From the NCBI GenBank assembly GCA_021793645.1, contig JAJYSJ010000002.1, forward strand, positions 144,753 to 208,752: a stretch of 64,000 nt of DNA. Reading direction: 5' to 3'. Below the pieces are notes generated by a model. That model was not told the DNA's origin, made no database searches, and saw nothing but the letters and a program-made list of their open reading frames with translations. The translations under genes and the position numbers were made by a program. This DNA comes from Bacillota bacterium. Its GTDB lineage: Bacteria; Bacillota; Sulfobacillia; JAJZYS01; JAJYTV01. Shown here in pieces: positions 1-64,000 of this stretch; position 1 is the stretch's first letter; each line of letters begins with the position of its first letter.

Positions 1-57
1 GCGACATTTCCGCCAGTCGTCGCCATTCCTGCAGGGTCGAGTGGTGAGACCCCCGTC

Positions 58-1071
58 GTGCGAATTTGGTGGAATCATGCGCTTCCCTATGCGTCTCCTG
101 CATGGACGGCAAGGGATCCGAAAGCGTATGCGATCTCCCCTCGTGCGGCAGTTCTAAAGGCTGTATCTGGGGTTTCTAAGAATTCCATCGATGTCATCTA
201 TGTTCAGCCGGTCGGCTTTGTGGGACGCATCTCCAACGCTGGCGGAATAACCAAAGAGACATCCGCCTATCTCGTAGAGCTTGTTGGAACGAACTTGAGC
301 CCAGGGCAGACCGCAGCAGGACCGAATCCGCCCAAACCGCCAGTCGTTGGGTTCACGGTCGTTCTGGTGAATGGCAAGACCGGGTCCAGCGAACTCATCG
401 AATCCGGATCTGCGCATGAATTGGATTTGGGTCCCTATATCTCACGGGCAAGCGCCGAGGCGATCGCCGCGGATGCCGAGATGGGGACGACGCCTCCGAG
501 GGTGCTGTCCGCTAAACTGGAGACGCTCGACGCTGCCAGCACGCAACTTGGGTCGAGGGCGGCTGCGGACACCGTCCCGAATGATGCGATGGTCTGGGTC
601 GTCACGCTTAAGGGGACGTACAATCCGGGATCTTGCTTTTCAAGTTGCGTTCCCGCTCTGTACGACCAGGTTTACAACGTCGTTGAGGATGCCATGACAG
701 GACAGTGGTACTCGTCGGGACTCTTCAACGCGCCTCTGACTGGGCACATCTCGCTGGCAGAGGCGACGGCTGCCGCCCTCAAAGAGGCACACCATTTCGG
801 GACGGAGCCAACGAAAGTCCTGTCTGCAAAGCTTGAGAGCGTTGGGGCTGCGGATCAACAGGCTGGAACTAGCGTAACCAGTGCTTCCATGGATGCGCGA
901 ACGATGGTATGGCTCGTTTGGGTGAAAGGGACTTACCAGCCCGTGTGCAGTCCCGCCGGTTCCTGTCCCGCGACACCCAACACGGAGTACTTCATCACCG
1001 TTAATGCGTTAACCACTGCGGTCGTAGGGGTGGGACGGAATCCCGATGCGCCGGGCGCGCCGAAAGACTGA
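58..1071 (+). CDS. hypothetical protein with two tandem ~100-aa internal repeats (PepSY-like?)
   Basis: 337-aa ORF near the window edge; the true start may lie upstream of the window. Two homologous segments are visible (..PPRVLSAKLETLDAAS..MVWVVTLKGTYNPGSC.. and ..EPTKVLSAKLESVGAAD..MVWLVWVKGTYQPVCS..). The pattern ISLAEA..ALK..G is reminiscent of PepSY-type domains; no family was confidently recognised. Confidence 0.4.
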   Translation: MRIWWNHALPYASPAWTARDPKAYAISPRAAVLKAVSGVSKNSIDVIYVQPVGFVGRISNAGGITKETSAYLVELVGTNLSPGQTAAGPNPPKPPVVGFTVVLVNGKTGSSELIESGSAHELDLGPYISRASAEAIAADAEMGTTPPRVLSAKLETLDAASTQLGSRAAADTVPNDAMVWVVTLKGTYNPGSCFSSCVPALYDQVYNVVEDAMTGQWYSSGLFNAPLTGHISLAEATAAALKEAHHFGTEPTKVLSAKLESVGAADQQAGTSVTSASMDARTMVWLVWVKGTYQPVCSPAGSCPATPNTEYFITVNALTTAVVGVGRNPDAPGAPKD

Positions 1072-1163
1072 CGGGATCCAGCCCGAACAAACTTCGAGAC
1101 GGCAGCACTGCAATGGCGGCTCGAAGCCAGGATGACTGCCCTACAAAATTCCTGAACAGAGCG

Positions 1164-1210
1164 TATGCGAAAGCCCGCAGCGCCGCACAGGCCGTCGCGG
1201 GCTTTCGCAT
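1164..1210. other. perfect 13-bp stem hairpin (tgcgaaagcccgc ... gcgggctttcgca) between ORF1 and nth
   Basis: The inverted repeat was read directly. There is no clear U-tract on the + strand, so terminator function is uncertain. Confidence 0.35.
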
Positions 1211-1295
1211 GCAGCGGACGGCAGAATGCTCAGTCCTTGCAGGGCGGTGCGGCAGGGTTGCCCGCGGCAGGCGCGAAGAAAGCACGAAAGGTACC

Positions 1296-1961
1296 ATGGC
1301 TGTCGGTGAGGTGGCGCAACTGCGCGTAGCAACGGGTCGGATCCTCGACATCCTGGGCAGCATGTATCCTGACGCTCGCTGCGCCCTTGACTTCACCACA
1401 CCGTTCGAACTTCTGGTCGCGACGATCCTCTCGGCGCAGTGCACCGACGAACGGGTCAACATGATCACCCCGCGCCTCTTCCCGCGCTACCCGACGCCAG
1501 CTGCGATGCTGGCCCTCAGCCAGGAGGACCTCGAGGATCTCATCCACGACTGCGGCCTTTTCCGCTCCAAGGCGAGGAACATCCTCGGTACCTGCGATGC
1601 GCTTCAAACGGGCCACAGCGGCGAAGTGCCGCGGACGATGGCTGCACTGCTGAAGCTGCCGGGCGTCGGGCGCAAGACCGCGAACGTCGTGCTCTCGAAC
1701 GCCTTCGGCGTCCCTGCGATCGCAGTGGACACGCATGTCTTCCGCGTTGCGCGCAGGCTGGGCCTGGCACACGGCGAAACGCCGGAGCAGGTGGAGCGCG
1801 ATCTGCGCCTCCGCATTCCCCGAAGGGACTGGTCCGCCGCGCACCACTGGCTGATCCACCATGGACGCCAGATATGCCACGCGCGCCGGCCAGACTGCCT
1901 GCACTGCCCTCTCTCGCCGTACTGTCCCGCCTACCGGCTGGGACAGGTGCATCCGAAGTAA
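1296..1961 (+). CDS. nth: endonuclease III (HhH-GPD DNA glycosylase/AP lyase)
   Basis: HhH-GPD motifs (LPGVGRKTANVVL) and a C-terminal 4Fe-4S cluster motif (C-x6-C-x2-C-x5-C: CHARRPDCLHCPLSPYC). The ATG at 1296 is preceded by GAAAGG; the upstream part of ORF 1113.. is a likely non-coding extension. Confidence 0.9.
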   Translation: MAVGEVAQLRVATGRILDILGSMYPDARCALDFTTPFELLVATILSAQCTDERVNMITPRLFPRYPTPAAMLALSQEDLEDLIHDCGLFRSKARNILGTCDALQTGHSGEVPRTMAALLKLPGVGRKTANVVLSNAFGVPAIAVDTHVFRVARRLGLAHGETPEQVERDLRLRIPRRDWSAAHHWLIHHGRQICHARRPDCLHCPLSPYCPAYRLGQVHPK

Positions 1962-1973
1962 GGAGGAGCGTCC

Positions 1974-3197
1974 ATGCCGTTCGATCCCGCGAATTTCCGC
2001 AGCCGCTTCCCGTCCCTCACCCTAGAGGTGCAAGGACACCACGCAGCGTTCTTCGACGGTCCCGGCGGTAGCCAGGTCCCGCTCTCGGTGATCGATGCAC
2101 AGCGCGACTACTACCTCAGCCGCAACGCGAACACCCACGGACAGTTTGCCACGAGCCGCGCTGCGGACGAGACGGTGGATGAGGCGCGCGCGGCGTCCGC
2201 CGCGTTCCTCGGCGCGCAGGGACCTGAGACGATCTCGTTCGGCCAGAACATGACAACGCTCAATTTCGCTCTCTCGCGCGCAGTCGGCCGGACACTCGAA
2301 CCCGGCGACGAGGTGATCGTCACCGATCTCGAACACGATGCCAACGTGGCGCCCTGGCTGAGCCTTGAAGAACGCGGCGTCGTCGTGCGGTCCTGCCCAG
2401 TCCGCCTCGAGGACTGCACGCTGGACATGGACGCGATGCGCGCTCTGATCGGGCCGAAAACGCGGCACGTCGCCATTGGGTACGCCTCGAACGCCGTCGG
2501 GACGGTAAACGACGTTCATCGGGTGATCGGCTGGGCGCACGCGGCGAATGCAACCGTCTCCGTCGATGCCGTCCACTTCGCCCCGCACGCACTGATCGAT
2601 GTCACGGCGCTCAGCTGCGACTTTCTGCTCTGCTCCGCCTACAAATTCTTCGGTCCGCACGTCGGTCTCCTGTACAGCCGCCCAGGTGCCCTAGACGAAC
2701 TCCCTACCGATCGCGTACGACCCCAGGACCCGAGTCCCCCCACGCGCATCGAAACCGGCACCTTGAACCACGCCGCTCTGGCCGGTGTCACAGCTGCCAT
2801 CCAGACGATCGCCAATGTGGGCGAAGGAGATTCCTTGCGCCAGCGCATCTCAACCGCCTTCGCCGAGATCTATCCCTATGAGCATCGCCTCGCCCGGCGG
2901 CTCTGGCAGGGTCTGGCAGACATCACCGACCTGACGCTCTACGGCCCCCCTGTCGGGGATGCCCTGCGGGCTCCGACCATCGCCTTCCGCATCAAGGACG
3001 CTGCTCCCGAGGACGTTGCCCGCAGGCTGGGCGACGAGGGCCTCTTCGTCTGGGACGGCGACTTCTACGCTGTCACCCTGATCGAGAAGCTCGGCCTTTC
3101 GGACAAGGGCGGCGTCGTCCGGGTCGGCATGGCGCCCTACATCCTGATGGACGAGGTGGATCGGCTGCTCGCCGCCATCCGCAAGATCGCGAAGTAG
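1974..3197 (+). CDS. class-V aminotransferase-fold PLP enzyme, cysteine desulfurase-like
   Basis: NifS/SufS/Csd-like sequence with the PLP lysine in SAYKFFGPH; 407 aa. Confidence 0.8.
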   Translation: MPFDPANFRSRFPSLTLEVQGHHAAFFDGPGGSQVPLSVIDAQRDYYLSRNANTHGQFATSRAADETVDEARAASAAFLGAQGPETISFGQNMTTLNFALSRAVGRTLEPGDEVIVTDLEHDANVAPWLSLEERGVVVRSCPVRLEDCTLDMDAMRALIGPKTRHVAIGYASNAVGTVNDVHRVIGWAHAANATVSVDAVHFAPHALIDVTALSCDFLLCSAYKFFGPHVGLLYSRPGALDELPTDRVRPQDPSPPTRIETGTLNHAALAGVTAAIQTIANVGEGDSLRQRISTAFAEIYPYEHRLARRLWQGLADITDLTLYGPPVGDALRAPTIAFRIKDAAPEDVARRLGDEGLFVWDGDFYAVTLIEKLGLSDKGGVVRVGMAPYILMDEVDRLLAAIRKIAK

Positions 3198-3203
3198 CCG
3201 CCG

Positions 3204-3260
3204 CCGCGCTGCAGCAACGCGCTGTCTCCTCGAGACCGGGGAAACAGCGCGTTGCTGCAG
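3204..3260. other. 18-bp perfect-stem hairpin (gctgcagcaacgcgctgt ... acagcgcgttgctgcagc) downstream of the desulfurase-like gene
   Basis: Inverted repeat read directly. A weak U-tract suggests a terminator or attenuator ahead of the ABC transporter operon. Confidence 0.4.
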
Positions 3261-3325
3261 CCTCCGGTTGCCCGGAATCGTCCGCAATGGTATCGTTCGG
3301 TTTTACATAGCGGGAGGTGCCCCAG

Positions 3326-4273
3326 ATGCTCGCCGTACAGACTGAGCGCCTCGCCAAGGTCTTCGAGCGTCGGAAGGGAAGGCAGCGGCAAAGTCACCTC
3401 GCCGTGGACTCCGTCGACCTCGCCATCGACCAGGGGGAGGCCGTCGCCTTCATCGGCCCGAACGGGGCCGGGAAGTCGACGACGATCAAGATGCTGACGG
3501 GGATCCTGCACCCGAGCGCCGGGTCAGCCGAAGTACTCGGGCTCGTCCCCTGGAAATCCCGACAGCGGCTCGCGCTGCAGATCGGCACCGTCTTCGGCCA
3601 ACGCTCGCAGCTCTGGTTCCACCTGCCTGCAGGCGACACGCTGCGGCTGCTCGCAGCCATCTACGATCTGCCGGGGCCCCTGGCAAAGTCCCGCACCGCG
3701 GAGCTCGTAGAGCGCTTCGCGCTGCAAGACCTGCTCTCCGTGCCGGTACGCAAGCTCTCGCTCGGCCAGCGCATGCGCTTCGAGATCGCGGCAAGCCTCT
3801 TGCACAAGCCCAAGGTCCTCTTCCTCGACGAACCGACGGTCGGACTTGACGTGATTGCGAAGGCCGAGGTGCGCGAGGTGGTCCGCGAGGCGAACCGCGA
3901 CGGCGCCACCATCTTCCTGACGAGCCACGACGCCGGCGACATCGAGTCGATCGCCCGCCGGGCAATCGTCATCGACCGCGGCCGCATCGTCTTCGACGAC
4001 AAGGTCTCGCAGCTGCGGCGGCAGTGGTTGACCGACAAGGTTGTCGAGCTGCGCTCCGAGGAGGAGGTCGAGCCGCCGGATATCCCGGGCGTGCATGTGG
4101 AGAAGGTCTCCCGCTACGGGCTCCGGCTACGCTTCTCGGCGCAGGACCTTCCGGTGCGACAAGTCATCGGGCAGCTCCTGGAGCGCTATCCGGTGCACGA
4201 CATCACGATCAGCGACCCGCCGCTCGAGTCAGTGATCGCGGCAATCTACCAGGGGCAAGCGGTGCCGAAGTGA
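3326..4273 (+). CDS. ABC transporter ATP-binding protein (ABC-2 type)
   Basis: Walker A GPNGAGKST, signature LSLGQRMR and Walker B LFLDEPT. GGGAGG RBS before the ATG at 3326. Confidence 0.9.
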   Translation: MLAVQTERLAKVFERRKGRQRQSHLAVDSVDLAIDQGEAVAFIGPNGAGKSTTIKMLTGILHPSAGSAEVLGLVPWKSRQRLALQIGTVFGQRSQLWFHLPAGDTLRLLAAIYDLPGPLAKSRTAELVERFALQDLLSVPVRKLSLGQRMRFEIAASLLHKPKVLFLDEPTVGLDVIAKAEVREVVREANRDGATIFLTSHDAGDIESIARRAIVIDRGRIVFDDKVSQLRRQWLTDKVVELRSEEEVEPPDIPGVHVEKVSRYGLRLRFSAQDLPVRQVIGQLLERYPVHDITISDPPLESVIAAIYQGQAVPK

Positions 4274-5064
4274 GCGGCCTGAGGAAGCTCCTCTCCGTCT
4301 TCCGCGCCTACTTCCGCAGCGTCTGGGCCTACCCTGGCGCGGAGGCGATGCGCACGATCTTCCTCGTCGTCATCATGATCGTCTTCCTGTCGCTCTGGCG
4401 CACGACGTACAGCGCAATGGGCGCGACCCGCCTGGGCGGCCTCAGCCTGCCGCAGATGCTGGAGTACCTCGTCGGCACGGAGGCGATCGTGCTCGCGGCG
4501 CCTGCCTTCGCGGCCCGCATCGGCGACGACGTGCGCACGGGCGGTCTTTCGGTGCAGCTCACGCGCCCGGTCTCCTACGTCGCCTTCCAGTTCGCCGTCG
4601 CAGCGGGAGAGAGCTGGCCGCGCCTAGCGCTGAACCTCCTCGTAGGCACTGCCCTCGTGTGGCTGGTCACGGGTGTCGAGCCGCTCAGCGCGGCAGGCGT
4701 AGCGGCATACCTCATTGCCTACCTGCCGGCCTTTCTCCTGTACGCGTCGCTCTTTCTCACCCTGGCGCTGACGAGCTTCTGGCTCGAGGACGCGTGGGCG
4801 ATCACGTTCGTCGCGAGCCGCATGGTGATGATTCTCGGCGGCCTTCTGGTACCGCTCTCGCTGTTCCCTGCGGCGCTGCGGACGGTGGCGCGCATCCTGC
4901 CGCTGCAGCTGATGGTCTACGGGCCGGCGCAACAGCTCTCGCACCCCTTTGCTGCTCTGGGGACGCTGCTGCTCAGTCAGGCGATTTGGCTCGCCGTCCT
5001 GGGCGGGCTCCTCTGGTTCGTCTACGCGAGGGGGGTGCGTGCGCTCCATGTCCACGGCGGATAG
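4270..5064 (+). CDS. ABC-2 family permease
   Basis: Hydrophobic multi-TM protein. The GTG start overlaps the ATPase stop by 4 nt (translational coupling). Confidence 0.75.
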   Translation: MSGLRKLLSVFRAYFRSVWAYPGAEAMRTIFLVVIMIVFLSLWRTTYSAMGATRLGGLSLPQMLEYLVGTEAIVLAAPAFAARIGDDVRTGGLSVQLTRPVSYVAFQFAVAAGESWPRLALNLLVGTALVWLVTGVEPLSAAGVAAYLIAYLPAFLLYASLFLTLALTSFWLEDAWAITFVASRMVMILGGLLVPLSLFPAALRTVARILPLQLMVYGPAQQLSHPFAALGTLLLSQAIWLAVLGGLLWFVYARGVRALHVHGG

Positions 5065-5839
5065 GATCCTCTTCTGGCCGCGGCTTCTCCTTTCGGCCCT
5101 GCGCGCCCAGGCTGCCTACCGCGGCGCGTTCGTGCTCTCCATCGCCGCGATGGTACTCAACGACGGCGTCTGGCTCGTCTTCTGGTGGCTCTACTTCTCG
5201 CGCTTCCCGGTCGTGCACGGCTGGCGCCTCACGGACATCGCGGCGCTCTGGGCGATCGGGGCGACGGCGATCGGGCTGACGCACGGCCTGCTCGGCAACC
5301 TCCCGCGCCTCGCGCAGCTGATTATGCAGGGCGAGCTCGACGTCTACCTCTCGCTGCCGAAGTCCGCCCTCCCCCACCTGCTTCTGAGCCGTGTCCACGT
5401 CGCGAACCTGGGCGACGTGGTGTTCGGTCCCATGGTCTTCCTGCTTCTTCTGCACCCGACGCCGGCGCGCACCGGCCTCTTTCTCCTCGCCGTGCTGCTC
5501 AGCGCCGCAATCTTCTTCGCCTTCACGCTGATCGTCCATACCACGACCTTCTACCTCGGCCGCGCGGACCTCTTGGCCGAGCAGGTCTCGATCAGCATGG
5601 TCACCTTCAGCACTTACCCGAGTCCGATCTTCCAGGGCGCGCTGCGGGTGCTGCTCTTCACCGTCCTGCCGGCCGGATTCATCGACACGATGCCGATCTC
5701 CGTGCTGCGCGCGCCGGATCCCCGCTTCATCGCCGCGACGGCGGGCTTTGCCGTCCTGTTGAACGCGCTCGCGCTGCTGTTCTGGCATAGGGGGCTGCGG
5801 CGCTACGAGTCGGGAAACCTGTTTCAGGCACGGCTCTAA
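5048..5839 (+). CDS. ABC-2 family permease (second membrane subunit)
   Basis: Multi-TM protein. ATG at 5048 overlaps the preceding permease by 17 nt. Confidence 0.7.
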   Translation: MSTADRILFWPRLLLSALRAQAAYRGAFVLSIAAMVLNDGVWLVFWWLYFSRFPVVHGWRLTDIAALWAIGATAIGLTHGLLGNLPRLAQLIMQGELDVYLSLPKSALPHLLLSRVHVANLGDVVFGPMVFLLLLHPTPARTGLFLLAVLLSAAIFFAFTLIVHTTTFYLGRADLLAEQVSISMVTFSTYPSPIFQGALRVLLFTVLPAGFIDTMPISVLRAPDPRFIAATAGFAVLLNALALLFWHRGLRRYESGNLFQARL

Positions 5840-5882
5840 GCACAGCGGACAGCATCACGCGACGAAGTCGAGGTGGAATGCA

Positions 5883-6776
5883 TTGGATCAGCGTTTGGTC
5901 GCGTTTCTGGCTGTCGCTCGTGCGGGACGCGTCACCCAGGCCGCCCGGCAACTCAATCTGTCGGTCTCGAGCGTCTCGCAACAGATCACGAGCCTTGAAT
6001 CCGATTTTGGCGTGCGCCTGTTCGTACGCAGCAATCGTGGTGTCGTGCTGTCACCAGCCGGCGCCACCTTGCGCAGCTTCGCCGAGAACATCGAGGCTGA
6101 CTGGCGGAGCGCGTTCCGCGCAGTTCGCCAGTCAGCAGCCGGTGACCTCGTCGTTCACATGTCGGCGAGTCATACTGTCGCGGAGATCTTCCTGCCGCGT
6201 CCGCTCGGTCTCTACCGCCGCCTCTATCCCGCGGTGCAGCTGAACCTTACGGTGCAGAACAGTGCCGCGGTACTCGTGCAGGTCGAGACGGGTCAAGTGG
6301 ACTTCGGAATCGCTGAAGGCCGGCTCGCGCGCCATCGGCTCCACGTACGCGATCTCTGGCGCGACGAGTTGGGTCTGATCGTCTCCGCATCCCACCCATG
6401 GGCGGGGCGCGAAGGAATTGACATCGCCCAGCTGCAGGAGGCGGACCTCATTCTGCGCGAGGAGGGCTCCGGCACCCGCCGCATCTTCGAGTCCGCGCTG
6501 CACGACGCAGGCCATGCCTTGGATTCGCTGCACGTGATCATGGAGCTCTCCTCGCTACGGGCGATCGTCGCCATGGTCCGTCACGGCGTCGGCGTCAGCG
6601 TGCTCTCGCGGATGGTGGCGGAAGAGGAGCGCGAGTCCGGCATCGCCTTCGTGCCGCTACCCGGACTTCGCCTGAAGCGCCAGATCTATCTCCTGGACCG
6701 TGGAGAACAGGACCTCGGTCCCGCCGCGCGACAGTTAAGCGCCCTTCTGGTCAAGGAGAGCGCAAGGCGTTCGTAG
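5883..6776 (+). CDS. LysR-family transcriptional regulator
   Basis: N-terminal HTH (VTQAARQLNLSVSSVSQQITSLE) plus a LysR substrate-binding domain. Confidence 0.9.
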   Translation: MDQRLVAFLAVARAGRVTQAARQLNLSVSSVSQQITSLESDFGVRLFVRSNRGVVLSPAGATLRSFAENIEADWRSAFRAVRQSAAGDLVVHMSASHTVAEIFLPRPLGLYRRLYPAVQLNLTVQNSAAVLVQVETGQVDFGIAEGRLARHRLHVRDLWRDELGLIVSASHPWAGREGIDIAQLQEADLILREEGSGTRRIFESALHDAGHALDSLHVIMELSSLRAIVAMVRHGVGVSVLSRMVAEEERESGIAFVPLPGLRLKRQIYLLDRGEQDLGPAARQLSALLVKESARRS

Positions 6777-6892
6777 CCGCCGAAGCCGCGGGCGTACGGA
6801 ATTGCCGAACGCGCCTCGCCGTCTTCCGTACGCCGGGCGTCCTCCCGCGTGCCATCATCGGAGGCACATCCCGCACGTGGGAGGCTGGAACC

Positions 6893-7960
6893 TTGGATGC
6901 TCTGAAACGCTTCACTCCGAACTGGTTCACCGTCGGGATGGGCACCGGCATCACCGCACTCGACGCCTACATCCTGCCTGGCGCCCCCGCCTGGCTGAGG
7001 GATGCTGCCACCGTGCTCTGGCTCGTGAACCTCGGTGCTGTCACCGTGTTCTTCGTCCTGTTCGCTACTCGTGCAATCGTGGATCGCCGTGGGGTGATAA
7101 AGGTCCTGCATGACCCAGTGCAGTCCATGTTCCTGGGTGCCATCCCGATGGCCTTAACAACGGTCGTGAATGGTTTCCTCGACATGGGGGCGCCGCTCTT
7201 CGGTGCCGCCGCGATACGCATCGGCTACGACCTTTGGGTGGTGAACGTCTTGCTCGCGGTGGCCTCGGGTGTGGTCGTCCCCTATCTCATGTTCCTCTCG
7301 CACGACCACCGGCTCGAGCGCATGACGGCCATCTGGCTGATGCCGGTCGTGCCGGCCGAGGTCGTCGCGGCGACGGCCGGCATCCTGATCCCGCACTTCG
7401 GACTCGCAGCAGGTCAGACGCTCGCAGTGATCGGCATGGTGCTCTGGGCGCTCAGCGTGCCGATCGCCTTCCTGATCCTGGGCACGCTGTTTCTCCGTCT
7501 GACGCTGCACAAACTGCCGCCAAAGGAGATGGCCATCACCACCTGGATCTCCCTCGGTACGCTTGGCACCGGCGTCATGGGATTGATCAGCCTGGGAAAG
7601 TCCTTGCCGCTCCTGTTTGGCGCGGTGGGATCAGGCATGGACGGCGGCGCGGTACTGGGTGCGGTGATTCTCTGGGGATTCGGACTGTGGTGGCTGGTCA
7701 TGAGCATCCTGACGACGGTGCACTACGTGCGGCGCGGCCTGCCCTTCAACCTTGGCTGGTGGGGCCTCACGTTCCCGCTCGGGGTGTTCTCCGGCGGAAC
7801 CGATCTCCTGTATGCCCAGCTGCACGTCCCGCTGATCGGTTTCCTCGCGCTTGTCTTCTTCGTCATGCTGGTGTCGTTTTGGGGGATTGTCGCCTCTCGC
7901 ACGCTTCTCGGCTTGGTGGGCCCGCGCGTACCGCGCATCGCGCCCGCCGAGGCGGACTGA
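6893..7960 (+). CDS. TDT-family transporter (TehA / Mae1 C4-dicarboxylate / SLAC1-like)
   Basis: Ten-TM protein with a TehA/Mae1-like N-terminus (WFTVGMGTGI). TTG start with a GGGAGG RBS. Adjacent to the LysR regulator. Confidence 0.7.
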   Translation: MDALKRFTPNWFTVGMGTGITALDAYILPGAPAWLRDAATVLWLVNLGAVTVFFVLFATRAIVDRRGVIKVLHDPVQSMFLGAIPMALTTVVNGFLDMGAPLFGAAAIRIGYDLWVVNVLLAVASGVVVPYLMFLSHDHRLERMTAIWLMPVVPAEVVAATAGILIPHFGLAAGQTLAVIGMVLWALSVPIAFLILGTLFLRLTLHKLPPKEMAITTWISLGTLGTGVMGLISLGKSLPLLFGAVGSGMDGGAVLGAVILWGFGLWWLVMSILTTVHYVRRGLPFNLGWWGLTFPLGVFSGGTDLLYAQLHVPLIGFLALVFFVMLVSFWGIVASRTLLGLVGPRVPRIAPAEAD

Positions 7961-8074
7961 CAACACCCGCGTTTCCTTTGCCACACGGCGGGTACACGCC
8001 TACCGAAACGCAAAGCGGAAGGCGTTCGGTGTTCCAGCAGCGCTCTACACTTCGCTTGGAGGCGTGGAGTCTCT

Positions 8075-8350
8075 TTAGGTAGCCCGCCCAAGGAGCAGGA
8101 CGCCGCCGATCAGGACGAAAGCGACGCCCGCGCCGATCTGAATGTAGCGTAGAGGGACAAGTCGCGTCAGCGCCTCGCCGAACACCACTCCGATCAACGA
8201 GGAGAGCACGAGGGCAAGACCTGCCGCTGCGAAGATCAGCAGCGGTGAGCGCGTGCGTGCGGCCAGCATCATGGTAGTGAGCTGTGTCTTATCGCCTAAT
8301 TCAGCCAGAAATACCAGTCCAAAGGTGACGGCAAAGGCCTTGAGATCCAC
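8075..8350 (-). CDS. UPF0016 / GDT1 (TMEM165) family half-size membrane protein
   Basis: ELGDKTQ motif with 3 TM helices. GTG start at 8350 with a GAGGGTGGAGG RBS. The N-terminal 23 codons of the track ORF were judged non-coding. Confidence 0.7.
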   Translation of the reverse strand: MDLKAFAVTFGLVFLAELGDKTQLTTMMLAARTRSPLLIFAAAGLALVLSSLIGVVFGEALTRLVPLRYIQIGAGVAFVLIGGVLLLGRAT

Positions 8351-8726
8351 ACCGCACCTCCACCCTCGTCTTCGGTTTGGATGGTATGCTGTGTTGCCGT
8401 CCCGCAAGACCAGTAGCACACGCGGGACACGTCCTCAAAAGCCGAAGCAGGCGGACAGAGAGCGCCAAGCGCTGTCCTTGACGCGGACGACCAGTCTGCC
8501 ACTGTCGCTTGCGGGTATGATGACGAGTCAGAAATCGTTTGGAAGCAGTTTGGCGCGATACATGTGTCCGCCGACCCCGTCAAGCTGGAGACCGATGTTC
8601 CGCCTTGGATGCGACCCGCGACAACAACTTGACTGGCGGAGCTTGTCGACGCCCGTATCGGTCCTGCAGCCGTGACCTCAACCTGCTGTGAGCAGCCATA
8701 GACTTGAAGGCACCTCGCCTCGCCGG

Positions 8727-9863
8727 CTACTCCTTGCGGCGGCTCGCGATGATCAATACGTCCGCGTCCCGCGTCTCCCGCAGAATCCGCTCGATTACAG
8801 AGCCGCGGAGCATCTCCTCCCATCGGCTTCTGCGGGATTCGCCGAGGATGATTTGCGTCGCGCGCACTTCCTTGGCGATCGCCACTAGGCGGCGCGCAAC
8901 GTCGTAATCCTCCTCGCGGGTCAGCGCCGCGCCGAGCTCGCGCGCGAGGCGCAGGTTGAGGTCCAGTGCCTGCGCCTCCTTCAGGCTCGGTGCGGTGTCG
9001 GGCTTTTTCACCGTCGCGACCAGGAAGTCTCCCTTGAGTCGGCGGGCCATGCGGTAGCCGCGGCGGATCAGCACCTGGCCGCTAAGGGTCGAGGTGACGC
9101 AGACGAGCACCCGCTCCTTCGTCTGCCACGGACCGGAAATGTGGTGCAGCCGCATGTAATCATCTAGGGCGCTGTCCGTCTCGTCTGCCACGGTCCGAAG
9201 GGCGAGCTCTCGCAGGGCGGTGAGGTTCCCGATCCGGAAGAAATTCTCAAGCGCGCGGCGCACCTGTTCCGGCGGGTAGACCTTCCCCTGCTGCAGGCGC
9301 TCCACGAGGGCGTCCGGTGCAAGGTCGATCAACCGCAGTTCTGTCGCATCCGCCAGGACCGAGTCCGGGACCGTCTCCCTGACCCGTACCCCGGTCACCT
9401 GCGCGACGATGTCGTTCAGGCTCTGCAGGTGCTGCACGTTCAGCGTCGAGTGCACGTTGATACCGGCTTCGAGGATGTCCTGCACGTCCTCATAGCGCTT
9501 CTCGTGCCGCAGGCCGGGCGGATTCTGGTGCGCCAGCTCGTCGACCAGCACGACATCCGGCTGGCGACGAAGGACAGCGTCGATGTCGAGCTCCTGCCGG
9601 ACAATGCCGTTGTACGGCACTTCGAGCGCAGGCAGCGCTTCGATCCCATCGAGGAGTTCGATCGTCTCCGCCCGCCCGTGGGTATCGATGATGCCCGCCA
9701 CGACATCGATGCCGCCCTCGCGCAAAGAGTGGGCTTCACGCAGCATGGCGTACGTCTTGCCGACTCCCGCGGCGGCCCCGATGAAGATCTTGTGTCGCGC
9801 GCGGCGTAGGTGCTCGATCTGCTGCAGAACCTCCTCCGACGTACGCCTGCGGTAGTCGCTCAT
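8727..9863 (-). CDS. kdpD: KdpD N-terminal sensor domain + Usp domain protein (no histidine kinase domain)
   Basis: Walker A-like GAAAGVGKT and the KdpD cytoplasmic domain signature, followed by a Usp-like C-terminus. Only 378 aa: no transmembrane or HisKA/HATPase part. Its start overlaps the kdpC stop by 4 nt. Confidence 0.85.
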   Translation of the reverse strand: MSDYRRRTSEEVLQQIEHLRRARHKIFIGAAAGVGKTYAMLREAHSLREGGIDVVAGIIDTHGRAETIELLDGIEALPALEVPYNGIVRQELDIDAVLRRQPDVVLVDELAHQNPPGLRHEKRYEDVQDILEAGINVHSTLNVQHLQSLNDIVAQVTGVRVRETVPDSVLADATELRLIDLAPDALVERLQQGKVYPPEQVRRALENFFRIGNLTALRELALRTVADETDSALDDYMRLHHISGPWQTKERVLVCVTSTLSGQVLIRRGYRMARRLKGDFLVATVKKPDTAPSLKEAQALDLNLRLARELGAALTREEDYDVARRLVAIAKEVRATQIILGESRRSRWEEMLRGSVIERILRETRDADVLIIASRRKE

Positions 9864-10453
9864 CGTTTCGCTTCAAGACGCCTGAGCGCCAGGTTGAGCT
9901 GCAGCACGTTGACCCGTTGCGGGCCATAGAGGTCGAGCGACGGTCCGCGGACCTCGCGCAGAACGAGCGCGCGCAGCCGCCCTGCGGAGATGCCAGTCCG
10001 CTTGGCTAGCCCCGGCACCTGGAGGAGTGCCGACTGCAGGGTGATCTCCGGATCGAGGCCGGAGCCCGAACTCTCGACCAGGTTCGCCGGAATCGGTCCC
10101 GGACCGACCAGCGGTCGGATCGCAGCGATGTCGCTGCGCACCGCCTGCACGAGGGCGCGGTTCGTCGGTCCGAGGTTCGAGCCGCCCGAGTTGTTGGCCG
10201 CGTACGGCTCAGGCTTACCCGTCTGAGGATTCACGGTTGCGGAGGGTCGGTCCTGAAACAGGTCCTTGGACGTGACCGCCTGACCGATCAGCATCGAACC
10301 GACAACGCGCCCGCCGCGCGTGACGAGGGACCCGTTCGCCTGGCGAGGGAAAAGGGCCTGGCCGATGCCGAGGACAATCACGGAATACGCGATGCCGAAG
10401 ATCAGGAAGGTCACGATGGCCAGCCGAACGTTGCGCCAAATCTCCGCGAGCAT
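9860..10453 (-). CDS. kdpC: potassium-transporting ATPase subunit C
   Basis: KdpC-like sequence with one N-terminal TM helix, located between kdpB and kdpD. Confidence 0.9.
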   Translation of the reverse strand: MLAEIWRNVRLAIVTFLIFGIAYSVIVLGIGQALFPRQANGSLVTRGGRVVGSMLIGQAVTSKDLFQDRPSATVNPQTGKPEPYAANNSGGSNLGPTNRALVQAVRSDIAAIRPLVGPGPIPANLVESSGSGLDPEITLQSALLQVPGLAKRTGISAGRLRALVLREVRGPSLDLYGPQRVNVLQLNLALRRLEAKR

Positions 10454-10471
10454 AAAGGTTCTCCTCCCTCG

Positions 10472-12517
10472 TCAGATGTGCGCAAGCCCCAAGGCAGTGA
10501 GCGCGAGGTCGATCAGCTTGATGCCAAGGAACGGTGCGATGACGCCGCCGAGGCCGTAGATGAGCATGTTCCGCTGCAGCATCTGCGTCGCGTTCATCGG
10601 GCGGTAGCGCACGCCCCGCAGGGCGAGCGGAATCAGGGCCGGGATGATCAGGGCATTGAAGATGAGCGCCGAGAGGATTGCGCTCCTGGGCGACGTCAGG
10701 TGCATGACGTTGAGGGCTTGCAGGGCCGGAACGGTAGCAACGAACATCGCAGGGATGATCGCGAAGTACTTCGCGACATCGTTGGCGATCGAGAAGGTCG
10801 TGATCGCACCGCGCGTGATCAGCAGCTGCTTGCCGATCGAGACGACCTCGATCAGCTTCGTCGGGTCGGAGTCGAGATCGACCATGTTGCCTGCTTCCTT
10901 GGCTGCAGACGTCCCGGAGTTCATCGCGAGCCCGACGTCCGCCTGCGCCAGTGCCGGGGCGTCATTCGTCCCGTCGCCGGTCATCGCGACGAGTTTGCCC
11001 TGGGACTGCTCTTCGCGGATGCGCCGCATCTTGTCCTCCGGCTTCGCCTCGGCGATGAAGTCGTCGACCCCTGCCTCGCGGGCGATCGTCGCGGCCGTCA
11101 GCGGATTGTCGCCTGTCACCATCACGGTGTGGATGCCCATCCGGCGCAGTGCCGCGAAGCGATCCTGCATGCCCGGCTTGATGATGTCCTTGAGGTGAAT
11201 CACACCGAGAACCATCCCCTGATCGATCACGGCCAGCGGGGTGCCGCCGGCGCGGGCGATCTCCTCGGTGATGGCGTCCAGTTCCGGTGGCAGCGCCCCC
11301 GCACCGCGCAGGGCCATCCGCTTGATCACATCGACCGCGCCCTTGCTGATCTCCCTGCCGCCCGCCAGCACGATGCCGGAGCGCCGGGTCTCTGCCGAGA
11401 AGGCGATGGCGGCAGCGCCTACCAGTACATCCGGTGCAACGTCGACGCCCTGCTTGCGGGCGAGATCCACGATCGAGCGCCCCTCCGGCGTCTCGTCGTA
11501 GTACGAGGCGAGGAGGGAGGCTTCGACCATCTGGGCCGCCTCCACGCCTGGCAGGGGACGGAACGCATCTGCCATGCGGTTGCCGAGCGTGATCGTGCCC
11601 GTCTTGTCGAGGATCAGGGTGTCGACGTCCCCCGCCGCCTCCACCGCCCTGCCGGACTTGGCGATGATGTTGAAGCGGATGACGCGGTCCATGCCAGCGA
11701 TCCCGATCGCCGAGAGAAGCGCTCCGATCGTCGTCGGGATCAGGCAGACGAGCAGCGCGATCAGCGTCGCGATCGAGAGCGTGCTGTGCAGGTAATGCGC
11801 CATCGGCGGCAGCGAGTCGATCACGATCAAGAAGATCAGCGTAAGGGCCGAGAGGAGCACGGTGAGGGCGATCTCGTTCGGCGACTTCTGGCGCTCCGCA
11901 CCCTCGACGAGGGCGATCATGCGGTCCAGGAAGGACTTGCCCGGTTCCGCCGTCACACGCATCTCGATCCAGTCGGAAAGCACCTTCGTCCCTCCGGTGA
12001 CCGAGGAGAAGTCGCCGCCAGCCTCGCGGATCACGGGTGCAGATTCTCCCGTAATCGCCGACTCGTCGATCGATGCCACGCCCCGCACGATCTCTCCATC
12101 CGCCGGTACCAGTTCACCGGCCGCTACTCGAACCAAATCACCCGTACGCAGGCTGGAGGCCGCCGCGTCCCCCATCGGACGGCCGCTTTCATCGATGCGG
12201 TGCGCAACCGTGTCGCTCTTCGTACGGCGCAGGCTCGCTGCCTGCGCGCGCCCTCGGCCTTCTGCCAGCGCCTCCGCGAAGTTCGCGAAGAGCAGCGTCA
12301 GGAGCAGGATCACGGTCACGACAATGTCATAGGGACGGGCACCCGGACCCGTACTGCCGAAGATGCGCGGATCCACGCTCAGCAGGAGCGTGATGAAGGT
12401 TCCCACCTCAACCACGAACATCACGGGGTTGCGCCACTGGACCCTTGGGTCGAGCTTCGCGAACGAGTCGACGAGTGCCTGGCGGTAGACGCCTTCGTAG
12501 GAAATGCCGCGTTGCAT
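10472..12517 (-). CDS. kdpB: potassium-transporting P-type ATPase subunit B
   Basis: P-type ATPase motifs [15 protein letters not shown] and [10 protein letters not shown]; 681 aa. Confidence 0.95.
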
Positions 12518-12519
12518 GA

Positions 12520-14217
12520 CTAGAACACCTTTCCGGCCAACATGGCCAACTGTTCCGCAATCGGCCCCAGCGCAAGCGCCGGGAAGAACGTCAGGGCGCC
12601 GACGATCAGGAGCACTCCCATGTAGACGACGCCGAAGGTCCAGGTGTCCGTTCGCAGGGTCCCGGGCGATGCCGGGACGGTCTTCTTCCCAGCCAGCGAG
12701 CCCGCGATGTAGAGCATGAGGAGCATCGAGGGATAGCGACCGAGCAGGATCACGATGCCTGTGGTGATGGCGTAGAAGGGCGACGAGGCGCCGAGTCCCG
12801 CGAACGCACTGCCATTGTTGGCTGCGGCGGACGTATAGGCGTAGACGACTTCACTGAGGCCGTGCAATCCCGGATTGAAGATCCCCGCGAGGCCGGCGGC
12901 TGACGCAAGGGCGATTGCGGACGGCCAGAGGATGATCAGCGGATGGATCAGCATGGCCGCCGCTGCGGCCTTCACTTCGCGCGCCTCGATCTTCTTGCCG
13001 AACAGTTCCGGGGTTCGTCCGACCATCAGGCCAGTGACGAAGACGGCGAGGATCACGAACATCAGGATGTTGAGCAGTCCTGCACCCACGCCGCCAAAGA
13101 CCGCGTTGAGCATCATCTGGAAGAGCGGCACAATGCCTCCCAAGGGCAAGAGGCTGTCGTGCATCGCATTGACGGCTCCGGTGGTGTAGGCGGTGGTTAG
13201 GGTCGCAAAGAGCGACGTTCCGGCAATACCAAAGCGCGTCTCCTTGCCGATCCAGTTTGCGCCGGAAACTTTCAGCAGGTGCTGCAGGATTGGGTTTCCA
13301 CCCGCCTCCGCGCTATAGAGGACGAGCAGCAGCACGACCATCAGGCCCATCGTCACGCCGTAGAGCACCCAGGCCTGCTTGCGATTCTTGATGTAGTTGC
13401 CGAAGGTGAACAGCAGTGCCGTCGGCAGGAGCGCCATCAAAAATTCCTCGATCAGGTTGGAGATCGGTGTAGGGTTCTCGAACGGATGGGCGGAGTTCGC
13501 GTTGAAGAAGCCGCCGCCGTTCGTGCCCAGCTGCTTGATCGCCTCGAATGCCGCAACCGGACCGCGGGAGATGGTCTGCACGCCGCCCGACAGCGTGTGC
13601 GCCGTCACGGCTCCCCCAAGGGTGTCCGGAACCCCAGTGGCCAAAAGTGCGATCGCGAAGAGCAGCGCGATTGGGAAGAAGATGCGCGTCAATGACCGCA
13701 CGAAGTCGCGGTAGAAGTTGCCAAGGTCCGTACGTCCCGGCGTGAAGCTGCGTGCAAAGGCGATTGCCACCAGCAGGCCAGACGCCGGGGAGGTGAACTG
13801 AAGGAACTGCAGCGCCCACTGGCTGAGGTAGCTCAGCGCCGTCTCGCCCGAGTAGACCTGCCAGTCGCAGTTGGAGATGAAGCTGACAACCGTGTTGAAG
13901 ATGGTGGTTGGGGCAATCGGGCCGATCCTTGCCGGATTAAGCGGCAAGGACGTCTGGAAGACCAGGACAAGGTACACGACGATCGCCATCACGAGATTCG
14001 AAAGCAGAAATGCGATTGCGTAGCCGCGCCAGTCCATGCCGCGCTCCGGGTCGATGCCCGCCACGCGGTAGATCAGGCGGTCGAACGGGTCAAGGAGGCG
14101 GTCTAGAAGTGTCCTTTGCCCCTCCATCACCCGGTAGATGTACGTCCCGACCGGTACCGCGACGGCGGTCAGGACGGCCAGAAACAATGCATCGCCGAGG
14201 AGTCCCCGTATGGTCAT
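12520..14217 (-). CDS. kdpA: potassium-transporting ATPase subunit A
   Basis: 565-aa polytopic KdpA-like protein immediately upstream of kdpB. Confidence 0.95.
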
Positions 14218-14243
14218 ACGATCTGCGCCATCCTTTCACCAGG

Positions 14244-14321
14244 TCAGAAGCGCTCCGGTCGGAGCATCGCGTATACGAGGTAGCCGATCAGGAGAAGCGA
14301 GATGCCAAGCAAGACGATCAT
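14244..14321 (-). CDS. kdpF: KdpF-like 25-aa membrane peptide (MIVLLGISLLLIGYLVYAMLRPERF)
   Basis: Read by hand on the minus strand (below the 60-aa cutoff of the ORF track). A GGAGG RBS lies 8 nt upstream. Hydrophobic single-TM peptide directly upstream of kdpA, with the typical KdpF size and composition. Confidence 0.6.
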   Translation of the reverse strand: MIVLLGISLLLIGYLVYAMLRPERF

Positions 14322-14443
14322 CTACGCACACCTCCGCGCCGTACGACGGCGATCAACGCCGAGAAGAATGCAACGACTGAGAGCATACCCAGCAGGTTAC
14401 CCACCGCAGTCCCTCCTTCGAAGCGCGCAGATCCCAGAAGGAG

Positions 14444-14496
14444 CTCTCAAAAGGACAAATGCCGACGCCGGGGTGCCTTCGCACCCCGACGCCGGC
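14444..14496 (-). terminator. rho-independent terminator (16-bp GC stem GCCGGCGUCGGGGUGC / GCACCCCGGCGUCGGC + U-rich tail) after the DUF2294 gene, ~120 nt upstream of kdpF
   Basis: Perfect inverted repeat read directly; on the minus strand it is followed by AUUUGUCCUUUU. Confidence 0.6.
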
Positions 14497-14518
14497 ACCA
14501 TCTCCGGCTGGTCTCCGT

Positions 14519-14896
14519 CTAGCGGCTACCCTCCGGCTGATCGTCCCTGCGTCGAACCTGCCGATCGAAGTTGCGGTCGAGCACATAGATCTCGATCCGC
14601 TCGCCCGTCCGCGTCGAGATGTCCGAGTGGCTTGAGACCACGTCGCATCCCGTCTCTCGGGCCACGATCTCCTGCAGTTCCTCGCTGCAGCCTTCGCGAA
14701 GGACAAGGCGCAATTCCTTGATCAGCCTGCGCCCTTCCGACTGCTGTGCGAGCCGCTGCTCCATACGGGACAGGGTCCCCTTGAACCGCACGATCACCAT
14801 GTCCTCCAGGATGTACGTCCTGGCCTCGGTCGGCCCGTGACCGGTCAGTTCGGCCTGGTAATGGACCATTGCACTCGTGATCGCGCTTTCGATCAT
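14519..14896 (-). CDS. DUF2294-family protein (MpsC-like)
   Basis: The conserved C-terminal block HSDISTRTGERIEIYVLDRN and overall DUF2294 similarity. The start was chosen at MIESAIT; the overlapping alternative-frame ORF 14526..15083 is rejected. Confidence 0.65.
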   Translation of the reverse strand: MIESAITSAMVHYQAELTGHGPTEARTYILEDMVIVRFKGTLSRMEQRLAQQSEGRRLIKELRLVLREGCSEELQEIVARETGCDVVSSHSDISTRTGERIEIYVLDRNFDRQVRRRDDQPEGSR

Positions 14897-15205
14897 TCCT
14901 TTGCGTCCCGGCGATGCACCGGGATCGGAAGACACGTGCGCCACCTTCCCCCCTGCGGCTTGCGAGGTTAGCTGACGGGCTCGGTGGGGAGGCCACCGGT
15001 CGCATCCGCGACTTCGCCCCGATGTTCGGGTCCCCCGCCCCGGTGTTCCCACCGGGTTCAGCCATGCAACATACAAACGCCACTATAGCACCTGGACCGC
15101 AGGAGTAAAGCGTCTCCCTGGATGGTCCAGCGCGCCGAAGAAGTCAAACGCAGTGATGTGATTCGATTGCGCAGCGCGTACGCTTTGCGTCTTCGCCTGC
15201 CGCCG

Positions 15206-15607
15206 TCACGCGCGTCCGCACATCCGCAGAACCGCCAGCCACGTCCAAATGCGGTGCGCTTCGACGAAGTTGGCCTGCACGCCGTACGAAGAGACGAGGA
15301 ACTGGTCTGCGAAGTCCTGCGCAAGGGCGCTGGCATCCTCCAAGCGCAGCGCATTCGGCTCGAATGCGGCGAAGTCGCACAAGATGGCGATCGCAATGCT
15401 CTCAGGCCGTTCTCGGGGCGCAAGCGCGAGCGGCTGCAGGCAGCCTTGGGCGTACCTCCACCACCGCACCCCATCCCCAGCTGAGATGCCGGCGTAAACG
15501 ATCTCGTCCATCCGCGCCACCGTCCATCCCGTTTGCGGCAAGGATCGCCCGGCGCCGGGCATTTCAACCGTGCTCCGGACCGCTTGCGCCAATACGTCGT
15601 TCGTCAT
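15206..15607 (-). CDS. hypothetical protein
   Basis: ORF divergent from the marR-like gene; no family recognised. Start chosen at MTNDVLAQ. Confidence 0.35.
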   Translation of the reverse strand: MTNDVLAQAVRSTVEMPGAGRSLPQTGWTVARMDEIVYAGISAGDGVRWWRYAQGCLQPLALAPRERPESIAIAILCDFAAFEPNALRLEDASALAQDFADQFLVSSYGVQANFVEAHRIWTWLAVLRMCGRA

Positions 15608-15666
15608 ATAGTTTTGCCAACACATTATGTGGCGGTGGTCGTACGGCGACACAGAACCCCGACGCG

Positions 15667-16095
15667 TTGAGGGATCTTGGACGTGTGGCGCAGGCGTTTC
15701 AGCGTCTGGAGCGGACCGCCTTCAGTGAGCTGGGACCCGCTACCGAGACACAGTGCAGGATCCTTGCGGAACTGCTCCCGGCCCGCGGCATGTCGATCTC
15801 CGCGCTCGCCTTGCGCGTTGGCAGCGATCGTCCGTGGGTAAGTCAGGTGGTCGAGCGGATGCGCCTAGCCGGCCTCGTCGAGCGCGAACCGGACCAAGAC
15901 GATCGCCGCCGCGTCCGCGTCCGGCTGACAGCGGCCGGACGCCGCAGCGCAGCCCAACTGCGCATCGCCCTGCAAGAGCAGGTCCAGCGGCTGTTGGCCC
16001 GCATCCCCTCCGCTCGACGGCAGGCCGTACTGGAAGCGCTCGGGTCCCTGGCGGATGCCCTGGAAGCAAAGGATCGCCGCACGCACCTCCTCTAG
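15667..16095 (+). CDS. MarR-family transcriptional regulator
   Basis: Winged-helix MarR signature (MSISALALRVGSDRPWVSQVVERMRLAGLVERE..DRRRVRVRLTAAGR). TTG or GTG start; the long upstream extension in the track is non-coding. Confidence 0.8.
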   Translation: MRDLGRVAQAFQRLERTAFSELGPATETQCRILAELLPARGMSISALALRVGSDRPWVSQVVERMRLAGLVEREPDQDDRRRVRVRLTAAGRRSAAQLRIALQEQVQRLLARIPSARRQAVLEALGSLADALEAKDRRTHLL

Positions 16096-16287
16096 GTCTC
16101 GGCGTGCGCGATCCCCTTGCAAAGCCGAACACATTTTCTGCTTATACGCGCGCTGGCCACGCGCCAGCCGTTCCTATGCTGTACGTAGTGCGCCTGCAGC
16201 CGGTGTTCTACCGCGCTGTCGTTAAAGTTGGTTGGATCTCCTCTGATCGATCGGACTCCTCAACCCACCGTATCGCCGCAATCCTCG

Positions 16288-16640
16288 TCACGGTGCCGAG
16301 CCCGGGCCCCCTGCAACCCTGCCAAGCCCCAGTAGAGGTTCATCGAGTGCCGCTTCCTTCGGGTGTACGAGCCCCCCTCGGCCGCCACCATCCCCGCACG
16401 CTCCTTTGCATCGCCGTTCGGCCCGAGGCGCCGTCCGAAAGGTCCGAATCCAGCAGCACCGCGTCAGCCCCGTGCTCGCCACCATCGGACATATACACGC
16501 CGAAATGGCTGCGCCAAGACGCCACAGTTCCTCGTAGTCTTGCAAAAGCGGCGTCCCTGCCACTCCCGTCGCCGCGTTGAGCCATACCGCATTCTTCTTC
16601 GAGACATCGGCGACCACGCCGCCGCTCACCAGCGGATAGA
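16288..16640 (-). pseudogene. frameshifted remnant resembling the C-terminal part of an amidohydrolase-superfamily enzyme
   Basis: Two overlapping minus-strand frames carry ..GEHGADAVLLDSD.. (a GSDADLVL.DP-like amidohydrolase C-terminal motif) and ..NAVWLNAATGVAGTPLL.. There is no intact ORF in an ~850-nt gene-free interval. Confidence 0.3.
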
Positions 16641-16948
16641 TTTCATTGCCATGCCCTCCGCGTCACGCGCAGGCGGTGCCTGTCCGCAGGCAAAGCGGTG
16701 AAGTGGCGGCTGCGGCGCCACACTGGGCAATGTAGCGCGGTGTTACCGACGGAAAACGCCTCGGTTAACCCGGGCGCGGGTTTCCTTGGGCCAGCACAAG
16801 ACCGTCAGCGACATGCGGGCCGCATCGTTCGGCTGCGGCATCAGCCAACGCACCACTTGCGCATGGCACCTTGGCGCCTGTGGGCAAGAGACGGCGGGCG
16901 AAAATTGTGGTTTGCTGGGGATTGACGGTCGAGAAGGAGCGTCGGGCC

Positions 16949-18115
16949 ATGTCGAGAACCGGAAGCTGGCTGGCACCCTTCGCGCTCTTCTGGCGCGCCT
17001 TCGGTCAGATCGTCATCGTGAGCTTCGTACCGCTCCAGCTGGTAAGCACAGGAGACCACCACTACCTGGCGCTCGGCTTCATCTACGGGCTGCCCTTCTT
17101 CATGCAACTGCTCTTCGCGCCGCTTTGGGGCCGCTTGCTCGACCGCATGCGGCGCCCCGGAGTGCTTGCAGCGATCGGCTTTGTGGGGTACGCGGCCATG
17201 GAAGCCGGCACGGCCGTTTCCGGCAGCCAGTCCGGCATCTTCCTCTCGCTGGCGCTCGGCGGCGTCCTAGGAGCAGCACTCTCCCCCGCCGCCAAGTGGC
17301 AGGCCCTGCGCGCCAGAGACGGGCACCGCACGCTGGCACTCGCCCTGCGAGCGGAGGCGGCGGGCTGGCTTGCGGGTGCACTGCTGCCGGCCGTCTTCTC
17401 GGCAATGGGCCGCGACGTCTTTCAACTGCTCGGCGTCACCGCAGTATGCACAGTTCTTAGCGCGCCGATCTTCTGGCCCGTCGCGGACACTGCGCCTGCC
17501 GAACCAGAACTGCCACCCGGCGACGCAGCAGCCCGGCGGTTGCCGCTCGGGTTCTGGCTGTTCTTCCTTGGAGCATTCCTCCAGTTCCTGATCGGCGAGA
17601 CGTTCTACGCCTTCTACGGCGTCTACCTGACGCGTTACCTCGGCGGGCCGCTCTGGCTCTACAGCGGCAGCATCGCGGTTACGACGGTCCTTGGTCTACT
17701 CCTCTATGGCTTCGCGGCGCGTACCACGCATCGCGTCGGCGCTGGGCCCGTGCTGATTGCGACCTCCCTCGTCTATCTCGTCTCCTACGGTCTTCTCGCA
17801 CTCTTCCCAAGCGTGCCGATGGCAGCGATCACCTTCTCGATCCCGGCCTTCAGCTTCTTCCGGACGGCCGCCACGATCGGGATCGCCCATGCCGCTCCCA
17901 ACCGCAGCGGCAGCGCAATGGGCATGCTCGATGCCGCAGAAGGCCTTGCCTCCTCGATCGGCGGACCGGTCTCCGGATTCTTTGTCGCGACCTCTTCCCT
18001 TGGCGTGCTGCCCCTCCTGCCGCTGATGCTCTCTGCAGTCGCGTCAGTGCCGCTGCTGCTCGCTAGGCGTGCTCGTGCAGCACTGCCGTCGGCAGGGGTT
18101 GGGGAGCCGCTCTGA
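16949..18115 (+). CDS. MFS transporter
   Basis: 12-TM-like hydropathy with an MFS loop motif (GRLLDRMRRPG). Confidence 0.8.
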   Translation: MSRTGSWLAPFALFWRAFGQIVIVSFVPLQLVSTGDHHYLALGFIYGLPFFMQLLFAPLWGRLLDRMRRPGVLAAIGFVGYAAMEAGTAVSGSQSGIFLSLALGGVLGAALSPAAKWQALRARDGHRTLALALRAEAAGWLAGALLPAVFSAMGRDVFQLLGVTAVCTVLSAPIFWPVADTAPAEPELPPGDAAARRLPLGFWLFFLGAFLQFLIGETFYAFYGVYLTRYLGGPLWLYSGSIAVTTVLGLLLYGFAARTTHRVGAGPVLIATSLVYLVSYGLLALFPSVPMAAITFSIPAFSFFRTAATIGIAHAAPNRSGSAMGMLDAAEGLASSIGGPVSGFFVATSSLGVLPLLPLMLSAVASVPLLLARRARAALPSAGVGEPL

Positions 18116-18396
18116 AAAACAGAAGCCGGTATATCTTCGGCTTCTCGCAATGATCCGCACTCCGTCCCCAGGACATGTTCCAAGGACTCCGTGTCTCACG
18201 GGCCAACGGAGGCCGAAGAAAGTCTCTTAGTGGTAGTCGGCTCTTCATCTGCTCTGGGACCCAGCCGGTCATCGGCCTGGGCCGAAGAGTCAGCCATACT
18301 GCCCGCGCAGCAGGCAGGTATGCTGGAGCGAGGATGAGGACAAGGAGCGCAACAGGGGGCACCGCGACTGGGGCGGCCCTTTTTTCACAAGTACGA

Positions 18397-19059
18397 CTAC
18401 CGCTCTGTGCGCAGTCCAGCCAGATCCTCCAGCGCGACGCCCTCAAGCGTAGTACGGCGTACTGCGGTCGACGGGAACGCAAAGCTGCTTGTGACGCTAT
18501 TTGGCACAACGAGGCAAGCTACACCTGCGCGCGCGGCTGCTAGCGCTCCATTCGGAGAGTCCTCCACGGCGACGGCCTCGCTCGCCGCTATGCCAAGCCG
18601 TTCCAGTGCAAGGAGGTAGACGGCCGGGTCTGGCTTGCCGCGCCCCGTGTCGTCGGAGCAGCAGATCGTCGTAAAGGCGTCGATCAACCCCAGTCGGCGC
18701 AGATGTCGCTCCACCCAACCGTGTTGGGAGCTGGAAGCGATCGCGAGTGCCACTCCTGCGGCCTCGGCCTGAGCGATCAAGGCGCGCACGCCCGGGCGGG
18801 CGTCCATTGCGTCCGTGAGCGCGCGGTCCCGTTCGCGCCTGCGGTGCCTAATCTCCTGATGAGGCAGCTTCTGACCGGTCAGCTGCTCGAGATGGGCGAC
18901 CGGATCGAAGCCGCCGCCAGCGGTACCGACGACGTTTGCCCAGGTGGAGAGTGCTAGGCTCTGGCCGTAGCGGGCATACACCTCCTGCCAGGTGCGGTAC
19001 TCCGCGTCTTCGGTGTCCAAAATGGTGCCGTCGAAGTCGAACACGAGCGCCTTAAGCAC
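18397..19059 (-). CDS. HAD-IA family hydrolase (beta-phosphoglucomutase-like phosphatase)
   Basis: Motif I DFDGT, motif III K and motif IV EDSPNG. GTG start with a GAGG RBS overlaps the DoxX stop by 8 nt. Confidence 0.8.
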   Translation of the reverse strand: MLKALVFDFDGTILDTEDAEYRTWQEVYARYGQSLALSTWANVVGTAGGGFDPVAHLEQLTGQKLPHQEIRHRRRERDRALTDAMDARPGVRALIAQAEAAGVALAIASSSQHGWVERHLRRLGLIDAFTTICCSDDTGRGKPDPAVYLLALERLGIAASEAVAVEDSPNGALAAARAGVACLVVPNSVTSSFAFPSTAVRRTTLEGVALEDLAGLRTER

Positions 19060-19480
19060 TAGCGGCCTCGCGCGGCTTTGGTACGATGGCGAACGAGAGC
19101 ACCATAAGCAGACCGTCGCGGATGAAGTCGCTTGGCGTGATCCCGTGCTGCAGTGCACCGAAGCAGCCGCACCCAAGCGCACCGAGATGGTGCGCCTTTT
19201 CCCAGGTGAGGAAGATCAAAAAGAAGATGTAGATGGCGCCGTTCAACACCGCCACAGGCCGGATTCGCCACGCAAACAGGCTGGCGGCGGCCGTGACCAG
19301 GAACAGCGCGATCTCTCCGTATGGCAGTGCGCCCATGGGCAGCCACGACGGAAGGCCAAGTGCTGCGGTCTGCGACGAGAAGGTCGATGCGGCGTGCAGC
19401 TTCGCGACCGCCGCGACGAGCCAAACCAGTGCGAGACCGAAGAGTGCGACCCGTCTTGCGATGGCCCAGACCGAGTTCAA
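19052..19480 (-). CDS. DoxX-family membrane protein
   Basis: Small 4-TM DoxX/MauE-like protein. Its start overlaps the tenA stop by 4 nt. Confidence 0.65.
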   Translation of the reverse strand: MNSVWAIARRVALFGLALVWLVAAVAKLHAASTFSSQTAALGLPSWLPMGALPYGEIALFLVTAAASLFAWRIRPVAVLNGAIYIFFLIFLTWEKAHHLGALGCGCFGALQHGITPSDFIRDGLLMVLSFAIVPKPREAASA

Positions 19481-20127
19481 TCTGTTTCCTCCTTGCGCGC
19501 GCCGTAGGCCTGCTGCCAGAAGGCGTGCTCGTGCAGGGTGCCCTGCCGGAAGATCGCCGCAAGTTCACCGGCGCGCTCGACCGGCAGCGTGTCGCTGACG
19601 CTGAGCATTTCGCCTACCGCCTGCCCGTACTCCTCCCCCGCGTAGGTCTCGATCCATTCCTGGTAGGCAGGGTGCGGGGACCCGCCCAGCGCCAGCAGCT
19701 GCAATCCAACCTCCCGATAGATCCAGTAGCAAGGGAGCAGCGCGGCGACGATCCGTGGAAAGTCTCCGCGCAAACCGTGGCGCATCAAAAAGTCGCTGTA
19801 GGCAACAGTTGCAGGCCCCTGCTGTACGGCGTGCAGAGCGCCGGGATCGCTGCCGAGCTGCCGCGTCAGTTTTTCGTGCAGCGCCTTTTCAACGAGAAAG
19901 ACATTCTGCGCGTGCGCGGCAAGCATCCGCATCGCGTGTCCGCTTGGCGCATGGGCGCCGCCGAGCAGCAGGACGCGTGCAAAGCCCTCGAGGTAAAGGT
20001 AGTCCTGAGCGAGAAAACGCCGAAACGCCGCTTCGTCCAGCGTGCCTTCATGCAGTTCGCGCAGGAACGGGTGCTCCATGATGCGCGGCCAAAGGTCTGC
20101 GATCGCGGACCAAAGCAGGGAATTCAT
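19477..20127 (-). CDS. tenA: thiaminase II / aminopyrimidine aminohydrolase
   Basis: TenA/THI-4 family similarity over the full length. Start overlaps the thiD stop. Confidence 0.85.
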   Translation of the reverse strand: MNSLLWSAIADLWPRIMEHPFLRELHEGTLDEAAFRRFLAQDYLYLEGFARVLLLGGAHAPSGHAMRMLAAHAQNVFLVEKALHEKLTRQLGSDPGALHAVQQGPATVAYSDFLMRHGLRGDFPRIVAALLPCYWIYREVGLQLLALGGSPHPAYQEWIETYAGEEYGQAVGEMLSVSDTLPVERAGELAAIFRQGTLHEHAFWQQAYGARKEETD

Positions 20128-20936
20128 CGAGTGAAGGCCTCCGTCCAGGCGGGTTGGCCGGCGTGGTGATCCAGCGGTCCATGACCGGAACCAAGGCCAG
20201 GCGCCCTGGCGATCGCTGCACGCACATAGCTGATCGCCCGCTCAACCGCTTGCGCAAGTTCAAGGTGCTGGCCGAGACCCGTAGCGATCGCTGCCGAAAG
20301 GGTGCAGCCTGTGCCGTGCGTATGCCGCGTCTGCAGACGCTGTCCGCGATATGCCGTGAACGTACGTCCGTCGAAGAGGAGATCCTCGATCTCCTCTTCG
20401 ACGCCGTGTCCTCCCTTGACGAGTGCTGCCCGCGCACCCAGCGCAACCAGCCTGCGCGCGGCCTCCTCTCGACCTGCGCGGGTATCCGTCGAGGCGCCGG
20501 TTAGCGCCTCCACCTCCGGCAGGTTCGGCGTGACGAGCCAGGCGAGCGGAAGGATGTCCTCGCGCAGCGTAGCTTCCGCGCTGGCCGCAAGCAGACGGTC
20601 TCCACCCTTCGCCCGCATGACCGGGTCCACGACCAGCGGCACGTCCGGCAAGGCACGCAGCGCTGCGCCGACTGCCCGCACCGCCTCTGCGTCTCCGAGC
20701 ATGCCGCATTTCGCAGCGTCCACCCCGATGTCTTGTGCAACGACCTCGATCTGCCGGGAGATCGCTTCGGGAGGCAGTGGCCAGATCCCGTGCACGCCCT
20801 GCGTGTTCTGCGCGGTCACGGCCGTGACCGCCGCCATGGCGTAGCCCCCGAGGCGCTCGATCGTCTTGATGTCCGCCTCGATCCCTGCGCCCCCGCCGGA
20901 GTCGCTGCCGGCGACGGTGAGGATGCGGGCGGGCAT
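20124..20936 (-). CDS. thiD: hydroxymethylpyrimidine / phosphomethylpyrimidine kinase
   Basis: ThiD/PdxK ribokinase-fold motifs (GSDSGGGAGIEADIKT, GTGCTLSAAIA). Confidence 0.9.
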   Translation of the reverse strand: MPARILTVAGSDSGGGAGIEADIKTIERLGGYAMAAVTAVTAQNTQGVHGIWPLPPEAISRQIEVVAQDIGVDAAKCGMLGDAEAVRAVGAALRALPDVPLVVDPVMRAKGGDRLLAASAEATLREDILPLAWLVTPNLPEVEALTGASTDTRAGREEAARRLVALGARAALVKGGHGVEEEIEDLLFDGRTFTAYRGQRLQTRHTHGTGCTLSAAIATGLGQHLELAQAVERAISYVRAAIARAPGLGSGHGPLDHHAGQPAWTEAFTR

Positions 20937-21994
20937 CAGAGGCCCGCCTCCATCGCCTTGCCGAACGCGGCCCAGAACGGGTCGACGCCCGGGTGGACGA
21001 GCGGGCGGTCGCCCGCGTCCGTGGTGAGGATCATGCCGCGCTCCTCAGGTAGGATCTCTCCGATCGCACTCGCCGGCACCCCGGCCTCAGAGAGGGCCCG
21101 GAGAATGCCATCCGCGTGCTCAGGCCGCGCGGTGAGAAGAAGAGTCCCCTCCGAAATCGCGGCGAGGGGGTCGATTCCGACCGCATCGCAGACAGCCCGT
21201 ACTTCTTCGCGCACCAGCACCTTGCGCTCTTCGAGGCGTACCCCGACACCCGACGCCTGCGCGATCTCGAAGACCCCGCCCAGCACCCCGCACTCCGTCG
21301 CGTCATGCATCGCCGTCACGCCGCGCTCGCGCACACCGTACGCCGAAGCTGCCATCGCATCCTTGACGACGCTCATCTGGTAGAAGAGCTCCTGCGCCTT
21401 CAGCGACAGGTCCGCCCCAATCCGACGGGCAAGCTGATCGGGAAACGTTACGCCGAACAGCCCCGTCGCCTCGATGGCCGCCCCCTTCGTCGCGAGCAGG
21501 ACATCGCCAGGGCGAGCCATCTCTGGCGTGACGTAGGCATCCTTGGCTCCAACCGCGACGACCGTGGCGCCGCCGACCATCGGGTAGGCGCATCCCTCGT
21601 AGCGCGCCGTGTGGCCAGAGATCACGGCGATGCCGAGCTCGCTGCAGGTCTCGTGCATCGCGTCCCAAAGTTCTGTAAGTTCCGGGCCAGTGATTTCGAG
21701 CGGCAGGTTGAGGTCGATCGCGATGTAGGCCGGAGGCAGACCGGACGTGGCAACATCGGACGCGAGGATGTGAATCGCGAACCAGGCCGCACGGCGCATT
21801 CCGTACTGCGGCACGACGAATACGGGGTCGCAGGTGGTTGCCATCACGCGATCTTTGCCGATCTCCACCACCGCGATGTCTACACCGGATCGCGGTCCGA
21901 CGAGCACCTCGGGGCGTGCGGCACCAAGGCGCGGGTAGATTAGAGACGAGAATACCTCCGGTGAGATCTTGCCGACCGCTGGAAGCTCCGGCAT
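20936..21994 (-). CDS. AIR synthase-related (PurM-superfamily) protein, first gene of the TPP-riboswitch operon
   Basis: PurM-like N- and C-domains (DPVFVVP, GHTARYEG, the HDATECGVLGG region). The start is set at MPELPAVGK (GGAGGG RBS, 8-nt spacer); the longer track ORF runs through the riboswitch and is rejected. Confidence 0.75.
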   Translation of the reverse strand: MPELPAVGKISPEVFSSLIYPRLGAARPEVLVGPRSGVDIAVVEIGKDRVMATTCDPVFVVPQYGMRRAAWFAIHILASDVATSGLPPAYIAIDLNLPLEITGPELTELWDAMHETCSELGIAVISGHTARYEGCAYPMVGGATVVAVGAKDAYVTPEMARPGDVLLATKGAAIEATGLFGVTFPDQLARRIGADLSLKAQELFYQMSVVKDAMAASAYGVRERGVTAMHDATECGVLGGVFEIAQASGVGVRLEERKVLVREEVRAVCDAVGIDPLAAISEGTLLLTARPEHADGILRALSEAGVPASAIGEILPEERGMILTTDAGDRPLVHPGVDPFWAAFGKAMEAGL

Positions 21995-22007
21995 CGATGC
22001 ATCCCTC

Positions 22008-22048
22008 CAAAAAATCAGCATGGCCGCTGCCAGCAGGCAGCGGCCGCC
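22008..22048 (-). terminator. attenuator terminator of the TPP riboswitch expression platform
   Basis: GGCCGCUGCC-ugcu-GGCAGCGGCC stem followed by UGAUUUUUUGG, immediately before the RBS of the PurM-like gene. Confidence 0.65.
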
Positions 22049-22063
22049 AAACTTCTTGGCGCG

Positions 22064-22150
22064 CTTCCCTACGCTGGCATGACCCAGTTCAGGTTCGAAG
22101 GGTCGGCGCGATTGCACCTCTCAGCCTCGCCTACGAGGCTCCCCTAGCGT
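22064..22150 (-). promoter_or_regulatory. TPP (thiamine pyrophosphate) riboswitch, THI-box aptamer
   Basis: Minus-strand sequence ..GGGGAGCC..GCUGAGAGG..ACCCUUCGAACCUGAACUGGGUCAUGCCAGCGUAGGGAAG matches the conserved THI-element core (CUGAGA, ACCCUU.GAACCUGAUC.GG.UAAUGCCAGCGUAGGGAA). Confidence 0.85.
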
Positions 22151-22197
22151 TCGGAGTAATCGTAGCACGCGGGCACACCCGATGCACTACTTGCCAC

Positions 22198-22242
22198 GCA
22201 AAAGCGTAGGAAGCACCCAAAGCAGGGTGCCCCTACGCTTCC
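22198..22242 (-). terminator. rho-independent terminator after the DsrE-like gene
   Basis: GC-rich hairpin (AAGCGUAGGGGCACCC / GGGUGCUUCCUACGCUU) followed by UUUG, directly after the stop codon. Confidence 0.5.
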
Positions 22243-22252
22243 AGAAACGTTT

Positions 22253-22591
22253 TTAGTATCCGACGACTTGATAGCCCTCTTCGGTCAGCTGCACCAGCAC
22301 GTCCCCCGCCGGCTCCAGGCTGACACCGTAGGCCTGCAGCCGATCTTCGGCGCCGAGCTGCTTCGCATTGAACTGGCAGGCGATGATCGGTCCACCGGCG
22401 CCCTTCAGCCCCTCGAGCGCCTCGCGCAGTTCACCGGTCGCCTCGTCCAGCAGTTTCACGGCGGGTCCGAAGAAGACGACCTTCGTCTCTGCGCGACCGC
22501 TCTGGCGCAAACGGGCCGCGATGCGCACGCCCGCCAGTGCCTTGCCTTCCTGTCCGGGACCTGCGGTGATCCAACTTGCAATCTTCGTCAT
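22253..22591 (-). CDS. DsrE/DsrF-like family protein
   Basis: 112-aa protein with a DsrE-fold pattern (GPAVKLL, conserved Cys in IIACQ). GAGGAGG RBS. Confidence 0.65.
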   Translation of the reverse strand: MTKIASWITAGPGQEGKALAGVRIAARLRQSGRAETKVVFFGPAVKLLDEATGELREALEGLKGAGGPIIACQFNAKQLGAEDRLQAYGVSLEPAGDVLVQLTEEGYQVVGY

Positions 22592-22611
22592 CAGATTTCC
22601 TCCTCGATGGA

Positions 22612-23544
22612 TTATCGGGTCACGACCGGCGGCAGCTCCCGCACCCGGATCGACGCCTCCTGCAACTCGCCGTGACGCAGGACGGAAAGTACGAGGCGGT
22701 CACCGACCTCGGTGCCGCGAACCACACGCCGCAAAGCAGCGATCGAGGGAGTCTTCTCTCCGCCGGCAGCGGTGATCACGTCGAAGGGCAGGAGACCTGC
22801 AGCGTCTGCGGGACCGCCAGGCTCTACCTCCAGTGTTGCCACACCGCGCGCCGCAGGCAGCTCGAGAAGCTGCGCCAGTTCCGGCGAGACCACCTCGGTT
22901 GTGCCGCGGATGCCGATCCAGGGATGCTGTGCTCGGCCCAGGCGCCGGAATTGTCCAAGCGCCAGTTCCACCTGCCAGGTGGGAATGGCGAAGCCGAGGT
23001 TCTGCCCTTGCGCGAGGATCATGGTCGGAATGCCGACCAGGCGACCTTCGAGGTCCGTGAGTGCGCCGCCGGAGTTGCCGGGGTTGATCGCTGCGTCCGT
23101 CTGCACGAGCCCATCGAGCGGTCCCAGCATACGTTCGACCGCGCTCACGACGCCAAGCGTAACCGTCCAGTCGAAGCCAAACGGATTGCCAACCGCGAGG
23201 ACCAGCTGACCCGGACGGAGTTCCGCCCGCGTCGCGAGCGACACAGCTTCACGTACGGGCGACTGCGTGCGCACGAGCGCGAGGTCGTACAGCCGATCAA
23301 GCGCTAGGACCTGTCCGCCGCGCGTGATGCCGTCGTGGAACGTGATGGCCACCTCGGACTGCCCGTGCACGACATGCGCATTCGTGACAATCTCGCCTGC
23401 CGCCGCATCCACAAGCACTCCAGAGCCGACACCGCTACCGCGGGCTCCCTGCGCCTCGACGCGCACGACGCTTGGGCCAACCTTTGCCGCCGCCTCCTGA
23501 ATGCCAGCTGAGACGAGGGCGGCCGCTGTGTTGTCCATCTCCAT
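22612..23544 (-). CDS. trypsin-like serine protease with PDZ domain (HtrA/DegP family, S1C)
   Basis: Catalytic His (TNAHVV), Asp and Ser (GNSGGAL) plus a C-terminal PDZ domain. No N-terminal TM helix. Start MEMDNT with a GGAGGGAGAGG RBS. Confidence 0.85.
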   Translation of the reverse strand: MEMDNTAAALVSAGIQEAAAKVGPSVVRVEAQGARGSGVGSGVLVDAAAGEIVTNAHVVHGQSEVAITFHDGITRGGQVLALDRLYDLALVRTQSPVREAVSLATRAELRPGQLVLAVGNPFGFDWTVTLGVVSAVERMLGPLDGLVQTDAAINPGNSGGALTDLEGRLVGIPTMILAQGQNLGFAIPTWQVELALGQFRRLGRAQHPWIGIRGTTEVVSPELAQLLELPAARGVATLEVEPGGPADAAGLLPFDVITAAGGEKTPSIAALRRVVRGTEVGDRLVLSVLRHGELQEASIRVRELPPVVTR

Positions 23545-23599
23545 GTGCCTCTCCCTCCATCGGCTTGCCGAGCTTTCCGGTGAGGTACCCAAAACTTAC

Positions 23600-23640
23600 G
23601 TTAGGTAAGTAACTTACGATTGTCAAGCGAATGTGTTACA
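23600..23640 (+). promoter_or_regulatory. candidate sigma-A promoter of the hxlR-like gene (TTACGA -17 nt- TGtTACAAT)
   Basis: Extended -10 TGtTACAAT and a weak -35 read directly, about 20 nt upstream of the GGAGG RBS. Confidence 0.3.
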
Positions 23641-23660
23641 ATGCCTGCGGAGGCGATCCC

Positions 23661-24008
23661 GTGCTCTACGACGTGATGTGCCCACGCTACGAGCAGGCCG
23701 CACAACTTCTTGGGAAAAAATGGACGAACCTCATCCTTCGGGTCTTGATGGGCAGGCCTCGCCGCTTCGGGGAATTCCGCCATCAGGTGCCGGAGCTCTC
23801 CGAGCGGCTGCTTTCGGAACGGTTGCGCGAACTTGAGGACGAGGGTCTCGTACGCCGCATCGTGGCGGACTGTCGACCGGTCCTGATCCTTTATGAACTG
23901 ACGCCGAAAGGGCACGAATTAGAGATTGTCGTCCAGTCGATTCAGGCATGGGCGGACAGGTGGATCTGCATCGAGGATGGGTATGCGGTGAAGGCGCGCA
24001 CCCGCTGA
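23661..24008 (+). CDS. HxlR-family transcriptional regulator
   Basis: HxlR-type wHTH (CPRYEQAAQLLGKKWTNLILRVL..PRRFGEF..). GTG start with a GGAGG RBS. Confidence 0.8.
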   Translation: MLYDVMCPRYEQAAQLLGKKWTNLILRVLMGRPRRFGEFRHQVPELSERLLSERLRELEDEGLVRRIVADCRPVLILYELTPKGHELEIVVQSIQAWADRWICIEDGYAVKARTR

Positions 24009-24057
24009 CGAGCGTTTGCCTTTCCTGCCTGCGGATGGTACATTGATGTAGCGCTTT

Positions 24058-24133
24058 GCGCCCGTAGCTCAGTGGATAGAGCGCTTGCCTCCGGAGCAAG
24101 AGGCCGCAGGTTCGAATCCCGCCGGGCGCGCCA
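24058..24133 (+). tRNA. tRNA-Arg (anticodon CCG)
   Basis: 76-nt cloverleaf with a 7-bp acceptor stem GCGCCCG/CGGGCGC, D-loop AGCTCAGTGGATAGAGCG, anticodon loop cuCCGga, T-loop GGTTCGAATCC and an encoded CCA. Confidence 0.9.
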
Positions 24134-24169
24134 AGTTTGAAACCCCGCAACCCGCTCCAGGAGCGGATT

Positions 24170-24217
24170 ACAGAACCGAGGCACTCCCGAAGGAGTGCCT
24201 CGGTTTCTGCGCTTTTG
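24170..24217. terminator. hairpin terminator downstream of tRNA-Arg (GAGGCACUcccgaaggAGUGCCUC + UUUCUGCgcUUUU)
   Basis: Read directly; it lies between the convergent tRNA and RibD_C genes. Confidence 0.5.
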
Positions 24218-24310
24218 CGACGATGGAGCTGCAGGCCGGGCGGTTGGTGTGCCGTTGACCCGGTCGGACGCGCGACCGCAGCGAAGGCGCCACGGAGGGC
24301 GGACGTCGTC

Positions 24311-24928
24311 CTATGCGGGCCTGTGGTCTACCCGATAGCAGGCCAAAATGCTCCCCGAGCCTTCCGAAACCCGCGTGCTGAGCAACTTGAGCGACACCGC
24401 CGGCCGACCTTCGAAGAGCGGTGTGCCGCCGCCTCCGATCAGTGGGAAGATGGTGAACTGCAGCTCATCCACGAGACCGTGCGCGAGCAGATCGTTCCAT
24501 AGAAGGCGTCCGGAGAAGATGAGGATGTCCCGGCCCTCCTGCTGCCTGAGTGCGCCGATCTCCTTGCGTGCATCCGCCCGCCGCACGATGTGCGTGTTGT
24601 TCCAGCACCCGAGTTCATCCTCCGTCAGGTGGTCGGAGACCACCACCTTGTCGATGGGGTTCATTACATGCGCAATCTCGCGAAAGATGGGCCCGGCACT
24701 GGGGTCGTCCGGCACCGCGGACCAGTGGTCGCGAAACGCCACGAACGCCGCTTTGCTGTTTAGCACCAGTGTATCGGCGGACCGGAGTCGCTCGGCGCTG
24801 TAGCGGTGAAAGCTGCCGTCCTGCGCATAGTCCTCGTGCCAGTATTCGAACAGGTCATCGACGCTTCTGCCCGGACCTTCGTAGTAGCCGTCCAAGGAAA
24901 CCAGATTGTTCACCACGACCTTGCGCAT
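24311..24928 (-). CDS. dihydrofolate reductase-family protein (RibD C-terminal domain, PF01872-like)
   Basis: N-terminus [20 protein letters not shown] and a C-terminal GGGGTPLF motif typical of the RibD_C / YwjB family. Confidence 0.8.
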
Positions 24929-25084
24929 CTTGGTTCTCCTCTCGTTTTCGTACGACGCACTGGGGCGCCGTCACCACACCGTCGAACGGCCCAGAGGATT
25001 TCAACACGATGCGCATCCGTCGTGTGCCTCGGCATGCGGCCGGGACCCCGACCGTCGCTCCGAAGCGTGGGATGGATTCTGTGA

Positions 25085-26356
25085 TCAGTTGCGGTGGAGC
25101 GACTGCAGCCGCTCAGAGAGAAACCGCCGCTCCGCGTCGTTGCGCACGAGCTGCACGGCGCGACGCAAGGCGGAGGCCGCTTCGTCCGCGCGCCCCAACC
25201 GTTCAAGAAGCTCCGCCTTGATGGCGAAGAGATAGTGGTAGTCCGCGAGCCGGCCGCCCGCCTCGAGCGCCTCAACCTCCGCAAGGGCCGGCTGCGGTCC
25301 CTCCGATACGAAGACCGCCACCGCCCGGTTCAGTGCCACGACCGGGGAGGGCCAGAGCGATAGGAGACGGTCGTAGAGCAGCACGATGCGTGCCCAGTCC
25401 GTTTCGGTGTACGTCAGCGCCTCGGCATGGCAGAGCGCGATCTCCGCCTGCAGTCCGTAACGGCCAAGGGGGCCGGCGCGCGATGCATCGTCAACCAGCG
25501 TACGGGCTTCGCGGATCGCGGCCCGGTCCCACTTCGCGCGGTCCTGCTCCTCGAGGCGAAGCGCGGCGCCGGACGCGTCCACGCGGGTGGCGCGCCGTGC
25601 ACCCGTGACCAGCAGGAGTGCGAGAAGCGCGTGTGACTCCGGCTCATGCGGCATGAGCTCGGCCATGAGACGCGCAAGGTGGACCGAGTGGTCCAGCAAC
25701 GCATCGCGCGTCAGGGTGTCGCCAGATGGTGCCACGTGGCCCGCAGTGAACAGCAGATAGATCACGCCCAGCACGACGGCGAGGCGATCCGAAAGCTCAG
25801 CCGGATCCGGCATGGCGAAGGGGATTCGGGCCGTCGCGATCTTGCGCTTCGCCCGCGTCAGCCGAGCGCCCATCGTCGTGTCGGAAACGAGGAAAGCCCG
25901 GGCGATGTCCGCCGTAGAGAGGCCGCACACCAGTCGCAGTGTGAGCGCCATCTGCGCCTCCGGCGCCAGTGCGGGGTGGCAACAGAGGAAGATCAGGCGC
26001 AGCCGCTCGTCCGGGATCGCCGTCGCCGCCTGCGCAGACCGTGCACTTTCCGCCGTCCCCCCGTCGACCGCGGCAGTCTGCGCCTCTACGAGCAACGGAA
26101 GCTTCGACCGGAGCGTCGCCGCGCGCCGCACGGCGTCCACGGCCCGGCGCTTGGCGATGGTGGTGAGCCAGGCGGCTGCGTTCGCGGGGACTCCGTCCCG
26201 GGGCCAGGACTTGAGCGCCGCGGCATACGCCTCCTGCGCGCAGTCCTCGGCGAGGTCGAGGTCGCGCGTGATGCGCAGCGCAGCTGCAACGACCATCGCC
26301 CACGCGGCGCGGTGCGCATCCTCGAGCGCCCGCTCGATGTCAGACTGTCCGCTCAC
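25085..26356 (-). CDS. ECF-type RNA polymerase sigma factor with long C-terminal (TPR-like) extension (ECF42-like architecture)
   Basis: Sigma-70 region 2 (DCAQEAYAAALKSW..) and region 4 (LSTADIARAFLVSDTTMGARLTRAKRKIA), followed by a ~250-aa extension. GTG start just downstream of the YciI-like stop; the longer track ORF overlaps yciI and is rejected. Confidence 0.8.
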   Translation of the reverse strand: MSGQSDIERALEDAHRAAWAMVVAAALRITRDLDLAEDCAQEAYAAALKSWPRDGVPANAAAWLTTIAKRRAVDAVRRAATLRSKLPLLVEAQTAAVDGGTAESARSAQAATAIPDERLRLIFLCCHPALAPEAQMALTLRLVCGLSTADIARAFLVSDTTMGARLTRAKRKIATARIPFAMPDPAELSDRLAVVLGVIYLLFTAGHVAPSGDTLTRDALLDHSVHLARLMAELMPHEPESHALLALLLVTGARRATRVDASGAALRLEEQDRAKWDRAAIREARTLVDDASRAGPLGRYGLQAEIALCHAEALTYTETDWARIVLLYDRLLSLWPSPVVALNRAVAVFVSEGPQPALAEVEALEAGGRLADYHYLFAIKAELLERLGRADEAASALRRAVQLVRNDAERRFLSERLQSLHRN

Positions 26357-26681
26357 CGGCAATGGGCCGCACCTCCAGTCCGCCACCCCGCTGCAGAATC
26401 GGATTGCGCCGCGCGACGCGCAGGGCGCTGTCGAGGTCCGGGGCCTCGATGATGTAGACGCCGACAATGACCTCCTTGGCCTCGGTGAATGGCCCATCAA
26501 TGACGAGGTCGCCGCGTAGCGAAGTCGCCGTCGCGGCCGGCTCGAGGGCAAACGCCATGGACATTACTCCCTCGCGCTCAAGCTCGTCTGCGTGGCGGTC
26601 GTGCACCTCCATTTCCTCCACGGTGGCCTCGGCGGCGGCATCTGCGGCAGGGGCATAGAGCATGACCGCATATTTGGCCAT
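26340..26681 (-). CDS. YciI-like (YCII-related) domain protein
   Basis: 113-aa protein with a YCII-related fold pattern, co-oriented immediately upstream of the ECF sigma gene. Confidence 0.75.
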   Translation of the reverse strand: MAKYAVMLYAPAADAAAEATVEEMEVHDRHADELEREGVMSMAFALEPAATATSLRGDLVIDGPFTEAKEVIVGVYIIEAPDLDSALRVARRNPILQRGGGLEVRPIAGERTV

Positions 26682-26799
26682 ATTGATCTCTCCTTCCGTG
26701 AACGGCTCTCCCTATTCGTCGAAGGGACTCGGCGAAATCGACGCCCAGAATCGCGACATCCCGCATCGGCGACTTCGAGCGGTGGTCTCACTTTGCTCT

Positions 26800-26940
26800 A
26801 TCGCGCCTGCACGGGGTGGATCCGTTTTGGACCGTCGTTACCCCTCAAGTGGATCCCGTTTGGTCCATCGTAGCCAACGGTGGGAAACGACGGGGAAGCG
26901 TTGTCCCAAAACCGCTTCAGAAGGCGATGGCTAGCCTCCG
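26800..26940. repeat. copy C of the IS607/TnpB right-end (omegaRNA-scaffold-like) repeat, partial
   Basis: gggaaacgacggggaagcgttgtcccaaaaccgcttcagaagg matches copies at 31163-31320 and 36412-36552. It is preceded by an internal ~24-nt direct duplication (tggatccgttttggaccgtcgtta / tggatcccgtttggtccatcgtag). Confidence 0.45.
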
Positions 26941-27255
26941 CAAGGGGTCGGAGGGCGGCGATGTTCTGGAACTGCTGGGACATGAATTGCCATGCGAGTT
27001 CGGTCCGCTCGGTGCCCCGAGGCCCTCGCTGCCGAGGTGGCTGTATTCGACAACGGCGGCAGGCACCCCCAAGATGCCGCCGATCCTCTCCGCAACCTTC
27101 TCAGGCCCATCCGAGGCGAGGCTGACGTCGGGGCCATAACGCCACCCATTCGCGTCACCGCTTCCGGCTAATAAAGCGAGCGCAGAGTGGCCCTCACCGC
27201 CCACACCCGCTTCAGGCCATACTCGGCCAGCTACACCGGCGGTTCAGTTTCCCCA

Positions 27256-28305
27256 CTAGATCTCGGGACCACCGAAATCCACTTCCGCCTGCACCAGGCG
27301 CTGAGCGTCACTCAGAAAAGCCTGCTTCATCTGCTCGAAATCCAGCGGCACCAGCATAGCCACATCCTTGGGGTCGACGCGCTCGACCTGCTGCAGCGCC
27401 TTGGCGAACCAGCTCCGGTTGAAGCCGGGGTCCTTCGCCTTCGCCACTTCCATCAGCTTGTCGAGACCATACCTGACCTCAAGCATGTACACGTCAACGA
27501 AGTCCCGCGTCGTGGCGCGGCCGAACAGAGCTAGCGTCTTGTCCGCGGCGAGGTCCCGCAGAGACCGCACCGGCATGCCCTCGACTGTAGACTTGGACTT
27601 CGCGAGCTGGAACGGCGAGTCTTGCCCGATCTCCACCTTGATCCCGGCCACCCACATGCGCACGAACGACGGCCGTTCGTCGCTGGCACTCCGCTGCACT
27701 GAAAGGCCATCCTGCTTGCACGCCTTCGCAAACTCGTCAGCCGCATCCCCCACCCGAATCCCCAAACTGAAGAAATCCAGGTCGTCGGATCGGCGATGAC
27801 CAAGGTAGGCAGCCGCAAGCGCCGTTCCGCCAGCCAGTTCGAAACCGCGTTGTGCCAGCACTTGAGCGGCCACACGCAACACCCGGCGATGCTCGTCTCC
27901 AAGTACCAGATCGCGCCTGTCCTGCACGTCGGCCGCCTCCTTGCAGACCATGCTCCACAGCTTCGCCGCGCCCCCGAACAAGGGGAGTTGGTCCACGATA
28001 GGCGCCAGGGCGGCGAGATCGAGACGGCGCCAGTCGTTGGCGTTCCCTTCCAAAAGGATGGAAGTAACGGCTCGCCGCGCATCGGCGTCATCGTTGATCT
28101 CAATCGGCTTGGGCCAGGACCAGAACAGGCGAATGGACTCGGGCGGGACGGTGCCGCCGGGGATGGCGCGGAGGGCCGACGCGTCTCTCGCCACCTCTCT
28201 CGCCACCTCGCCGCACCTCCCTTTCGGTCCCTTTGCTCGAAGGTACCACATTGGCGCTACAGAGACCGCAGGAAGAGCCTCTGCTTCAGGCGATGCCCGA
28301 ATCAC
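27256..28305 (-). CDS. nucleotidyltransferase of the AbiEii/AbiGii toxin family (DUF1814) with N-terminal extension
   Basis: Motif ELAGGTALAAAYLGHRRSDDLDFF, characteristic of AbiEii NTases, sits at residues ~160-185. ~130 aa precede it. No AbiEi-like partner is adjacent. Confidence 0.7.
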   Translation of the reverse strand: MIRASPEAEALPAVSVAPMWYLRAKGPKGRCGEVAREVARDASALRAIPGGTVPPESIRLFWSWPKPIEINDDADARRAVTSILLEGNANDWRRLDLAALAPIVDQLPLFGGAAKLWSMVCKEAADVQDRRDLVLGDEHRRVLRVAAQVLAQRGFELAGGTALAAAYLGHRRSDDLDFFSLGIRVGDAADEFAKACKQDGLSVQRSASDERPSFVRMWVAGIKVEIGQDSPFQLAKSKSTVEGMPVRSLRDLAADKTLALFGRATTRDFVDVYMLEVRYGLDKLMEVAKAKDPGFNRSWFAKALQQVERVDPKDVAMLVPLDFEQMKQAFLSDAQRLVQAEVDFGGPEI

Positions 28306-28395
28306 GACCGGTGCCGCCGACCCCGACTCTTCAACCTACCCGTGGTCGAAACACAGCAAGTTTCCGAAGACATCGTAGCGGATGCGACCGTCATC

Positions 28396-28983
28396 CTACT
28401 CCCCGTTGGCCCCCTGACCACCGACCGCTTGCAACTCCCTGCGCATCAAGACGCGTGCCTCAGGCTTGCGTCGCCTGATCTCGACGAACTGAAGTTCTGC
28501 GAACATCCCTGTGGTGCCCGTATAGGACGATGACGCCGAGCGCCTGCGCACAGCGGGATCGCGTGGCACCCCCTCGATCGCAGACGCGCCGTGAGTGGCG
28601 GCAAGCTCGACTGCTGCCCGCAGAAGGCCCTTCGCGATGCCCTGCCCCCGCTGGTTCTCGCAAACGAAGAAGCAGGGCACCGCCCAGACCCCCGCGCGCT
28701 CGTCGATGGGCCCCGTGTCGCGACCCCGCTGCAGGCGCGGGTAGTCCTCGCGCGGGCCGAGCGCCGCCCAGCCGACCGGCTCGCCGTCCCTGTAGGCGAT
28801 CAGCCCCGGGGGGCGCTTGGAGCCCTCGATGAGCTCCTTGGCCCGCTCTCTGGCACTTGACGTCGACTTTGTTCCTTCGTCGCGCCACCACATGCACCAG
28901 CACGAGCGATTGGGTCCCATCTGCCGGCAGATCTGTGCGAAGTCCTCCCAGCGCTCCGGGGTCAGTGGTCTGATATCGAGCAT
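28396..28983 (-). CDS. GNAT-family N-acetyltransferase
   Basis: Acetyl-CoA binding motif (QRGQGIAKGLLRAAVELA) in a GNAT-sized protein. Start at MLDIRPLT; the upstream 49 codons of the track ORF were judged non-coding. Confidence 0.75.
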   Translation of the reverse strand: MLDIRPLTPERWEDFAQICRQMGPNRSCWCMWWRDEGTKSTSSARERAKELIEGSKRPPGLIAYRDGEPVGWAALGPREDYPRLQRGRDTGPIDERAGVWAVPCFFVCENQRGQGIAKGLLRAAVELAATHGASAIEGVPRDPAVRRRSASSSYTGTTGMFAELQFVEIRRRKPEARVLMRRELQAVGGQGANGE

Positions 28984-29290
28984 CACCTGCTCCCCTTTCG
29001 CCCTTTTGGTTCGCGAGTGCCCGTGCCGCCCCTCCCCAATTGCTGGGGAAACTCGAGCTTCCGTGATAGAAGTCAGTGTACCGGAGTGAAAGTTGGAGAA
29101 GATTCGCCGGTGGGCGTAGATCTTGGCCATGAATTGCTGGCTGAAATAGCGGCGGGTGGCGGCGGCCCGCTCGTGGACCCCCGGCCCGCACCCCCCTCGT
29201 TTACACCGCGATAAGGGCCGCAGGCAGGGTCCGGAAGGGGTATGAACAGTTCGCTTGAAACCGATTCAGACCTTATCTAAACTTATCACT

Positions 29291-29917
29291 ATGGAGAGAT
29301 ATGTTGGGATAGGCGAGGCAGCCAAAGCGTTAGGTGTATCCATCACGACGCTCAGGCGGTGGGAAGTACAGGGCAAGCTGATTCCCGAACACACGGCCGG
29401 AAGGCACCGCCGCTATGACCTGGCCAAGCTCAGGCCGGAGATGCACCGCAGCACTCCCGATGAGCGGCGGACGATCGCGTACGCCCGCGTATCCAGCCAC
29501 GACCAGAAGGACGATCTGGAACGGCAGAAGCAGGTTCTGGAGCTGTACTGCGCTCGCCAGGGCTGGACGTTCGAGATGGTGTCGGACCTTGGATCGGGGA
29601 TGCATTACCAGAAGAAGGGTCTCAGGCGTCTCCTCGGCGAAATCCTCGACGGCCACGTGAGCCGGTTGGTGCTCACCCACAAGGACAGACTGCTGCGCTT
29701 CGGCGCGGAACTCGTCTTCGCCATCTGTGAGGCCAAAGAGGTGGAAGTCGTCATCCTCAACCAGGGCGAGGACACAACCTTTGAAGAGGATCTGGCCAAA
29801 GACGTTCTGGAGATCATTACGGTGTTCTCGGCCAGGCTCTACGGACGTCGCTCCCGCAGGAACCAGAAGCTGCTCGACGGTGTGCGCAGGGCGGTCGAGG
29901 AGGCGCAGGAATGCTGA
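29291..29917 (+). CDS. tnpA: IS607-family transposase TnpA (MerR-like HTH + serine recombinase)
   Basis: N-terminal MerR-type HTH (YVGIGEAAKALGVSITTLRRWE) and a serine-recombinase catalytic region (IAYARVSSHDQ). Confidence 0.85.
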   Translation: MERYVGIGEAAKALGVSITTLRRWEVQGKLIPEHTAGRHRRYDLAKLRPEMHRSTPDERRTIAYARVSSHDQKDDLERQKQVLELYCARQGWTFEMVSDLGSGMHYQKKGLRRLLGEILDGHVSRLVLTHKDRLLRFGAELVFAICEAKEVEVVILNQGEDTTFEEDLAKDVLEIITVFSARLYGRRSRRNQKLLDGVRRAVEEAQEC

Positions 29918-31119
29918 TGGCGCACAGGATCGCACTCAATCCCAACCGAAGGCAGGCGACGTACTTCGCAAAGGCGGCGGGGACGGCGCGATTCGCGTAC
30001 AACTGGGCGCTTGCGGAGTGGGACCGTCAGTACACGGCGCACCGTGAGGATGCGTCCCTCCCTGCCCCCTCGCAGGGGGCCCTTCGTCGCCAGCTGAACG
30101 CGATCAAGCGTACGGAGTTCCCGTGGATGCTTGAGGTGACAAAGAACGCACCCCAGATGGCGATCATCCAGCTCGGACAGGCATTCCAGAACTTTTTCGC
30201 AGGTCGAGCGAGACGCCCAAGGTGCCGAAGGAAGGGCGTCGACGATCACTTCACCCTGACGAATGATCAGTTTTGTGTGGCGGGGCGGCGCATCCGCATC
30301 CCGAACCTCGGATGGGTGCGCATGCGTGAGAAGCTGCGCTTCCAGGGTAAGATCGTGTCGGCCACGATCTCCCGAAGCGCGGATCGCTGGTTTGTCTCCA
30401 TCACCGTGGAGACGGACCAGGCTCCGAAGCGTCCTGCAGAACACCTGGGCGCGGTTGGTGTGGATCTCGGCGTACTCACCCTTGCAACGCTCTCGACGGG
30501 GGAGCGGATCCCTGGTCCGAGGGTGCTCAGGAAGCGGGTTGGACAGCTTCGCCGCCTGTCGCGGAGTCTCAGCCGCAAGCAGAGGGGATCGAAGAACCGT
30601 GCCAAAGCGAGAGCCAAGCTGGCACGTCTTCATGCCCGGATCGCCGATATCCGGCTGGACTCCCTGCATAAGCTCACTTCGGACCTCGCGCGCCGCTTCG
30701 ATGTGATCGGCATCGAGGACCTGAACGTTCGAGGCATGGTGCGCAACCACCGCCTTGCCCGCTCGATCGCCGACATGGGCCTTCGCGAACTGCGCAGGCA
30801 GCTCGAGTACAAGGCCGCGCGGCGCGGAGCCGTCGTAGTGGTGGCGGATCGCTTCTTTCCGAGCAGCAAGCGCTGCTCTGCCTGCGGCTACATCCAAAAC
30901 GAGATGCCGCTGTCGGTACGCTTGTGGACATGCCCGGCTTGCCGCATCACACACGACCGGGACCTGAATGCGGCAGTCAACCTGGCCCAATACGCCGTGA
31001 GTTCCACGGTGTCTGCCTGTGGAGGGGAAGGCTCTGGCGACGGTCATCCGGCTGTAGCGAAACCAGCCCCGGCGAAACAGGAAGTTAGCGCCAAGATACC
31101 CTTGCGTAGTTTTGGATAG
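29911..31119 (+). CDS. tnpB: TnpB (OrfB, RuvC-like RNA-guided endonuclease)
   Basis: RuvC-I (GVDLGV), RuvC-II (IGIEDLNVRGM) and a C-terminal zinc finger (CSACGYIQN..CPACRITHDRDLNAAVNL). Confidence 0.9.
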   Translation: MLMAHRIALNPNRRQATYFAKAAGTARFAYNWALAEWDRQYTAHREDASLPAPSQGALRRQLNAIKRTEFPWMLEVTKNAPQMAIIQLGQAFQNFFAGRARRPRCRRKGVDDHFTLTNDQFCVAGRRIRIPNLGWVRMREKLRFQGKIVSATISRSADRWFVSITVETDQAPKRPAEHLGAVGVDLGVLTLATLSTGERIPGPRVLRKRVGQLRRLSRSLSRKQRGSKNRAKARAKLARLHARIADIRLDSLHKLTSDLARRFDVIGIEDLNVRGMVRNHRLARSIADMGLRELRRQLEYKAARRGAVVVVADRFFPSSKRCSACGYIQNEMPLSVRLWTCPACRITHDRDLNAAVNLAQYAVSSTVSACGGEGSGDGHPAVAKPAPAKQEVSAKIPLRSFG

Positions 31120-31162
31120 GTCTAACGGAACGGCGAGAGACATCCTGTGCTAGAAGCTCTCC

Positions 31163-31320
31163 GAGACACGCTTGCTAACGGTTTGCTAACGCTTTTTGAG
31201 AGAAACGGCGGCATACGGCGGGAAACGACGGGAAAGCATTGGCCCAAAAACCGCTTCAGAACGCCATTGCGGCAAGTCACGGGATACCACGGAAAGCCCT
31301 CTCCTTGCCTCCGGAGCAAG
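31163..31320 (+). repeat. copy A of the right-end / omegaRNA-scaffold-like repeat directly after tnpB
   Basis: ttgctaacgctttttgagagaaacggcgg...gggaaacgacgggaaagc..ccgcttcagaa..ggaaagccctctccttgcctccggagca, with structured stem-loops. It ends exactly where the partial tRNA-Arg copy begins. Confidence 0.5.
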
Positions 31321-31437
31321 AGGCCGCAGGTTCGAATCCCGCCGGGCGCGCCAAGTTTGAAGCCCCGCAACCCGCTCCAGGAGCGGATTACAGAACCGAG
31401 GCACTCTTGATGTAGTGCCTCGGTTTCTGCTCTTGCT
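31304..31437 (+). repeat. direct repeat of the tRNA-Arg(CCG) 3' half (anticodon arm to CCA) plus ~85 nt of tRNA-downstream sequence; candidate att site
   Basis: cttgcctccggagcaagaggccgcaggttcgaatcccgccgggcgcgccaagtttgaa[g]ccccgcaacccgctccaggagcggattacagaaccgaggcactc matches 24081-24189 with 1 mismatch. Homology continues through the terminator hairpin with a diverged loop. Confidence 0.8.
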
Positions 31438-31774
31438 AACGCTTTTTCTTGGTTCCAGTTTGGCGGTTTCCAGTTCGCGTGCCGCTGATCACTGCGTCCA
31501 GCCTGTTCGCTGCCTCACGTTGCAGGTTCGGTAGGACACGGCTGTATGTGTCCATGGTCATGTCGATACGGCTGTGGCCGAGACGCTCTTGGACGATTTT
31601 CGGGTGGACGCCCTCGGCCAGCAGAAGAGTCGCCATCGTGTGGCGCATGTCGTGTGGCCTGAAGTGCGATAAGCCAGCGCGCTTGAGTACGCGGGCGTAG
31701 TCGCGACCCTCCTGGACGCGCGGCGCGGGGGTGAGGCGAAGACCGTGATGGCGGATCTGGCTCTGAGCCTTCAC
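31436..31774 (-). pseudogene. tyrosine recombinase/integrase C-terminal fragment (5'-truncated)
   Basis: Only the last ~110 aa of a phage-integrase catalytic domain are present (HDMRHTMATLL ... LGHSRIDMTMDTYSRV, i.e. the His/Arg/Tyr region). No N-terminal domains lie upstream. Confidence 0.7.
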
Positions 31775-32021
31775 GAGAGCTCACTCCTCTTCAGGAACCC
31801 TTGGCCTCTACCGGCTGCGACCGAGCGCAGGCGTCCAAGGAGGAGCGCAGCCCGGGGGAGCCCGCAAGTGAAGCGAGCGGGTGCGGCTCCGAGGCGAGAC
31901 CTCCTTGACGCGAGCGAGAAGGATGCGGCACCGAAACGCAACTCGTGCAGCGTTTCGGGCAAACGGCACAGCAAAACAAAAGGCCGACGGAGTGCTGCTC
32001 CGGCGGCAGTCGGGACGGAAG

Positions 32022-32384
32022 TTAGAGATCGATCTCGGGATCTCGCTTTGTGGGTACCAGCTTCTCCAGCCTCGCATGCAACGGCGGCACATCTTTCGTC
32101 GCAATCTTCCACACGAGATCAAGCCGAACACTGGCATATCCGTGAATGAGCGTGTTGCGAAGATCCTTAACCACCCGCCACGGTATCTCCGCGTAGAGGG
32201 ATTGGTAGACTGGGCTCACTTTCGAGCCGGCCTCTCCGATGATCTCCAGTGCTCGGATCACCGCGTCCTGGGTGCGCTCATCGGCCTCGAACGCGGGCCA
32301 ATCGAACCCGGCAGTGTATCGTTCCACCTTGGCACAGGCGTCGCGCATGTTGCGGACGTACATCTCATCAGTGTGTAGCGACAT
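32022..32384 (-). CDS. hepT: HepT-like toxin (DUF86, nucleotidyltransferase substrate-binding/RNase domain)
   Basis: R-x4-H-x-Y motif (RNTLIHGY) in a 120-aa protein overlapping the mntA-like gene. Confidence 0.8.
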   Translation of the reverse strand: MSLHTDEMYVRNMRDACAKVERYTAGFDWPAFEADERTQDAVIRALEIIGEAGSKVSPVYQSLYAEIPWRVVKDLRNTLIHGYASVRLDLVWKIATKDVPPLHARLEKLVPTKRDPEIDL

Positions 32385-32682
32385 AGACGACCCTCCTGCG
32401 TCGGAGCACGTCCTCGGCGATGTATGGGCTCAGGGTGCTCTTCTCGATGAGATCGACCTGACGGTGGAACACCTCGTCCTCTAGCGCATGCTTCATCCTA
32501 ATGAAATCAAAAAGGCTCTCCACAGGGCTATCCTGCTCGAAGTCCACCAGTACGTCGACGTCGCTCTCTGCGGTGAAGTCATCGCGGAGGACCGAGCCGA
32601 ACAGGGCCAACTCCCGGACCTTGAAACGCTGGCACACCTGGGCAAGATTGGCCGCGTCCACTGCGGTCTGCACTCCCTCCAC
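32368..32682 (-). CDS. mntA: MntA-like minimal nucleotidyltransferase antitoxin
   Basis: NTase fold motif GS-x10-DxD (LFGSVLRDDFTAESDVDVLV). GTG start with a G-rich RBS; the longer track ORF is rejected. Confidence 0.7.
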   Translation of the reverse strand: MEGVQTAVDAANLAQVCQRFKVRELALFGSVLRDDFTAESDVDVLVDFEQDSPVESLFDFIRMKHALEDEVFHRQVDLIEKSTLSPYIAEDVLRRRRVVYVATH

Positions 32683-33327
32683 GATGCTTCCCCCCCCTTG
32701 GCCGCAGTATAGCATTGGTCCCTGGATGACGCATAAGTGCGGGAGCACGGGACATGACGATCGCCCTCCGCTACATTTGCGCAAAGCGTTTGGCCACTGG
32801 CTCACCTGGATGCAGCACGGTGCTGATCGGGACGAGGCTCTCGATATCGTTGAGCACCAAGCGGCCGTTAGGAAGCCGCCCGAAGTTTTCGGGGATGGCG
32901 TCGCCCACGCCGTCAGGCACGGCATGCTCCAGGCCTGCCGATCAGGGCCGCGAGCTTCTTAACCGCGGCGACATGAGCTGCCGCGCGAGGCGACGGCTCT
33001 TACCGGAACCCGTGGAGCCGACCAGCAGGGTGTGTTCGTCTCTCGTTGTGACCCAGTCCGTGGTGCCCGCGCGGCCGACGAGGACGCCGCTCTCCTTGGC
33101 GCCCGGACGCCAGGCGTTGAGCGTCCGCGTCATGTCGCCGGCCGTGCGCCTGTGTGCGGTGCCGTACTCGCCCTTGCCGGCTGCCTTGGGGCCGCCAGAT
33201 GCGACAGGGCTGGAACCACTCGCCAGCCGCCAGTTCCAAGCGAAACTCCGGTGCGTACGGCAGCCTCGACTTCGGCATCCTGGACGTCCTCCTCTCGATC
33301 TCCTAGACGCACGCCCGTGGGCCTTTG

Positions 33328-33368
33328 GGGACCCGCTCCGGAGCGAGGAAGGGGGCAACCTTCGGTTT
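33328..33368. repeat. 41-bp sequence forming a perfect inverted repeat with 42516-42556 (gggacccgctccggagcgaggaagggggcaaccttcggttt)
   Basis: Exact reverse-complement match read in both places. It contains the internal palindrome CCGCTCCGGAGCGG. Confidence 0.8.
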
Positions 33369-33499
33369 CCCCCTCGGACCCTCTTCCGTCCGGATGTGTA
33401 TCAACACATCACATCCCGGAACCGCCCACTCTCTCCCCAAGCGTTGCCTAGTTTCCAAAGAGTTCAGACTGTCCGCCTTACCGGAGAAAGCTCAGAAAC

Positions 33500-34295
33500 G
33501 CCCCAAAAGGCGATCGTTCCTATCGACCTGACGCCACCCATCGTGCAGGGGACAACCAACATCGCCCCCAATGCTAAGGGCTGGTTCCGCACGGACGTGA
33601 CCGTCGCGTGGAGCGCGACCGATCCGCCCTTGATCGACGGGCACGCGGGCTCGGGAGTGGCAGAGGTCTCGCCTCCGGTGACCATCACCCAGGAGGGCAA
33701 GGGCATAACGGTCACCGGACAGGCGACCGACAATGCTGGCAACGTCGGAACGGGCGAAATCTCCCTGAACATTGACAAGACGCCGCCTACGATCACCATT
33801 AGCGAACCCCAGTGGGGCAGCTATCTCGACGACCAGAACCTCACCCCATCCTTCTCGGCAGCCGACAGCCTCTCGGGAGTCGATACGGTGCAGGCGAGCG
33901 TCTACGGTCAATCGGTGACAAATGGCCAAACGATCCAGCTCTGGCAGCTCCCCCTCGGACAGGTTCCCTTCACGGTGACCGCCTCCGACAATGCCGGCAA
34001 CATTCCCAGCCAGACTGTCACATTCACGGTGACCACGAGCCTCGCAAGCTTGGAGGGCCTTGTCGGACAGTTCACGTCGATGGGGCTCATCACGGGCCAT
34101 GGGTTGGCCGAAAGTCTGACCGCAAAACTGCACGCAACCGAGGCGGCTCAGTCTCGAGGAGACTTGACGACGGCAGCGAATCAACTTGGTGCGTTCGTGA
34201 ACGAGGTTAACGCGCAGACGGACAAGGGAATCGCATCCGAAGCCGCAGCGGTGCTCCTGCGTGACGCGCAATATGTGCTCAATACCTGGGAGTGA
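33500..34295 (+). pseudogene. 3' fragment of a surface/cell-wall-associated protein gene (Ig-like repeats + C-terminal FIMAH-like domain)
   Basis: The downstream part of ORF 32754.. encodes repetitive beta-rich segments (TVTGQATDNAGNVGTG..FTVTASDNAGNIPSQ) and a helical tail (LTAKLHATEAA..LGAFVNEVNAQ). The upstream ~250 codons are R/P-rich non-coding-like sequence with no plausible start or signal peptide. Confidence 0.4.
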
Positions 34296-34858
34296 TAGAC
34301 CTCGTGGATATTCAGGCTGAGGGTAGCCCCCACAGGCGAACCGACCGCTGGGCAGTCCGCTCACTGTGGTTCGTCCTGCTAGCGTTGGCCGGATTCACCG
34401 CGTGGAGCTATGCGGAAGGCGGTTTGGTACCTGCGACGAGCTTTGCCGTAGGCGTACTGGTCGTCTGGATCCGGGGATTCCTGCAGAACGCTGTAGTCTT
34501 TGGCATCCTCTCACTGGCGCTTTCGGCATGGCCGGGAGGGCGTTCGTTCTGGCTTGGCACCACGGTGTTGTCGGTTCTCACGGCCATCCCCGTAGACTTC
34601 TACAACGCCGCGACAACCTCGTTCAACAACATCGCTGCCTCGCCGTTCTTCTCCCCCTTCACCCGTTTTCTTCTCTTGCACAGCTGGCTTGAGTTCGCTG
34701 CGTACGTCCTCCTGCTACTCGCCGTGACCACATGGGTTACGCTGTTGTACTTCCCTAAACTCCGCGGCTGGCGCTTTGCCGTCTTCTGGGTGGTGACGGT
34801 CGCCTCCGGCCTGGCGCTTCCCGCCGGGAGCTTCTGGCATGCAGTGCGACCTGGTTGA
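34292..34858 (+). CDS. hypothetical membrane protein (4-5 TM)
   Basis: Hydrophobic ORF overlapping the stop of the preceding fragment. No recognised family; start codon uncertain. Confidence 0.4.
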   Translation: MIDLVDIQAEGSPHRRTDRWAVRSLWFVLLALAGFTAWSYAEGGLVPATSFAVGVLVVWIRGFLQNAVVFGILSLALSAWPGGRSFWLGTTVLSVLTAIPVDFYNAATTSFNNIAASPFFSPFTRFLLLHSWLEFAAYVLLLLAVTTWVTLLYFPKLRGWRFAVFWVVTVASGLALPAGSFWHAVRPG

Positions 34859-34897
34859 GCAATGGTTCGCCGACGGCGGGTGGACAAGTACATGGCG

Positions 34898-35110
34898 CTA
34901 GTGGACGATGACTGCCCTCCCCAGTGCCAGCGCGTCGTCGATGCCCTTCCCCTCCTTCCATGGGGCCGTTAGCGCCCGCACTCCGAACACCTGAAGCGCC
35001 TCCCGAAACTCGGCGAGGTTGCGCTCCACCGCCCTGCGCGTCTCCTCGCGCTCGTCCTGGTCGAAGGCCAGAATGACACGCTCGGCACCGCTCTCCTGCA
35101 CCACCGGCAC
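34898..35110 (-). pseudogene. Toprim-domain (primase-like) gene fragment
   Basis: VILAFDQDEREETRRA ... GKGIDDAL resembles the Toprim DxD and GKDWND region of DnaG-like and plasmid/phage primases. Only 70 codons. Confidence 0.35.
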
Positions 35111-35119
35111 GCCGATCTG

Positions 35120-35923
35120 CTGGGCGCGGCCACGCTCACTGCGGGGCTCGCTTGTCTGCTGGCGGCCCTGGTAACAGCCGGTCAGGGATGGGGCCAGCCC
35201 CGTGTTCTGGAGCTAGTCGCGGCCTCCGCCGCACTCCTGGTGGTGTTCTGGAGGATTGAGGCTGCCGCTGACAGGCCGATGCTGGATCCTAGGCTGTGGC
35301 GCCGCCCCGTGTTCGTGGCGGCGACCTTGGCCGCCCTGTTCACTGGACTCTCGGTGATCGGCCTCATGAGTTACCTGCCCACCGTGCTGGAGCGGGTGAT
35401 CGGCCTGACGCCGTGGGCGACAAGCCAGCTGTTCGCGCTCTGGGCCGGCACGTCGTTCGTCGCCACCATGTTGGCCCGCCGACGCGGGTTCGGCCTCCAC
35501 GGTCACCGCAGCGTCGTTGTCGGCCTCGCCGTCTCGGCTGCCGGGGATCTCGCCTTGTGGGGCTTGACTCGGAGTGCCGGCGTCTGGCACCTCATTCCGG
35601 GTCTAGTGGTCTCGGGCGTCGGTTACGGCCTACTAAACGCCGTGATCGGGCGACTCGCCCTGGAGAGCGTCCCGGACCGCGGCAGCACAGGTTCGGGAGT
35701 GAACAATGCTACCCGCTACATCGGCTCGGGCATCGGCGTCACGCTTCTGATGGCGGTAAGCCGTCCCTCCGTCGGGCCCGCGGCCACGATGGTGCACGAC
35801 CCGAATCTCGCACTCGTCATCGGCGCCGCCATCGCCGTCCTTGGCGCGGTGTCGATCGCCACCGTGCGAGACACGCCACAATCCGTCGTACTTGCCGCAC
35901 AGGCCCAGGCTCCTAATGACTGA
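35120..35923 (+). pseudogene. 5'-truncated MFS (DHA2/EmrB-like) transporter gene; only the C-terminal ~6 TM helices remain
   Basis: The reading frame continues upstream of the annotated M without any start and abuts the Toprim fragment. The C-terminal half of a 14-TM drug-efflux-type MFS is recognisable. Confidence 0.5.
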
Positions 35924-36411
35924 CGGGCGAAGGTCGTCCAGACACGGGGACCCTCCCGCCGCGCGCCCCCAGGCGTATCGTCCCGGCTATTGCTCGCAAC
36001 GAATGCGCGCGCTATGGCCAGGCCCCTGCGAGTCGCGAAGGTCGCGTAGGCCCGTATGGCGAGGGTCCCCATGGCCTTCACCTTGACCTACACTGCGCAG
36101 CCAGGCTCACGGCGTTGGGAATCTGGGTGAAGCCGCCGGCCAAGCGTAGATCCGTACTCGGCGCAAAGAACACAGCGCGTTGCGGTTCGTCTGGTAGCAC
36201 CGCACCACCCCCTGACAAAAAGAAAGCCGGTACCGCCGACGGCAGGTGCCCGGTACTAATAGCAGCTTTCGAAGAAGAGATGCCCCTCACACCGCTTCAG
36301 GAAATTTCCGGATTGCCGGTGTGCGGAACTCCCCGTCGCACCCGTCTGGGGCCCCACGGATAAGCAGAGTTCGGAGCCCATCGAGGACCGAAGCTGGAAA
36401 CGCCTCAAGGC

Positions 36412-36552
36412 GCATTTGCTAACGCTTTTTTTGAGAGAAACGGCGGTAAGTAGCGGGAAACGACGGGAAAGCGTTGTCCCGAAACCCGCTTCAGAAGGGC
36501 GTTGCAGCAAACTGCAGGATGGCGCGGAAAGCCCTCTCCTTGCCTCCGGAGC
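36412..36552 (+). repeat. copy B of the right-end / omegaRNA-scaffold-like repeat (orphan, no adjacent tnpB)
   Basis: tttgctaacgctttttttgagagaaacggcggtaagtagcgggaaacgacgggaaagcgttgtcccgaaacccgcttcagaag...ggaaagccctctccttgcctccggagca aligns with copy A over ~140 nt. It overlaps the 3' end of the disrupted RibD_C gene. Confidence 0.5.
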
Positions 36553-37384
36553 AGCCGCTGGGATAACCGGGACCAGTCAGGAGAACTACTCCCAGGGTCT
36601 TTGCACCCGTGACACATTCCCCGGGCTTCCCTTGTATGGTGATTCCGGAGAGCTTGGCTCCGGTGGTTCGAGACGATGTTGGTAAGGCGCTTGGAAGAGG
36701 GGTTAGGGGGGAACCGAAAAAGGTGTCCCCCCTCCCGCGGGCCGCGGCCAACGGAATATCCAGCCAGGCAGACACGGCTTCTTCGGAATCTCCGCCCTTC
36801 AGGGCGGGGAGGTTCAAATGGATCTCATCGAGGAGCCCTGCTCTGAGGCACTGCTGGGCGACGTCTGCCGATCCGACCGCAATGGTGCGTTCGCCGGCGG
36901 CGCGTCGCGCCAGTTTGAGTGCGCTCTCTAGCCCATCCGTCACGACAGTCCCGCCGGTGCCAGGTCCCACCCAACGCTGGGGCGGAGTGTGCGTGAGCAG
37001 GAAGAATGGAGCGCCGCTTGGGTGGTGTCCTCCCCATCCGTTGGCGATATCGAACGTGCGCCGACCCGTGAGGATCGCCCCGCAGTCGAACATCTCCCTC
37101 ACCCCTTACAGGCTGCGTTCCGGCGGTCTGACGCGGTTGTCATCACCGAGACGCCGCGTGCCGGCTGTCCACCATGCGAAGGGCTTGGCGCCACCGTCGC
37201 CCAGCGGATTGTCCGGACCATCATTCGGGCCGGCGACGAATCCATCCAAAGACACTGTCAGGTCCACCACGACCTTGCCCATGTTGCCCCTCCTCACCTC
37301 CGAGCACCTAGCGCCCTCTCGGGCGGTCCAGGATCCGGCATTCGGCTTGCTTGCGTGCTGGCTTTGGCCGATGCGCTTGCACAT
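36491..37384 (-). pseudogene. disrupted dihydrofolate reductase-family (RibD_C) gene: in-frame TAA after codon ~92 and altered C-terminus
   Basis: The N-terminal part (MGKVVVDLTVSLDGFVAGPNDGPDNPLGDGGAKPFAWW) and the continuation (..FDCGAILTGRRTFDIANGW..GGTVVTDGLESALKLARRAAGERTIAVGSADVAQQCLRAGLLDEIHLNL) are in the same frame, separated by a single TAA (37106-37108). The expected RibD_C C-terminus is replaced where repeat copy B begins. Confidence 0.6.
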
Positions 37385-37460
37385 CAGTCATCCACCGGCC
37401 GATCGCCATGGGGTGACGCGTCATCCGGCTTTGGTGACCGTCATTACGGAGCCCTGTCCG

Positions 37461-37922
37461 TCAGCGGAGCGATCCGACGTAACGCTCCAACCGCTGCAGC
37501 TGCTGCGTCCAGCCGATCTCCATGCCGTCGAGGTACGGATCTGCCGCCGACGTCTTGCGCAGCACAGTCATGGTCACCGTCACAGTGGTTCTGCCGTCCT
37601 GCTCGGCGAATGTCACGAGTGTGCGCATCTCGAAGAGGAACGCCCCGTTCTCGCTCATCGCGGACGTCGTGTACGCGAGCCGCTCCGGGGCGCGGATCTC
37701 GTCGTATGTGCCCGTCATCGGGTAGACCGCCCCATCCGGTGCGCGCATGTCGATGCGCAGGGCACCGCCCGGCCGCAAGTCGATCTCGCACACAGGGATC
37801 GTGAATCCGTGCGGTGCCCACCATTGTGCGACATGCCTCGGGTCGGTCCAGATCTCGAACACGAGTTCCCTCGGTGCATCGAGCGTGCACTGGAACTGCG
37901 CCTCGTCCCTACTCCCTGCCAC
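37461..37922 (-). CDS. SRPBCC-superfamily protein (AHSA1 / activator of Hsp90 ATPase homolog-like)
   Basis: AHSA1-domain similarity (..ELVFEIWTDPRHVAQWW..). Overlaps the arsR-like gene by 14 nt. Confidence 0.8.
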   Translation of the reverse strand: MAGSRDEAQFQCTLDAPRELVFEIWTDPRHVAQWWAPHGFTIPVCEIDLRPGGALRIDMRAPDGAVYPMTGTYDEIRAPERLAYTTSAMSENGAFLFEMRTLVTFAEQDGRTTVTVTMTVLRKTSAADPYLDGMEIGWTQQLQRLERYVGSLR

Positions 37923-38259
37923 CGTCGAGGCCTCCCTTCTCCTGGAGCGTTCTCAGGTAGCCGTCGAGGCGCCCGAACCGCTCTTCCCAGAGTGGCCGGT
38001 ACTGCTCGACCCAGTCCGCCACTTCGTGCAGCGGGGCTGACGCGAGGGTGCACGGGCGCCACTGGGCGCGGCGCGACTGCGTGATCAGGCCAGCCTGCCG
38101 CAAGACCTTGAGATGCTTCGACACCGCTGGAAGGCTGAGATCGAAGGGCGCCGCGAGCTCGCTCACGGACGCCTCCCCTTTCGCCAACCGGGAGAGCATC
38201 GCCCGGCGGGTCGGGTCTGCCAGCGCCGCGAAGGTGGCGCTCAGAGGATCTGCTGGCAC
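37909..38259 (-). CDS. ArsR/SmtB-family transcriptional regulator
   Basis: ALADPTRRAMLSRL..ASVSELAAPFDLSLPAVSKHLKVLRQAGLI helix-turn-helix signature. GTG start with a GAGGTG RBS. Confidence 0.85.
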   Translation of the reverse strand: MPADPLSATFAALADPTRRAMLSRLAKGEASVSELAAPFDLSLPAVSKHLKVLRQAGLITQSRRAQWRPCTLASAPLHEVADWVEQYRPLWEERFGRLDGYLRTLQEKGGLDGGRE

Positions 38260-38261
38260 AA

Positions 38262-38310
38262 GAATTTCACCTCTTGATTAAGTAACCCTTTGATTAAATA
38301 ACCGCTGGGC
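38262..38310. promoter_or_regulatory. AT-rich tandem 14-nt direct repeat (TTGATTAAGTAACC / TTGATTAAATAACC) directly upstream of the arsR-like start; candidate operator
   Basis: Read directly. It is unusually AT-rich for this genome and overlaps the RBS/promoter zone. Confidence 0.35.
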
Positions 38311-38915
38311 TAAGTAAAAACCATGGAGCCCGATTCCGTCAAGCAATCTCGAAGAAACAAGAGAGACCGGGGCGCGTTGCGGCCGTCCCAGTCCTTCTGA
38401 CCGAAACCCGTAGCGGCGTTCCGCTTCGTTGACGCGGAGAAGGCGTCGCACAGCGTGATGATCCTCTGCCGGGGTAGCCCGTAGGGCTGCAGGCCGGGCA
38501 GCGGGCCGGAGCTAAGCGGCTTGCGGCGGCAGGAAGCGGCGTGGCAGTTCGTGCACCACCGGGTGCAACTTTGGGGTCTAGTCAACGCTCTTCGACGAAC
38601 CAGCGGTGACACTAGGTGGCAAATGGTGAGGCCGGCTGGGCGCAAGACGTGGGGCCGTGCAGGTTTTGGTTGTGGACCAGCCGAGTGGGCGGATGAACGA
38701 TCTTCCTGACTGAGGTCCGAGAACAATATGGGCCGGGACGTGGTACGCCTTAGAAACCTCGAGACAACCCTTCGCCGTCCACCGGTTAGGCCTCAGACAG
38801 AGCGACCGCATACCACGCACACCCGCACAAAACCCAGCCCTGCAAGGCTGGGGCAACCGCCACGTTGAGTCCACGCTTTGTTGACACGGTGGAGAGTGTT
38901 CAGTAGCTTCAGGGC

Positions 38916-39878
38916 ATGGCACACTTAACGGAAGGCTTTTGGGGTGCGTTCCAGGTGACTCAGCGCGGCACCGTAGTGGCAGAGGCCGCAGCAGGTCCGG
39001 CCGCCCACACCACGAGTGCGAGGCTTGACACCTGCTTTCAAGCGGCGTCGATTAGCAAGCAGTTTGTTGCGGCCTCGCTGATGCTGTTGAGCGAACGTGG
39101 GGTCTTGAGCCTCGACGATCCCATCCGACGTTGGTGGCCGTCTACCCCGAAGTCGTGGGATCGGATAACCGTTGAGCAGTTGTTAACACACAGTTCGGGA
39201 CTGATGCACTGGGGAGACATTCCGGGGCTGGACATCTCCCGGCCACCATCTCCTAGAGACATCCTGGCTGAAGCTATCACATTGCCCCTGTTGAGTGCCC
39301 CTGGGACACGATGGGCCTATAGTGGGGTGGGCTTCCTACTCGCCGCGGCGATAGTCGAGGCCGCGAGTGGTAGGCCTTATGGGGAGTTCGTCACAGATAA
39401 CATCTTTAGCCCCTTGGGGATGACTTCCACTACTTCCGGCCAGACGCCCGATGGTAGGCGAGTAGCGAAAGGGCACCGTGACGGTCAGCCGGTCCCCTTA
39501 GTCGCGGGGTTGACAACGTGGCCGGGCACAGGCGATCTCTGGACGACCGTAGCCGATCTTATCCGCTATGCCGACGCGGTACGTGCCGGAGATCTGTTGT
39601 CCGACCGGTCGCAGCGACTGATGGCGCATCCGCACATCATGATCCAGGACAGCCCGCCCAACGGCGGGGCAATCTCGCCAGTGGCGTACGGCTACGGGAT
39701 CTTCACGGGAACCATCGCTGGCCATCCTGCGCGCTTCCATCCCGGCGACAACCCTGGCTTTCGGTCCCTTCTGGCCTGGCTCCCCGAGGCCGACATAACG
39801 CTCGCGGTGCTGTCCAATGAGGAGTCGACCACGCTGGATGAGATCGTTCCCCGCTTTCTGGGAACTATCACTCGATAG
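38916..39878 (+). CDS. serine hydrolase of the beta-lactamase / PBP family (class C-like fold)
   Basis: S-x-x-K active-site motif (AASISKQF), a YSGVG (Y-x-N-like) region, and the size of an AmpC/esterase-type hydrolase. Confidence 0.8.
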   Translation: MAHLTEGFWGAFQVTQRGTVVAEAAAGPAAHTTSARLDTCFQAASISKQFVAASLMLLSERGVLSLDDPIRRWWPSTPKSWDRITVEQLLTHSSGLMHWGDIPGLDISRPPSPRDILAEAITLPLLSAPGTRWAYSGVGFLLAAAIVEAASGRPYGEFVTDNIFSPLGMTSTTSGQTPDGRRVAKGHRDGQPVPLVAGLTTWPGTGDLWTTVADLIRYADAVRAGDLLSDRSQRLMAHPHIMIQDSPPNGGAISPVAYGYGIFTGTIAGHPARFHPGDNPGFRSLLAWLPEADITLAVLSNEESTTLDEIVPRFLGTITR

Positions 39879-39996
39879 CGCAAACCCGCGAAGTATCTCA
39901 GCCTACGTGGCACTGCCTATTATGCGAGCCGATCAGCGCAAGCTGGCCAAGCATAGTAACAGGATCGAGCCGTATTGCATCTTGACCTCTGCGGGT

Positions 39997-40030
39997 GAGG
40001 AGGGCGAGCGCCTTTGACGCTCGCCCTCCC
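39997..40030. other. GC hairpin (GGAGGGCGAGCG cctttga CGCUCGCCCUCC) between convergent genes
   Basis: Perfect 12-bp stem. No U-tract, so terminator function is uncertain. Confidence 0.3.
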
Positions 40031-40033
40031 TGC

Positions 40034-40120
40034 CTACACCAGTTCCACGAACATCTCGCCGGCTGCCTCGTCATTCGGTGCCGTGACCGTGTTGCTCCTC
40101 GTGGTGTGACTCGAAGCACA
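40034..40120 (-). pseudogene. remnant of a paralogous VWA-gene 3' end (encodes ..VTAPNDEAAGEMFVELV*)
   Basis: ~75% nucleotide identity to the 3' end of the intact VWA gene (..VTAPDDEAAGEMFAELV*) ~260 nt upstream on the same strand. Confidence 0.4.
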
Positions 40121-40292
40121 GGGAGAGGCGTGTCGCAGTTCCGTCTCTCCCTGCTCTATGGGGCGGCAAAATGGGGCGGCAGCGCGGAGGCTGCGGATGG
40201 AGACCAGCGGGTAAGCTCCTGCGATACGCCACCGATTCTTCAATGGAGCCACAGTGAGAACACTGCAGAAGTGCCCTCTGGCAGCATAGCAC

Positions 40293-41573
40293 TCAGACCA
40301 ATTCCGCGAACATCTCCCCCGCCGCCTCGTCGTCTGGCGCTGTAACTGCCCACACGCGATCGGACCATTTGGACAGTTCCGTGGGGATGCCGCCGATCAG
40401 GATGCTCATGATGCGCAGGCCGCGGTCCTTTTTCGTCTTCATCAGGCGGTTGAAGAACTCGTCGGAGACCGCGCACTCGCCGTCCGAGATCATCACGATG
40501 TCCGCGTGGCGTAACTTCGACTCCGCCTGGACGTCGAGCGCCCAGGAGAGCGGCACTTCGTAGCTGGTCCCGCCGTTTGCGCCGATCGTGGCGAACCGGA
40601 AGATTTCCTCCGGCGGTGCCTTGCCGCGCTCGAAGCGGAACTCCGCGAGGATCTGCGTGTCGAAGAAGACCGCGGCGAAGTCGCGCTTCTGCCGGCGGGC
40701 GGTGTCCATCAGCGCAAGGCCCACAGCACTCGCCCACTCGATCGGGTTGCCGCTCATCGACCCCGAGGCGTCGATCAGGCAGATCACCGGGCCCTTGCCC
40801 TCGCGCTGGATCGGTCGCACCTCGTACTCGAGGAGCTTGTGCTCCAGGAGGCGTCGCCCGAAGTCGAGCTTCCGCAAGGGGTCGGAGAGGGCGGCCATCT
40901 CGACGGGCAGCAGCCGGCCGATGTGGTCGCCCAGTGTGATGCTGTGGTACTCGTCGCGCAGGTGCTTGAGCGACCCGCCCTGCTTCGACCGAGCGAGGTT
41001 CCGCAGCCGGCCGATCAGGAGTGCAATCCGCTTGAATCGTGGGGGCATTAGCTGACGCGCCAGTTCGATCCGCTCACCGAGCGGCATCTGCGTCAGCCCT
41101 GAGCCGTCGAAGCCCCAGGAGATCATCTGCTCCTGCACGTCCTGCGCCTGCTCCATGCCGGCCTTGACTGCGTGCCTCAGCGCCTTGTTGAGTTGTCCCT
41201 GCGCCTGCGGCGGCGGCTCGGTGCCGTTCTCCATGCTCTGGTCGAGCGCCGGGTTCTTGGCGATCTCCTCGGAGAGCACCTTGCCGGTCTCGAGCGTCGC
41301 CACCGCGGCCGCCAGCTCGTCGAGCTGGGTAAACGCACGGGTCTGCTGGGTGGCGTCGTCTTCGAGCAGGCGTTCGCCGTAAGGGCGCTTGCCCTTGTGG
41401 GACGCCGCGACCTGATGCTCCTCACGGATCTCGGGCTGGAGCTTGTAGTAGGCGTTGAACGTATCCTGCATGGCTACGATCGAGCAAACGGGACCCGCCC
41501 CATACAGGCGCGATTGAGCAAAGTGGGACCACCGTTCGAGCTTACCCTGTAGATTTGGAATGGCACAACCCAT
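40293..41573 (-). CDS. von Willebrand factor A domain protein (CoxE/VWA-MoxR-partner type)
   Basis: VWA MIDAS motif DASGSM and a TSY..D region at the C-terminal half; long helical N-terminal region. The exact start is unresolved (possibly MQDTFNAYYK). Confidence 0.75.
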   Translation of the reverse strand: MGCAIPNLQGKLERWSHFAQSRLYGAGPVCSIVAMQDTFNAYYKLQPEIREEHQVAASHKGKRPYGERLLEDDATQQTRAFTQLDELAAAVATLETGKVLSEEIAKNPALDQSMENGTEPPPQAQGQLNKALRHAVKAGMEQAQDVQEQMISWGFDGSGLTQMPLGERIELARQLMPPRFKRIALLIGRLRNLARSKQGGSLKHLRDEYHSITLGDHIGRLLPVEMAALSDPLRKLDFGRRLLEHKLLEYEVRPIQREGKGPVICLIDASGSMSGNPIEWASAVGLALMDTARRQKRDFAAVFFDTQILAEFRFERGKAPPEEIFRFATIGANGGTSYEVPLSWALDVQAESKLRHADIVMISDGECAVSDEFFNRLMKTKKDRGLRIMSILIGGIPTELSKWSDRVWAVTAPDDEAAGEMFAELV

Positions 41574-41596
41574 CCAGATCTGCAGGAGGCATAGGA

Positions 41597-42515
41597 GTGA
41601 GAACGGTGGCCGATTACGAGTTTATCAGGCGACTGCACGTCGAGCACGGGTTATCTATCCGTGAGATTTCGCGGCAGTACCACCATTCGCGGCGGACCAT
41701 TCGTGACGCACTGGCATGGGATGGTTCCGGGGCTGCGTTCAAGTACGAGCGGCGCAAACCGGCGGTGCGACCGAAGACCGGCTGCTACGTTACGATCATC
41801 GATACGTGGCTGATCGCGGACCAGAAGGAACATCCCAAGCAGCGGCACACGGCGAAGCGGATCTGGGAGCGGTTGCGCGACGAGTATGGCGCCGATGTCG
41901 CGGAACCCACAGTTCGCCGGCTGGTGGCGCAGCGACGCATGGAGGTGGCGCCAAAGCCGCGGCAAGTCTTCCTGATGCTGACCTTTCAGCCAGGGGACCT
42001 GGCGCAGGTGGACTGGGGTGAGGCGTGGGTCTGGGTCGACGGCATCAGGACGAAGGTCTACCTGTTCTGCATGCGGCTCGGGTACTCGACAGCGCCATTC
42101 GTGATGGCCTTCCCGAGCATGCGGATCGAATGCTTCCTTGCCGGACTCGTATTGGCGTTTGCGTACTTCGGTGGGGTGCCGCGGCACATAATCTTCGACA
42201 ACCTGTCGTCCGCCGTGAAGCGGATCCTGCGGGGCCACCGGCGAGAACTGACGTCAAGGTTCCAGCAGCTCGTGGCCTACTACCTGTTCCAGCCGGAGTT
42301 CGCGAACCCAGCAGCTGGCTGGGAGAAGGGCCTGGTGGAGGGACTCGTCGGCTATGCGCGGCGCAACTTCCTGGTGCCGGGGCCCAAGGTGGCCTCTTTG
42401 ACGGAACTGAACGACTACCTTCAAAGCAAGACCTTGGCGCAGAGGGAGCACCGGGCTGCCGAGCGCGGGGAGCGGACCGTCGGCGAGCTCTGGCGCGAGG
42501 AGGCAGCCCACTTTC
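41597..42515 (+). pseudogene. istA: IS21-family transposase IstA, 3'-truncated; no istB
   Basis: N-terminal HTH (YEFIRRLHVEHGLSIREISRQYHHSRRTIRDAL) and the DDE-region start (LAQVDWGEAW...FDNLSS). The ORF stops being IstA-like at the 41-bp inverted repeat (42516) and no IstB ATPase gene follows. Confidence 0.7.
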
Positions 42516-42556
42516 AAACCGAAGGTTGCCCCCTTCCTCGCTCCGGAGCGGGTCCC
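42516..42556. repeat. second copy (inverted) of the 41-bp repeat, abutting the truncated istA
   Basis: aaaccgaaggttgcccccttcctcgctccggagcgggtccc is the exact reverse complement of 33328-33368. Confidence 0.8.
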
Positions 42557-42663
42557 TGTAGCTTGCGGACTCTCGGCGGGTAGTGCGCCGCCGCACATTA
42601 TAGCGCCCCCGAAGGCCAATCGGCGTGCGGGGGTGCTCGATCGGATCGCGAACAATGGCTCCC

Positions 42664-43863
42664 TCAAGGGGTCGACGACCCAGTGGCGTATGCGCTCGCA
42701 CTCCGCGCATCCCGCGCGCGCACCGACCACACGAGGATTACGCCCGAGAGCAGGGCGACCGCCGAGACCAGCGGGAAGGCCAGGTGCGCGCCACCAGCCT
42801 GGAGCAGGACCCCGACCAGCAGCGGTCCGAGCGCCGCCCCGGCATTCTTCACGCTGAGTGCCCCGAACGTGCGGCCGCGCACCGCTTCGTCCCCCATCGC
42901 GGCCTCATAGACGGGCATCACGACGTAAACCATCATTTCGCCAGCGGTGAACACCACCATCGTGCCGAGCAGCGCAAGGGGGCTGCGCAGGAACGCGATG
43001 CCAAGGTACGCGGAGGCGAAGAACGCGAGCCCGAGGGCGAACCCCTTCGCGGGGGGTATGGAGCCGAGCCACCGGTTGAGCGGGATCTGGAGCAGCGCCA
43101 CCATCGCCGTGTTGACGAGCGTCATCCCGGCGTAGAGCGCGAGCCCGCCTGGTACCGCGGTCCGCAGGAATGCGGGGAAGATCGTCTCGATGACCATGTA
43201 GACGCCGAGCTGCATCGAGCCGCCCAGCACGTAGAGCCAAAGCGAGGGATCGCGTCCGATCCGCCGCATCGCTTCGCGGTTCGTCACCTGCCGCAAGCGG
43301 CGGCCGGTTTCAGGGACGGTGGCGTAGAGCAACAGCACGACGAGCAGGTTCGCGACCGCGGCGCCCGAAAAGACCGCGGTCGCGTGGTGCAGCACGAAGA
43401 AGGCGCCGATGAAGGGTCCAATCGCCGCCCCCACGTTCAGCGCCACCCGCCCGTAGGCGTAGGCCTGAGCGCGCTCCTCCGGCCGTGTGACGTCGGCGAT
43501 CGCGGCGCTCTGCGCCGGTCCCGCGATGGCTCTCGACATGCCGTTCAATCCGTTCAGCAGGGCATACGCGAGCGGTCCTTGCGCGATGGCGAACCCGGCC
43601 ATCACCGCCACCGAGAGGATGTTCCCGACCAGCATCGTCCGGCGGCGTCCGAGGTGGTCCGCGGCCATGCCGCCGAGGGCTCCTGCGAGCACGCGTACGA
43701 GCGGTCCCACGCCGGCGACCACGCCGGCCAGGGCGAAGCCCGCGCCCGCCTGTGTCAGGCGCACCGCGATGAAGGGCAGCACCATATAGCTCGCAACCGC
43801 TCCGAAGAACCGAGCCACCGCGAGGGAGAGGACTGGTCCCCTTGGTCTCACCCAGGGGGTCAC
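42664..43863 (-). CDS. MFS transporter
   Basis: 12-TM MFS pattern. The start is placed at the GTG before PRGPVLSLAVARFF with a GGAG RBS; the 631-aa track ORF has a ~230-aa low-complexity N-terminal extension judged non-coding. Confidence 0.65.
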   Translation of the reverse strand: MTPWVRPRGPVLSLAVARFFGAVASYMVLPFIAVRLTQAGAGFALAGVVAGVGPLVRVLAGALGGMAADHLGRRRTMLVGNILSVAVMAGFAIAQGPLAYALLNGLNGMSRAIAGPAQSAAIADVTRPEERAQAYAYGRVALNVGAAIGPFIGAFFVLHHATAVFSGAAVANLLVVLLLYATVPETGRRLRQVTNREAMRRIGRDPSLWLYVLGGSMQLGVYMVIETIFPAFLRTAVPGGLALYAGMTLVNTAMVALLQIPLNRWLGSIPPAKGFALGLAFFASAYLGIAFLRSPLALLGTMVVFTAGEMMVYVVMPVYEAAMGDEAVRGRTFGALSVKNAGAALGPLLVGVLLQAGGAHLAFPLVSAVALLSGVILVWSVRARDARSASAYATGSSTP

Positions 43864-44617
43864 GGGATCTCGCTCCGCTTGACAAGCCGATGGGTGGCGC
43901 CGAGGCCTCCCCCGCCGCCGCTCCGCACTCGACAAGCGACGCATTCGGAACGACGGGAAGGAAGGCGTGCTCCGGGCTGCTGTGTTTGCATGCTGCGGAA
44001 AACTTCGCCCGAAGCACTGTCCGTCCCTTCCGCCCTCCCGGCCCCGGATTCGTTGACAGGGGCTCTCCTCGCCGGGCTGCTCGTCGGCGGGCTGCGCGTC
44101 GGCAGCGTCGCCGCGCGCTTTGACCTGCGCACCATCCTCGCCGTCACCTTCGTCGGGGCAGGTCTTGCGCTCGGTGTGCTCGGTGCGCTCCCGAGCCTGC
44201 CTTCGATATGGCCGTCGGCTTCCTGCTGGGCTGCGCAGCGGGAATCGCGAGTGCTGACCGCCCTCATGCTGCAGAAGGTGCCGGCGCAAGCACGCGGGCG
44301 CATCTTCGGTGCACTGAACGCGCTGAGCACCCTTGCGACCCCGTCGGGCACCCTGGCGAGGGTCTCCCTCCCCGTGCTCTTCGCGGGTTTCGGGACGCTC
44401 GCCGTGCTTGCGGGCGCGAGCTTCCTCACGCCGCTGCGCGACGACCTCGAGGCGCTCCAGGCCTAGTTCCAACCGTGTCGAGGCATGTCCAGGCTCCTTG
44501 GCACCCGACATGCAGATCTCCGGCAGCTGAAACAGCTCCCTGAGGCCTTCTTGCGACATTCGGGTTCAATGAGACCCGCGCCAAGGCTTTGGTCCGCCGC
44601 AGAACTGAGAAGGGCTC

Positions 44618-46222
44618 CTAGACCTCGTTCGGGCGGTTGAACTGAGCGCGCAGCGCAGACTTGAGAAACTTTCCCGCAGACGTCTTCGGAATCGCCGGGA
44701 GAAACGCGTACTCTTCGGGCAGCCACCACTTCGGAAACTGCGGTGCGAGAAACTCGCGCAGTTCCTCGCCGGTCGCGGACTCCCCCTCGCGCAGCACGAC
44801 GCAGGCGAGCGGACGCTCTTGCCACTTCGGATCCGCCACCGCGACAACCGCCGCCTCTGCCACCGACGGGTGCGCCATCAGTGCGTTCTCCAGCAGGACG
44901 GAACTGATCCACTCGCCGCCGGACTTGATCACGTCCTTGATGCGGTCCTGGATCTGGACGGAGCCCGTGGCGTCGATCGTCACGATGTCGCCCGTGCGGA
45001 ACCAGCCATCGGCGGTAAATCGGTCCCCCTGCTCGTCACTGCGGTAGTAGGAGGAGGCCACCCATGGCCCGCGCAGTTCAAGCTCGCCAGGCGTCATGCC
45101 GTCCCATGGCACGATGCCGGACTCGCCGCGCGCCCGGATCTCCACCAGCGGCATCGAGACACCCTGTCTTGCGCGGCTGCGCATCTGCTCCTCATCCGGT
45201 GCCCCGTCGAGCTCCAGCGGCAGGTTCGAGACCGTCCCGAGCGGCGTCGTTTCCGTCATTCCCCAGGCGTGCACGACGCGAAGGCCATGTCGCTTCTCGA
45301 ATGCCGCGATCATGGAGGGCGGTGCGGCGGCTCCGCCCACAAGCATGGTACGGAGAACAGATAGATCTGGACGCTCTGTCGCCTTGTCGAGGGCCTGGAG
45401 GATGCCGAGCCAGATCGTCGGCACCCCGGCGGTGAACGTGACCTTTTCACCCGCGAGCAGGTCGATCAAGCTTGCGGGATCCAAGTGAGGGCCTGGCAGC
45501 ACGAGTTTCGCTCCCAGCATCACGCATGCGAAGGGAAGACCCCACGCGTTGACGTGGAACATCGGCACGACGGGCATCACGGTGTCCCGTCCGGTCAGGC
45601 CGACGCTCTCGGCGAGCCCCAGCCCCAATGAGTGCAGCACGAGCGCCCGATGGGAGTAGAGAACTCCCTTCGGACGCCCTGTGGTTCCAGACGTGTAGGA
45701 CATCGCGGCTGCGGAGCGCTCCGCGATGTCGGGATAGACGAATGTTTGCGGATCTTCGGCCGCAATCAGTTCCTCATAATCCAGCATGCCTTCGGGCACG
45801 GGCCGGGTAGCCTGCAGCACGATCACCTTTTCGAAGTGCGTGCGTTCCCGAACCTGTTCAAACAGCTGCAAGAGCGCTTCGTCGACGAGCAGGATGCGGT
45901 CTTCGGCATGGTCTGCGATGTAGACGATGTCGTCAACCGGCAGCCTGAGGTTGATCGTGTGCAGAACGGCTTCGACGCTCGGAACGCCGAAGTACGCCTC
46001 GAGGTGCGCGTAGTGGTTCCAGGAGAGTGTCGCAACCCGATCTCCTGGCCGGATCCCCATCCGCCGCAAGGCGAGTGCAAGCTGCTTCGTGCGCCGTACG
46101 AAATCCCGGAAGCGATAGCGGTGCAAGGACCTGTCCGGCAACCGGGAGACGACTTCCCGTGCACCGTAAATCTGCTCCGCGCGGCGCATCAAGGACGGAA
46201 CCGTCAACTGGTAATCCATCAT
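44618..46222 (-). CDS. long-chain-fatty-acid--CoA ligase (AMP-binding enzyme)
   Basis: AMP-binding motif YTSGTTGRPKGV and the C-terminal DRIKDVIKSGGE motif. ATGATG start with a GGAAGGA RBS. Confidence 0.85.
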   Translation of the reverse strand: MMDYQLTVPSLMRRAEQIYGAREVVSRLPDRSLHRYRFRDFVRRTKQLALALRRMGIRPGDRVATLSWNHYAHLEAYFGVPSVEAVLHTINLRLPVDDIVYIADHAEDRILLVDEALLQLFEQVRERTHFEKVIVLQATRPVPEGMLDYEELIAAEDPQTFVYPDIAERSAAAMSYTSGTTGRPKGVLYSHRALVLHSLGLGLAESVGLTGRDTVMPVVPMFHVNAWGLPFACVMLGAKLVLPGPHLDPASLIDLLAGEKVTFTAGVPTIWLGILQALDKATERPDLSVLRTMLVGGAAAPPSMIAAFEKRHGLRVVHAWGMTETTPLGTVSNLPLELDGAPDEEQMRSRARQGVSMPLVEIRARGESGIVPWDGMTPGELELRGPWVASSYYRSDEQGDRFTADGWFRTGDIVTIDATGSVQIQDRIKDVIKSGGEWISSVLLENALMAHPSVAEAAVVAVADPKWQERPLACVVLREGESATGEELREFLAPQFPKWWLPEEYAFLPAIPKTSAGKFLKSALRAQFNRPNEV

Positions 46223-46376
46223 TAGTCCTTCCACATGAACCCTCCTCGGCACCACGATCGAGCGCCCTGCATCTCGCCGGAGGGTTTCGGCCTGGGCGCA
46301 CCAGTCCCCTGTTCCCATCGCCCCTCAGACGGGCCTCAGGTCGGCGATGGTAGCCTTTGCCGGGGGAGGTGACATA

Positions 46377-46577
46377 TTGAACGTATCTGCAGTCTCGGTT
46401 CAGGCGCAGTACCAGTCCGCGCAGCAAAGTACCGCTTCGGTGCGCCAGGCGACCCTGCAGCAGGTCCTCGCCACGTCCAGCAAGAAGCAGGACGGCGACG
46501 GAGACCATGGCGTTGAGCCCCAAGGGGGCGGCGCTTCCGGGTCGAAGACCGGGCAGCTGCTGAACGCGCTGGCCTGA
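46377..46577 (+). CDS. small hypothetical protein, 66 aa (weak resemblance to YjfB-like putative motility proteins)
   Basis: TTG start 7 nt after GGGGGAGGTG. Low-complexity S/Q/A-rich sequence with a C-terminal ..LLNALA. Followed by a terminator. Confidence 0.3.
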   Translation: MNVSAVSVQAQYQSAQQSTASVRQATLQQVLATSSKKQDGDGDHGVEPQGGGASGSKTGQLLNALA

Positions 46578-46582
46578 TCCAA

Positions 46583-46615
46583 GATCCCTAGGCCCCGCCG
46601 CGCTGCGGCGGGGCC
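46583..46615 (+). terminator. rho-independent terminator (GGCCCCGCCGC gcug CGGCGGGGCC + UCCUUUGCACUUCUU)
   Basis: Perfect 11-bp GC stem with a U-rich tail after the small ORF. Confidence 0.5.
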
Positions 46616-46904
46616 TCCTTTGCACTTCTTCATGCTTTGAAGAGCACGCCAGGGATTCATCGTGCCGTGATGCGACCGATGTGGGTAGGGCAGTTGAGTA
46701 CGCCGAAGAGGGCAGTAAGCGCACCTGCCACAGTCCAGCAGAAGCCGACCAATCGGAAGAGGGGCCGTCTGCGTCGTGCATTCCCCACACAGGGCAAGGT
46801 GAGCCGCCACAGCCATGCGGGATTCCGAAGACAGATCGCGAAGTACTCTCGCGTGTTGGTGAAGGCGCACTCGCAAGATGCCAGCGATCGGACGGAGGGA
46901 TGGC

Positions 46905-47333
46905 ATGGCGGCGTACCGGGACAGGGAAGAGATGGTCGAAATCTTCGCAACCTTGGCTGAACGCGCAGCATCCAGCCAGGCGGCCAAACTGCTGCATAAC
47001 TCACGAATGGTGGTCTCCTTCGTCTACCGCAATCCGGATCTCGTTCTCGTGATGGACGGCCGCACCGCCCAAGAGGGCGAACCGCCCATGCTGATGCGCT
47101 TTGACACAGCGGAACCGAAGCCGGATGTCACGTTCGAGTGCTCCGCCGATGTCGGGCACCAGTTCTGGCTCGGCAAGCTGGACGTACCTCAGGCGCTCGG
47201 CCGCGGCATCGTCAAGGCACGCGGCTCGATTGCCAAGGCACTGAAGCTCCTGCCCATGATGCCGCCGCTCTACGACGCCTACCGTCAGGTGCTCTCGGAG
47301 CGCGGCGGCCTGCAGGGAGGCGATCTGCGATGA
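46905..47333 (+). CDS. SCP2 sterol-carrier domain protein
   Basis: SCP2-like C-terminal motif ([18 protein letters not shown]). Paralog of 56672..57121 (~60% identity by eye). Its stop overlaps the ADH start. Confidence 0.65.
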
Positions 47334-48454
47334 GGGCGGCGGTGATGCCGGAGGACGGCGACCGTCTGGAGATCCGGGACCTCGACCTAGCAGATCCTGG
47401 TCCTGGACAGGCGCTTGTTCGCCTGGTCGCCAGCGGCGTCTGCCACAGCGACCTGCACGTAATTGAGGGCACCCTTCCGGTGCCGCTGCCCGCCGTTCTA
47501 GGCCATGAGGGGGCCGGGATCGTAGAGGCGGTCGGCCCAGGGGTAACCCGCGTGCAGCCGGGAGACCACGTGGTACTCTCTTGGGTCCCGAGCTGCGGCT
47601 CCTGCTTCTACTGCGGGATTGGACGGCCGGACATGTGCGACGATGCCTTCGCAATCCAGATGAGCGGTTCGCTCCCTGGCGGCGGCATGCGGCTGAGCGA
47701 CGGCGAGGAGCAGGTGTACCACTTCCTCGGGACGTCCTGCTTCGCCGAGCGTACGGTCGTCCAGGAGCGCGGCCTTGTGCCGATCCGGCGCGATGTGCCC
47801 CTCGATAGGGCGGCACTCGTCGGCTGCGCGGTCACGACCGGCTACGGTGCCGTGATGCACACGGCCCAGGTGCAGCCCGGATCCCGCGTGGCAGTCATCG
47901 GCGCCGGCGGCGTCGGTCTCAACGTGATCCAGACCGCAGCGCTGGCCGGTGCCCGCCAGATCATCGTGATCGACCGGGTTCCGGAAAAGCTTGCCCTGGC
48001 GCGCCGCTTCGGTGCCACCGACGTGATCGACGCCGCACATCTCGATGACCTTGTAACCCCGGTCCTCGACCTGACGGAGGGCAGGGGCGCCGACTACAGC
48101 TTCGAGGTCGTGGGCCGTCCCGAGACCATCGAGGCGGCCTACGGCATGACGCGCAAGGCTGGTATGACCGTCGTCGTGGGCATCGCGGCGCCGCACGAGG
48201 AATTGTCACTGAACGCCTTTTCGATCCCTGCGCAGTCGCGCATCCTGACGGGCAGCTGGTACGGGCGGTCTGTGCCCGACGTAGACATACCCGCGATCTT
48301 GGACCTGTACATGCAGGGGCGTCTCGATCTCGACGGGCTGATTTCCCATCGATACGCGCTGGAGGAGATCAACGACGCCTTCGACGCGATGCGGCGGGGC
48401 GAACTCGCCCGTGGCGTGATCGACTTTGCCAAGACAAGGGAGGCGGGTGCCTGA
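47330..48454 (+). CDS. zinc-dependent alcohol dehydrogenase (class III / AdhC-like MDR)
   Basis: Catalytic Zn ligands ([14 protein letters not shown]), structural Zn motif ([15 protein letters not shown]) and a Rossmann motif GAGGVG. Confidence 0.9.
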
Positions 48455-49947
48455 TGGCGGAGGAAATCTCCGTGCCCGAGGGTTCGTTGTACATCGACGG
48501 CGAGTGGACTCCGCCGCACTCCGGCCGCCGCTATCCCCTCATCGACCCGGCGACTGCGGAGCCGTTCGCACAGGCGGCCGACGGCGGAGCGGAAGACATC
48601 GACCGCGCGGTGTCCGCCGCTCTGGCAGCCATGCGCGAACGTCGCTGGCTGGGCATCGACCCACTCGAGCGCTCGCGGGTGCTCCATCGCATGGCGGACG
48701 GCATCCGCGCACATGCACAGGAACTCTCAGAGGCAATGGTGCGCGAGAACGGCATGCCTCTCGCGTTTGCCCAATGGCTCGAGATCCCGATGGCCGCCGA
48801 TGTCTTCGACTACTTCTCCGGTCTGGTGCCGCAGGTGCACGGCGAGACCCTGCCCTTCTCCCTGCCGGGTCCCCAAGGCGACTACCTCGCCTTCACTCTG
48901 CGCGAACCGGTCGGGGTGGCAGGACTGATCACGCCGTGGAACTTCCCCTTGCTGATGCCGGCGTGGAAGCTGGCGCCAGCCCTCGCAGCGGGCTGCGCCG
49001 CCGTATTGAAGCCGGCTCCGGAGACGCCGCGCACGGCGCTCCTCTTGGCCGCGATCGCCGCAGAGGCAGGCGTGCCCCCAGGCGTGATCAATGTGGTCAC
49101 CGGAGGGGATGAGGCCGGGATCGCGCTCGTCGCCCACCCCTTCGTCCCGAAGATCGCGATCACCGGCGAGACCGCTACCGGCGCCAAGGTGATGACCTCC
49201 GCAGCGCAGCGCATCAAGCGGGTGACGCTCGAACTTGGCGGAAAGTCTCCAAACATCATCTTTGACGACGTCGCTCTCGACCAGGCCGTCTCCGGCGCCC
49301 TCTTCGGGGTCTACCTCAACTCGGGGCAGGTCTGCCAGGCGGGCAGCCGCATCCTCGTCCAGGAGACGATCGCCGATCAGTTCGTGGAGGCGCTCAGCGC
49401 GCGCGTGGCGGACCTGCACGTCGGACCGGGCTCCGACTTCTCGAGCGACATCGGTCCCGTCGTCAGCGCCCGTCAACTGGAGCGAGTGATGGGCTACATC
49501 GACACTGCGGGCGCAGAGGGCGCCCGTCTCGTCGCGGGCGGACGCCGCCTTCGCGAACTAGGACAGGGCTTCTTCGTCGAGCCGACCGTCTTCACTGACG
49601 TCACGCCCTCGATGCGCATCGCGCAGGAGGAGGTGTTCGGGCCGGTCTCCGCAGTCATCCGATTTCGAGACGAGGCTGAAGCGCTCGAGATCGCGAACGG
49701 AACGTCGTACGGCCTTGCGGCCGGCATCTGGACCAAGGATCTGCGCCGAGCACTGCGAATGGCACGCGGGGTGCAGGCCGGAACAGTCTGGCTGAACACC
49801 TATCAGCTCCTGTCGCCAACCGTCCCCTTCGGCGGCTACAAGGAAAGCGGCCTCGGCCGCGAACTCGGTCCCCATGCCCTGGACGCCTATCTCGAGACAA
49901 AGACCGTGATCGCAGATCTGAACGAGGAGCCGTTCAGCTTTTTCTAA
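48454..49947 (+). CDS. NAD(P)-dependent aldehyde dehydrogenase
   Basis: ALDH catalytic Cys (GQVCQAGSR) and Glu (ELGGKSP), and an NAD-binding G-x-x-x-x-G region. ATG overlaps the ADH stop. Confidence 0.9.
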   Translation: MAEEISVPEGSLYIDGEWTPPHSGRRYPLIDPATAEPFAQAADGGAEDIDRAVSAALAAMRERRWLGIDPLERSRVLHRMADGIRAHAQELSEAMVRENGMPLAFAQWLEIPMAADVFDYFSGLVPQVHGETLPFSLPGPQGDYLAFTLREPVGVAGLITPWNFPLLMPAWKLAPALAAGCAAVLKPAPETPRTALLLAAIAAEAGVPPGVINVVTGGDEAGIALVAHPFVPKIAITGETATGAKVMTSAAQRIKRVTLELGGKSPNIIFDDVALDQAVSGALFGVYLNSGQVCQAGSRILVQETIADQFVEALSARVADLHVGPGSDFSSDIGPVVSARQLERVMGYIDTAGAEGARLVAGGRRLRELGQGFFVEPTVFTDVTPSMRIAQEEVFGPVSAVIRFRDEAEALEIANGTSYGLAAGIWTKDLRRALRMARGVQAGTVWLNTYQLLSPTVPFGGYKESGLGRELGPHALDAYLETKTVIADLNEEPFSFF

Positions 49948-50023
49948 CCGTTTCGGCGCATCGTAGCGGGGGCGCGCAGGATCGCAAGGCGGATGTGCCA
50001 AACTTGTTCACGTTTCCACCTGG

Positions 50024-50755
50024 ATGGCAGGGGGTGCCGCCTTGTTTTCCGTGATCCTCCCAACGACGCGGCCGGATCTCCTGCCGCGCGCGCTGCGCTC
50101 GATCGCCGCCCAGTCCTTGCTCCCGGCGGAAGTCCTCGTCGTGCACGACGGAGGGCCAGCGCTCGACATCGGCAGATTGCCTTTCCCGGTGCGGTCGATC
50201 GGCATCCAGCCCCGCCAGGGACCGTCCGCTGTGCGCAACGCGGCCGTAGCCCTAAGCACGTCTGAACTCATCGCTTTCCTGGACGACGACGACGAATGGA
50301 TGCCGGAGCACCTCGCATCGCTCGCGCCCGCTGCAGGTCGTGCGCTCGCGTTCTGCGACGCCGAACTCACGAACGAATCCGAGGGCTGGTCCGCGCCCTT
50401 CCGCTTCCGCTTCACGCCCGCACTGCTCCGGCGGACCAACCCGATCATCCTCTCCGGCATCGCCCTGCCGAAAGAAGCCTTCTGGCGCGTCGGCGGCTTC
50501 GACGCGGCACTTGCGCGCTATGAGGCTTGGGACTTCTTCCTGCGCCTTCAGGAGGCCGGCGTCGAGATCGTCCGCGTCCCAAAGGCGACGCTGCACTACC
50601 GATTCTCACAGCGCTCTGCGACCGCCGACGACGGCGCGATGGCCGAGGCCTTCGCGCGCTTCTGCCGCAAGCACGGCCTCAAAGATCTGCCGCGGGCGAA
50701 CTTCGCCTCGATGCTGAGAGATCCCACCTTCGCAGCGGATCGGGACGGAGCGTAG
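50024..50755 (+). CDS. family-2 glycosyltransferase
   Basis: GT-A motifs (VILPTTR, DDDDEW). Start uncertain (ATG 50024 or TTG 50045). Confidence 0.7.
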   Translation: MAGGAALFSVILPTTRPDLLPRALRSIAAQSLLPAEVLVVHDGGPALDIGRLPFPVRSIGIQPRQGPSAVRNAAVALSTSELIAFLDDDDEWMPEHLASLAPAAGRALAFCDAELTNESEGWSAPFRFRFTPALLRRTNPIILSGIALPKEAFWRVGGFDAALARYEAWDFFLRLQEAGVEIVRVPKATLHYRFSQRSATADDGAMAEAFARFCRKHGLKDLPRANFASMLRDPTFAADRDGA

Positions 50756-50764
50756 CCCCGCGCC

Positions 50765-52420
50765 TCAGCGCCTGGCCGGCCGCCGGAGCACGTCCTCCAC
50801 AGGGCCCGCGTTGAGGATGTCCTTGGCCGCGACGCCCGCCTTCTGCGCTTGGGCGATGCCGAGCGGCATGTATCCGAGTTCCTCGACCGAGTGCGCGTCC
50901 GTATCGATGAGAAAGCGAAGTCCCTGCGCGCCAGCGTCTCCCAGCCAGCGGTAGTCGAGGTCCAGCCTGCGCGGCGAGGCATTCAGTTCAAGCGCTGTCC
51001 CCGCCTCACGCGCCGCCGCGAAGACGCGCCCCCAGTCTGCTGCGATCGGGGGGCGCAGCCCCAGCTTGCGCGCGCCAGGATGGCCGATCGCCGTCACCAG
51101 CGGATGCCGGATCGCGCGCACGAGGCGCATAGTCGCCTCCTCCACGCCCTGGTCGAACTGTCCGTGCACCGACGCGATCACAACGTCGAGTTCAGAGAGC
51201 AGGTCGTCGGGTAGATCGAGGCTGCCGTCCGAATGGATGTCCACCTCGCACCCCTGCAGGAGGCGAAAGCCCTCCGGCAGACTGCGCTGCACATCCCGGA
51301 TCTCCTGCCGCTGTGCCCGGTAGCGCTCCGGCGTGAGTCCGTTCGCCACCTTGAGCCCCTGTGAATGGTCCGTCACCGCGAGGTAGCTGTAGCCCCGCGC
51401 AACCGCAGCGGCGGCCATCGTCGCGATGCTCTCCGCGCCGTCGGACCAGGTCGAGTGCGTGTGCAGGTCGCCCTGCACCGTCCGGGGCGCCGCAGCGCGG
51501 CGCGCCGGGTCGAGCCCTCGCAGCGTCGGGGGCACAGCCTCCATCCCGGCGCCGCGGAAGACCTCCTCCTCCGTCGCGCACGGGACGAGCGTGCCGCCCT
51601 CAAATATCCCCTGCGGCGTCATCCGCAGTCCGCGCCGTTCGAGCGCGCGCTGCAGCTCCTCGAGGAAGGCCGCGGGACCTGTCGCCGCCAGCAGCGCTGC
51701 GCCGAGCACCGATTCCTCGACGAAGCGTAGACACTTTGGCCCCAGCGTGAAGCCGCTTGGCAGCGCGAAGGGCTGCATCTCCAGCCAGGCCCTGCGATTG
51801 TCCGCGCTCCCGGGCGCGAACCACTGCGGGTCCTTGACGGTCGGGTCGAGGCGCCTGAGCGCGCCCGCCGGCTGGACTCCGCGCAGCGAGCGCATAAGCG
51901 CCGCGCTCGCGGCCATAAGCTCCGGGAGCGGCACGCCGAGGCGACGCTCAGAAAAGGCGCGCAGCAGGTGCGTGCGCTGCGAGGGGGAGATGCCTGGGAG
52001 GGGCGTACCGGCGCGGAGCTTCGCCTCGAGCTCCCCAACCCTGCCGATGCCTTCCGCCCACAGCTTGCGGGCCGTCGACGGCCCGACGCCAGGCAGCCGC
52101 AGTAGGGCGGACAGTTCTGGCGGCTGGTCCGCCCGCAGGCGCACCAGGGACGCGGGCAGCTCGCCCTCGAGCATGCGGCGGATCTTGCCGCCGATCTTCA
52201 CTCCGATGCCCGGCGCGTCCTCCAGTGCTGTGGGCCGCGAAAGATCCACAGAGCCGTCGGCGATCCGCCGCGCCGCCTCGCTGTATGCCCGCGACTTCCA
52301 CTGGCCTTCTTGCGCGAACACAACGCGATCCGCGAGTTCCTGCAGCAGTCCTGCGATCTCCTGCGCGCTGCGCACTGCCGTCCCCCCCGAAGAAGCGTCG
52401 CCCGCAGGCTCTGCGCGCAT
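50765..52420 (-). CDS. polX: family X DNA polymerase with C-terminal PHP phosphoesterase domain (PolX)
   Basis: Pol-beta-like HhH motifs (LPGVGPSTARKL) and a PHP motif (DLHTHSTWSDG..VTDHS). Confidence 0.85.
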   Translation of the reverse strand: MRAEPAGDASSGGTAVRSAQEIAGLLQELADRVVFAQEGQWKSRAYSEAARRIADGSVDLSRPTALEDAPGIGVKIGGKIRRMLEGELPASLVRLRADQPPELSALLRLPGVGPSTARKLWAEGIGRVGELEAKLRAGTPLPGISPSQRTHLLRAFSERRLGVPLPELMAASAALMRSLRGVQPAGALRRLDPTVKDPQWFAPGSADNRRAWLEMQPFALPSGFTLGPKCLRFVEESVLGAALLAATGPAAFLEELQRALERRGLRMTPQGIFEGGTLVPCATEEEVFRGAGMEAVPPTLRGLDPARRAAAPRTVQGDLHTHSTWSDGAESIATMAAAAVARGYSYLAVTDHSQGLKVANGLTPERYRAQRQEIRDVQRSLPEGFRLLQGCEVDIHSDGSLDLPDDLLSELDVVIASVHGQFDQGVEEATMRLVRAIRHPLVTAIGHPGARKLGLRPPIAADWGRVFAAAREAGTALELNASPRRLDLDYRWLGDAGAQGLRFLIDTDAHSVEELGYMPLGIAQAQKAGVAAKDILNAGPVEDVLRRPARR

Positions 52421-52431
52421 GCGCGGGTGCT

Positions 52432-54009
52432 TCAGCCTGCTCCGTTCAGCCGTGCGTAGATGCGGCGGTTCTGCCGGTAGATGTCCTGGTAGGCGGCAAA
52501 GGCGCGATCGTAGACGGCGCGCGTCTCCGCCCGCGGCTCAAAGGTCTTCGCAACCCCGATTCGCTGCGCGGCTTCCTCGAAGCTCGAGAGCCCCAGCGCG
52601 ACCGCGGCGATCGTCGCGGCGCCCCTGACATTGGCCTGCAGCGGCTCGTCCACCTGTTCGATCGTGCGTCCGAGGACATCCGCCTGAATCTGGCACCAGA
52701 CGTCTGAGCGGGCGCCGCCGCCGATGCAGCGGATCGGATCGAGCCTGCGCCCGGTGAACCCATCCATGGCCTGCAAAAGCCAGCGGCTGTTCAGCGCGAC
52801 ACCTTCGAGGACGGCACGCACCAAGTGCGGGCGGCTGGTCTCTAGGGAGACGTTGTAGAAGCCGCCGCGCACGAGATGATCCTCGATCGGGGTGCGCTCG
52901 CCATAGAGCCACGGTGTGAAGAGAACGCCTCCCGCGCCTGGCGGCGCCAGTGCCGCAGCTTCGTCGAACAGCCGGTACGCGTCTTTGGGCGGTGGACCAG
53001 TCCCCAGGACGTCCTCGTGATAGAAGAGGTTGTCCCGCAGGAAGGTGAGGCAGGCCCCTGCCGTCTCCTGCTCGTTGGCCACGAAGTAGCGGCCTGGGAT
53101 GGCCGAGGGCAAGGTCGCCATGTTGTGCGCGATGTCGGTCTTCTTGAGCGGGACGTGGCAGGTCAGCCAGGACGACGTGCCAAGGTACAGATGTGCCTGG
53201 AAATCTTGGGTCGCGCCGGATCCCACCGCGGCCGACTGGATATCGGGCGAGCCGCCGGCGACCGGTACGCCGGCCGGCAGGGAAAGGTCGCGGGCCGCCT
53301 CCTCGCACAACTCTCCGACGATGTCCGTGGAACGGAGGATCTCCGGCAGCTTGCTGCGTTCCACCCCCACCGCCCGCAGCAGTCCTGCGTCGTAGCGCAC
53401 CCGCGCCGCGTCGCGGTTGTCTGTGACCCAATGCAGAGCGATCGAATCGACCGTAGCTGCAAGCCGTCCCGTGAGGCGCGCGTTGAGGTAGTCCTTCGGC
53501 TCGAGAAAACAGGCGGCCGCAGCATAGAGCTCCGGACGCTCCGCCCGTAGGTAGAGAATGTGGGCGATCGAGTCCTTGCCCGAACCTGCGGGGATGCCGC
53601 CTGTCTTGCGCAGCCAGGTGAAGAGCTTGCCCGCCCCGTAGCCGGCCACCGAAGGCCAGCCCCGCGTCGCCGCCTGCACGTGCCGCGCCCCGCGGGCATC
53701 CATCCAGATGATCGCCGGGGAAAGCGCGCGCCCGCGGTTGTCGACCGGAACCGTGCCGGACCACTGCGCCGTGCAGCCGATCCCCTTCACGTCGCCTGGC
53801 GCGGCGGCGCCGGTTTGCCACAGGCGCGCGGCGGCGGTAGCAATCGCCCGCCACCAAGCGTCAGGATCCTGCTCCGCGCCGCCGCCGGGCAGAAGGGCGA
53901 GCGGATACTCCTCTGTCTCGAGCGCAAGCACCGCGCCATCCGTTCCGACGAGCGCAACCTTGCAGGCCGATGTCCCAAGGTCGATCGCGAAGATGCATGG
54001 CTTGCCCAT
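52432..54009 (-). CDS. FGGY-family carbohydrate kinase (xylulokinase/glycerol kinase-like)
   Basis: N-terminal FAIDLGTSACK and an FGGY C-terminal domain; 525 aa. Confidence 0.85.
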   Translation of the reverse strand: MGKPCIFAIDLGTSACKVALVGTDGAVLALETEEYPLALLPGGGAEQDPDAWWRAIATAAARLWQTGAAAPGDVKGIGCTAQWSGTVPVDNRGRALSPAIIWMDARGARHVQAATRGWPSVAGYGAGKLFTWLRKTGGIPAGSGKDSIAHILYLRAERPELYAAAACFLEPKDYLNARLTGRLAATVDSIALHWVTDNRDAARVRYDAGLLRAVGVERSKLPEILRSTDIVGELCEEAARDLSLPAGVPVAGGSPDIQSAAVGSGATQDFQAHLYLGTSSWLTCHVPLKKTDIAHNMATLPSAIPGRYFVANEQETAGACLTFLRDNLFYHEDVLGTGPPPKDAYRLFDEAAALAPPGAGGVLFTPWLYGERTPIEDHLVRGGFYNVSLETSRPHLVRAVLEGVALNSRWLLQAMDGFTGRRLDPIRCIGGGARSDVWCQIQADVLGRTIEQVDEPLQANVRGAATIAAVALGLSSFEEAAQRIGVAKTFEPRAETRAVYDRAFAAYQDIYRQNRRIYARLNGAG

Positions 54010-54018
54010 ATCCCTCTC

Positions 54019-55428
54019 CTAGACCTCGTAGAGCACGTCGATGTAGGCCTCAAGGAGCCCGTGCACGAGTTCCCCAGGCGCCATCGCGGCCATGCCGTAG
54101 AGAGGCGCCATCCCCGTGCGCACCTCGGGACTGCGCCGCACCTCGTCCGTCGAAGCCTGCAGGTCGGAAAGAAAGCGCTCCACGACCCCCTCCTCCGCGT
54201 GTCGGCGGGTGAGGGCGATGTGGAAGGCAGGCGGGTGATGCAGGCCGTTCAGACTCCAGCCCCGCTGCGCCATCTGCTCCATCACCTGGTAGATGTCGAG
54301 CGTATCGGATGCGATCGCGACCACGAAGAGCGGGTCTCCCAGCACCTTGAGGTCCGGGATCTCGCGCACGCCCTGCTTGAGGCGGTCCGCTGCGGCCAGG
54401 ATCCCTTTGGCGGCCGCCATGTAGCCGTCCTCTCCCGTTGCGACGAGCGCCGCCCACGCAGCGGCGATCAAGGCGCCCGGCCGGCTCCCGAGGAGGGTCG
54501 AGGAGACGTAGAGCCCGCCTGGCCAGTCTGCGGCAGTGTAGCACTGGTGATGGAAGAGGTCGGCGCTCCGGTAGAGCACCACCGACGTTCCCTTCGCGGC
54601 AAAGCCGTACTTATGCGTATCCACGGATATCGACGTGACTCCTGGTACGCGGAAGTCGAAGGGCGGGACGGGGTAGCCGAGACGCTCCGCCCAGGGCAGG
54701 ACAAAGCCCCCAAGGCATGCGTCGACGTGGCAACCGATGTCGTGTTCTCCCGCGAGCGCGGCGATCTCCTCGATCGGGTCGATCACCCCATGGGGAAAGG
54801 ACGGCGCAGACGCGACGAGCACCACGGTATTCTCGTTCACGGCGGCGCGCATCGCCTCCACGTCCGCGCGCAGGTCCTCCGCGACCGGAACGCGCACGAG
54901 CCGCAGTCCGAAGTAGTGGGCGGCCTTCTCAAACGCCGCATGCGCCGTGACCGGCACGACGATCTCCGGCTGTGCGATGCCCTTCTCTTCACGCCCCCAG
55001 TCGCGGTAGGCCAGCATGGCGAGCAGGATGCTTTCCGTGCCGCCCGTGGAGACGGCGCCCACGACCCGGTCCCCGCGACGGTGCGTTCGGACCGCATCAC
55101 CGGAGAGCATTCTGGCGGTCATCGCCACGACCTCTGCCTCGAACTTCGCGGCGCTAGGCCAGATGTCGGGATGCAGAGGATTGCTCTGGGACTGGGTCTT
55201 ATAGGCGGCGCTCAGGAATTCCGTGTGCTCCGCGCCGCCATGGTAGACGGCGCCGGACGCGTAGCCAGTCTGCCAGCGGCCGGCCTCCAGCTGGCGCAGC
55301 TGCTCTAGGAGCGAAAGCACCTCCTGGTGGCTGCGCCCCCGTTCGGGCAGACGGTCCACCGTCTCCATGCGGCCCCTGTAGGGCTTGAGCTGCTTGGCAA
55401 GGAAACTGAGTATGTCGGGTGTACTCAC
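54019..55428 (-). CDS. PLP-dependent group II decarboxylase-fold enzyme, sphingosine-1-phosphate-lyase-like
   Basis: PLP-lysine motif SVDTHKYG and SPL/GAD-family similarity over ~460 aa. GTG start with an AGGAGG RBS; the 535-aa track ORF has a P/S/R-rich extension judged non-coding. Confidence 0.8.
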
Positions 55429-55450
55429 GGAAGTGATGCCTCCTAGGGGC

Positions 55451-56626
55451 CTACTGAGGTTGGGATGCGGATAGGGCCGCGGGAACGGCCGACGGGGAAG
55501 GCAGCTGCCAGGCCACCACGAGCCCGACGAGCGCAACGAAGGCGATGAAGGCGAGAGCGAGGTGCGGCAGGGCGACGAGCGGCGTGACTGCCACGACCAG
55601 CACGAAGCCGCCGAGGTTTCCTGCAAGCATCAGGAAGCCGACCGCGCGGCCCTGCTCCCCGGCGCCGACATGCACTTCCGCCCAGTCGAGGACGACGGGC
55701 AGGCTGGCGAGCAGCAGGATTCCTTCGAGTCCCAGCCAGACGGCCAACCACACTGCCGACTGCCGCCAGTCGATGGCGAGGGCAGTCAGCAGAGTCCAGC
55801 CGACCGCAGCGAAGAGCGTCCAGCGGCGCCAGCCGCGTGCGGCGACGATCGGCGGCAGGACGCCCGCGCCGACGATGCCGGTGAGGGTCATCAGGGCGAG
55901 CAGGTCGCCCGTCAGGTTGCCGGCGCCAAACGGAGCCAGGATCGGCTGCAGCCACGTGGCGAGCACGTTGTAGACGCCCATGCCGACGAAGAGCAGCGCA
56001 CCGAGCTTCCAGAGCAGCGGCTCCTTCGGCAGCCACGAGCCCGAAGGACTCGCAGGCGGATCCTCAAAGGCTGGCGGACTTTGCATAGACAGCACGAGGA
56101 GAATCGCGCCCGCAACGGCGATCGCCGCTTCTACCGTGAGAACGAGCGAAAGCCCGCCGGACGTGTACAAGGCCGGGCCGCCTGCCATCGCGATCATGAT
56201 ACCGATGAACAGCGACACGCTTCCCAGCCCGATTGCGACCGCACGCTCCTCCTGTGGGAAGTAGCGCGCAGCCAGCTTGGTGATGCCGTTCAAGACGAGG
56301 GGCTGACCGACCGAGATGACCACCTGGGCGAAGAGTTGCCAGGTGAAAGAGTCCGGCATGAACAGGCGGATCACTGCGCCGGCGCCCGTGAGGATCGCGC
56401 CTGTCCGCAGGGCTGTGTTGAAGTCCCTATCCAGCCAGCGTCCTGTCGGGAGTGCCAGTACGACGTAGATCAGCGGGAAGATTGCTGCGAGGTTCCCGAC
56501 GGCGGCGACGGACGTGTGCATCGCGTGCGCCGCTTCCGTGGTGATCGGCGCGAAGGTGATCCAGAGCATCTGCGTGCTGGCGGCAACGAGGCCGTAGGCG
56601 ACAAGGATCGGCCAGCGCCTTTGCAT
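55451..56626 (-). CDS. MFS transporter
   Basis: 12-TM hydropathy. First gene of a three-gene minus-strand operon with the SPL-like enzyme and the FGGY kinase. Confidence 0.8.
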
Positions 56627-56671
56627 GGCTCCACCCCTTTCCGATTCGCGTCAGCGCGTGCAATGGCGGCC

Positions 56672-57121
56672 CTACGGCGTCCGCTCGCCCGACTGCTGCG
56701 CGCGCAGGCTGCGATACTCCTCGTAGAGCGGCGGCATCAGCGGCAGCAGCCTCAGCGCCTTGGCGATCGATCCCCGTGCAGTGATCTCCCCGCGTGCGAG
56801 CGCCTGGGTCACGTCGAGCTCGCCACTCCAGAAGCGGTGGCCGATCTCCGCGGAGCAGGTGAACGTGACGTCCGGCCGCGGCCCTCCGTCAAAGTGCATG
56901 ATCATGGCCGGTCCACCCTCCTCGGGCGTCCGGCCATCCATCACCAGCGTCAATTCGGGATCGTGATAGGCGAATGCCACAACCATGCCTGCATCGTAGA
57001 GCACTTTGGCCGCCTCGCTGGCGCTCGCCCTGCGGCCGAGTTCACCGAAGATCTCCAGCATCTCCGCCTTGTCGCGAAACGCCGCCAACACTGTCCCCTC
57101 CATGCATCCCCCAACGATCAT
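56672..57121 (-). CDS. SCP2 sterol-carrier domain protein (paralog of 46905..47333)
   Basis: Alignable along the whole length with the other SCP2 gene (..MLEIFGELGRRASASEAAKVL..GSIAKALRLLPLMPPLYEEY). Confidence 0.6.
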   Translation of the reverse strand: MIVGGCMEGTVLAAFRDKAEMLEIFGELGRRASASEAAKVLYDAGMVVAFAYHDPELTLVMDGRTPEEGGPAMIMHFDGGPRPDVTFTCSAEIGHRFWSGELDVTQALARGEITARGSIAKALRLLPLMPPLYEEYRSLRAQQSGERTP

Positions 57122-57196
57122 GCCAAGGGTGCGGTGGACAGCCGCGCCGCTGGCGATTTTGGAATATTTCGTCACATGTCCGTGAAATCCCGCTTC

Positions 57197-57535
57197 CTAC
57201 CACGAAAGGTTGAAGACGACGAACCCAAATGCAAACCAGAGGTCGCGGGCCGTGATGCGGCGGTTGAGTCCGAACGAATCGAGCGGGATCCGCCGGCCCC
57301 GTACGAGCCACCCGCCGAGCAGGAAAACGACTTCGCTCACAAGGGGGACAACGGCCGACATCGCCCAGGAGTGCGTCAAGGATGACACGCCGCCGGCAGG
57401 GTAGGCGATGATCCAGCCGAAGGTAACCATCATCGGGAAAATCCCACCGAACGCGACAGCGATAAACAGTCCACCAAGCCAGGAAGCGAAGGTAAGCCGA
57501 TCCGCCGAAGAAACGGGCGCTGTCTCGAGATCCAT
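57197..57535 (-). CDS. hypothetical membrane protein (3 TM)
   Basis: Hydrophobic ORF with no recognised family. Start chosen at MDLETAPV. Confidence 0.35.
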   Translation of the reverse strand: MDLETAPVSSADRLTFASWLGGLFIAVAFGGIFPMMVTFGWIIAYPAGGVSSLTHSWAMSAVVPLVSEVVFLLGGWLVRGRRIPLDSFGLNRRITARDLWFAFGFVVFNLSW

Positions 57536-57741
57536 GGGAACCTCCTTTGCCTGCGGCACGCACGGTGCGGCTACGGATTACTTCGTGACCGACCGCGTCG
57601 CTCCGTCCCACGTTTGACGAACGGTGTCCCAGTTCTTCCCATGCCGTGGAGGCCGAGAGCTGTCGAGCGGGATGGTGTGCGATCCCGTGTTGTCAAGAAG
57701 TTCGGGATGCCCAGACGCCGCAGAGGCGCTATCATGCTGGC

Positions 57742-58956
57742 ATGCAGTCCTGGTTGTCCCGCTACCCCAAACCGCTCCTTGTGCTCGTTGCGAGCACCGT
57801 CCTCATGGTCTCGGGCTTCTCCCTTCTCTGGCCGCTTGTGACGATCTACGTGCACACGCGGCTTGGACTCTCCATGACCGACGCCGGTCTTGTCCTTCTC
57901 CTGCAATCGGCGGCAAATCTCGCAGGCAACTTCATCGGAGGCAATCTCTTCGACGTTTGGGGCGGGCGGAGGACGATCGTGACGGGTGCCCTCCTGGCCG
58001 CAATCGCCACCACCGCGATGGCGATCTTCCAGGGCATCCTGCCTTACGCTCTTCTGACAGTCGCGGTGGGCGTTGGAACGGGGCTCGTCTACCCTTCCAT
58101 CTATTCCTATGCCGCAACCGTCTGGCCCGAAGGGCGACGGGCGGCGTTCAATGCCGTTTACGTCGCCTCCAACGTGGGCGTCGCCGTAGGCTCCTTCGCT
58201 GGCGGCTTCCTCGCCCAGGTCAGCTTCTCTCTCTCGTTCGCGACAACCGGCGCAATCTTTCTTATCTACCTGATCTGCGTTCTGCTCGCCTTTCGCGGAC
58301 CCGCTTGGGAAAAGGCGGCCCGTCCGACGGCACCGGCCACTGCGGGCAGCACCTTGCGGACGCCGCTCTTCGCCCTCGCACCCCTCCTGCTTGCGGGAGG
58401 CATGTTCCTCGACTGGGCTGCCTACGTCCAGTGGCAGGTGACCGTCCCGACGCACATGCAGGCACTGGGGTTCCCTCTCTCCAGCTACAGCCTGCTCTGG
58501 ACGCTGAACGGCGCCGTGATCCTGCTCGGGCAGCCGCTCGTGACATGGTTGACCGGCCGCGTGCCTCGCGTGAAGGCGCAGATCTTGATCGGGAACGCCC
58601 TGTTCGTCGCGGCCTTCCTCGTCCTCGTGCGAACAGCGATCTATCCAGGGTTTCTCATCGCCATGGCCCTCGCCACCTTCGGCGAGATGCTGGTCTGGCC
58701 AGGCGTGCCGGCAGCCGCCGACCAGCTCGCTCCAGAGGGTAGACGCGGCCTCTACCAAGGCCTGATCAGCGGCGCTTCCTCCGCAGGCCGAGGGCTGGGT
58801 CCACTGCTGGGCGGCCTGCTATACGACCACTTCCCATCGCCGATGCTGTTCGCGGCGATGACCGGCATCTTTATCTTGGGGTTCTTCGTGCTGGCGCTGC
58901 ACGATCGCACAGCCATCCGCCAGGCTTCCGCGCCGAGCGTCCCGCTTGATCACTAG
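57742..58956 (+). CDS. MFS transporter
   Basis: 12-TM MFS pattern. Start at MQSWLSRYPKP. Confidence 0.8.
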   Translation: MQSWLSRYPKPLLVLVASTVLMVSGFSLLWPLVTIYVHTRLGLSMTDAGLVLLLQSAANLAGNFIGGNLFDVWGGRRTIVTGALLAAIATTAMAIFQGILPYALLTVAVGVGTGLVYPSIYSYAATVWPEGRRAAFNAVYVASNVGVAVGSFAGGFLAQVSFSLSFATTGAIFLIYLICVLLAFRGPAWEKAARPTAPATAGSTLRTPLFALAPLLLAGGMFLDWAAYVQWQVTVPTHMQALGFPLSSYSLLWTLNGAVILLGQPLVTWLTGRVPRVKAQILIGNALFVAAFLVLVRTAIYPGFLIAMALATFGEMLVWPGVPAAADQLAPEGRRGLYQGLISGASSAGRGLGPLLGGLLYDHFPSPMLFAAMTGIFILGFFVLALHDRTAIRQASAPSVPLDH

Positions 58957-59162
58957 TTGGGCGGAGAAGTCACTCATGTCTTCTGGCGGAATTTTCAGAT
59001 CGGCAAGGTGCTTCACGGAGGTATAGTCCCTTGCGGCGTCGACTTCGCAGTACAACTTCGGGACGCAGGATCCGCCCAACGATGCGGTCGTGGGAGATGC
59101 CGCGTTCGTGGTCACTGCGCAATAGGAAACGAGCGGACCTCACTCCACGGTTGCTTCGTTTC

Positions 59163-61229
59163 TCATCGCGTCCGGTTCTCCTTGGCGCTTCCTTGGCTGC
59201 GCTCAGGGGACGTAGGACCAGTGTTCCCCGCCGTCCTGGCTGTGTAGAGTCCACCTCGCGTCAGGATCAGCGCCAGCGATCTGCCTGCCACCGCTACCGC
59301 ATTCGGCGGCCCCAGCTGAGAAAGGTTCAAGGCAGACCAGCTGCGCCCGCCATCGCGCGTCACAAGATACTGCGACGTATAGGCATAGCGCTGCACGATG
59401 CCAAAGCCGCTCGGAGCGATGGCCATCTGCAGCCCGGGGAACTGGGTGTGCGTCATTCCCCGCACCTGCAGCAGCGCATTCCAGTGCCTCCCGCCGTCCG
59501 CCGTCGCGTAGAGAGTGGCCTGACCGGCCTGCCCGACGTACGCGAAGCCCTTCCTGGGTGTCTCGAACGCAATGGACCAGACGTCTTGGTTAGGCAGCTT
59601 CCCGTATGTGTACCACGTCTTGCCCCCGTCAGCGCTGCGCAGGATCTCTCCACCCGTCGCAGCCAGGCTGGCCGCAACGCCGATCCCTCCCGAAAAGATG
59701 TGCGCGTACTCCAGTGCGTGCCGCAGCACGGCGCCTACCGCCTGCCAGTGCTGCCCTCCGTCGGTCGTCTGGTAGCCGCGAATGGACTCCTCCGGCATGA
59801 AGGTGCTCGCGATGGCGTAGCCCCGCTGCGCGCCCGCGAAGGAAACGCTCCGGGGAACCTGTCCCGGCAGGTCGCCGACGATGCCCCAGGACTTTCCGCT
59901 GTCGGTGCTTTGCAGGAGCGCCGACGCATCGGACGGCAGGCCGAAGCCACAGAGCGTACCGCCTGGATCCGCTCCCAGTCCGAGAGCCGGCGCCGGCGCC
60001 GGCCAGACCTGCTGCACAGTCCCGTCCGACAACAGGCGCACGAGCGCACTGCTCCCCCCGTTGTTGGACTCAGGAAGCGCCGCGATGGCGTAGGCCATGC
60101 CCGGCAGCACGAAGAGCGCCCCGGTGTCGAATGCCATGGCAGCGAACTGCCGGAAGCTGCGGCCGCCGTCTGTTGTGACGAGAAATCCGCCAGCACCGCC
60201 GCCCGCGCCTTGGGATAGCGAGATCCACCCGTCTTCTGGGCTCGTGAACTGCGGTGCGCTGGGCCACCCCACCTGGATGTTCGGCCCCCACCGGTAGGAC
60301 TTTTGCAAGGGCTGCCAGGTCCGCCCGCCATCGGCCGTCCCCTCGAGTGCTGAAAGGCAGCCGCCCATGGTGCATCCCTCGAGGTTCGGCAGCTCTGCGA
60401 AGCCGACCTCGGGCGATACGAAGTCCACTGCGAACGTGCCGACGTTGCCAGTCCCGGTGCTGCCGACAGACTGCAGTACCTGCCAGGTTGCCCCGCCATC
60501 CGCCGTGCCGAGGATCGCTCCGCTGCAGCTGCCGTAGGATCCATCAGCAGGCGTGCAGCGCCAGGCGGCGAGGTAGCCGTGTCTTGCGTCGACGAAGTCG
60601 ACGCCCATCGGATAGTAGCCCTCCGTCCCGACCGTCTCCCAGGTGCTGCCGCCGTCCTCCGTACGCACGAGCGCCGTCGCCCGCAGGGGGCCGGCGTATC
60701 CGCGCGCAGGGATAATCCCGTAGCCGAGGCTCTGGCTGAGCATGCGGGGACCTTGCAAGAACTCCTCGCCGCGCTCCAGGGTGCGCCAGGTCTCACCGCC
60801 GTCGTCCGTGCCAAGCAGGCTCTGTACGCCGCCCGCAGTGGTGGCCGTGATCAAACCGTGCAGGGAGTCGATGAACTGCACAGACGTCGGCAGCAGTTGG
60901 CCAAGAGCGGTCCAGGAGAGCGTCTGCCCACCGTCGCTCGTCGTGGCAACGCCCCCGACGCAGTTGCTTTGGTTCCAGCCGCAGCGCGTGCCCACCGCGA
61001 AGCCCCGCTGAGCCGTCAGGAAGTCGAGGCCGGTCAGGGACCACGGCGCCTCGCCCACCACGGGCTGAATCATTCCGGTGATGCGGGCGGTCGGCATAGA
61101 GATTGGGGCGGGCTTTCGCATAGCCGCCTTGGGAATTGTAGTCCCGCAAGCAGCCGTAAGCGCAGTGACTACCGCCAGCAGCACGCCTGCCGCCGTACGC
61201 CCTCGTCGCGGTGCGTTCGGGCCCGCCAT
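59163..61229 (-). CDS. BNR/Asp-box repeat beta-propeller lipoprotein (Ycf48/sialidase-like repeats)
   Basis: At least 11 S/T-x-D-G-G-x-T/S-W repeats (TSDGGQTLSW, TDDGGETWRT, TEDGGSTWET, ...). Lipobox LTAAC after an N-terminal signal-like segment. Confidence 0.75.
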   Translation of the reverse strand: MAGPNAPRRGRTAAGVLLAVVTALTAACGTTIPKAAMRKPAPISMPTARITGMIQPVVGEAPWSLTGLDFLTAQRGFAVGTRCGWNQSNCVGGVATTSDGGQTLSWTALGQLLPTSVQFIDSLHGLITATTAGGVQSLLGTDDGGETWRTLERGEEFLQGPRMLSQSLGYGIIPARGYAGPLRATALVRTEDGGSTWETVGTEGYYPMGVDFVDARHGYLAAWRCTPADGSYGSCSGAILGTADGGATWQVLQSVGSTGTGNVGTFAVDFVSPEVGFAELPNLEGCTMGGCLSALEGTADGGRTWQPLQKSYRWGPNIQVGWPSAPQFTSPEDGWISLSQGAGGGAGGFLVTTDGGRSFRQFAAMAFDTGALFVLPGMAYAIAALPESNNGGSSALVRLLSDGTVQQVWPAPAPALGLGADPGGTLCGFGLPSDASALLQSTDSGKSWGIVGDLPGQVPRSVSFAGAQRGYAIASTFMPEESIRGYQTTDGGQHWQAVGAVLRHALEYAHIFSGGIGVAASLAATGGEILRSADGGKTWYTYGKLPNQDVWSIAFETPRKGFAYVGQAGQATLYATADGGRHWNALLQVRGMTHTQFPGLQMAIAPSGFGIVQRYAYTSQYLVTRDGGRSWSALNLSQLGPPNAVAVAGRSLALILTRGGLYTARTAGNTGPTSPERSQGSAKENRTR

Positions 61230-61384
61230 CTTGCCGCCTCCGATCGTCCTTCTACCGGCCAGCTTGAACCTCATCGAACACCAGGAGACCCCGCATTGAA
61301 CGCTTCCCGCCCGTGCCTGATATCCTGGCCCTCAACGACGACATTTTACGGCGCCGCTGATAACGCCGTAGGCAGAAGAGTGCA

Positions 61385-61432
61385 CAGGCTGCAAAAACAG
61401 GAAAGGAGCCGGAGTATATCCCCGACTCCTTG
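61385..61432 (-). terminator. rho-independent terminator downstream of the MFS gene (AAGGAGUCGG..CCGGCUCCUU + UCCUGUUUUUGCAG)
   Basis: Read directly on the minus strand. Confidence 0.5.
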
Positions 61433-61443
61433 CGACTGACCTT

Positions 61444-62700
61444 TCAGGCGCCTTCCGCCTCGGCCTGTTCGACAGGCGTCGGTACAGGCATGCGCACGGC
61501 GAGCAGGAGAGAGCAGAGCATCAGCCCTCCTCCCATCAGGAAGACCGTCGAGAGCGGAAGAGTACTCGCGAGGAATCCTCCGAGCATGGCTCCGAGCGGC
61601 GCCGCGACCTGGACGGTGGTCATCAATGCCCCTACGGCGCGCCCCATCATGTGCTGCGGGATCTCGCGCTGGAACATCGTTTGTGCAACTGGGTTCACCA
61701 CCCCGATGCCTACTCCCAGGAAGAAGAGAACAACGAGGTCCGGCACGAAGTACGGCAGTTGGGAGAATGCCGTAAAGGCGATGGCGGTCAGCATGACCGA
61801 TCCGAGAATCAGGTGCTGTCCCTTGAAGCGCTGCATCAGGGCGCCCGCGAGGATGCTGCCGGCGATCACGCCGATGGTAACGGCGGCGCCGAGGATGCCG
61901 TATTCCAGCGCACCGAGGTGCAGCACCTGGCGCACCCACACGACGTCCAGCACGTTAAGGGGCATGAACGCGAAGTTCATGATCGCGCCGAGCAGCACGA
62001 GCCGGCGGAAAAAGGGGCTGCCGTAGACAAAGCGCAGCCCTGCGCCGAGCTCGCGCAGAAAGCTGGGTGGCTGCCCTTCGACGGACGACCTGGCCGCAGG
62101 CATCGTAGCCTCGCGCGTCAGGCGCAGCAGCCCTACCGAGACGAACGAGACGACAAACGTCGCTGCATCGATCCCCAGCAGCAAAGCAGGGCCGAAGACG
62201 CCCATCAGGAAGCCGCCGAGGCTCATGCCGACAAGACCAGCACCTGCGCTGGCACCCTGGTTCATGCCGCTTGCGGCGCCAAGCTCCTCCATGCCCACGA
62301 CGTTCGGCAGAAGGGACATCTCGGCGGGCCCGAAGAGGTTGCCGACGAGACCGATCAGCAGCGCAAACGCGAAGATCATCGGCAGGCCGAGGTGTCCGAG
62401 CCCGGCCGCGAGTGCGAGCCCGCCCGCAAGGAGGGCACGCAGCACGTCAGACCAGATCATCGTGCGCCTGCGGTCCCAGCGATCCACGAGAACCCCCGTC
62501 AGCATGCTCGCAAGGGCTGTCAGACTGATCACGGTTCCGAGGTATCCGAGATCCATGCGACTTCCGGTCAGACTGAAGGTATACCAGTAGATTGCCAAGG
62601 GATAAAAGGCGTTTCCGAACTGGGAGACAACCTGACCAGACAGCATGATGACGTAGTTGCGGTTATGCAGTACTCCCGACCGCTTTCCCTGTTCTTCCAA
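61444..62700 (-). CDS. MFS transporter (DHA-type efflux-like)
   Basis: 12-TM pattern. TTG start 7 nt after GGAGGAG; the upstream 44 codons of the track ORF include a palindromic region and are rejected. Confidence 0.7.
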   Translation of the reverse strand: MEEQGKRSGVLHNRNYVIMLSGQVVSQFGNAFYPLAIYWYTFSLTGSRMDLGYLGTVISLTALASMLTGVLVDRWDRRRTMIWSDVLRALLAGGLALAAGLGHLGLPMIFAFALLIGLVGNLFGPAEMSLLPNVVGMEELGAASGMNQGASAGAGLVGMSLGGFLMGVFGPALLLGIDAATFVVSFVSVGLLRLTREATMPAARSSVEGQPPSFLRELGAGLRFVYGSPFFRRLVLLGAIMNFAFMPLNVLDVVWVRQVLHLGALEYGILGAAVTIGVIAGSILAGALMQRFKGQHLILGSVMLTAIAFTAFSQLPYFVPDLVVLFFLGVGIGVVNPVAQTMFQREIPQHMMGRAVGALMTTVQVAAPLGAMLGGFLASTLPLSTVFLMGGGLMLCSLLLAVRMPVPTPVEQAEAEGA

Positions 62701-62761
62701 TGTCACACTCCTCCGCCAGCTCTGGCCATACCTAGAGCGTAGCGCCATGGTGCGGCCAGCG

Positions 62762-62805
62762 TACTGTCCTTTGGTACAGGATGGCGCCTGTACCAAAGGG
62801 CAGTT
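62762..62805. promoter_or_regulatory. AT-rich 17-bp inverted repeat (CTGTCCTTTGGTACAGG-n7-CCTGTACCAAAGGGCAG); candidate operator or terminator between the dmpA-like and MFS genes
   Basis: Read directly. 16/17 positions are palindromic; the composition is unusually AT-rich for this genome. Confidence 0.4.
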
Positions 62806-62855
62806 TCCGTGTCCGGTTGCAGGCGAAGCCAAGACTGCGAGCGAGATCGCCTGCC

Positions 62856-63923
62856 CTACGACGGGATGCGGCCGTACCGGCGCATGATGGCCAACAGTTC
62901 ATTGGAGTCGAGTGCGGGCACCACGAGTCCTGCCGGACGGACCGCGGTCATCGGCTCCGCCGCGAGCAGGGCGTTGACGACCGACTCTTCGACGGCCGCG
63001 CAGGTCGCGTCGTAGATCGGATCGAACGCCTCGTCGTTGACGAAGTCCATCCTCAGGTGAGCTGCGGCCGACTGGGGGATCTCCATCTCGTTCGCCGTGG
63101 AGAAGGCGAGGAAGATGTCTCCGGAGCTGTTGCCGCTCGAGGTGCCCGTGCGCGCGATGCCCAGTGCGGCACGCTTCGCCACGCGGCGGAGCTGATGCGG
63201 CAGCATGGGGATGTCGGTGCCGATGACCACGATGACCGACCCGCGCTCCCTGTCGTCTAGCGCGGTCTGCGGCAAGTGGCGCCCGACCGGCACGCCCAGG
63301 ACAGTGAACTGTTCGCGCAGCCCGAAGTTGGCCTGCACGAAGGCGCCTACGTGGTACGCGGTGCCCGCGATCTCCACCAGCCTGGACGACGTGCCCGAAC
63401 CGCCTTTGAAGCCGTAGCAGATCATGCCCGTGCCGCCGCCGACGTTCCCCTCCGCGACGGGGCCCGCTGTTGCGGACGCGATCGCGCGGAGGGCGTCCTC
63501 GGCGCGCACGTGCTGGCCGTTGATGTCGTTCAGGACACCGTCGTACGTCTCCGCGACCACCGGCAGCGCCCAGAGGTGCTGCTCGTCGAACTGCTCCTTG
63601 TACTGCAGGAGCATCCAGCGCACCGCCGCATCGTGCACGATGCCGACGGAGTGCGTGTTGGTGATGCAGACCGGCCCGAGAAAATAACCTCCGTCCGCAA
63701 TCCAGTGCACGCCGGTCATCTCGCCGTTTCCGTTCAGGCTGAACGTACCCGCCCAGATAGGGTGCATCCGCGTTTGCTTTCCGCGCGGCAGGATCGCCGT
63801 CACACCGGTGCGCACTGCGGTGCTCGGCGCTCTGCTGGCAGCGTCGCGGATGATCGTGTGGTAGCCGACTTCCACGCCGGGAACGTCGGTAATCGCGTTG
63901 TTCGAGCCCGTCTGCCCACCCAT
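62856..63923 (-). CDS. peptidase family S58 (DmpA / L-aminopeptidase D-Ala-esterase/amidase, ArgJ-like fold)
   Basis: DmpA/OAT-superfamily similarity including the GGGTG..GFKGGSGTSS autoprocessing region. Confidence 0.85.
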   Translation of the reverse strand: MGGQTGSNNAITDVPGVEVGYHTIIRDAASRAPSTAVRTGVTAILPRGKQTRMHPIWAGTFSLNGNGEMTGVHWIADGGYFLGPVCITNTHSVGIVHDAAVRWMLLQYKEQFDEQHLWALPVVAETYDGVLNDINGQHVRAEDALRAIASATAGPVAEGNVGGGTGMICYGFKGGSGTSSRLVEIAGTAYHVGAFVQANFGLREQFTVLGVPVGRHLPQTALDDRERGSVIVVIGTDIPMLPHQLRRVAKRAALGIARTGTSSGNSSGDIFLAFSTANEMEIPQSAAAHLRMDFVNDEAFDPIYDATCAAVEESVVNALLAAEPMTAVRPAGLVVPALDSNELLAIMRRYGRIPS

Positions 63924-64000
63924 CGGCAGTCCAATGTCTCTGGCGCGCGGCTTGCTGGCCAGGTGACGATCCCTCCTTGGCGTTGCTAGTTTTTGCTGGG

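Follow-up and report, generated by a model that had tools for sequence, protein, structure and literature searches.

Organization of the locus

The window analyzed here is the whole stretch of DNA, 64 kb long. On its minus strand, five open reading frames lie 3' of a TPP riboswitch, each overlapping its neighbor. The first is here called X.

22049-22155, minus strand: TPP riboswitch aptamer (THI element), Rfam RF00059
22009-22048, minus strand: intrinsic terminator/expression platform, a 10-13-bp GC-rich hairpin followed by U6
22003-22008, minus strand: Shine-Dalgarno sequence GGAGGG, 8 nt 5' of the X ATG at 21994
20936-21994, minus strand: X, 352 aa, PurM superfamily (Pfam AIRS and AIRS_C)
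20124-20936, minus strand: thiD, bifunctional HMP/HMP-P kinase (PF08543, E = 4e-89; TIGR00097, 300.7 against a cut-off of 204.95)
19477-20127, minus strand: tenA, thiaminase II/aminopyrimidine aminohydrolase (PF03070, E = 2e-41; TIGR04306, 142.7 against 130)
19052-19480, minus strand: MauE-family membrane protein, 142 aa (PF07291, 43.4 bits against 27)
18397-19059, minus strand: HAD-IA hydrolase (HAD_2, E = 3e-33; TIGR01509, 69.8 against 29.4)

When the whole window was scanned with Rfam, RF00059 gave a significant match at the leader (75.6 bits; gathering score, 54.3; E = 4e-13; model positions 1-105 of 105), and a custom covariance model, R2, scored the aptamer at 89 bits. The THI-box aptamer that a preliminary description of this DNA had placed at 22064-22150 on the minus strand lies inside this match, and the attenuator terminator that it had placed at 22008-22048 was recovered as a GC-rich hairpin and U-run. 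The arms of the hairpin, GGCGGCCGCUGCC (22048-22036) and GGCAGCGGCC (22031-22022), enclose a UGCU loop, and the U6 run follows at 22014-22009; the expression platform also holds an alternative short hairpin (CAGC..GCUG). The leader fold was more stable than its shuffles (z = -2.9), the MFE fold of 21985-22160 included the hairpin, and a pattern scan flagged a terminator-like site at the leader.

The overlaps measure 1 nt (X/thiD), 4 nt (thiD/tenA and tenA/MauE-like gene), and 8 nt (MauE-like gene/HAD), in agreement with the tight coupling of five genes described earlier. ThiD and TenA had been named as expected riboswitch targets; both are canonical, and their identities are confirmed by Pfam and NCBIfam. 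A "PCYW" Cys motif was read from the TenA translation. As described before, the operon contains neither thiE nor thiM, and neither gene was found anywhere else in the 64-kb window. The reading as a salvage operon under riboswitch and terminator control is supported, and we interpret the locus as a thiamine salvage operon, repressed by TPP, of a Thermaerobacter-like Bacillota genome. In our working model, binding of TPP to the aptamer would let the hairpin and U-run end transcription, and low TPP would permit read-through into the five translationally coupled genes. TenA would then act on breakdown products of aminopyrimidine or thiamine to free HMP, which ThiD would turn into HMP-PP.

Terminal genes of the operon

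The fourth gene had been called a DoxX membrane protein. Pfam assigns it to MauE and gave no DoxX match, NCBIfam gave no family match, and the protein carries a GCGCFG motif. The last gene encodes 220 aa from a GTG at 19059 (start taken from the operon walk) with a DFDGT motif; its earlier placement in the HAD-IA family holds by TIGR01509, and it scores under the cut-offs of all specific NCBIfam equivalogs. Both genes were found only in the Thermaerobacter-like clade, in 5 of 84 loci, and are thus lineage-specific add-ons. Of the three genes whose joint conservation the preliminary description had suggested examining (PurM-like, DoxX, and HAD), the PurM-like gene alone recurs beyond this clade.

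The HAD protein may be a phosphatase of ThMP or HMP-P. HAD phosphatases in a thiamine context have precedent in TH2/PALE1 and in HAD ThMP phosphatases of bacteria (Mimura 2016 and Hasnain 2016, both cited in PMC9544542), in which a HAD-IA hydrolase is likewise linked to TenA and thiamine genes. The window HAD differs from these cases in being a separate gene, with the MauE-like gene between it and tenA, and in matching no specific equivalog, its phosphatase role being putative.

The X family

The X sequence is identical to P0001, which is annotated only as "AIR synthase family protein." In a scan of genome contigs, at least 589 species-level genomes carried a relative (589 of 599 stretches listed), and the family comprised 403 clusters at 50% identity with E <= 1e-30. 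X belongs to a tight, widespread, uncharacterized family in the PurM (ATP-grasping AIRS) superfamily, and no publication on this family was found in the literature.

The AF2 model of X (pLDDT 94.8) has a PurM fold. HypE, the carbamoyl dehydratase of [NiFe]-hydrogenase maturation, was the top match in both sequence and fold (E = 3e-15; TMq 0.76), ThiL structures also ranked near the top in Foldseek (TMq 0.69), and PurM proper was the most distant of the relatives among the matches. X scored under the NCBIfam cut-offs for ThiL (TIGR01379, 73.1 against 184.15; E = 2e-20), HypE (TIGR02124, 87.6 against 251.6 bits), and SelD (58.4 against 125).

ThiL (PDB 3C9T and 5DD7) shares with X the PurM fold, four metal-binding Asp positions, a role in the thiamine pathway, and a C-terminal D-x-F motif, but X is about 20-26% identical to it, has His rather than Asn before the "SD" motif, possesses a SelD-like N-terminal Lys loop, and shares operons with canonical ThiL. 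HypE (PDB 2Z1E and 3WJP) shares the "H/R-D-x-T-x-G-G" and "VC..G.DP" motifs, whereas X is thiamine regulated and has neither the C-terminal PRIC Cys nor hyp neighbors. SelD and the crenarchaeal SelD-like family (PMC4210487) have a similar N-terminal loop with a conserved Lys ("GKISPE" in X against "CKISPK"). They also resemble X in their Asp ligands and in an occasional linkage to NifS-type genes, but X has no selenium genes nearby and belongs to a different clade. In the alignment, the HypE C-terminal Cys and the SelD catalytic Sec/Cys are both missing from X, and the wider X family has no invariant Cys.

Genomic context of X

The context of X was examined in 84 nonredundant genome loci and in metagenome loci, 80 for the riboswitch count and 83 for the neighbor count. 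A same-strand TPP riboswitch lies 5' of X or its operon in 35/84 genome and 46/80 metagenome loci. The Rfam model verified the riboswitch in 10 of 11 spot checks, and also in L100 and L102, where X is merely 45% and 34% identical. ThiE is the neighbor of X in 28 of the 84 genome loci and 40 of the 83 others, and the ThiE neighbors that were tested pass TIGR00693. ThiD, TenA, and a CytX-type permease occur near X in 24, 13, and 8 of the genome loci, respectively. ThiN is fused to or adjoins X in about a dozen loci. The fusions, in either order (X-ThiN or ThiN-X), come from three independent clusters (P0124, P0131, and P0204) and L138, and stand-alone ThiN adjoins X in L144, L173, L174, L179, L181, and L182. 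Transporter genes are frequent partners as well: in 10 loci the riboswitch is followed by the thiamine transporter ThiT (YuaJ) and then X, the order riboswitch-ECF-S-like protein-X occurs in 7 (plus 3 with a methyltransferase in between), riboswitch-MFS-X-ThiE in L100, and a TonB receptor with X in L042 and L076.

The association with the riboswitch, ThiE, ThiN, and ThiT spans about 170 loci, and that with the riboswitch and thi genes is seen again and again, in over 80 loci belonging to many phyla. A functional link joins the X family to thiamine-phosphate synthase. The first gene had been described as a nonstandard member of the thiamine regulon from the PurM superfamily, and this association recurs far beyond the host genome.

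Canonical ThiL proteins, which pass or closely match the ThiL model, are encoded in the operon or divergon of X at five loci (L025, L046, L038, L094/L096, and L138). In tblastn searches, ThiM, ThiG, ThiS, and ThiH had no match in the first 97 loci (E <= 0.01) and were not among the long matches in the other 83 (E <= 1e-4); for ThiM, an E. coli seed was searched within 6-8 kb on either side of X. PF02110 was not found in the 17 Pfam-annotated loci. No ThiS/F/G/H gene adjoins X in the thi clusters, and no X locus contains hyp or sel genes. In about 19 of the 84 genome loci, X lies in cysteine/Fe-S/sulfur-relay islands (Rrf2-CysK-CysE-HcyBio/NIL-NifS-NifU-TusA-DsrE-MnmA-FdhD-MOSC) without a riboswitch or thi genes. 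These loci form one nested X subclade, and some of this pattern may therefore reflect gene order inherited from a common ancestor.

The layouts of X operons parallel those of known thiM operons, with X-thiD-thiE-cytX matching "thiMDE-cytX," which along with "thiMED" and "tenA-thiW" appears among the riboswitch-controlled salvage operons of the RegPrecise reconstruction (PMC3766115 supplement). Operons of the thiM-thiD-thiE/tenA kind share with X operons the aptamer family, a terminator-type platform, the partners ThiD, TenA, ThiE, and CytX, and the salvage of HMP and thiazole at low TPP. However, X operons lack ThiM and start with a PurM-superfamily gene, and the window operon has MauE-like and HAD genes and no thiE.

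Candidate function of X

We tentatively propose, with somewhat less than even confidence, that X is a kinase of a new kind whose target is the hydroxyethyl-thiazole moiety, with HET and/or thiamine as substrates. At the expense of ATP, it would phosphorylate the thiazole moiety on its 5-(2-hydroxyethyl) group, yielding HET-P from HET (or carboxy-HET) for use by ThiE/ThiN, and/or ThMP from thiamine for use by ThiL. X would thus be a nonhomologous analogue of ThiM (HET kinase; ribokinase-like fold) and/or ThiK (thiamine kinase; APH-like), neither of which is homologous to X, and would have evolved from a ThiL/HypE/SelD-like scaffold. The proposed equivalence is inferred from gene context: X occupies the operon position of ThiM, and its fusion to thiamine-phosphate synthase parallels yeast THI6, a ThiE-ThiM fusion. 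To our knowledge, no member of the PurM superfamily is an alcohol kinase, which counts against this proposal; in the known members, the phosphoryl group goes to a carbonyl, phosphate, or selenide oxygen, or to selenium. ThiL buries the thiazole-phosphate end of TMP and leaves the pyrimidine exposed to solvent (PMC6416309), so the thiazole alcohol could fit into a ThiL-like pocket. A thiamine kinase would better suit the ThiT-X pairs, and a HET kinase the ThiE/ThiN-X pairs and fusions; that one activity serves both contexts is an assumption. A kinase role does not explain the cysteine/Fe-S islands of X.

A divergent ThiL had been one option for the first gene. That X is an isofunctional ThMP kinase replacing ThiL is quite unlikely, even though superfamily and fold are shared, TIGR01379 gives a match, the C-terminal "D-x-F" aligns with the "DHF" of ThiL, and ThiE-X adjacency and the ThiN-X fusion would unite consecutive steps. 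The score is far under the ThiL cut-off, and the ThiT-X pairs need the first phosphorylation of thiamine, not the second. The canonical ThiL co-encoded at five loci would make X redundant in this role, and X is hence no substitute for ThiL. We give a similarly low probability to a function on the pyrimidine side of the pathway, such as that of an HMP-P kinase supplying HMP-PP to ThiE/ThiN. The phosphate-to-pyrophosphate chemistry would be identical in type to that of ThiL, thiC-thiL faces the X-ThiN fusion in the archaeal-looking L094 and L138, and X there stands where ThiD does in classical ThiD-ThiN fusions, with NF006346 matching the ThiN part only. However, riboswitch-ThiT-X and MFS-X-ThiE units have no source of HMP-P, and the canonical bifunctional ThiD found beside X in 24/84 loci, including the window, would make X redundant in this role.

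The sulfur islands and the alignment of "GKISPEVF" in X with the SelD Lys loop "CKISPKVL" would fit a SelD-/HypE-like ATP-dependent activator in thiazole sulfur chemistry (of sulfide or persulfide, or of a carbonyl ahead of its thiolation). MnmA lies 3' of the ThiN-X fusion in L093, the order in L182 is NifS..FdhD..NadA-ThiN-X, the lack of adjoining ThiS/F/G/H genes fits, and a thiophosphate compound is the proposed product of a SelD-like family (PMC4210487). Such a role is nevertheless unlikely: the Sec/Cys of the SelD Cys-X-X-Lys motif and the HypE Cys are absent, with no invariant Cys in the family, the islands belong to a single subclade, and the ThiT/MFS/TonB-X units point to salvage of an imported compound rather than sulfur insertion. 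PurM and PurL activate a formyl or amide oxygen, and X might by analogy be a cyclo-ligase or repair enzyme that activates with ATP the formamide or carbonyl of damaged or ring-opened thiamine derivatives (thiol form, formylaminopyrimidine, and oxo-derivatives) for reclosure or recycling. This is very unlikely. X is co-operonic with TenA in 13/84 loci and the window, and unassigned thiamine-linked genes have been considered likely to serve salvage or damage control (Hanson and co-workers, PMC11223231), but the ThiE/ThiN association, including fusions, is much stronger than that of TenA, many units consist of a transporter and X alone or of ThiE and X, and PurM proper is the most distant relative. 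Source databases label homologues of X "HypE" or "hydrogenase maturation factor," in line with its top match. A HypE or selenophosphate-type protein located 3' of the riboswitch by chance is, however, effectively refuted by the context data and retains a negligible probability, given the score far from the HypE cut-off, the missing Cys residues, the absence of hyp and sel genes, and the recurrent thi association.

The evidence favors the new ATP-dependent salvage step that had been raised as the other option for the first gene, with the thiazole-moiety kinase as our candidate activity. Since the window operon lacks thiE, the consumer of the X product must be encoded elsewhere. X stands beside, or is fused to, a thiamine-assembling enzyme in many phyla, and the family therefore probably marks an undescribed step in vitamin B1 metabolism.

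The riboswitch-led operon of the window

The minus-strand unit headed by X, a 352-aa PurM-superfamily protein, is composed of the following elements.

22049-22155, minus strand: TPP riboswitch RF00059 (window-wide Rfam scan; 75.6 bits, gathering score 54.3, E=4e-13, model positions 1-105 of 105)
22048-22022, minus strand: GC-rich hairpin (read from the sequence)
22014-22009, minus strand: U6 run (read from the sequence)
22008-22003, minus strand: GGAGGG, Shine-Dalgarno (SD) sequence (read from the sequence)
21994, minus strand: ATG start of X (read from the sequence)
20936-21994, minus strand: X (ORF; AIRS and AIRS_C domains)
20124-20936, minus strand: thiD (TIGR00097, 300.7 against a cut-off of 204.95)
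19477-20127, minus strand: tenA (TIGR04306, 142.7 against a cut-off of 130)
19052-19480, minus strand: 142-aa MauE-like membrane protein (Pfam PF07291, 43.4 against 27; GCGCFG motif)
18397-19059, minus strand: HAD-IA hydrolase (TIGR01509, 69.8 against 29.4; VFDFDGT, the DxDGT nucleophile motif)

The order of aptamer, hairpin with U6 run, SD sequence, and ATG at the head of the thiD/tenA operon reads as a 5' leader with a putative expression platform. A terminator was flagged in the leader by a pattern scan, and the stability of the leader fold exceeded that of shuffled controls (z = -2.9). The five ORFs overlap successively by 1, 4, 4, and 8 nt, and an MFS gene is convergent with the 3' end of the operon. 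Since the Rfam match, the leader features, and the ORF layout agree, the preliminary description of this operon was accurate: the full-length TPP riboswitch, the leader elements, and all five overlapping ORFs were recovered. There is nothing unusual about the riboswitch, ThiD, or TenA. TenA contains LLPCYWIY, the Cys of which we take to be the catalytic residue of the active site.

The fourth gene had been called DoxX, but MauE was its sole Pfam match at E<=0.01 and no DoxX model was matched. MauE and DoxX are related families. The HAD hydrolase scored above the generic HAD-IA model but above no specific equivalog cut-off. A check on whether the PurM-like, DoxX, and HAD genes are conserved together had also been proposed; the MauE-like and HAD-IA tail was confined to a Thermaerobacter-like clade (5 loci). 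According to PMC9544542, which cites Hasnain 2016, HAD ThMP phosphatases are tied to TenA/thiamine genes in plants and bacteria (TH2). Thus, the HAD gene is less unusual than was first held.

Several other elements were observed in the window. A 112-aa protein (22253-22591, minus strand), weakly DsrE/DsrF-like (22.5 bits, below the cut-off of 22.7), lies directly upstream of the TPP riboswitch, outside the regulated unit; related Bacillota loci (L008-L011) carry it at this position too (cluster c26), and it is preceded by an HtrA-like protease (22612-23592). A tRNA-Arg(CCG) (24058-24133, plus strand) is flanked by an HxlR-type regulator (23631-24008) and a RibD_C-domain protein (24311-24928). 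A c-di-AMP riboswitch (RF00379; 14943-15073, minus strand, 81 bits) is located upstream of minus-strand kdpA (12520-14217), kdpB (10472-12517), and kdpC (9860-10453), with a KdpD sensor-domain/Usp protein without the kinase part at 8727-9863 (minus strand). The arrangement suggests that c-di-AMP regulates the Kdp potassium pump.

Fold and distribution of the X family

Both Pfam domains of X scored above their gathering thresholds (AIRS, 47.9 against 24; AIRS_C, 76.8 against 23.1). The AF2 model was confident (pLDDT 94.8) and matched HypE, ThiL, SelD, and PurL structures with a probability of 1.0. The TMq was 0.76 for HypE, 0.69 for ThiL, and 0.67 for SelD, PurL/PurM was also matched, and identity was only 17-25%. 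The closest sequence of solved structure was HypE (E=3e-15). A Thermaerobacter sp. MAG encodes a protein identical to X that is named just "AIR synthase family protein," and family members are currently mislabelled "HypE" or "AIR synthase."

A word-indexed search with X returned >5500 matches, the best 120 of which were 57-100% identical and came from many phyla. In a scan of a genome collection, a relative was encoded in at least 589 of at least 599 stretches, and no fewer than 589 species-level genomes carry the family. An exhaustive phmmer search gave 403 clusters (50% identity) at E<=1e-30. In a neighbor-joining tree, the X family formed a tight clade on a long branch, apart from E. coli HypE, SelD, and ThiL. 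Invariant residues in the wider family were K9, D39, D56, D80, H128, H230, D231, E234, D338, and W341, and no Cys was invariant across it. Given this lack, and because C269 is shared with HypE, Cys conservation was dropped as an indication of sulfur chemistry.

X is a thiamine-regulon member in many phyla

Covariance models (R1 and R2) were built from the aptamers found and run on all loci, with Rfam as a cross-check; they were used in place of a stricter regex aptamer scan, which picked up only 12 loci. A TPP riboswitch lay immediately upstream of X in 35 of 84 nonredundant genome loci, including Bacillota, Actinomycetota, Thermomicrobiales, Zixibacteria, Ignavibacteria, Caldithrix, Spirochaetia, and others. 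Among metagenome loci, which were recruited by a broader profile (X 36-69% identical), one lay upstream of X or its operon in 46 of 80. Rfam's own model was positive in 10 of 11 spot checks, and an Rfam riboswitch was also found at L100 and L102, where X is just 45% and 34% identical, respectively. Riboswitch-regulated X was noted as well for Chloroflexota, Calditrichota, and archaeal-looking contigs. X is a real, widespread member of the thiamine regulon, and its placement downstream of TPP riboswitches, the conservation of which was to be checked, recurred across many phyla.

Neighbors and fusions of X

To identify neighbors, genes were followed in a same-strand operon walk and clustered, tblastn was run with seeds from E. 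coli and from the loci themselves, and identities were checked with Pfam/NCBIfam. The operon walk was chosen over greedy longest-ORF calling, which took antisense ORFs in high-GC loci. ThiE adjoined X in 28 of 84 genome loci and in 40 of 83 loci of a second set, usually as riboswitch-ThiE-X or riboswitch-X-ThiE. The neighbors tested scored above the ThiE equivalog cut-off (TIGR00693), so TenI was rejected. Other neighbors were ThiD (24/84), TenA (13/84), and a CytX-type permease (8/84). Stand-alone ThiN, the alternative thiamine-phosphate synthase, adjoined X in six metagenome loci, and X-ThiN fusions in both orders occurred in three independent clusters; one fusion lies behind a TPP riboswitch (L097).

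Transport genes were also found. Ten loci had the order riboswitch-ThiT(YuaJ)-X, and in 10 an ECF-S-component-like membrane protein was encoded upstream of X, adjacent in 7 and separated by a methyltransferase in 3. L100 had the order riboswitch-MFS-X-ThiE, and a TonB-dependent receptor was paired with X in L042 and L076.

In tblastn searches, the first 97 loci contained no match to ThiM, ThiG, ThiS, or ThiH at E<=0.01, and the second set contained none that both reached E<=1e-4 and spanned at least half of the query; PF02110 was absent from every Pfam-annotated locus. ThiF-like matches in L174 and L177 of the second set lay on the strand opposite to X, at a distance of 2-5 kb, and a weak ThiI-type match was present in L043.

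Some loci had less usual contents. L102 (1836-4435), L141, L154, and L160 carry, in this order, a TPP riboswitch, an ECF-S-like protein and/or a SAM methyltransferase (Methyltransf_11), X, and ThiE; to our knowledge, a methyltransferase has no place in thiamine salvage. BioB- and BioF-like genes come after a TPP riboswitch and X in L064 (7827-11193) and L067 (2977-6130). Two more ORFs follow in L064, one an alpha/beta hydrolase; a methyltransferase match in a pooled scan may be the other. In L060, a second PurM-superfamily paralogue (4391-5455), more HypE-like, 28% identical to X, and without the C-terminal Cys, is the last gene of an X-ThiE-ThiD operon. On the archaeal-looking contigs L094 (5798-9566) and L138, thiC-thiL is divergent from an X-ThiN fusion; ThiN is fused to X there, whereas in classical archaeal ThiDN it is fused to ThiD. 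Many high-GC soil contigs among the metagenome loci L104-L128 carry a PfkB kinase and an Indigoidine_A (PsuG-like) gene downstream of ThiE-X, a pair that probably belongs to pseudouridine catabolism. Because of this pair, spurious X-PfkB fusions arose (proteins P0258 and P0177); these are frameshift artefacts of the adjacent PsuK/PsuG-like genes in high-GC contigs, with Arg-rich nonsense tails.

X is not ThiL, HypE, or SelD

Comparison of X with ThiL and HypE by profile and structure, as had been advised, placed X below both cut-offs, and the fold matches. X scored 73.1 on the ThiL model TIGR01379 (cut-off, 184.15), against 194.6 for the canonical ThiL of L094. Moreover, canonical ThiL is encoded in the same operon or divergon as X in five loci: L025 (riboswitch-X-ThiE-ThiL), L046 (X-TenA-ThiE-ThiL), L038 (in an X operon cut by the contig end), and L094/L096 and L138 (thiC-thiL facing the X-thiN fusion). 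In these loci X would not be the sole ThMP kinase. Thus, X is not ThiL; its role as a ThiL replacement was rejected, and the suggestion of a divergent ThiL-like kinase is not supported.

On the HypE model TIGR02124, X scored 87.6 (cut-off, 251.6). In HypE, the C-terminal Cys (PRIC) carries the carbamoyl or cyano group. X ends in ...FGKAMEAGL, and such a Cys was absent in all 58 aligned family members. No hypC/D/F or hydrogenase genes were found near X in about 170 loci. X is not HypE, because it has neither the C-terminal Cys nor hyp genes.

For SelD (TIGR00476), the score was 58.4 (cut-off, 125). The N-terminal Lys loop is kept ("GKISPEVF" in X and "CKISPKVL" in SelD) with K9 invariant, but the essential Cys-X-X-Lys motif (as defined in PMC4210487) lacks its Sec/Cys, that position being Ala, Pro, Ile, or Val in the family ("LP.IGK"). 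Thus, X is not SelD.

Proposed activity of X

X is tied to a thiamine-phosphate synthase of either type, ThiD, TenA, and transporters of thiamine or its precursors, and it coexists with ThiL and ThiD. It fills the operon slot usual for ThiM: the counterpart of "thiMDE-cytX" in the RegPrecise tables is here X-thiD-thiE-cytX. X has no sequence homology to ThiM. We tentatively propose, with a confidence just short of even, that X may be a kinase for the hydroxyethyl group of the thiazole moiety (hydroxyethyl-thiazole [HET] and/or thiamine), since this is the sole activity that fits nearly all X contexts. X would phosphorylate HET to HET-P, feeding ThiE/ThiN, and/or thiamine to ThMP, feeding ThiL. 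We know of no alcohol kinase in the PurM superfamily. In ThiL structures, the thiazole-phosphate end of TMP is buried and the pyrimidine exposed (PMC6416309), so it is chemically conceivable that a ThiL-like pocket could be displaced by one phosphate.

A sulfur-linked activity also has real support. In about 19 of 84 genome loci, X resides in cysteine/Fe-S/sulfur-relay islands with no riboswitch and no thi genes, among Rrf2, CysK, CysE, HcyBio with a NIL-domain protein, NifS, NifU, TusA, DsrE, MnmA, FdhD, MOSC, and NadA; no riboswitches of other kinds were found in these loci. The island proteins form one nested subclade of the tree and keep all invariant residues. The thiamine and sulfur contexts are partially bridged by NadA-ThiN-X in L173 and L182 and by ThiN-X followed by MnmA in L093. 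The rival reading of X as a ThiL isozyme is opposed by canonical ThiL in the same operon or divergon, and an HMP-P kinase and a PurM-type ring-closure or repair enzyme are further rivals to the thiazole-hydroxyethyl kinase. Islands in L024, L037, L043, L072, L074, L083, and others (X at about 8001-9040) belong to Chloroflexota, Dehalococcoidia, and Omnitrophota-type genomes; a BcrAD-type ATPase is also among the island genes, and in L037 a tRNA-Sec lies 5 kb away.

Taken more broadly, X probably founds a new thiamine enzyme family, either as the first PurM-superfamily alcohol kinase (HET/thiamine), taking the place of ThiM/ThiK in many phyla of bacteria and archaea, or, as the more radical case, as an ATP-dependent step that connects sulfur derived from cysteine or sulfide with the supply of thiazole to ThiE/ThiN.

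Implications for thiamine metabolism

A literature search found no paper on the X family. The family is not included in comparative genomics of orphan thiamine genes (the OarX paper, PMC11223231) or in standard pathway signatures (ThiD/ThiE/ThiM/ThiL; PMC6593275), nor is it mentioned in the RegPrecise supplement. Vitamin auxotrophy and cross-feeding in microbiomes are predicted from such signatures (PMC6593275), and pathway reconstructions assume a complete roster of thiamine enzymes. If the present reading is true, a roster regarded as complete gains a widespread member. Assigning an activity to X would put right the auxotrophy predictions made for many lineages that have not been cultured and would extend the PurM superfamily by a new type of reaction; it could also show how thiazole or thiamine is recycled by organisms of soil and sediment.

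Follow-up and report, generated by a model that had tools for sequence, protein, structure and literature searches.

Tandem islands at tRNA genes

Tandem arrays of integrative elements, attP sites centred on the anticodon, accretion, and the integrase fragments and partial tRNAs left by older insertions have all been described (PMC4383910; PMC5704250; bioRxiv 10.1101/2020.12.28.424599). Of the 3919 Islander islands, 125 lie in tandems of at least two and 4 in tandems of at least three (PMC4383910). Tandem accretion of tRNA-targeting islands is an already well-known kind of event, and the array reported here is an ordinary case of it. We analysed a 64-kb stretch of DNA, here called the window, in which a tRNA-Arg(CCG) gene is followed by a long direct repeat. 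The locus is probably what decay has left of two or three integrative elements in tandem, all of which entered the anticodon stem-loop of the tRNA by means of a tyrosine integrase.

The closest described systems are the Islander-type islands with an anticodon-centred ('A') attP (Williams 2002; Hudson, Lau and Williams 2015, PMC4383910). As here, the element sequence regenerates an intact tRNA, a tRNA 3' copy in the same orientation begins in the anticodon stem-loop, a tyrosine integrase converges on the tRNA 3' end, and tandem arrays are on record. In an Islander tandem, every member comes with a separate integrase and tRNA fragment, whereas here one integrase fragment was found for three segments. 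Also unlike the Islander cases, the last tRNA fragment here is only 15 nt long.

Accretion of the ICESt1/ICESt3 type and the resulting CIMEs (Pavlovic 2004; Bellanger 2011; PMC5704250) are alike in that integration genes are lost and att sites kept, that elements are stacked at one target gene through repeated site-specific integration, and that hybrid att sites stand at the internal junctions. In the streptococcal systems, which are associated with conjugation, the target is the 3' end of a protein-coding or tRNA gene; no transfer genes were seen here. In the tycheposon islands of Prochlorococcus (bioRxiv 10.1101/2020.12.28.424599), older elements are displaced inward as new ones integrate at the same tRNA, and fragmented integrases, extra partial tRNAs and small adaptive or defensive cargo are found as here. 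However, the host phylum of the present locus is Bacillota (Thermaerobacter), and no replication or packaging module was seen. The IS607 family, with the serine recombinase TnpA and TnpB, matches the passenger at 29236-31133 only and has no part in the repeat.

The direct repeat and its tRNA target

The target gene and the two copies of the repeat are located as follows.
24058..24133, plus strand: intact tRNA-Arg(CCG) (ARAGORN; Rfam tRNA, 69.3 bits)
24084..24214, plus strand: repeat copy 1, attL-type, with the core O (anticodon stem-loop), the remaining tRNA, a terminator hairpin (24174-24205) and a truncated P' arm
31304..31434, plus strand: repeat copy 2, with the core O, the tRNA 3' half and the terminator; centre of the attP-like P-O-P' junction

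The tRNA-Arg(CCG) gene is the integration target, consisting of B and a reconstituted 3' half. The preliminary description had reported that its 3' half is directly repeated together with downstream sequence including the terminator, and had proposed an exact alignment of the copies. This alignment confirmed the repeat, giving 131 nt in the same orientation with 125/131 bases identical. The six mismatches are at 24142, 24187, 24188, 24191, 24193 and 24211, with one of them within the first 103 nt. The repeat covers tRNA nt 27-76 and 81 nt downstream. Its start at nt 27, the first base of the anticodon stem, agrees with the earlier statement that the second copy begins exactly at the anticodon arm. 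The BLAST E-value of the repeat was 6e-55, and a 32-nt piece of it had 0 matches in 100 shuffles.

The repeat had also been called unusually long for an att core. The length is correct, but the core itself is not long; the repeat is long because both copies hold the core and the whole element-derived P' arm. The GC content showed a mild dip only (0.59-0.64 over 28.8-32.7 kb versus 0.652 for the whole window).

Occupied and empty sites in related genomes

A locus from a MAG (L001) contains a single element in the order tRNA, P', int', RibD_C, sigma, YciI, P and then a tRNA 3' half. Its attR (P-O-B') is at 3408-3667, and the flank diverges shortly past the tRNA end. IS607 is absent from this locus; the copy in the same MAG is located elsewhere. 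The metagenome contig L096 is the matching empty site, where the tRNA is joined directly to the distal flank of L001 (L096 4291-4474 corresponds to L001 3768-3585, 77%). This presence/absence comparison covers the tRNA-proximal element of the window, E1. With a single-element relative and an empty-site relative found, the idea that one or more integrative elements, possibly in tandem, occupy the tRNA gene was borne out.

In L001, L093 and L094, the intact tRNA is followed by a P' arm and int-type sequence, as is copy 2 in the window. At the position of the L001 integrase, a remnant is present in L001 and L094, and the L093 ORF there is at least 176 aa long and extends over the Arg-I region. 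Directly past 24214, where copy 1 ends, the window has lost the arm motif and int remnant that L001 retains. The more distant loci L005-L008 have the tRNA and lack the P-arm module described below, and relatives of 75% identity showed no synteny with the window downstream of the tRNA.

The internal junction

A module of about 135-170 nt adjoins copy 2 on the left, and the final ~22% of a tyrosine integrase gene adjoins it on the right.
31134..31303, plus strand: P-arm module of the internal junction, about 135-170 nt, with two tandem TTGCTAACG at 31172 and 31183
31433..31447, plus strand: P'-arm motif TTGCTAACGCTTTTT, overlapping the integrase stop codon and conserved in the L001 attL (L001 position 172)
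31436..31774, minus strand: integrase remnant int', homologous to integrases over 31442-31717 only

Within 31134-31303, clear homology to the other copies of the module begins at 31169. When the right and left ends of L001 were joined to a virtual attP, the window sequence 31120-31450 matched it with 84.5% in the P arm and 90.5% in O-P'. Judged by its sequence, copy 2 is an attP-like P-O-P' junction between tandem elements. The module is found directly left of the core at three junctions, in the window at 31.3 kb and 36.5 kb and in L001, and the boundary, ...GGAAAGCCCTCTC followed directly by CTTGCCTCCGGAGCA, is identical at all three. Its recurrence at 36371-36538 is followed by the 15 nt of the anticodon arm only, and a partial copy is present at 26877-26931.

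The 9-mer TTGCTAACG occurs exactly four times, where 0.15 occurrences are expected. These copies share one orientation and are found only inside the att modules, on either side of the core. It is conserved at the equivalent places in L001 and has one mismatch in L093. From this position and conservation, TTGCTAACG is a candidate arm-type integrase site. A search of public genome contigs with the module returned one match, L001, and none was found in viral contigs (searched with two patterns) or in the JGI metagenomes.

The three segments and the distal end

The first segment, E1, and the single L001 element are orthologues (93.7% over 2.5 kb).
24215..26931: element E1 (RibD_C, ECF sigma, YCII, P-arm remnant)
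24311-24928, minus strand: RibD_C
25085-26362, minus strand: ECF sigma with DUF6596
26340-26681, minus strand: YCII
26877-26931: 55-nt P-arm remnant at the end of E1

The remnant was absent from the preliminary description, and the boundary between E1 and E2 is drawn from these 55 nt. Two RibD_C-like genes were compared for paralogy and had no detectable similarity.

E2 carries an IS607 element as a passenger.
26932..31133: element E2 cargo
27256-28206, minus strand: AbiEii-like NTase
28396-28983, minus strand: GNAT
about 29236-31133: passenger IS607, with ends from alignment with L091 and L092
29291-29917: IS607 tnpA
29911-31119: IS607 tnpB

The TnpA has MerR-HTH/resolvase domains, and the TnpB has OrfB_IS605 and Cas12f1-like TNB domains. 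The cargo-gene annotation given earlier (RibD_C, ECF sigma, YciI, AbiEii, GNAT and IS607 tnpA/tnpB) was correct. The IS607 right end, however, had been thought to abut the partial tRNA copy. The IS607 ends are common to copies elsewhere, and by alignment with two independent copies the right end falls at 31133, which leaves 170 nt before the tRNA copy. In L091, the next gene begins 35 nt past the tnpB stop. The intervening sequence (31134/31169-31303) recurs without IS607 in the window (36371-36538) and in L001. We conclude that IS607 is a passenger without a role in the repeat.

The third segment extends from the integrase remnant to a third att-like site, of the P-O form, which had not been noticed before.
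31775..36370: element E3 cargo and debris
32022-32384, minus strand: HepT
32368-32682, minus strand: MNT
up to 34295, plus strand: Big/FIMAH-domain protein
34292-34858, plus strand: ORF
35240-35923, plus strand: truncated MFS gene
36371..36553, plus strand: distal P-arm module with one TTGCTAACG at 36416, and the 15-nt core CTTGCCTCCGGAGCA (36539-36553)

The site at 36371-36553 is probably the right end of the array. It has only 15 nt in common with the tRNA; the displaced tRNA 3' half was not found after 36539-36553, nor was the native distal flank (B', as in L001 and L096) found in the window, even by sensitive blastn. Their absence requires a later deletion, which we assume. The contiguity of 33.4-36.6 kb is given by one MAG contig; an independent assembly ends at about 33374, beside a 41-nt repeat.

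Alternative explanations for the repeat

The two direct repeats bracket cargo-like genes, as they would in a single 7.2-kb island with attL at 24084-24214 and attR at 31304-31434, the integrase fragment then coming from an unrelated or second element. This we regard as quite unlikely. The true attR has the form P-O-B', as in L001, whereas copy 2 runs into an element-type P' arm and int'. No integrase is present within the bracketed segment (24215-31303), which contains the internal P-arm remnant and matches the L001 element only in its first 2.7 kb, and a further P-O site follows at 36.5 kb. The preliminary description, although it allowed for tandem elements, had taken the repeats as attL and attR of one island; this had to be given up, copy 2 reading as an internal attP-like junction and the array extending to 36553. 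A RecA-dependent segmental duplication would produce the same junction, since the attL and attR of one ancestral element can cross over unequally to give P-O-P', with the cargo replaced later. The int' at 31.4 kb and that of L001 do look like one lineage (89% identical, with nearby truncation points). However, the three segments have no cargo in common, so that a duplication needs wholesale gene replacement in two copies, and the P arms differ by 12-17%, more than the 6% by which the shared E1 genes differ between the genomes. It is very unlikely that the junction arose in this way.

We also considered that repeat and module are products of IS607, namely its right end or a TnpB guide-RNA scaffold with the anticodon arm as guide or target. 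The module is downstream of tnpB and the anticodon-arm sequence adjoins, as had been seen earlier, but three IS607 copies with different surroundings cease to be homologous at 31133, modules without IS607 exist at 36.4 kb and in L001, and the arm motif is found also beyond the far side of the tRNA copy. The module had no Rfam match at E<=1, and RNAalifold with three module copies gave an unfavourable covariation term (+3.2 kcal/mol) with many broken pairs, on which grounds a structured RNA was dropped. As an origin of the module, IS607/TnpB was ruled out by the IS607 ends mapped with two independent copies and by the IS607-free modules; the reading as a whole is extremely unlikely.

A proposed history of the array

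The anatomy and homologies described above are shown by the sequences, as are the empty site and the single-element relative; the order of events and the present immobility of the tandem array we infer. The attP of each element would have been built from three parts: the ~135-170-nt module as P arm, a core with the same sequence as the anticodon stem-loop, and a P' arm. The P' arm would have comprised the tRNA 3' half, the terminator and one arm motif, and would have run directly into the int 3' end. Integration, by the known mechanism, would restore the tRNA from the element's own copy, and each newcomer would displace the older elements away from the tRNA. Copy 1 would then be attL (B-O-P') and copy 2 a P-O-P' site between neighbours, with the array terminating at the P-O site 36371-36553. 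During the subsequent decay, the int genes of E1 and E2 may have been deleted, that of E3 trimmed to its last ~22%, the E1/E2 junction reduced to 55 nt and the displaced native tRNA fragment lost. Afterwards, IS607 would have inserted into the distal P arm of E2.

The locus may serve island-calling software and annotators as an example showing that a repeat of such length beside a tRNA gene may turn out to be an internal attP-like junction of a tandem array and not an att core. It also offers candidate attP arms and, with TTGCTAACG, a candidate arm motif for a Thermaerobacter integrase clade specific to tRNA-Arg(CCG), in a genus for which few genetic tools exist. The practical value is modest, and no new biological question is opened.

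The integrase remnant and its relatives

A 5'-truncated tyrosine integrase fragment past the second repeat had been noted before, and int' is indeed a C-terminal fragment. It corresponds to about the last 75-90 of the 380-440 residues of full-length relatives, retains HxxR, H and Y, and lacks Arg-I and everything upstream. In the 64-kb window no intact integrase of the int' clade was present, and tblastn with nine full-length relatives as queries detected no other integrase remnants there. An intact integrase being absent, no element in the window qualifies as a complete island, and the tandem array is therefore probably inert at present. It is possible, but unlikely, that the integrase-less segments are live cassettes, the att architecture of core and conserved arm motifs being complete, and are excised, shuffled or mobilised in trans by an integrase from another genomic locus or from an incoming element. 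If so, the tRNA-Arg locus of a thermophilic Bacillota would work as a rack on which toxin-antitoxin, defence and regulatory cargo is exchanged.

An exact-protein look-up found int' and TnpB in the same assembly only, and returned no record for HxlR. The first search for integrase homologues yielded only proteins of 189 aa or less; the full-length relatives came from the search for related loci. Most of the 80 metagenomic relatives of int' are 370-460 aa long, and 29 of the 80 have a tRNA on the opposite strand within 600 nt of the int stop. In five of these loci (L029, L040, L042, L043 and L045) a second tRNA copy starts at tRNA nt 31-32, and in L042 and L043 a full-length int adjoins the tRNA.

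Repeat at the tRNA-Arg gene

The only tRNA in the window, as found with ARAGORN and Rfam, is tRNA-Arg(CCG). The direct repeat claimed for it in the preliminary description is real: its two copies match over 131 nt with six mismatches, four of which fall in the terminator hairpin, in its loop and upper stem. The first base of the anticodon stem, tRNA nucleotide 27, is where the repeat starts; a 32-nt piece of the repeat did not recur in shuffled sequence. The genes listed earlier (HxlR, RibD_C, ECF sigma, YCII, AbiEii, GNAT, IS607, integrase fragment) were recovered with Pfam. The GC content shows a dip over 28.8-32.7 kb, which is only mild.

Features of the repeat region
23631-24008 (+), HxlR regulator gene, between an HtrA-like protease and the tRNA
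24058-24133 (+), tRNA-Arg(CCG)
24084-24214, copy 1 of the repeat
24311-24928, RibD_C gene
26877-26931, 55-nt module piece, directly past the YCII gene
27256-28206 (-), AbiEii-like nucleotidyltransferase
29236-31133, complete IS607-family element (tnpA 29291-29917, tnpB 29911-31119)
31169-31303, clear homology of the module left of copy 2
31304-31434, copy 2 of the repeat
31436-31774 (-), int', Phage_integrase C-terminal fragment (Pfam)
32022-32682 (-), HepT/MNT toxin-antitoxin pair
35240-35923 (+), truncated MFS transporter gene, upstream of the distal module
36371-36538, distal module
36539-36553, 15 nt of anticodon arm
36790-37384 (-), RibD_C-like (dihydrofolate-reductase-family) pseudogene

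The HxlR gene is absent from four related contigs (L093-L096), where the protease-tRNA spacing is about 150 nt, and present in L004-L008. The metagenome contigs L004 and L095, independent of each other and from related populations, both end, at their position 1, no more than 1 nt from the repeat boundary (tRNA nt 26/27). That is consistent with a structural polymorphism at the boundary, though we put no weight on it.

The attP-like layout and the integrase remnant

When the window was searched with the anticodon arm and the 15-mer adjoining copy 2, a third site appeared near 36.5 kb that had been overlooked in the preliminary description. Immediately left of copy 2 stands a module of about 135-170 nt. 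Its second copy, the distal module (83-84% identity, E=2e-30), is followed only by the 15 nt of anticodon arm, beyond which the sequence is unrelated. Exactly 4 copies of the 9-mer TTGCTAACG are present in the 64 kb (0.15 expected), all in a single orientation: in tandem at 31172 and 31183 in the module left of copy 2, at 36416 in the distal module, and at 31433 on the far side of copy 2, where it overlaps the integrase stop codon. Since motifs are repeated on both sides of copy 2 and the integrase 3' end abuts it, the layout is that of an intact attP (P arm, core, P' arm, int) and not of an attR. A virtual attP joined from the right and left ends of L001, a related Bacillota MAG contig, corresponds to 31120-31450, with 84.5% identity over the P arm and 90.5% over core and P' arm. 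Reading the module as a structured RNA found no support and was rejected.

The remnant int', attributed at NCBI to a Thermaerobacter sp. MAG, retains HxxR, His and the catalytic Tyr. Lacking Arg-I and everything upstream, it cannot work as a recombinase by itself. Using an alignment of the fragment, 80 metagenomic relatives were fetched, most of them 370-460 aa from stop to stop. In 29 of the 80, a tRNA gene lies no more than 600 nt from the integrase stop and on the opposite strand, the convergent layout seen in the window. Only the last 75-90 residues of full-length relatives align to the window, at 31442-31717, and no other fragments of the family were found within the 64 kb. Five loci (L029, L040, L042, L043, L045) have a second tRNA copy, beginning at tRNA nucleotide 31-32, and two of them, L042 and L043, also have a full-length integrase adjoining the tRNA. 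C-terminal-only fragments of this clade are common on long contigs, complete genomes included. L029 carries an 83-codon remnant (7998-8249) beside tRNA-Val, and nucleotides 32-77 of this tRNA occur again at a distance of 6.2 kb. Decay appears to end repeatedly in relic integrase 3' ends adjoining tRNA genes.

Related genomes and the empty site

L001 is the sole other genome found with the module. Its order is tRNA-Arg(CCG), terminator and TTGCTAACGCTTTTT motif as in the window, a 230-nt integrase remnant, RibD_C, sigma and YCII, the module, a tRNA 3' half and a different flank. The RibD_C-sigma-YCII segment is 93.7% identical to 24304-26778. When the attL of L001 was aligned with both window copies, the arm motif and integrase remnant proved to be deleted from copy 1 directly after 24214, which is why the 131-nt homology ends there.

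An empty tRNA-Arg site, proposed as something to look for in related genomes, was found in the JGI metagenome contig L096; the protease next to the site shares 86% identity with that of the window. Here the tRNA is joined directly to the sequence that follows the distal tRNA fragment of L001 (L096 4291-4474 versus L001 3768-3585, 77% match). L096 is the classical empty site for the RibD_C-sigma-YCII element. In the contigs L093 and L094 the tRNA is followed by P' arm and integrase as in the window, and the L093 integrase ORF has at least 176 aa, Arg-I region included. Relative to the window copy, about 26 nt are missing close to the 3' end of this L093 integrase (about 300-560), which alters the frame past the catalytic Tyr. 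In the more distant relatives L005-L008 the tRNA is present and the module absent.

A probable relic tandem array

The locus is best read as a tandem array that arose when elements integrated repeatedly into the tRNA-Arg anticodon stem-loop and that later decayed. Starting from the tRNA, the proposed elements would be E1 (24215-26931; RibD_C, ECF sigma with DUF6596, YCII), E2 (26932-31303; AbiEii-like gene, GNAT, passenger IS607) and E3 (31435-36538; int', HepT/MNT, a Big/FIMAH protein, truncated MFS gene). Copy 1 would be attL, copy 2 the E2/E3 junction (P-O-P', O being the core) and 36371-36553 the distal end. The repeat is 131 nt long because both copies hold the core and the element-derived P' arm. 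The E1/E2 border is only the 55-nt relic.

Integration at the tRNA and the tandem idea, both raised in the preliminary description, are retained. The L001 arrangement, the module remnant inside the bracketed segment, and the P' arm and int' that follow copy 2 on its right all contradict a single island with the two copies as attL and attR. Unequal crossing-over could also create a P-O-P' junction, but E1, E2 and E3 have no cargo in common. Under repeated integration, L001 with E1 alone could be explained by recombination between directly repeated P-O modules. At the distal site the displaced tRNA half and native flank were not found, and a truncated pseudogene stands to its right, so a later deletion has to be assumed. 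The stretch 33.4-36.6 kb rests on one MAG contig; the independent ENA contig L002 ends at about 33374, just past the first copy of a 41-nt exact inverted repeat with a palindromic core, GGGACCCGCTCCGGAGCGAGGAAGGGGGCAACCTTCGGTTT (33328-33368 (+) and 42516-42556 (-)). Either it is a REP-like repeat of small size, or it marks a point of uncertain contiguity or orientation for 33.4-42.5 kb.

The pseudogene has an in-frame stop and a truncated C-terminus, and shows no detectable similarity to the RibD_C gene of E1. The MFS gene matches only the C-terminal half of its Pfam model, the MNT matches the PADLOC candidate PDC-S09, and no recognisable AbiEi partner adjoins the AbiEii-like gene.

The locus is standard biology of tRNA-targeting islands and works as they do. 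The anticodon-centred class makes up 2083 of 3919 Islander islands, with tandem arrays recorded in 125 cases (PMC4383910). Streptococcal ICE/IME/CIME systems decay to integrase-less elements and accrete at one site (PMC5704250), and successive integrations in Prochlorococcus islands leave fragmented integrases and extra partial tRNAs (bioRxiv 10.1101/2020.12.28.424599). The locus departs from such islands in one defining respect, however: none of its segments has an intact integrase, and relic tandem array is therefore the best name for it. Continued movement of the integrase-less cassettes in trans is improbable. The finding is genuine; it is well accounted for and of an ordinary kind.

The IS607 passenger

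The right end of the IS607 element had been described as abutting the partial tRNA copy, which is wrong. Aligned with copies in unrelated contexts (L091, L092), the homology begins near 29236-29238 and stops at ...GGTCTAACGGAACGG, position 31133, so the element ends 170 nt before the tRNA copy and only 14 nt past the tnpB stop. In L091, 35 nt separate the tnpB stop from the start of the next host gene. IS607 is absent from the L001 locus; the copy of that MAG sits elsewhere (L092). With this end 170 nt off and the module present in L001 without IS607, an IS607 or guide-RNA origin of the repeat or module is excluded. The flanks on either side show a weak resemblance to the distal P arm at 36.3-36.4 kb, which is uninterrupted; this suggests a simple insertion into the arm. 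TnpB homologues 70-81% identical occur across many phyla, e.g. in Ectothiorhodospira and Thermomonas. On the guide side, the flank would be 31134-31149.

Follow-up and report, generated by a model that had tools for sequence, protein, structure and literature searches.

An AbiEii/MenT-type nucleotidyltransferase with a fused N-terminal partner domain: a probable single-chain toxin module

Nucleotidyltransferase (NTase) toxins of the AbiE/MenT type are among the commonest defence and toxin-antitoxin modules, and are currently recognised by the pairing of AbiEi with AbiEii. In the window analysed here (the whole stretch of DNA, 64,000 nt in length), an AbiEii gene lies among neighbours none of which is AbiEi-like, in agreement with a preliminary description of the locus. 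What, then, is the partner of this gene: the GNAT acetyltransferase gene upstream, the extension at the N-terminus of the NTase itself, or nothing at all?

Gene model and the nucleotidyltransferase domain

The longest open reading frame at the locus (27256..28305, minus strand) encodes 349 aa and was originally taken to be the AbiEii gene. This frame exists, but the close homologues of the protein are all 316 to 321 aa in length, and the 316-aa protein MDA8344612.1 (NCBI; from a Thermaerobacter sp. MAG) is identical to the window protein. On account of these lengths and this identity, the start was placed at the GTG at 28206, with a Shine-Dalgarno-like GGGAGG (28216..28221, minus strand; read from the sequence) situated 9 nt to its 5' side. 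The gene for the fused protein accordingly occupies 27256..28206 (minus strand, stop codon included), as checked by translation. On this sequence evidence the true product is almost certainly the 316-aa protein, the 349-aa frame being the longest in a mechanical sense only. A scan for sigma-70 promoters and terminators around the gene yielded no usable minus-strand signal. With a product of 316 aa, the extension preceding the Pfam domain is therefore approximately 112 aa rather than 130 to 145; the N-terminal extension of some 130 aa reported previously is real, but shorter once the start is corrected. About 95 of its approximately 112 residues are predicted to form a folded domain.

The remainder of the protein was readily assigned. 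PF08843 (AbiEii) matches residues 146 to 334 of the 349-aa frame (E 1.2e-15; 58.6 bits, cutoff 22.5), and 13 PADLOC AbiEii models match the window protein. These matches and those of Foldseek identify an AbiEii/DUF1814 NTase domain at residues 113 to 301 of the 316-aa product (27304..27870, minus strand). The AbiEii signature GG-T-AL...HRRSDDLDFF was confirmed to begin near residue 160 of the longer frame. The AbiEii/DUF1814 family combines motif I, the hG[G/S] of pol-beta type NTases, with a motif II that reads DhD and includes an Arg (PMC3985639). Motif I corresponds here to G126-G127-T128 (27823..27831, minus strand), within LAGGTAL, and is invariant or nearly so in alignment A1, which comprises 26 members of the family with identities as low as 33%. 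Motif II, S140-D-D142-L-D144 (27775..27789, minus strand), supplies two catalytic Asp residues and a Ser within the longer stretch H-R-R-S140-D-D142-L-D144-F. The Ser and the first Asp are invariant across the 26 members, at least 90% of which retain the second Asp; the motif I Gly and motif II Arg are likewise invariant. Motifs III and IV, DLAADK223TLALFGR230 and R234-D235-F-V-D238 (27484..27552, minus strand), retain an invariant K, R, R-D-F and D in the same alignment; they thereby show the Lys flanked by hydrophobic residues that defines motif III (K..A....R) and the acidic residue of motif IV, which is specific to the family. The 15-residue spacing of K223 and D238 equals that of K137 and D152 in MenT1, and S140 occupies the position of the MenT1 T39 and MenT3 S78 phospho-acceptors according to the rule [S/T]-x-D-x-D (PMC11375011).

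The AF2 model of the fused protein was of high confidence (pLDDT 91.7, pTM 0.86), and its best PDB matches by Foldseek were JHP933 (4ok0_B, 1.2e-6), MenT4 (6y56, 1.1e-4) and MenT1 (8an5_B, 6.1e-4). As judged from sequence and the predicted model, the C-terminal two thirds of the protein (approximately 215 residues) is an intact AbiEii/DUF1814 NTase with a bi-lobed, JHP933/MenT-like fold and a full set of catalytic motifs.

The N-terminal domain and its free-standing relatives

The N-terminal helical partner domain comprises residues 5 to 100 approximately (27907..28194, minus strand), with W29, L51, E53, G54 and W84 conserved in alignments A1 and A2. When modelled alone it folds confidently (pLDDT 89.0). 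Scans of the N-terminal 145 residues against Pfam, NCBIfam and PADLOC produced no match, and PDB sequence searches with two profiles of the domain returned matches at chance level only. In a word-indexed search the A2 profile of the domain found three proteins, and free-standing relatives of 61 to 76 aa were retrieved. An index-free search with a profile of the domain was far more productive, revealing 213 protein clusters (at 50% identity), mostly free-standing and 70 to 140 aa in length; among the 142 clusters newly listed in the search, 114 were of 150 aa or less. A profile constructed from the free-standing proteins alone matches the window frame at E 2.3e-12.

The genes for small proteins of 61 to 76 aa overlap the start of AbiEii genes encoding 224 to 225 aa. 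Genome loci were gathered with an alignment of a six-member subgroup of the small proteins (A5), and metagenome loci were counted where an AbiEii gene had enough upstream DNA. Of 73 genome loci with the small gene, 61 had an AbiEii frame as its immediate downstream neighbour in the same orientation. Of 68 metagenome AbiEii loci, 55 had the domain in the adjacent upstream frame and 4 had it fused, rates that are valid for the sampled subgroups only because the locus sets were drawn with subgroup-specific peptide patterns. There were also 12 orphan small genes with no toxin gene. In Isoptericola croceus, the AbiEii gene is broken, whereas the gene before it, encoding an HTH together with the domain, is intact. 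Among 126 members of the partner-domain family scanned, five carry an XRE-HTH head and one a Phd/YefM head.

By these comparisons, the N-terminal 95 or so residues of the window protein are shown to be a fused copy of a small helical protein for which related, shorter AbiEii genes have a translationally coupled gene of its own on their upstream side. The proposal that the extension stands in for AbiEi was thereby supported in its main point, since the extension has its homologue in the protein usually encoded upstream in this AbiEii clade. The domain displays no likeness to AbiEi in sequence or in fold, and no homology was found between it and MenA1 (Rv0078B).

DUF6922 (PF21956) is the only Pfam family to match the shared region. 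It was detected in 11 of 126 free-standing proteins (best E 4e-7) and in 2 of 18 fused N-terminal domains (best E 0.009); the window domain gave no match to it even at E <= 10. These matches hint at a distant relationship of the family to DUF6922 which, for the window domain, would be transitive only. A literature search found no paper on DUF6922 or on fused DUF1814 toxins.

The fused arrangement recurs beyond the window. Approximately 60 homologous clusters of 300 to 330 aa, from several phyla, share the N-terminal domain, and 57 of the 61 members of the window protein's own clade are fused. The domain might simply have been a common part of standalone DUF1814 proteins, a possibility raised at the outset; this holds inside the fused clade only, the domain having a gene to itself elsewhere. 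Another clade of fused genes branches from within the split systems, and on this distribution the fusion of partner and toxin arose at least twice. Comparison with a relative of 81% identity gave dN/dS values of 0.23 for the N-terminal domain and 0.22 for the NTase domain, by which measure both halves of the protein are under purifying selection.

Function of the partner domain and the role of the neighbouring genes

Several features of the small protein are antitoxin-like: its upstream position, the stop/start overlap with the toxin gene, the XRE or Phd heads and the orphan copies. We infer that it most likely fills the place of AbiEi or MenA in the split clade, as a neutralising partner. The window gene resembles a toxin fused to its likely antitoxin because its N-terminal 100 or so residues match the separate upstream small protein of related toxins. 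We therefore regard it as probable that a two-gene toxin module of the AbiEii/MenT type is represented here by a single polypeptide, with the partner as the likely antitoxin.

A competing explanation, considerably less probable, is that the domain is a positive accessory subunit of an RNA-modifying NTase, serving substrate recognition, oligomerisation or activation, and that fusion has joined two obligate partners. Stable fusions with at least two origins and purifying selection on both halves are typical of such partners. The domain is unlike any known antitoxin fold. Furthermore, the fused genes possess no conserved second regulator or upstream gene, their neighbours being DUF192-like, RHH/NikA-like, PIN or an integrase fragment, or nothing. 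A permanent covalent link suits an obligate helper subunit at least as well as it suits an antagonist. However, where the same domain carries an XRE-HTH or Phd/YefM DNA-binding head, the protein is built as antitoxins usually are, and the partner gene lies upstream of the toxin gene and overlaps it. The orphan partners, together with the locus combining an intact partner with a broken NTase, fit the usual course of decay in which the toxin is lost first, and the contexts are mobile elements. These observations argue for the antitoxin assignment over the accessory subunit.

The gene immediately upstream, on the same strand, does encode a GNAT protein (PF00583, E 2.6e-10), but the gap of 90 nt originally given extends only to the first possible start of the 349-aa frame; 189 nt separate the GNAT stop from the GTG. 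The placement of the pair was reported correctly. Both genes lie between a tRNA-Arg(CCG) gene (24058-24133) and a direct repeat of its 3' part (131 nt, 95% identical; 24084-24214 and 31304-31434), beside an IS607-type element consisting of a MerR+resolvase gene (29255-29917) and a TnpB gene (29911-31119). The surroundings are decaying mobile DNA, in which an IS element and a fragment of an integrase gene are found.

The idea that the GNAT replaces AbiEi in a two-gene module with the NTase draws on this shared strand, the 189-nt separation and the accessory segment, but it is highly improbable. Co-occurrence of the two genes was checked with phmmer (E <= 1e-3) among approximately 170 loci, and a homologue of the GNAT was present only in a contig (L001) from an identical or nearly identical strain. 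Relatives of the window protein of 84%, 81% and 74% identity have other upstream genes and no homologue of this GNAT, and the GNAT matched none of the PADLOC defence models. The GNAT was thus rejected as the partner and is, on this comparative evidence, an unrelated neighbour. A different GNAT, of 157 aa, was observed downstream and on the opposite strand in one pair of loci (L003 and L004); phmmer gave no match between it and the window GNAT.

A degenerate orphan toxin, surviving the loss of its antitoxin and bearing a meaningless N-terminal extension, had also been envisaged and would suit a gene with no AbiEi amid decaying mobile DNA, but the conservation of the catalytic residues in alignment A1, the conserved and confidently folded N-terminal domain, the low dN/dS of both halves and the recurrence of the fused form across phyla render it scarcely credible.

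A possible mechanism and comparison with known systems

How might a single-chain toxin and putative antitoxin operate? By analogy with MenT1, MenT3, MenT4 and AbiEii, the NTase would add nucleotides to the 3'-CCA ends of tRNA, halting aminoacylation and growth. The partner domain may hold the NTase off in cis, a speculative step modelled on the autoinhibition described for the fused toxin-antitoxin CapRel (PMC9712102). Two routes can be envisaged. The N-terminal domain could cover the active-site face or, alternatively, it could induce self-phosphorylation of Ser140, a reaction that MenA1, MenA3 and AbiEi bring about in trans; toxins that auto-phosphorylate at the [S/T]-x-D-x-D position when prompted by their antitoxin have been described (PMC11375011; bioRxiv 10.64898/2026.01.19.700257). 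A signal such as the binding of a phage protein or proteolysis might then free the NTase, although this too is speculative. For the fused protein, the analysis revealed neither a trigger nor a protease site nor any link to phage, and viral collections and contigs contained two distant AbiEii-domain matches only and zero partner-domain matches.

A more ambitious proposal would make the fused protein both phage sensor and effector, its N-terminal domain silencing the NTase and receiving a phage or stress signal, with the DUF6922-like small proteins constituting a large and so far unrecognised family of DUF1814 antitoxins spread over many phyla. We regard this proposal as tentative and rather unlikely as it stands. 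If the sensor-effector reading were true, the AbiE/MenT family would include an abortive-infection system made of one gene, comparable to CapRel.

The wider relevance of the locus lies in the large clade of short AbiEii genes that uses a different, unnamed small helical partner, represented by the 213 clusters. Tools that depend on AbiEi will report these genes as toxins standing alone, or overlook the module. How partners control DUF1814 enzymes, whether through sequestration or through self-phosphorylation that they induce at the active-site Ser, is a mechanistic question still debated in recent MenT/AbiEii work, and the fused form lends itself naturally to addressing it with a minimal partner.

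AbiE (AbiEi-AbiEii) of Streptococcus agalactiae and Lactococcus, a toxin-antitoxin and abortive-infection system, was classed as type IV and is now proposed to be type VII. Its toxin and the domain described here have their Pfam family (PF08843/DUF1814) and motifs I to IV in common, with Ser140 at the phospho-acceptor position of AbiEii T65. In contrast to AbiE, the gene for AbiEi (COG5340; a winged HTH and a C-terminal domain) is absent, and the partner is an unrelated helical domain of approximately 70 to 95 aa joined covalently to the N-terminus of the toxin. DUF6922 is an uncharacterised family of small proteins, and most relatives of the partner domain fall outside its model.

In CapRel(SJ46) and similar fused proteins of defence, one chain likewise unites a toxin domain that modifies the 3' end of tRNA with a homologue of the antitoxin that related two-gene systems encode separately, a precedent for cis-autoinhibition that a phage protein relieves (PMC9712102). 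The toxin is a toxSAS pyrophosphokinase in CapRel and a DUF1814 NTase here, and the antitoxin domain is C-terminal in CapRel, whereas the putative antitoxin of the window protein is N-terminal. Unlike CapRel, the present family has no known trigger or defence phenotype, and cis-autoinhibition would apply to it by analogy.

The MenAT1 system of Mycobacterium tuberculosis (Rv0078B-Rv0078A) also combines a DUF1814 NTase of short length with a partner encoded upstream, itself very small and devoid of a DNA-binding domain, and the NTase half of the window protein matches MenT1 (8an5_B) structurally. MenA1 induces auto-phosphorylation of MenT1 at T39 within T-R-D-x-D (PMC11375011), a motif that corresponds to S140-D-D-L-D in the fused protein.

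Gene model and genomic setting of the fused AbiEii gene

The longest mechanical ORF at the locus runs from 27256 to 28305 on the minus strand (349 aa, GTG start), the form used in the preliminary description. Close homologues, however, are all 316 to 321 aa long. Furthermore, translation of the window from the GTG at 28206 gives a product identical to MDA8344612.1, a 316-aa NCBI entry for a Thermaerobacter sp. MAG, and a GGGAGG sequence lies 9 nt 5' of that codon. These observations place the predicted gene at 27256 to 28206 with a product of 316 aa; the longer ORF is present in the ORF list, but its length does not carry over to the protein. In 316-aa numbering the PF08843 domain begins at residue 113. 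The NCBI name of the protein is "nucleotidyl transferase AbiEii/AbiGii toxin family protein" and nothing more. The first codons (28183-28206, minus strand) comprise a 12-nt tandem repeat, GTGGCGAGAGAG, present twice and encoding (V/M)ARE-VARE. Two near-identical proteins from other samples differ here, P0256 having one extra unit (MAREVAREVARD; 320 aa) and P0255 being called from the second unit (312 aa). The copy number of this repeat therefore differs among strains.

Upstream on the same strand is a GNAT acetyltransferase (PF00583, E 2.6e-10) with a likely start at ATG 28983; the resulting 195-aa form is also the gene callers' version on a near-identical contig. With the revised start, the gap between its stop and the fused gene is 189 nt, not the 90 nt initially described. 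The idea that this GNAT forms a module with the nucleotidyltransferase (NTase), replacing the AbiEi antitoxin, was not borne out. Among all loci fetched, phmmer found a homologue of the window GNAT only in the window itself and in one contig from a strain that is the same or nearly identical; beside NTase relatives at 84%, 81% and 74% identity lie other genes or no neighbour at all. In one pair of loci a different GNAT (157 aa) is encoded downstream on the opposite strand, with no phmmer match to that of the window. The GNAT is a chance neighbour.

A Pfam scan of the neighbouring genes (24.3-32.9 kb) revealed no AbiEi-like gene, in agreement with the preliminary description. It did identify a RibD_C protein, an IS607-type pair (MerR plus resolvase, and TnpB), an integrase C-terminal fragment (31436-31774, minus strand) and, 4 kb from the fused AbiEii gene, what is by sequence a second, canonical toxin-antitoxin pair of the HepT/MNT type (32022-32925, minus strand). 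Here the MNT-type nucleotidyltransferase gene, whose ORF extends to 32925 and which is called as 104 aa on the near-identical contig, overlaps at its end with the HepT-like RNase gene (32022-32384). Two further overlapping genes in the tRNA-flanked segment (25085-26681, minus strand) encode a YCII-domain protein and an ECF-type sigma factor with a C-terminal DUF6596, the YCII gene running into the start of the sigma factor gene; the pair does not have the appearance of defence-island cargo.

The accessory segment was correctly described as lying at a tRNA-Arg with an IS607 element. A 131-nt direct repeat (24084-24214 and 31304-31434, 95% identical) brackets 7.2 kb and is composed of the 3' 50 nt of tRNA-Arg(CCG) (24058-24133) and 81 nt downstream, including a 32-nt hairpin (24174-24205 and 31394-31425). 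The integrase fragment lies just outside the second copy, an arrangement suggesting tandem or decayed integrative elements at tRNA-Arg. A further direct repeat of 55 nt (26877-26931 and 31215-31270, about 87% identical) flanks 4.3 kb containing the fused gene, the GNAT and the IS607 element. Its right copy sits some 100-150 nt past the stop codon of tnpB, immediately ahead of the partial tRNA copy, and may be part of the right end of the IS607 element or of its guide-RNA region; the left one could be what remains of another such end. Rfam gave no match at this repeat.

The nucleotidyltransferase domain

PF08843 matches residues 146-334 of the 349-aa ORF (E 1.2e-15; score 58.6 bits, cutoff 22.5), and the protein is also matched by 13 AbiEii models in PADLOC. 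In a 26-member family alignment with identities down to 33%, and following the catalytic motif definitions of Dy et al. (PMC3985639), G127 (motif I), R138, S140 and D142 (motif II), K223 and R230 (motif III) and R234, D235, F236 and D238 (motif IV) are invariant, while D144 of motif II is present in at least 90% of members. The conserved residues of MenT1 are T39, D41, K137 and D152 (PMC11375011), and its K-to-D spacing of 15 residues equals that of the window protein. An AlphaFold model built from the alignment (mean pLDDT 91.7, pTM 0.86) found its best PDB matches in the Helicobacter pylori NTase JHP933 (4ok0_B, E 1.2e-6), MenT4 (6y56) and MenT1 (8an5_B). Because all sequence and fold criteria agree, the protein is a member of the AbiEii/DUF1814 family, as first proposed. 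The alternative of a degenerate orphan toxin is contradicted by the near-complete invariance of the catalytic positions and by dN/dS values, relative to an 81%-identical protein, of 0.22 (NTase half) and 0.23 (N-terminal part). Thus, the NTase half is intact and the gene is not decaying.

The N-terminal domain and its free-standing relatives

The N-terminal region (residues ~5-100) is common to about 60 homologue clusters of 300-330 aa from Chloroflexi, Firmicutes and other MAGs, and carries the motif RLFWSW..P...A.A.IL.EG...DW....L...LPL....LW. Modelled alone, it adopts a confident helical fold (pLDDT 89.0, pTM 0.80). A first profile search returned three proteins of 61-76 aa, two of which are encoded by genes overlapping the start of a 224-225-aa AbiEii gene on their own contigs. 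When 1.84 billion representative proteins were then searched with an index-free HMM method, 213 clusters matched at E <= 1e-3; among 142 newly listed, 83 were of at most 110 aa and 31 of 111-150 aa. In some longer members the partner domain is C-terminal to another domain, namely an XRE-type HTH (P0144, P0164, P0200, P0220, P0224) or a Phd/YefM antitoxin domain (P0145). Three proteins of 184-207 aa (P0150, P0168, P0176) contain two tandem copies. Repeated matches to part of the profile in P0112 (3705 aa, 19 stretches) and P0226 (2045 aa, 8 stretches) may be low-complexity or repeat artefacts.

A profile derived from the free-standing proteins alone matches the window ORF (E 2.3e-12); the N-terminal extension is therefore the partner that this clade usually encodes upstream, here joined in frame to the NTase. 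The sole Pfam family to match the shared region is the uncharacterised DUF6922, with hits to 11 of the 126 free-standing relatives (lowest E 4e-7) and to 2 of the 18 fused domains (lowest E 0.009); any relationship would be distant at best.

The two arrangements were counted in pattern-seeded samples of particular subgroups. Scanning one genome per species with a small-protein pattern gave 80 loci from many phyla; 73 had at least 700 nt downstream, and in 61 of these an AbiEii-type ORF follows directly on the same strand, mostly overlapping the small gene. In the remaining 12 the small gene is an orphan, with unrelated genes after it. Conversely, a scan of metagenomes from the NTase side, using the fused-family alignment, gave 80 loci. 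In 55 of them the partner domain had its own ORF directly upstream, in 4 it was fused with the NTase, in 9 it was not found, and 12 lay too near a contig edge to judge. In a neighbour-joining tree of NTase domains, 57 of the 61 members of the window protein's clade are fused, and gene calls that are cut short may account for some of the unfused leaves in the tree. Another small clade of fused proteins (P0067, P0117, P0132) branches from within split systems, so that the tree, rough as it is, implies at least two fusion events.

Two other fused loci have contexts that look plasmid- or conjugation-like. At L005 (4572-8860) the gene follows an RHH/NikA-like gene and precedes MobL and VirD4-type genes, with a ParM-like gene near; at L003 (4423-5448) it is close to T4SS pilin and TrbL genes.

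A putative antitoxin role and comparison with known systems

We infer that the partner is an antitoxin from several features. Its gene lies upstream of the NTase gene and overlaps it, and the XRE or Phd/YefM heads of some versions reproduce the normal antitoxin build, in which a DNA-binding head precedes the tail that binds the toxin. Orphan partner genes also occur. In Isoptericola croceus (JARLLG010000001.1; L178, 3001-4112) a whole gene for an XRE-HTH plus partner domain (WP_277209298.1, 173 aa) precedes an AbiEii gene broken into pieces of 72 and 100 aa, from which the central part of the domain is missing; an intact regulator beside a broken toxin is the usual order of decay. WP_277209298.1 is annotated only as a helix-turn-helix protein. 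Additionally, the contexts are mobile: the window has the tRNA repeat, IS607 element and integrase fragment, and other loci have genes for plasmid mobilisation or a T4SS, or part of an integrase. The main rival reading, that the N-domain is a helper subunit, seems to us less likely, at perhaps one chance in a few. The preliminary suggestion that the extension substitutes for AbiEi is upheld in its main point, firmly as to its homology to the usual upstream partner and provisionally as to its antitoxin role.

Unrelated antitoxins are known to neutralise DUF1814 toxins in one same way: MenA1 (7.4 kDa), MenA3 and AbiEi induce self-phosphorylation of the toxin at a Ser/Thr two residues ahead of the first catalytic Asp (PMC11375011; bioRxiv 10.64898/2026.01.19.700257). 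The corresponding serine here, S140, is invariant. The most economical mechanism would be one in which the N-domain silences the NTase in cis, via occlusion or induced phosphorylation, until some signal frees it. CapRel, a fused toxin-antitoxin that senses phage proteins, provides a precedent (PMC9712102); no phage link of the present family was found in the viral collections searched.

Our literature search found no mention of DUF6922 or of a fused DUF1814 toxin. The toxin family is known; as far as could be found, neither the partner family nor the single-chain architecture has been described. Having no AbiEi, the window gene falls outside the AbiE system (AbiEi plus AbiEii), and it is likewise distinct from a MenAT1-type pair.

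Follow-up and report, generated by a model that had tools for sequence, protein, structure and literature searches.

The window, by which we mean the whole 64-kb stretch of DNA that was analysed, comes from a Thermaerobacter sp. MAG and carries a 41-nt sequence, GGGACCCGCTCCGGAGCGAGGAAGGGGGCAACCTTCGGTTT, that occurs once on the plus strand and once on the minus strand as an exact reverse complement, the two arms being 100% complementary over all 41 nt and separated by 9147 nt in a repeat search (Table 1). The perfect inverted pair claimed in the earlier note is confirmed at exactly these coordinates: a search of the window allowing up to 3 mismatches recovered only the left and the right copy (n = 2), and 0 of 100 dinucleotide-preserving shuffles contained a match. 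Both copies belong to an array of decayed elements anchored at a tRNA-Arg gene. The island-end and att sequence of this array is present in three copies, two of them long (24084-24214 and 31304-31434, 95% identical) and the third partial (36415-36553), and a C-terminal integrase fragment (31436-31774), which forms part of the tRNA att site, is the sole integrase trace in the region; no relaxase was found in the window. The debris near the 41-mers comprises fragments of a coupling protein, a DUF3854 protein and an integrase, as well as an 82-nt piece matching contig L023, and the other duplicated sequences of the region are only ~75-95% identical. The interval between the 41-mers had been described as fragments plus small cargo modules, and this is what we see: DUF3854 and MFS fragments, a weak RibD_C-like ORF, an ArsR/SRPBCC pair, and beta-lactamase-family and VWA genes.

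Table 1. Features at and around the two 41-mers (positions counted from the first nucleotide of the window).
Feature	Position	Strand	Remarks
tRNA-Arg(CCG)	24058..24133	+	anchor of tandem decayed integrated elements; array includes both 41-mers
Second, diverged VWA gene, 58-nt fragment	32933..32989	-	fused to coupling-protein fragment; alignment
Coupling-protein fragment, N-terminal ~75 aa	32987..33217	-	VirD4-like type IV (CD1115 family); tblastn
Left 41-mer	33328..33368	+	12-bp perfect palindrome CGCTCCGGAGCG (33334-33345), then 5' arm and loop of GC hairpin
Hairpin-rich non-coding module, 169 nt	33328..33496	-	contains left 41-mer; boundaries and RNA fold
GC hairpin A-GGGGG-CAACCTTCGGTTT-CCCCC-T	33350..33374	+	direct reading and folds
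Palindrome GATGTGT-ATCA-ACACATC	33393..33410	+	inside module; direct reading and folds
Surface-protein gene fragment, 5'-truncated	33497..34295	+	adjoins module boundary; FIMAH, Big_7/Ig-like and OmpL47-type domains
VWA gene	40293..41471	-	first ~61 codons missing through IS21 insertion; DNA match with L022, L023 and L024 ends at 41470
IS21-family remnant, istA codons 1 to ~320	41471..42515	+	intact left end TGGCTACGATCGAGCAAACGGGACCC...; cut at nt 1045 of ~2.97 kb
Right 41-mer, orphan fragment	42516..42556	-	between broken IS21 and 3' flank of MFS gene; lacks hairpin 3' arm
Flank D, 107 nt	42557..42663		right copy to MFS stop codon; no similarity to fetched loci or plasmids
MFS gene beyond flank D	42664-43863	-	stop codon faces right copy

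The left copy is part of a longer, hairpin-rich module. Read on the minus strand, this module consists of the boundary sequence TCTGAGC..., a stem-loop, a palindrome, a GC hairpin, the 12-bp palindrome and a terminal GGGTCCC. The 3' arm of the GC hairpin (33369-33374) falls beyond the 41-mer, and only the left copy possesses it: going inward from the left 41-mer, 6 further nt close the hairpin and the palindrome follows, and the right copy has neither. As RNA, the minus strand of the module folds with z = -2.37 (2 of 200 shuffles were equally stable); no Rfam covariance model matched at gathering thresholds, and a permissive scan returned just one hit, at chance level (E 0.92). We found no terminal inverted repeats, target duplications or identified recombinase for the module, nor a second full copy of it in the sequences searched. 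Its 33328 boundary is the point at which the identity with the right copy ends against a different flank. On that side, 110 nt away, lies the coupling-protein fragment, the 41-mer being upstream of it; the fragment corresponds to the start of the coupling-protein gene of Sulfobacillus pL15 (best E 4e-9 in tblastn against 40 conjugative plasmids), breaks just past the Walker A motif, and has a possible RBS and ATG at 33278, in a different frame. The 58-nt VWA piece fused to it is 86% identical to L022 and, judged by eye from the alignment, ~75% identical to the window's own VWA gene. On the other side, and in agreement with what had been noticed from the sequence, the left copy lies upstream of a surface-protein ORF without a start, which opens ~130 nt past the 41-mer.

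Of the module, the right copy comprises only the terminal 41 nt, stopping within the hairpin loop. The IS21 remnant that it adjoins shares 89% identity with an intact IS21 (L002) over 41477-42515, ending exactly at 42515; the IstA homology (NF033546, E 1.3e-78, model positions 1-290 of 294) likewise ends at ORF residue 321, that is, at nt 42515, and intact IstA proteins run on as LPLP... for ~180 aa more. The right 41-mer is therefore foreign to IS21, and the earlier statement that it ends istA in mid-protein with no istB stands. IstB, the C-terminus of IstA, orf3 and the IS right end with its repeated IstA sites are absent from the 64-kb window. The same is true of the bpMoxR AAA+ gene, which is normally the upstream partner of such a VWA gene, and of the N-terminus of the VWA protein, whose intact relatives are 451-453 aa long and each follow a MoxR gene. 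Since all of these sequences are missing, we infer that a large deletion ends at this point. Direct reading of the sequence reveals no microhomology where the right copy meets either of its neighbours.

The inner boundary of the module, at 33496, recurs in an unrelated metagenome contig, L019 (Logan run ERR12814472), in a single short match of 27/31 nt (E 4e-5). There the boundary is flanked by a truncated IS21 istA, whereas in the window it is flanked by the 5'-truncated surface-protein gene. The L019 sequence is a k=31 unitig that ends once its last 30-mer falls wholly within the module, which is what a repeated element should produce. Two different IS21 istA genes adjoin the module in the same orientation and within 24 nt of each other, a coincidence that is in part a product of selection, because IstA matches truncated near this position had been chosen; moreover, the part of the module that meets istA is not the same in the two cases, being the boundary in L019 and nt 129 in the window.

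On balance, we favour the reading that the 41-mer pair is the overlap between one intact and one truncated inverted copy of the same recently duplicated mobile module, and the right 41-mer is most likely all that is left of a second module copy, which fits better than the end of a new 9-kb transposon. The module would belong to a mobile element, either as the end region of a conjugative element with a VirD4-like coupling-protein gene or as a small self-contained element. Two copies, both presumably full modules at the outset, would have entered the tRNA-Arg array in opposite orientations; the left one would have stayed complete, and a later deletion would have trimmed the right one to 41 nt, now fused to istA codon ~320. 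The same loss may have taken the 3' 1.9 kb of IS21, the first ~61 VWA codons and the neighbouring MoxR gene, although the order and number of the deletion events, like the mechanism by which the module would have moved, can be sketched only provisionally. Several points weigh against this reading: (i) the case for a mobile module comes down to a 31-nt match with one foreign contig; (ii) next to the ~75-95% identity of the region's other duplicates, 41/41 identity demands a recent duplication, yet the right copy is already heavily deleted; (iii) if the module was the end of a conjugative element, a 41-nt relic needs deletion end points on both sides; and (iv) if it was a self-contained 169-nt element, the left copy has to lie exactly where two unrelated fragments meet. 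The lack of terminal inverted repeats, target duplications and an identified recombinase counts against it as well. The earlier note had also offered two inverted copies of an element that mediated an inversion or deletion. Its first half agrees with our data, in that the copies are inverted and the right one lies at a deletion junction; for the repeat as the cause we found no evidence. Perfect identity over 41 bp could allow RecA to invert the 9.1-kb interval on rare occasions, but we have no indication that it does, and the alternative orientation of the segment was not seen in two assemblies.

Three other accounts can be considered. It is conceivable, if rather unlikely, that the right copy is the by-product of a one-off rearrangement, copied from a single left module either as a templated repair patch at the break of the IS21 3' deletion or through a 9.1-kb inversion with staggered breaks, an event that would leave the stretch between the nicks duplicated in inverted orientation. 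On this account one expects a perfectly matching, inverted copy with unrelated flanks and no target duplication. The right copy also lies exactly at the deletion junction, and the IS21 remnant shows, at its 3' end, partial complementarity to the 41-mer beside it (GCGAGGAGGCAGCC vs GGTTGCCCCCTTCCTCGC). However, the junctions without microhomology and a fold across the IS21/41-mer junction that is no better than shuffles (z = -0.87) argue against it, and it leaves the module beside a truncated istA in L019 unexplained. For staggered-break inversions that duplicate ~40 bp, the known examples are mainly eukaryotic. Somewhat more doubtful is the idea that the module is a self-contained mobile or recombinogenic unit without terminal inverted repeats, that it or its parent conjugative element prefers the region of istA codons 300-320, and that the edge in the hairpin loop was made by an enzyme, for instance a nicking relaxase or a transposase cutting single strands, and was not left by chance at the end of a deletion. 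More doubtful again is a recombination or transfer site within the module, with enzyme-made edges of the 41-mer and a parent element that targets istA at about codons 300-320; candidates would be an oriT with a nick at GGTTT/CCCCC in the hairpin, or a secondary att site resembling the anticodon stem-loop of tRNA-Arg. The coupling-protein fragment just downstream of the left copy, the edge of the 41-mer at the loop/arm boundary of the GC hairpin and the two similarly oriented istA neighbours are consistent with such a site, as is the likeness of CGCTCCGGAGCG to the att-repeat hairpin ACCCGCTCCAGGAGCG (17 of 1000 shuffles score as well) and to the anticodon arm CCTCCGGAGC. Yet these likenesses are short and were found post hoc, the L019 coincidence is subject to the selection described above, the two istA junctions involve different parts of the module, and neither a relaxase nor an intact integrase is present.

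Two further explanations concern the pair as a whole, and we consider both very improbable. If the 41-mers were terminal inverted repeats, one of the options listed in the earlier note, and bounded a transposon or pseudo-compound transposon of 9.2 kb spanning 33328-42556, their perfection, Tn3-like length and G-rich tip would be in keeping. But the target-site duplications that were to be sought at the outer edges are missing: no duplication of 2-10 bp exists there (CTTTG vs TGTAG), the outer flanks reading ...GGCCTTTG on the left and TGTAGCTT... on the right. The sole transposase is the truncated IstA, whose own left end at 41471 is unlike the 41-mer; the interior is a mosaic, in which IS21 is cut in mid-gene at precisely the position where the right repeat starts; and the inner sequences diverge directly past the 41 bp, the left copy alone extending inward. 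Identity ends sharply at 4 of 4 edges, and the 200-nt flanks of the two copies are no more similar than shuffled controls. Sub-patterns of the 41-mer were absent from GTDB representative genomes, JGI metagenomes and IMG/VR, and its flanking regions matched no plasmid or phage record. The other explanation, an assembly artefact or a high-copy REP-type repeat, could appeal to the MEGAHIT assembly, which breaks inside the left hairpin into contigs that end at 33374 and start at 33354, with a 21-nt overlap. The contig ending at 33374 already has 6 nt of the correct continuation, however, and so backs the left junction, which the window's own contig spans; the two junctions of the right copy read the same in two assemblies, and there is no k-mer overlap that could forge the IS21/41-mer or the 41-mer/flank join. 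The REP-like unit suggested earlier fares no better, since there are only two copies in 64 kb, both of them in mobile-element debris; low-stringency BLAST of the window found no others, even in the remaining ~45 kb of ordinary genes.

The preferred reading, that of an intact and a truncated module copy, implies that passive processes in a graveyard of mobile elements can generate a perfect inverted repeat, which advises caution before such pairs are taken for transposon ends. Were the module instead to move on its own, or to serve as a site of transfer or recombination that targets IS21 transposase genes, it would represent an unusual element-against-element relationship, set in a poorly studied, high-GC group of the Bacillota (Thermaerobacter).

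Comparison with known systems gives partial likenesses. Hin/Gin-type or integrase-type switches also have perfect inverted repeats around a discrete segment; here, in contrast, no recombinase gene lies beside either 41-mer, the 9-kb segment consists of gene fragments, and both assemblies show a single orientation. REP/BIME sequences are like the 41-mer in being short, GC-rich and palindromic, and one 41-mer does lie downstream of a gene, but two identical copies confined to debris are unlike them. The ends of Bacillota ICEs and mobilisable elements (VirD4-like, CD1115) resemble the module in that it is non-coding, hairpin-rich and directly upstream of a coupling-protein fragment, and its 33496 boundary may recur in a second insertion context, judging from the one short match with L019; unlike them, it has no assignable relaxase, integrase or second end, and no DNA similarity to plasmid or phage records. 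Palindrome-associated elements derived from IS200/IS605 share with it a size of ~170 nt, the lack of inverted termini and target duplications, hairpins near both ends, and boundaries each seen against two flanks, whereas the window has no Y1 transposase and one complete module copy. The module flanks, GGGGCGTT and GTCGGCGA, yielded no conserved target tetranucleotide (GGCGTT vs GGCGA), with few copies to compare.

Finally, the IS21 family is defined by the IstA transposase, the IstB ATPase, ends made of repeated IstA sites and 5-bp target duplications (PMC10122671). The sequence to the left of the right copy has such a left end, with repeated GAGCAAA-N-GGGACC sites, and an IstA with the HTH and DDE core (profile match), and its close relatives L007 and L008 show 5-bp duplications; these two place one and the same IS in different contexts, and comparing them defined the IS ends and the duplications. 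The 41-mer itself lies outside IS21, and no right-end sequence follows it. We considered it as an IS21 end and rejected it: the GAGCAAA part of the IstA site and the terminal TG/CA sequence are absent, and only the nonamer GGGACCCGC is common to the 41-mer and the IS end, a sequence found 5 times in the window vs 1.8 expected.

The earlier note had described a perfect 41-bp inverted pair in the window, and both its coordinates and its exact reverse complementarity were reproduced: the 41-mer lies at 33328-33368 on the forward strand and its exact reverse complement at 42516-42556, with an inter-arm distance of 9147 nt. These two are the only matches in the window with up to 3 mismatches allowed, and none of 100 dinucleotide-preserving shuffles contained a match; the repeat is genuine and beyond chance. 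Identity breaks off sharply at all four edges, and in the 200 nt beside each edge the likeness was not above that of shuffled controls. Neither junction region matched plasmids or phages by BLAST, and promoter and terminator scans gave nothing of relevance. Unusually stable folds of the 41-mer regions were also considered and dropped (z between -1.4 and +0.2).

In this window, from a Thermaerobacter sp. metagenome-assembled genome, both copies lie among integrated elements in a tandem array that starts at 24.1 kb and runs at least as far as 42.5 kb, a reading we adopt because the 3' half of tRNA-Arg(CCG) with its downstream hairpin recurs, as does the sequence upstream of the repeat. The former is repeated at 31304-31434 with 95% identity, and the sequence directly upstream of this repeat is found again at 36415-36553 (83%) and at 26877-26931. 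The island-end sequence of the array shows three recurrences, the third copy breaking off right after CTCCGGAGCA of the anticodon loop, which looks like recombination at a secondary site. The content of the array is decayed, and includes an IS607-type unit, a C-terminal integrase fragment, a HepT/MNT pair, DUF3854 and MFS fragments, an ArsR/SRPBCC pair, a beta-lactamase-family gene and a VWA gene. An 82-nt stretch at 38468-38548 is 91% identical to positions 12947-13028 of another locus (L023), where it lies ~1.6 kb downstream of a VWA gene, at a spacing much like that in the window; in the window the beta-lactamase-family gene appears to stand in place of the genes between this stretch and VWA.

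Positions of features in the window
Feature	Position	Strand	Remark
c-di-AMP riboswitch	14943-15073	-	81 bits, well above Rfam gathering score
TPP riboswitch	22049-22155	-	75.6 bits, well above Rfam gathering score
tRNA-Arg(CCG) gene	24058-24133		
att repeat pair	24084-24214 and 31304-31434		95% identical
IS607-type unit	29255-31119		just ahead of second att repeat
MerR-HTH serine recombinase of IS607-type unit	29255-29917		overlaps TnpB gene
TnpB gene of IS607-type unit	29911-31119		
HepT/MNT toxin-antitoxin pair and AbiEii-family nucleotidyltransferase gene	32022-32925 and 27256-28305		in island array
Palindrome	33393-33410		inside 169-nt module, 3' of GC hairpin

At the left copy, a GC hairpin (33350-33374) is completed by the 6 nt that follow the 41-mer; the right copy has no such 3' arm. 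Non-coding sequence extends as far as 33496, the point at which a 5'-truncated surface-protein fragment starts, and this boundary would be corroborated independently by a locus from Logan (L019, run ERR12814472). There, another IS21 istA breaks off ~24 nt upstream of the window-equivalent position and is followed by 31 nt matching window 33496-33466 at 27 of 31 positions (E 4e-5); the k=31 unitig stops once its last 30-mer is wholly inside this sequence, the behaviour that a repeated element produces. Because of the boundary at 33496 and the completion of the hairpin at the left copy, we treat 33328-33496 as a putative mobile-element module of 169 nt. Read as minus-strand RNA, it folds moderately better than shuffles do (z = -2.37), and the 41-mer's GGGUCC end takes part in the closing helix. 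The module is undescribed and has no match in any collection searched: no Rfam family matched it, and a degenerate pattern of its boundary gave no matches in metagenome and viral contigs.

On the other side, 110 nt past the left 41-mer, the minus strand encodes ~75 N-terminal residues of a VirD4-like, CD1115-family coupling protein, a fragment whose sole match in a homologue search was itself. It ends just past the Walker A motif and is joined to 58 nt from a second, diverged VWA gene (32933-32989; 86% to locus L022 and ~75% to the window's own VWA copy), a sign that tiny relics of duplicate elements survive in the array. A 15-nt identity with IS21-B istA prompted the reading of the left region as a diverged istA fragment, the right junction then being a sense/antisense U-turn; six-frame IstA profile search and BLASTP ruled this out, and the 41-mer as an istA coding remnant was rejected by the same searches.

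The reading frame to the left of the right copy is an IS21-family IstA (NF033546, E 1.3e-78). An intact relative encoding IstA (499 aa) plus IstB (L002) aligns with window 41477-42515 at 89% identity, and the alignment ends exactly at 42515, past which intact IstA proteins run on for ~180 residues. The ends of this IS family were set from one element in two contexts (L007 and L008), 99.9% identical over 2969 nt and with 5-bp duplications AGACT and TGCGT; they agree with the published description of IS21 ends, namely repeated IstA sites, a terminal CA and 5-bp duplications (PMC10122671). By this standard the remnant has its left end intact at 41471 and is cut at nt 1045 of ~2.97 kb. It sits in the VWA gene, whose close relatives, at 92% and 85% identity, have lengths of 451-453 aa and lie downstream of a bpMoxR AAA+ gene; their DNA homology to the window stops at 41470. 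Since the IS21 homology ends at 42515 and the VWA homology at 41470, and since the whole 64 kb lacks IstB, the IstA C-terminus, orf3, MoxR and the VWA N-terminus, the right 41-mer lies at the junction of a several-kilobase deletion. Its far side holds 107 nt and then an MFS gene, stop codon first; seven relatives of the latter (~80% amino-acid identity) share no neighbouring genes and no empty site was found among them, which leaves no ground for calling this flank native chromosome. Exact-protein matches of the MFS, beta-lactamase and IstA genes came from the same genome only. Two further readings were discarded: the 41-mer plus right flank is not the IS21 right end, as it fails to align with any of three intact right ends and lacks the CTGCA duplication that would be expected, nor is the 41-mer an IstA binding site, the common part being GGGACCCGC only, a nonamer that is not rare.

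Two different IS21 istA genes adjoin the module, in the same orientation and at most 24 nt apart. IstA hits were picked for truncation near this position, which explains part of the istA coincidence; the shared module is not explained by this selection. Within a few codons of the window break point, istA is interrupted by the module in L019 (1203-2123) and by another IS21-family element in a further locus (L018, 6001-9231).

The explanation we favour, with somewhat better than even confidence, is that the window holds two inverted copies of the module, the right one reduced by deletion. Both would have entered the array, in opposite orientations; the left copy would be complete, and of the right one only the last 41 nt would have survived a deletion in which IS21 lost its 3' part, VWA its 5' part, and MoxR disappeared. 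The inverted repeat would be the portion still common to both copies, its perfect identity due to one element having been duplicated recently. Two variants of this account are about equal in fit: (i) if the module were a conjugative element's end region, the left copy would arise without coincidence and the right copy would need two deletion end points; (ii) if it were a self-contained 169-nt element, one deletion would suffice for the right copy and the left would have to fall precisely where two unrelated fragments meet. What is seen belongs to a known kind, the decay products of nested mobile elements; its significance would grow if the module turned out to be a small element that is autonomous, or a site targeting IS21 transposase genes. 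Rare homologous inversion through the 41-mer pair could in principle occur.

Among the alternatives, it is possible, if unlikely, that a single rearrangement, by a templated patch or a staggered-break inversion, duplicated 41 nt of the left module; more doubtful still is an enzyme-defined site, either an origin of transfer or a secondary attachment site, combined with istA targeting. An att-type site is not a convincing identity for the 41-mer, whose likeness to the tRNA att repeat was marginal, with 17 of 1000 shuffles scoring at least as high. Terminal inverted repeats of a transposon and a REP-like palindromic unit, both raised in the earlier note, did not hold up. True transposon ends are very improbable: there is no target duplication and no transposase using such ends, the interior is a mosaic and the inner sequences diverge at once. 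An assembly artefact or a REP is equally hard to credit. For the latter, the window has two copies only, both in mobile-element debris, and exact searches with 41-mer sub-patterns found none in GTDB representatives, JGI metagenomes or IMG/VR. An artefact, unlikely in itself, might be suspected from the MEGAHIT assembly ERZ27237162 (= GCA_027322755.1), which breaks inside the left hairpin, one contig ending at 33374 and the other starting at 33354 (overlap 21 nt). However, the contig ending at 33374 already continues correctly for 6 nt, the 262.6-kb contig of the window runs unbroken through the hairpin, and two assemblies agree exactly on both right-hand junctions, at neither of which is there a sequence overlap able to mislead a de Bruijn assembler. 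A coverage gap at the hairpin or population heterogeneity could account for the break.

Elsewhere in the window, a 187-nt inverted repeat (47115-47301 and 56695-56881; 74% complementarity, and 77% over 229 nt by BLAST) probably corresponds to paralogous genes in opposite orientation.
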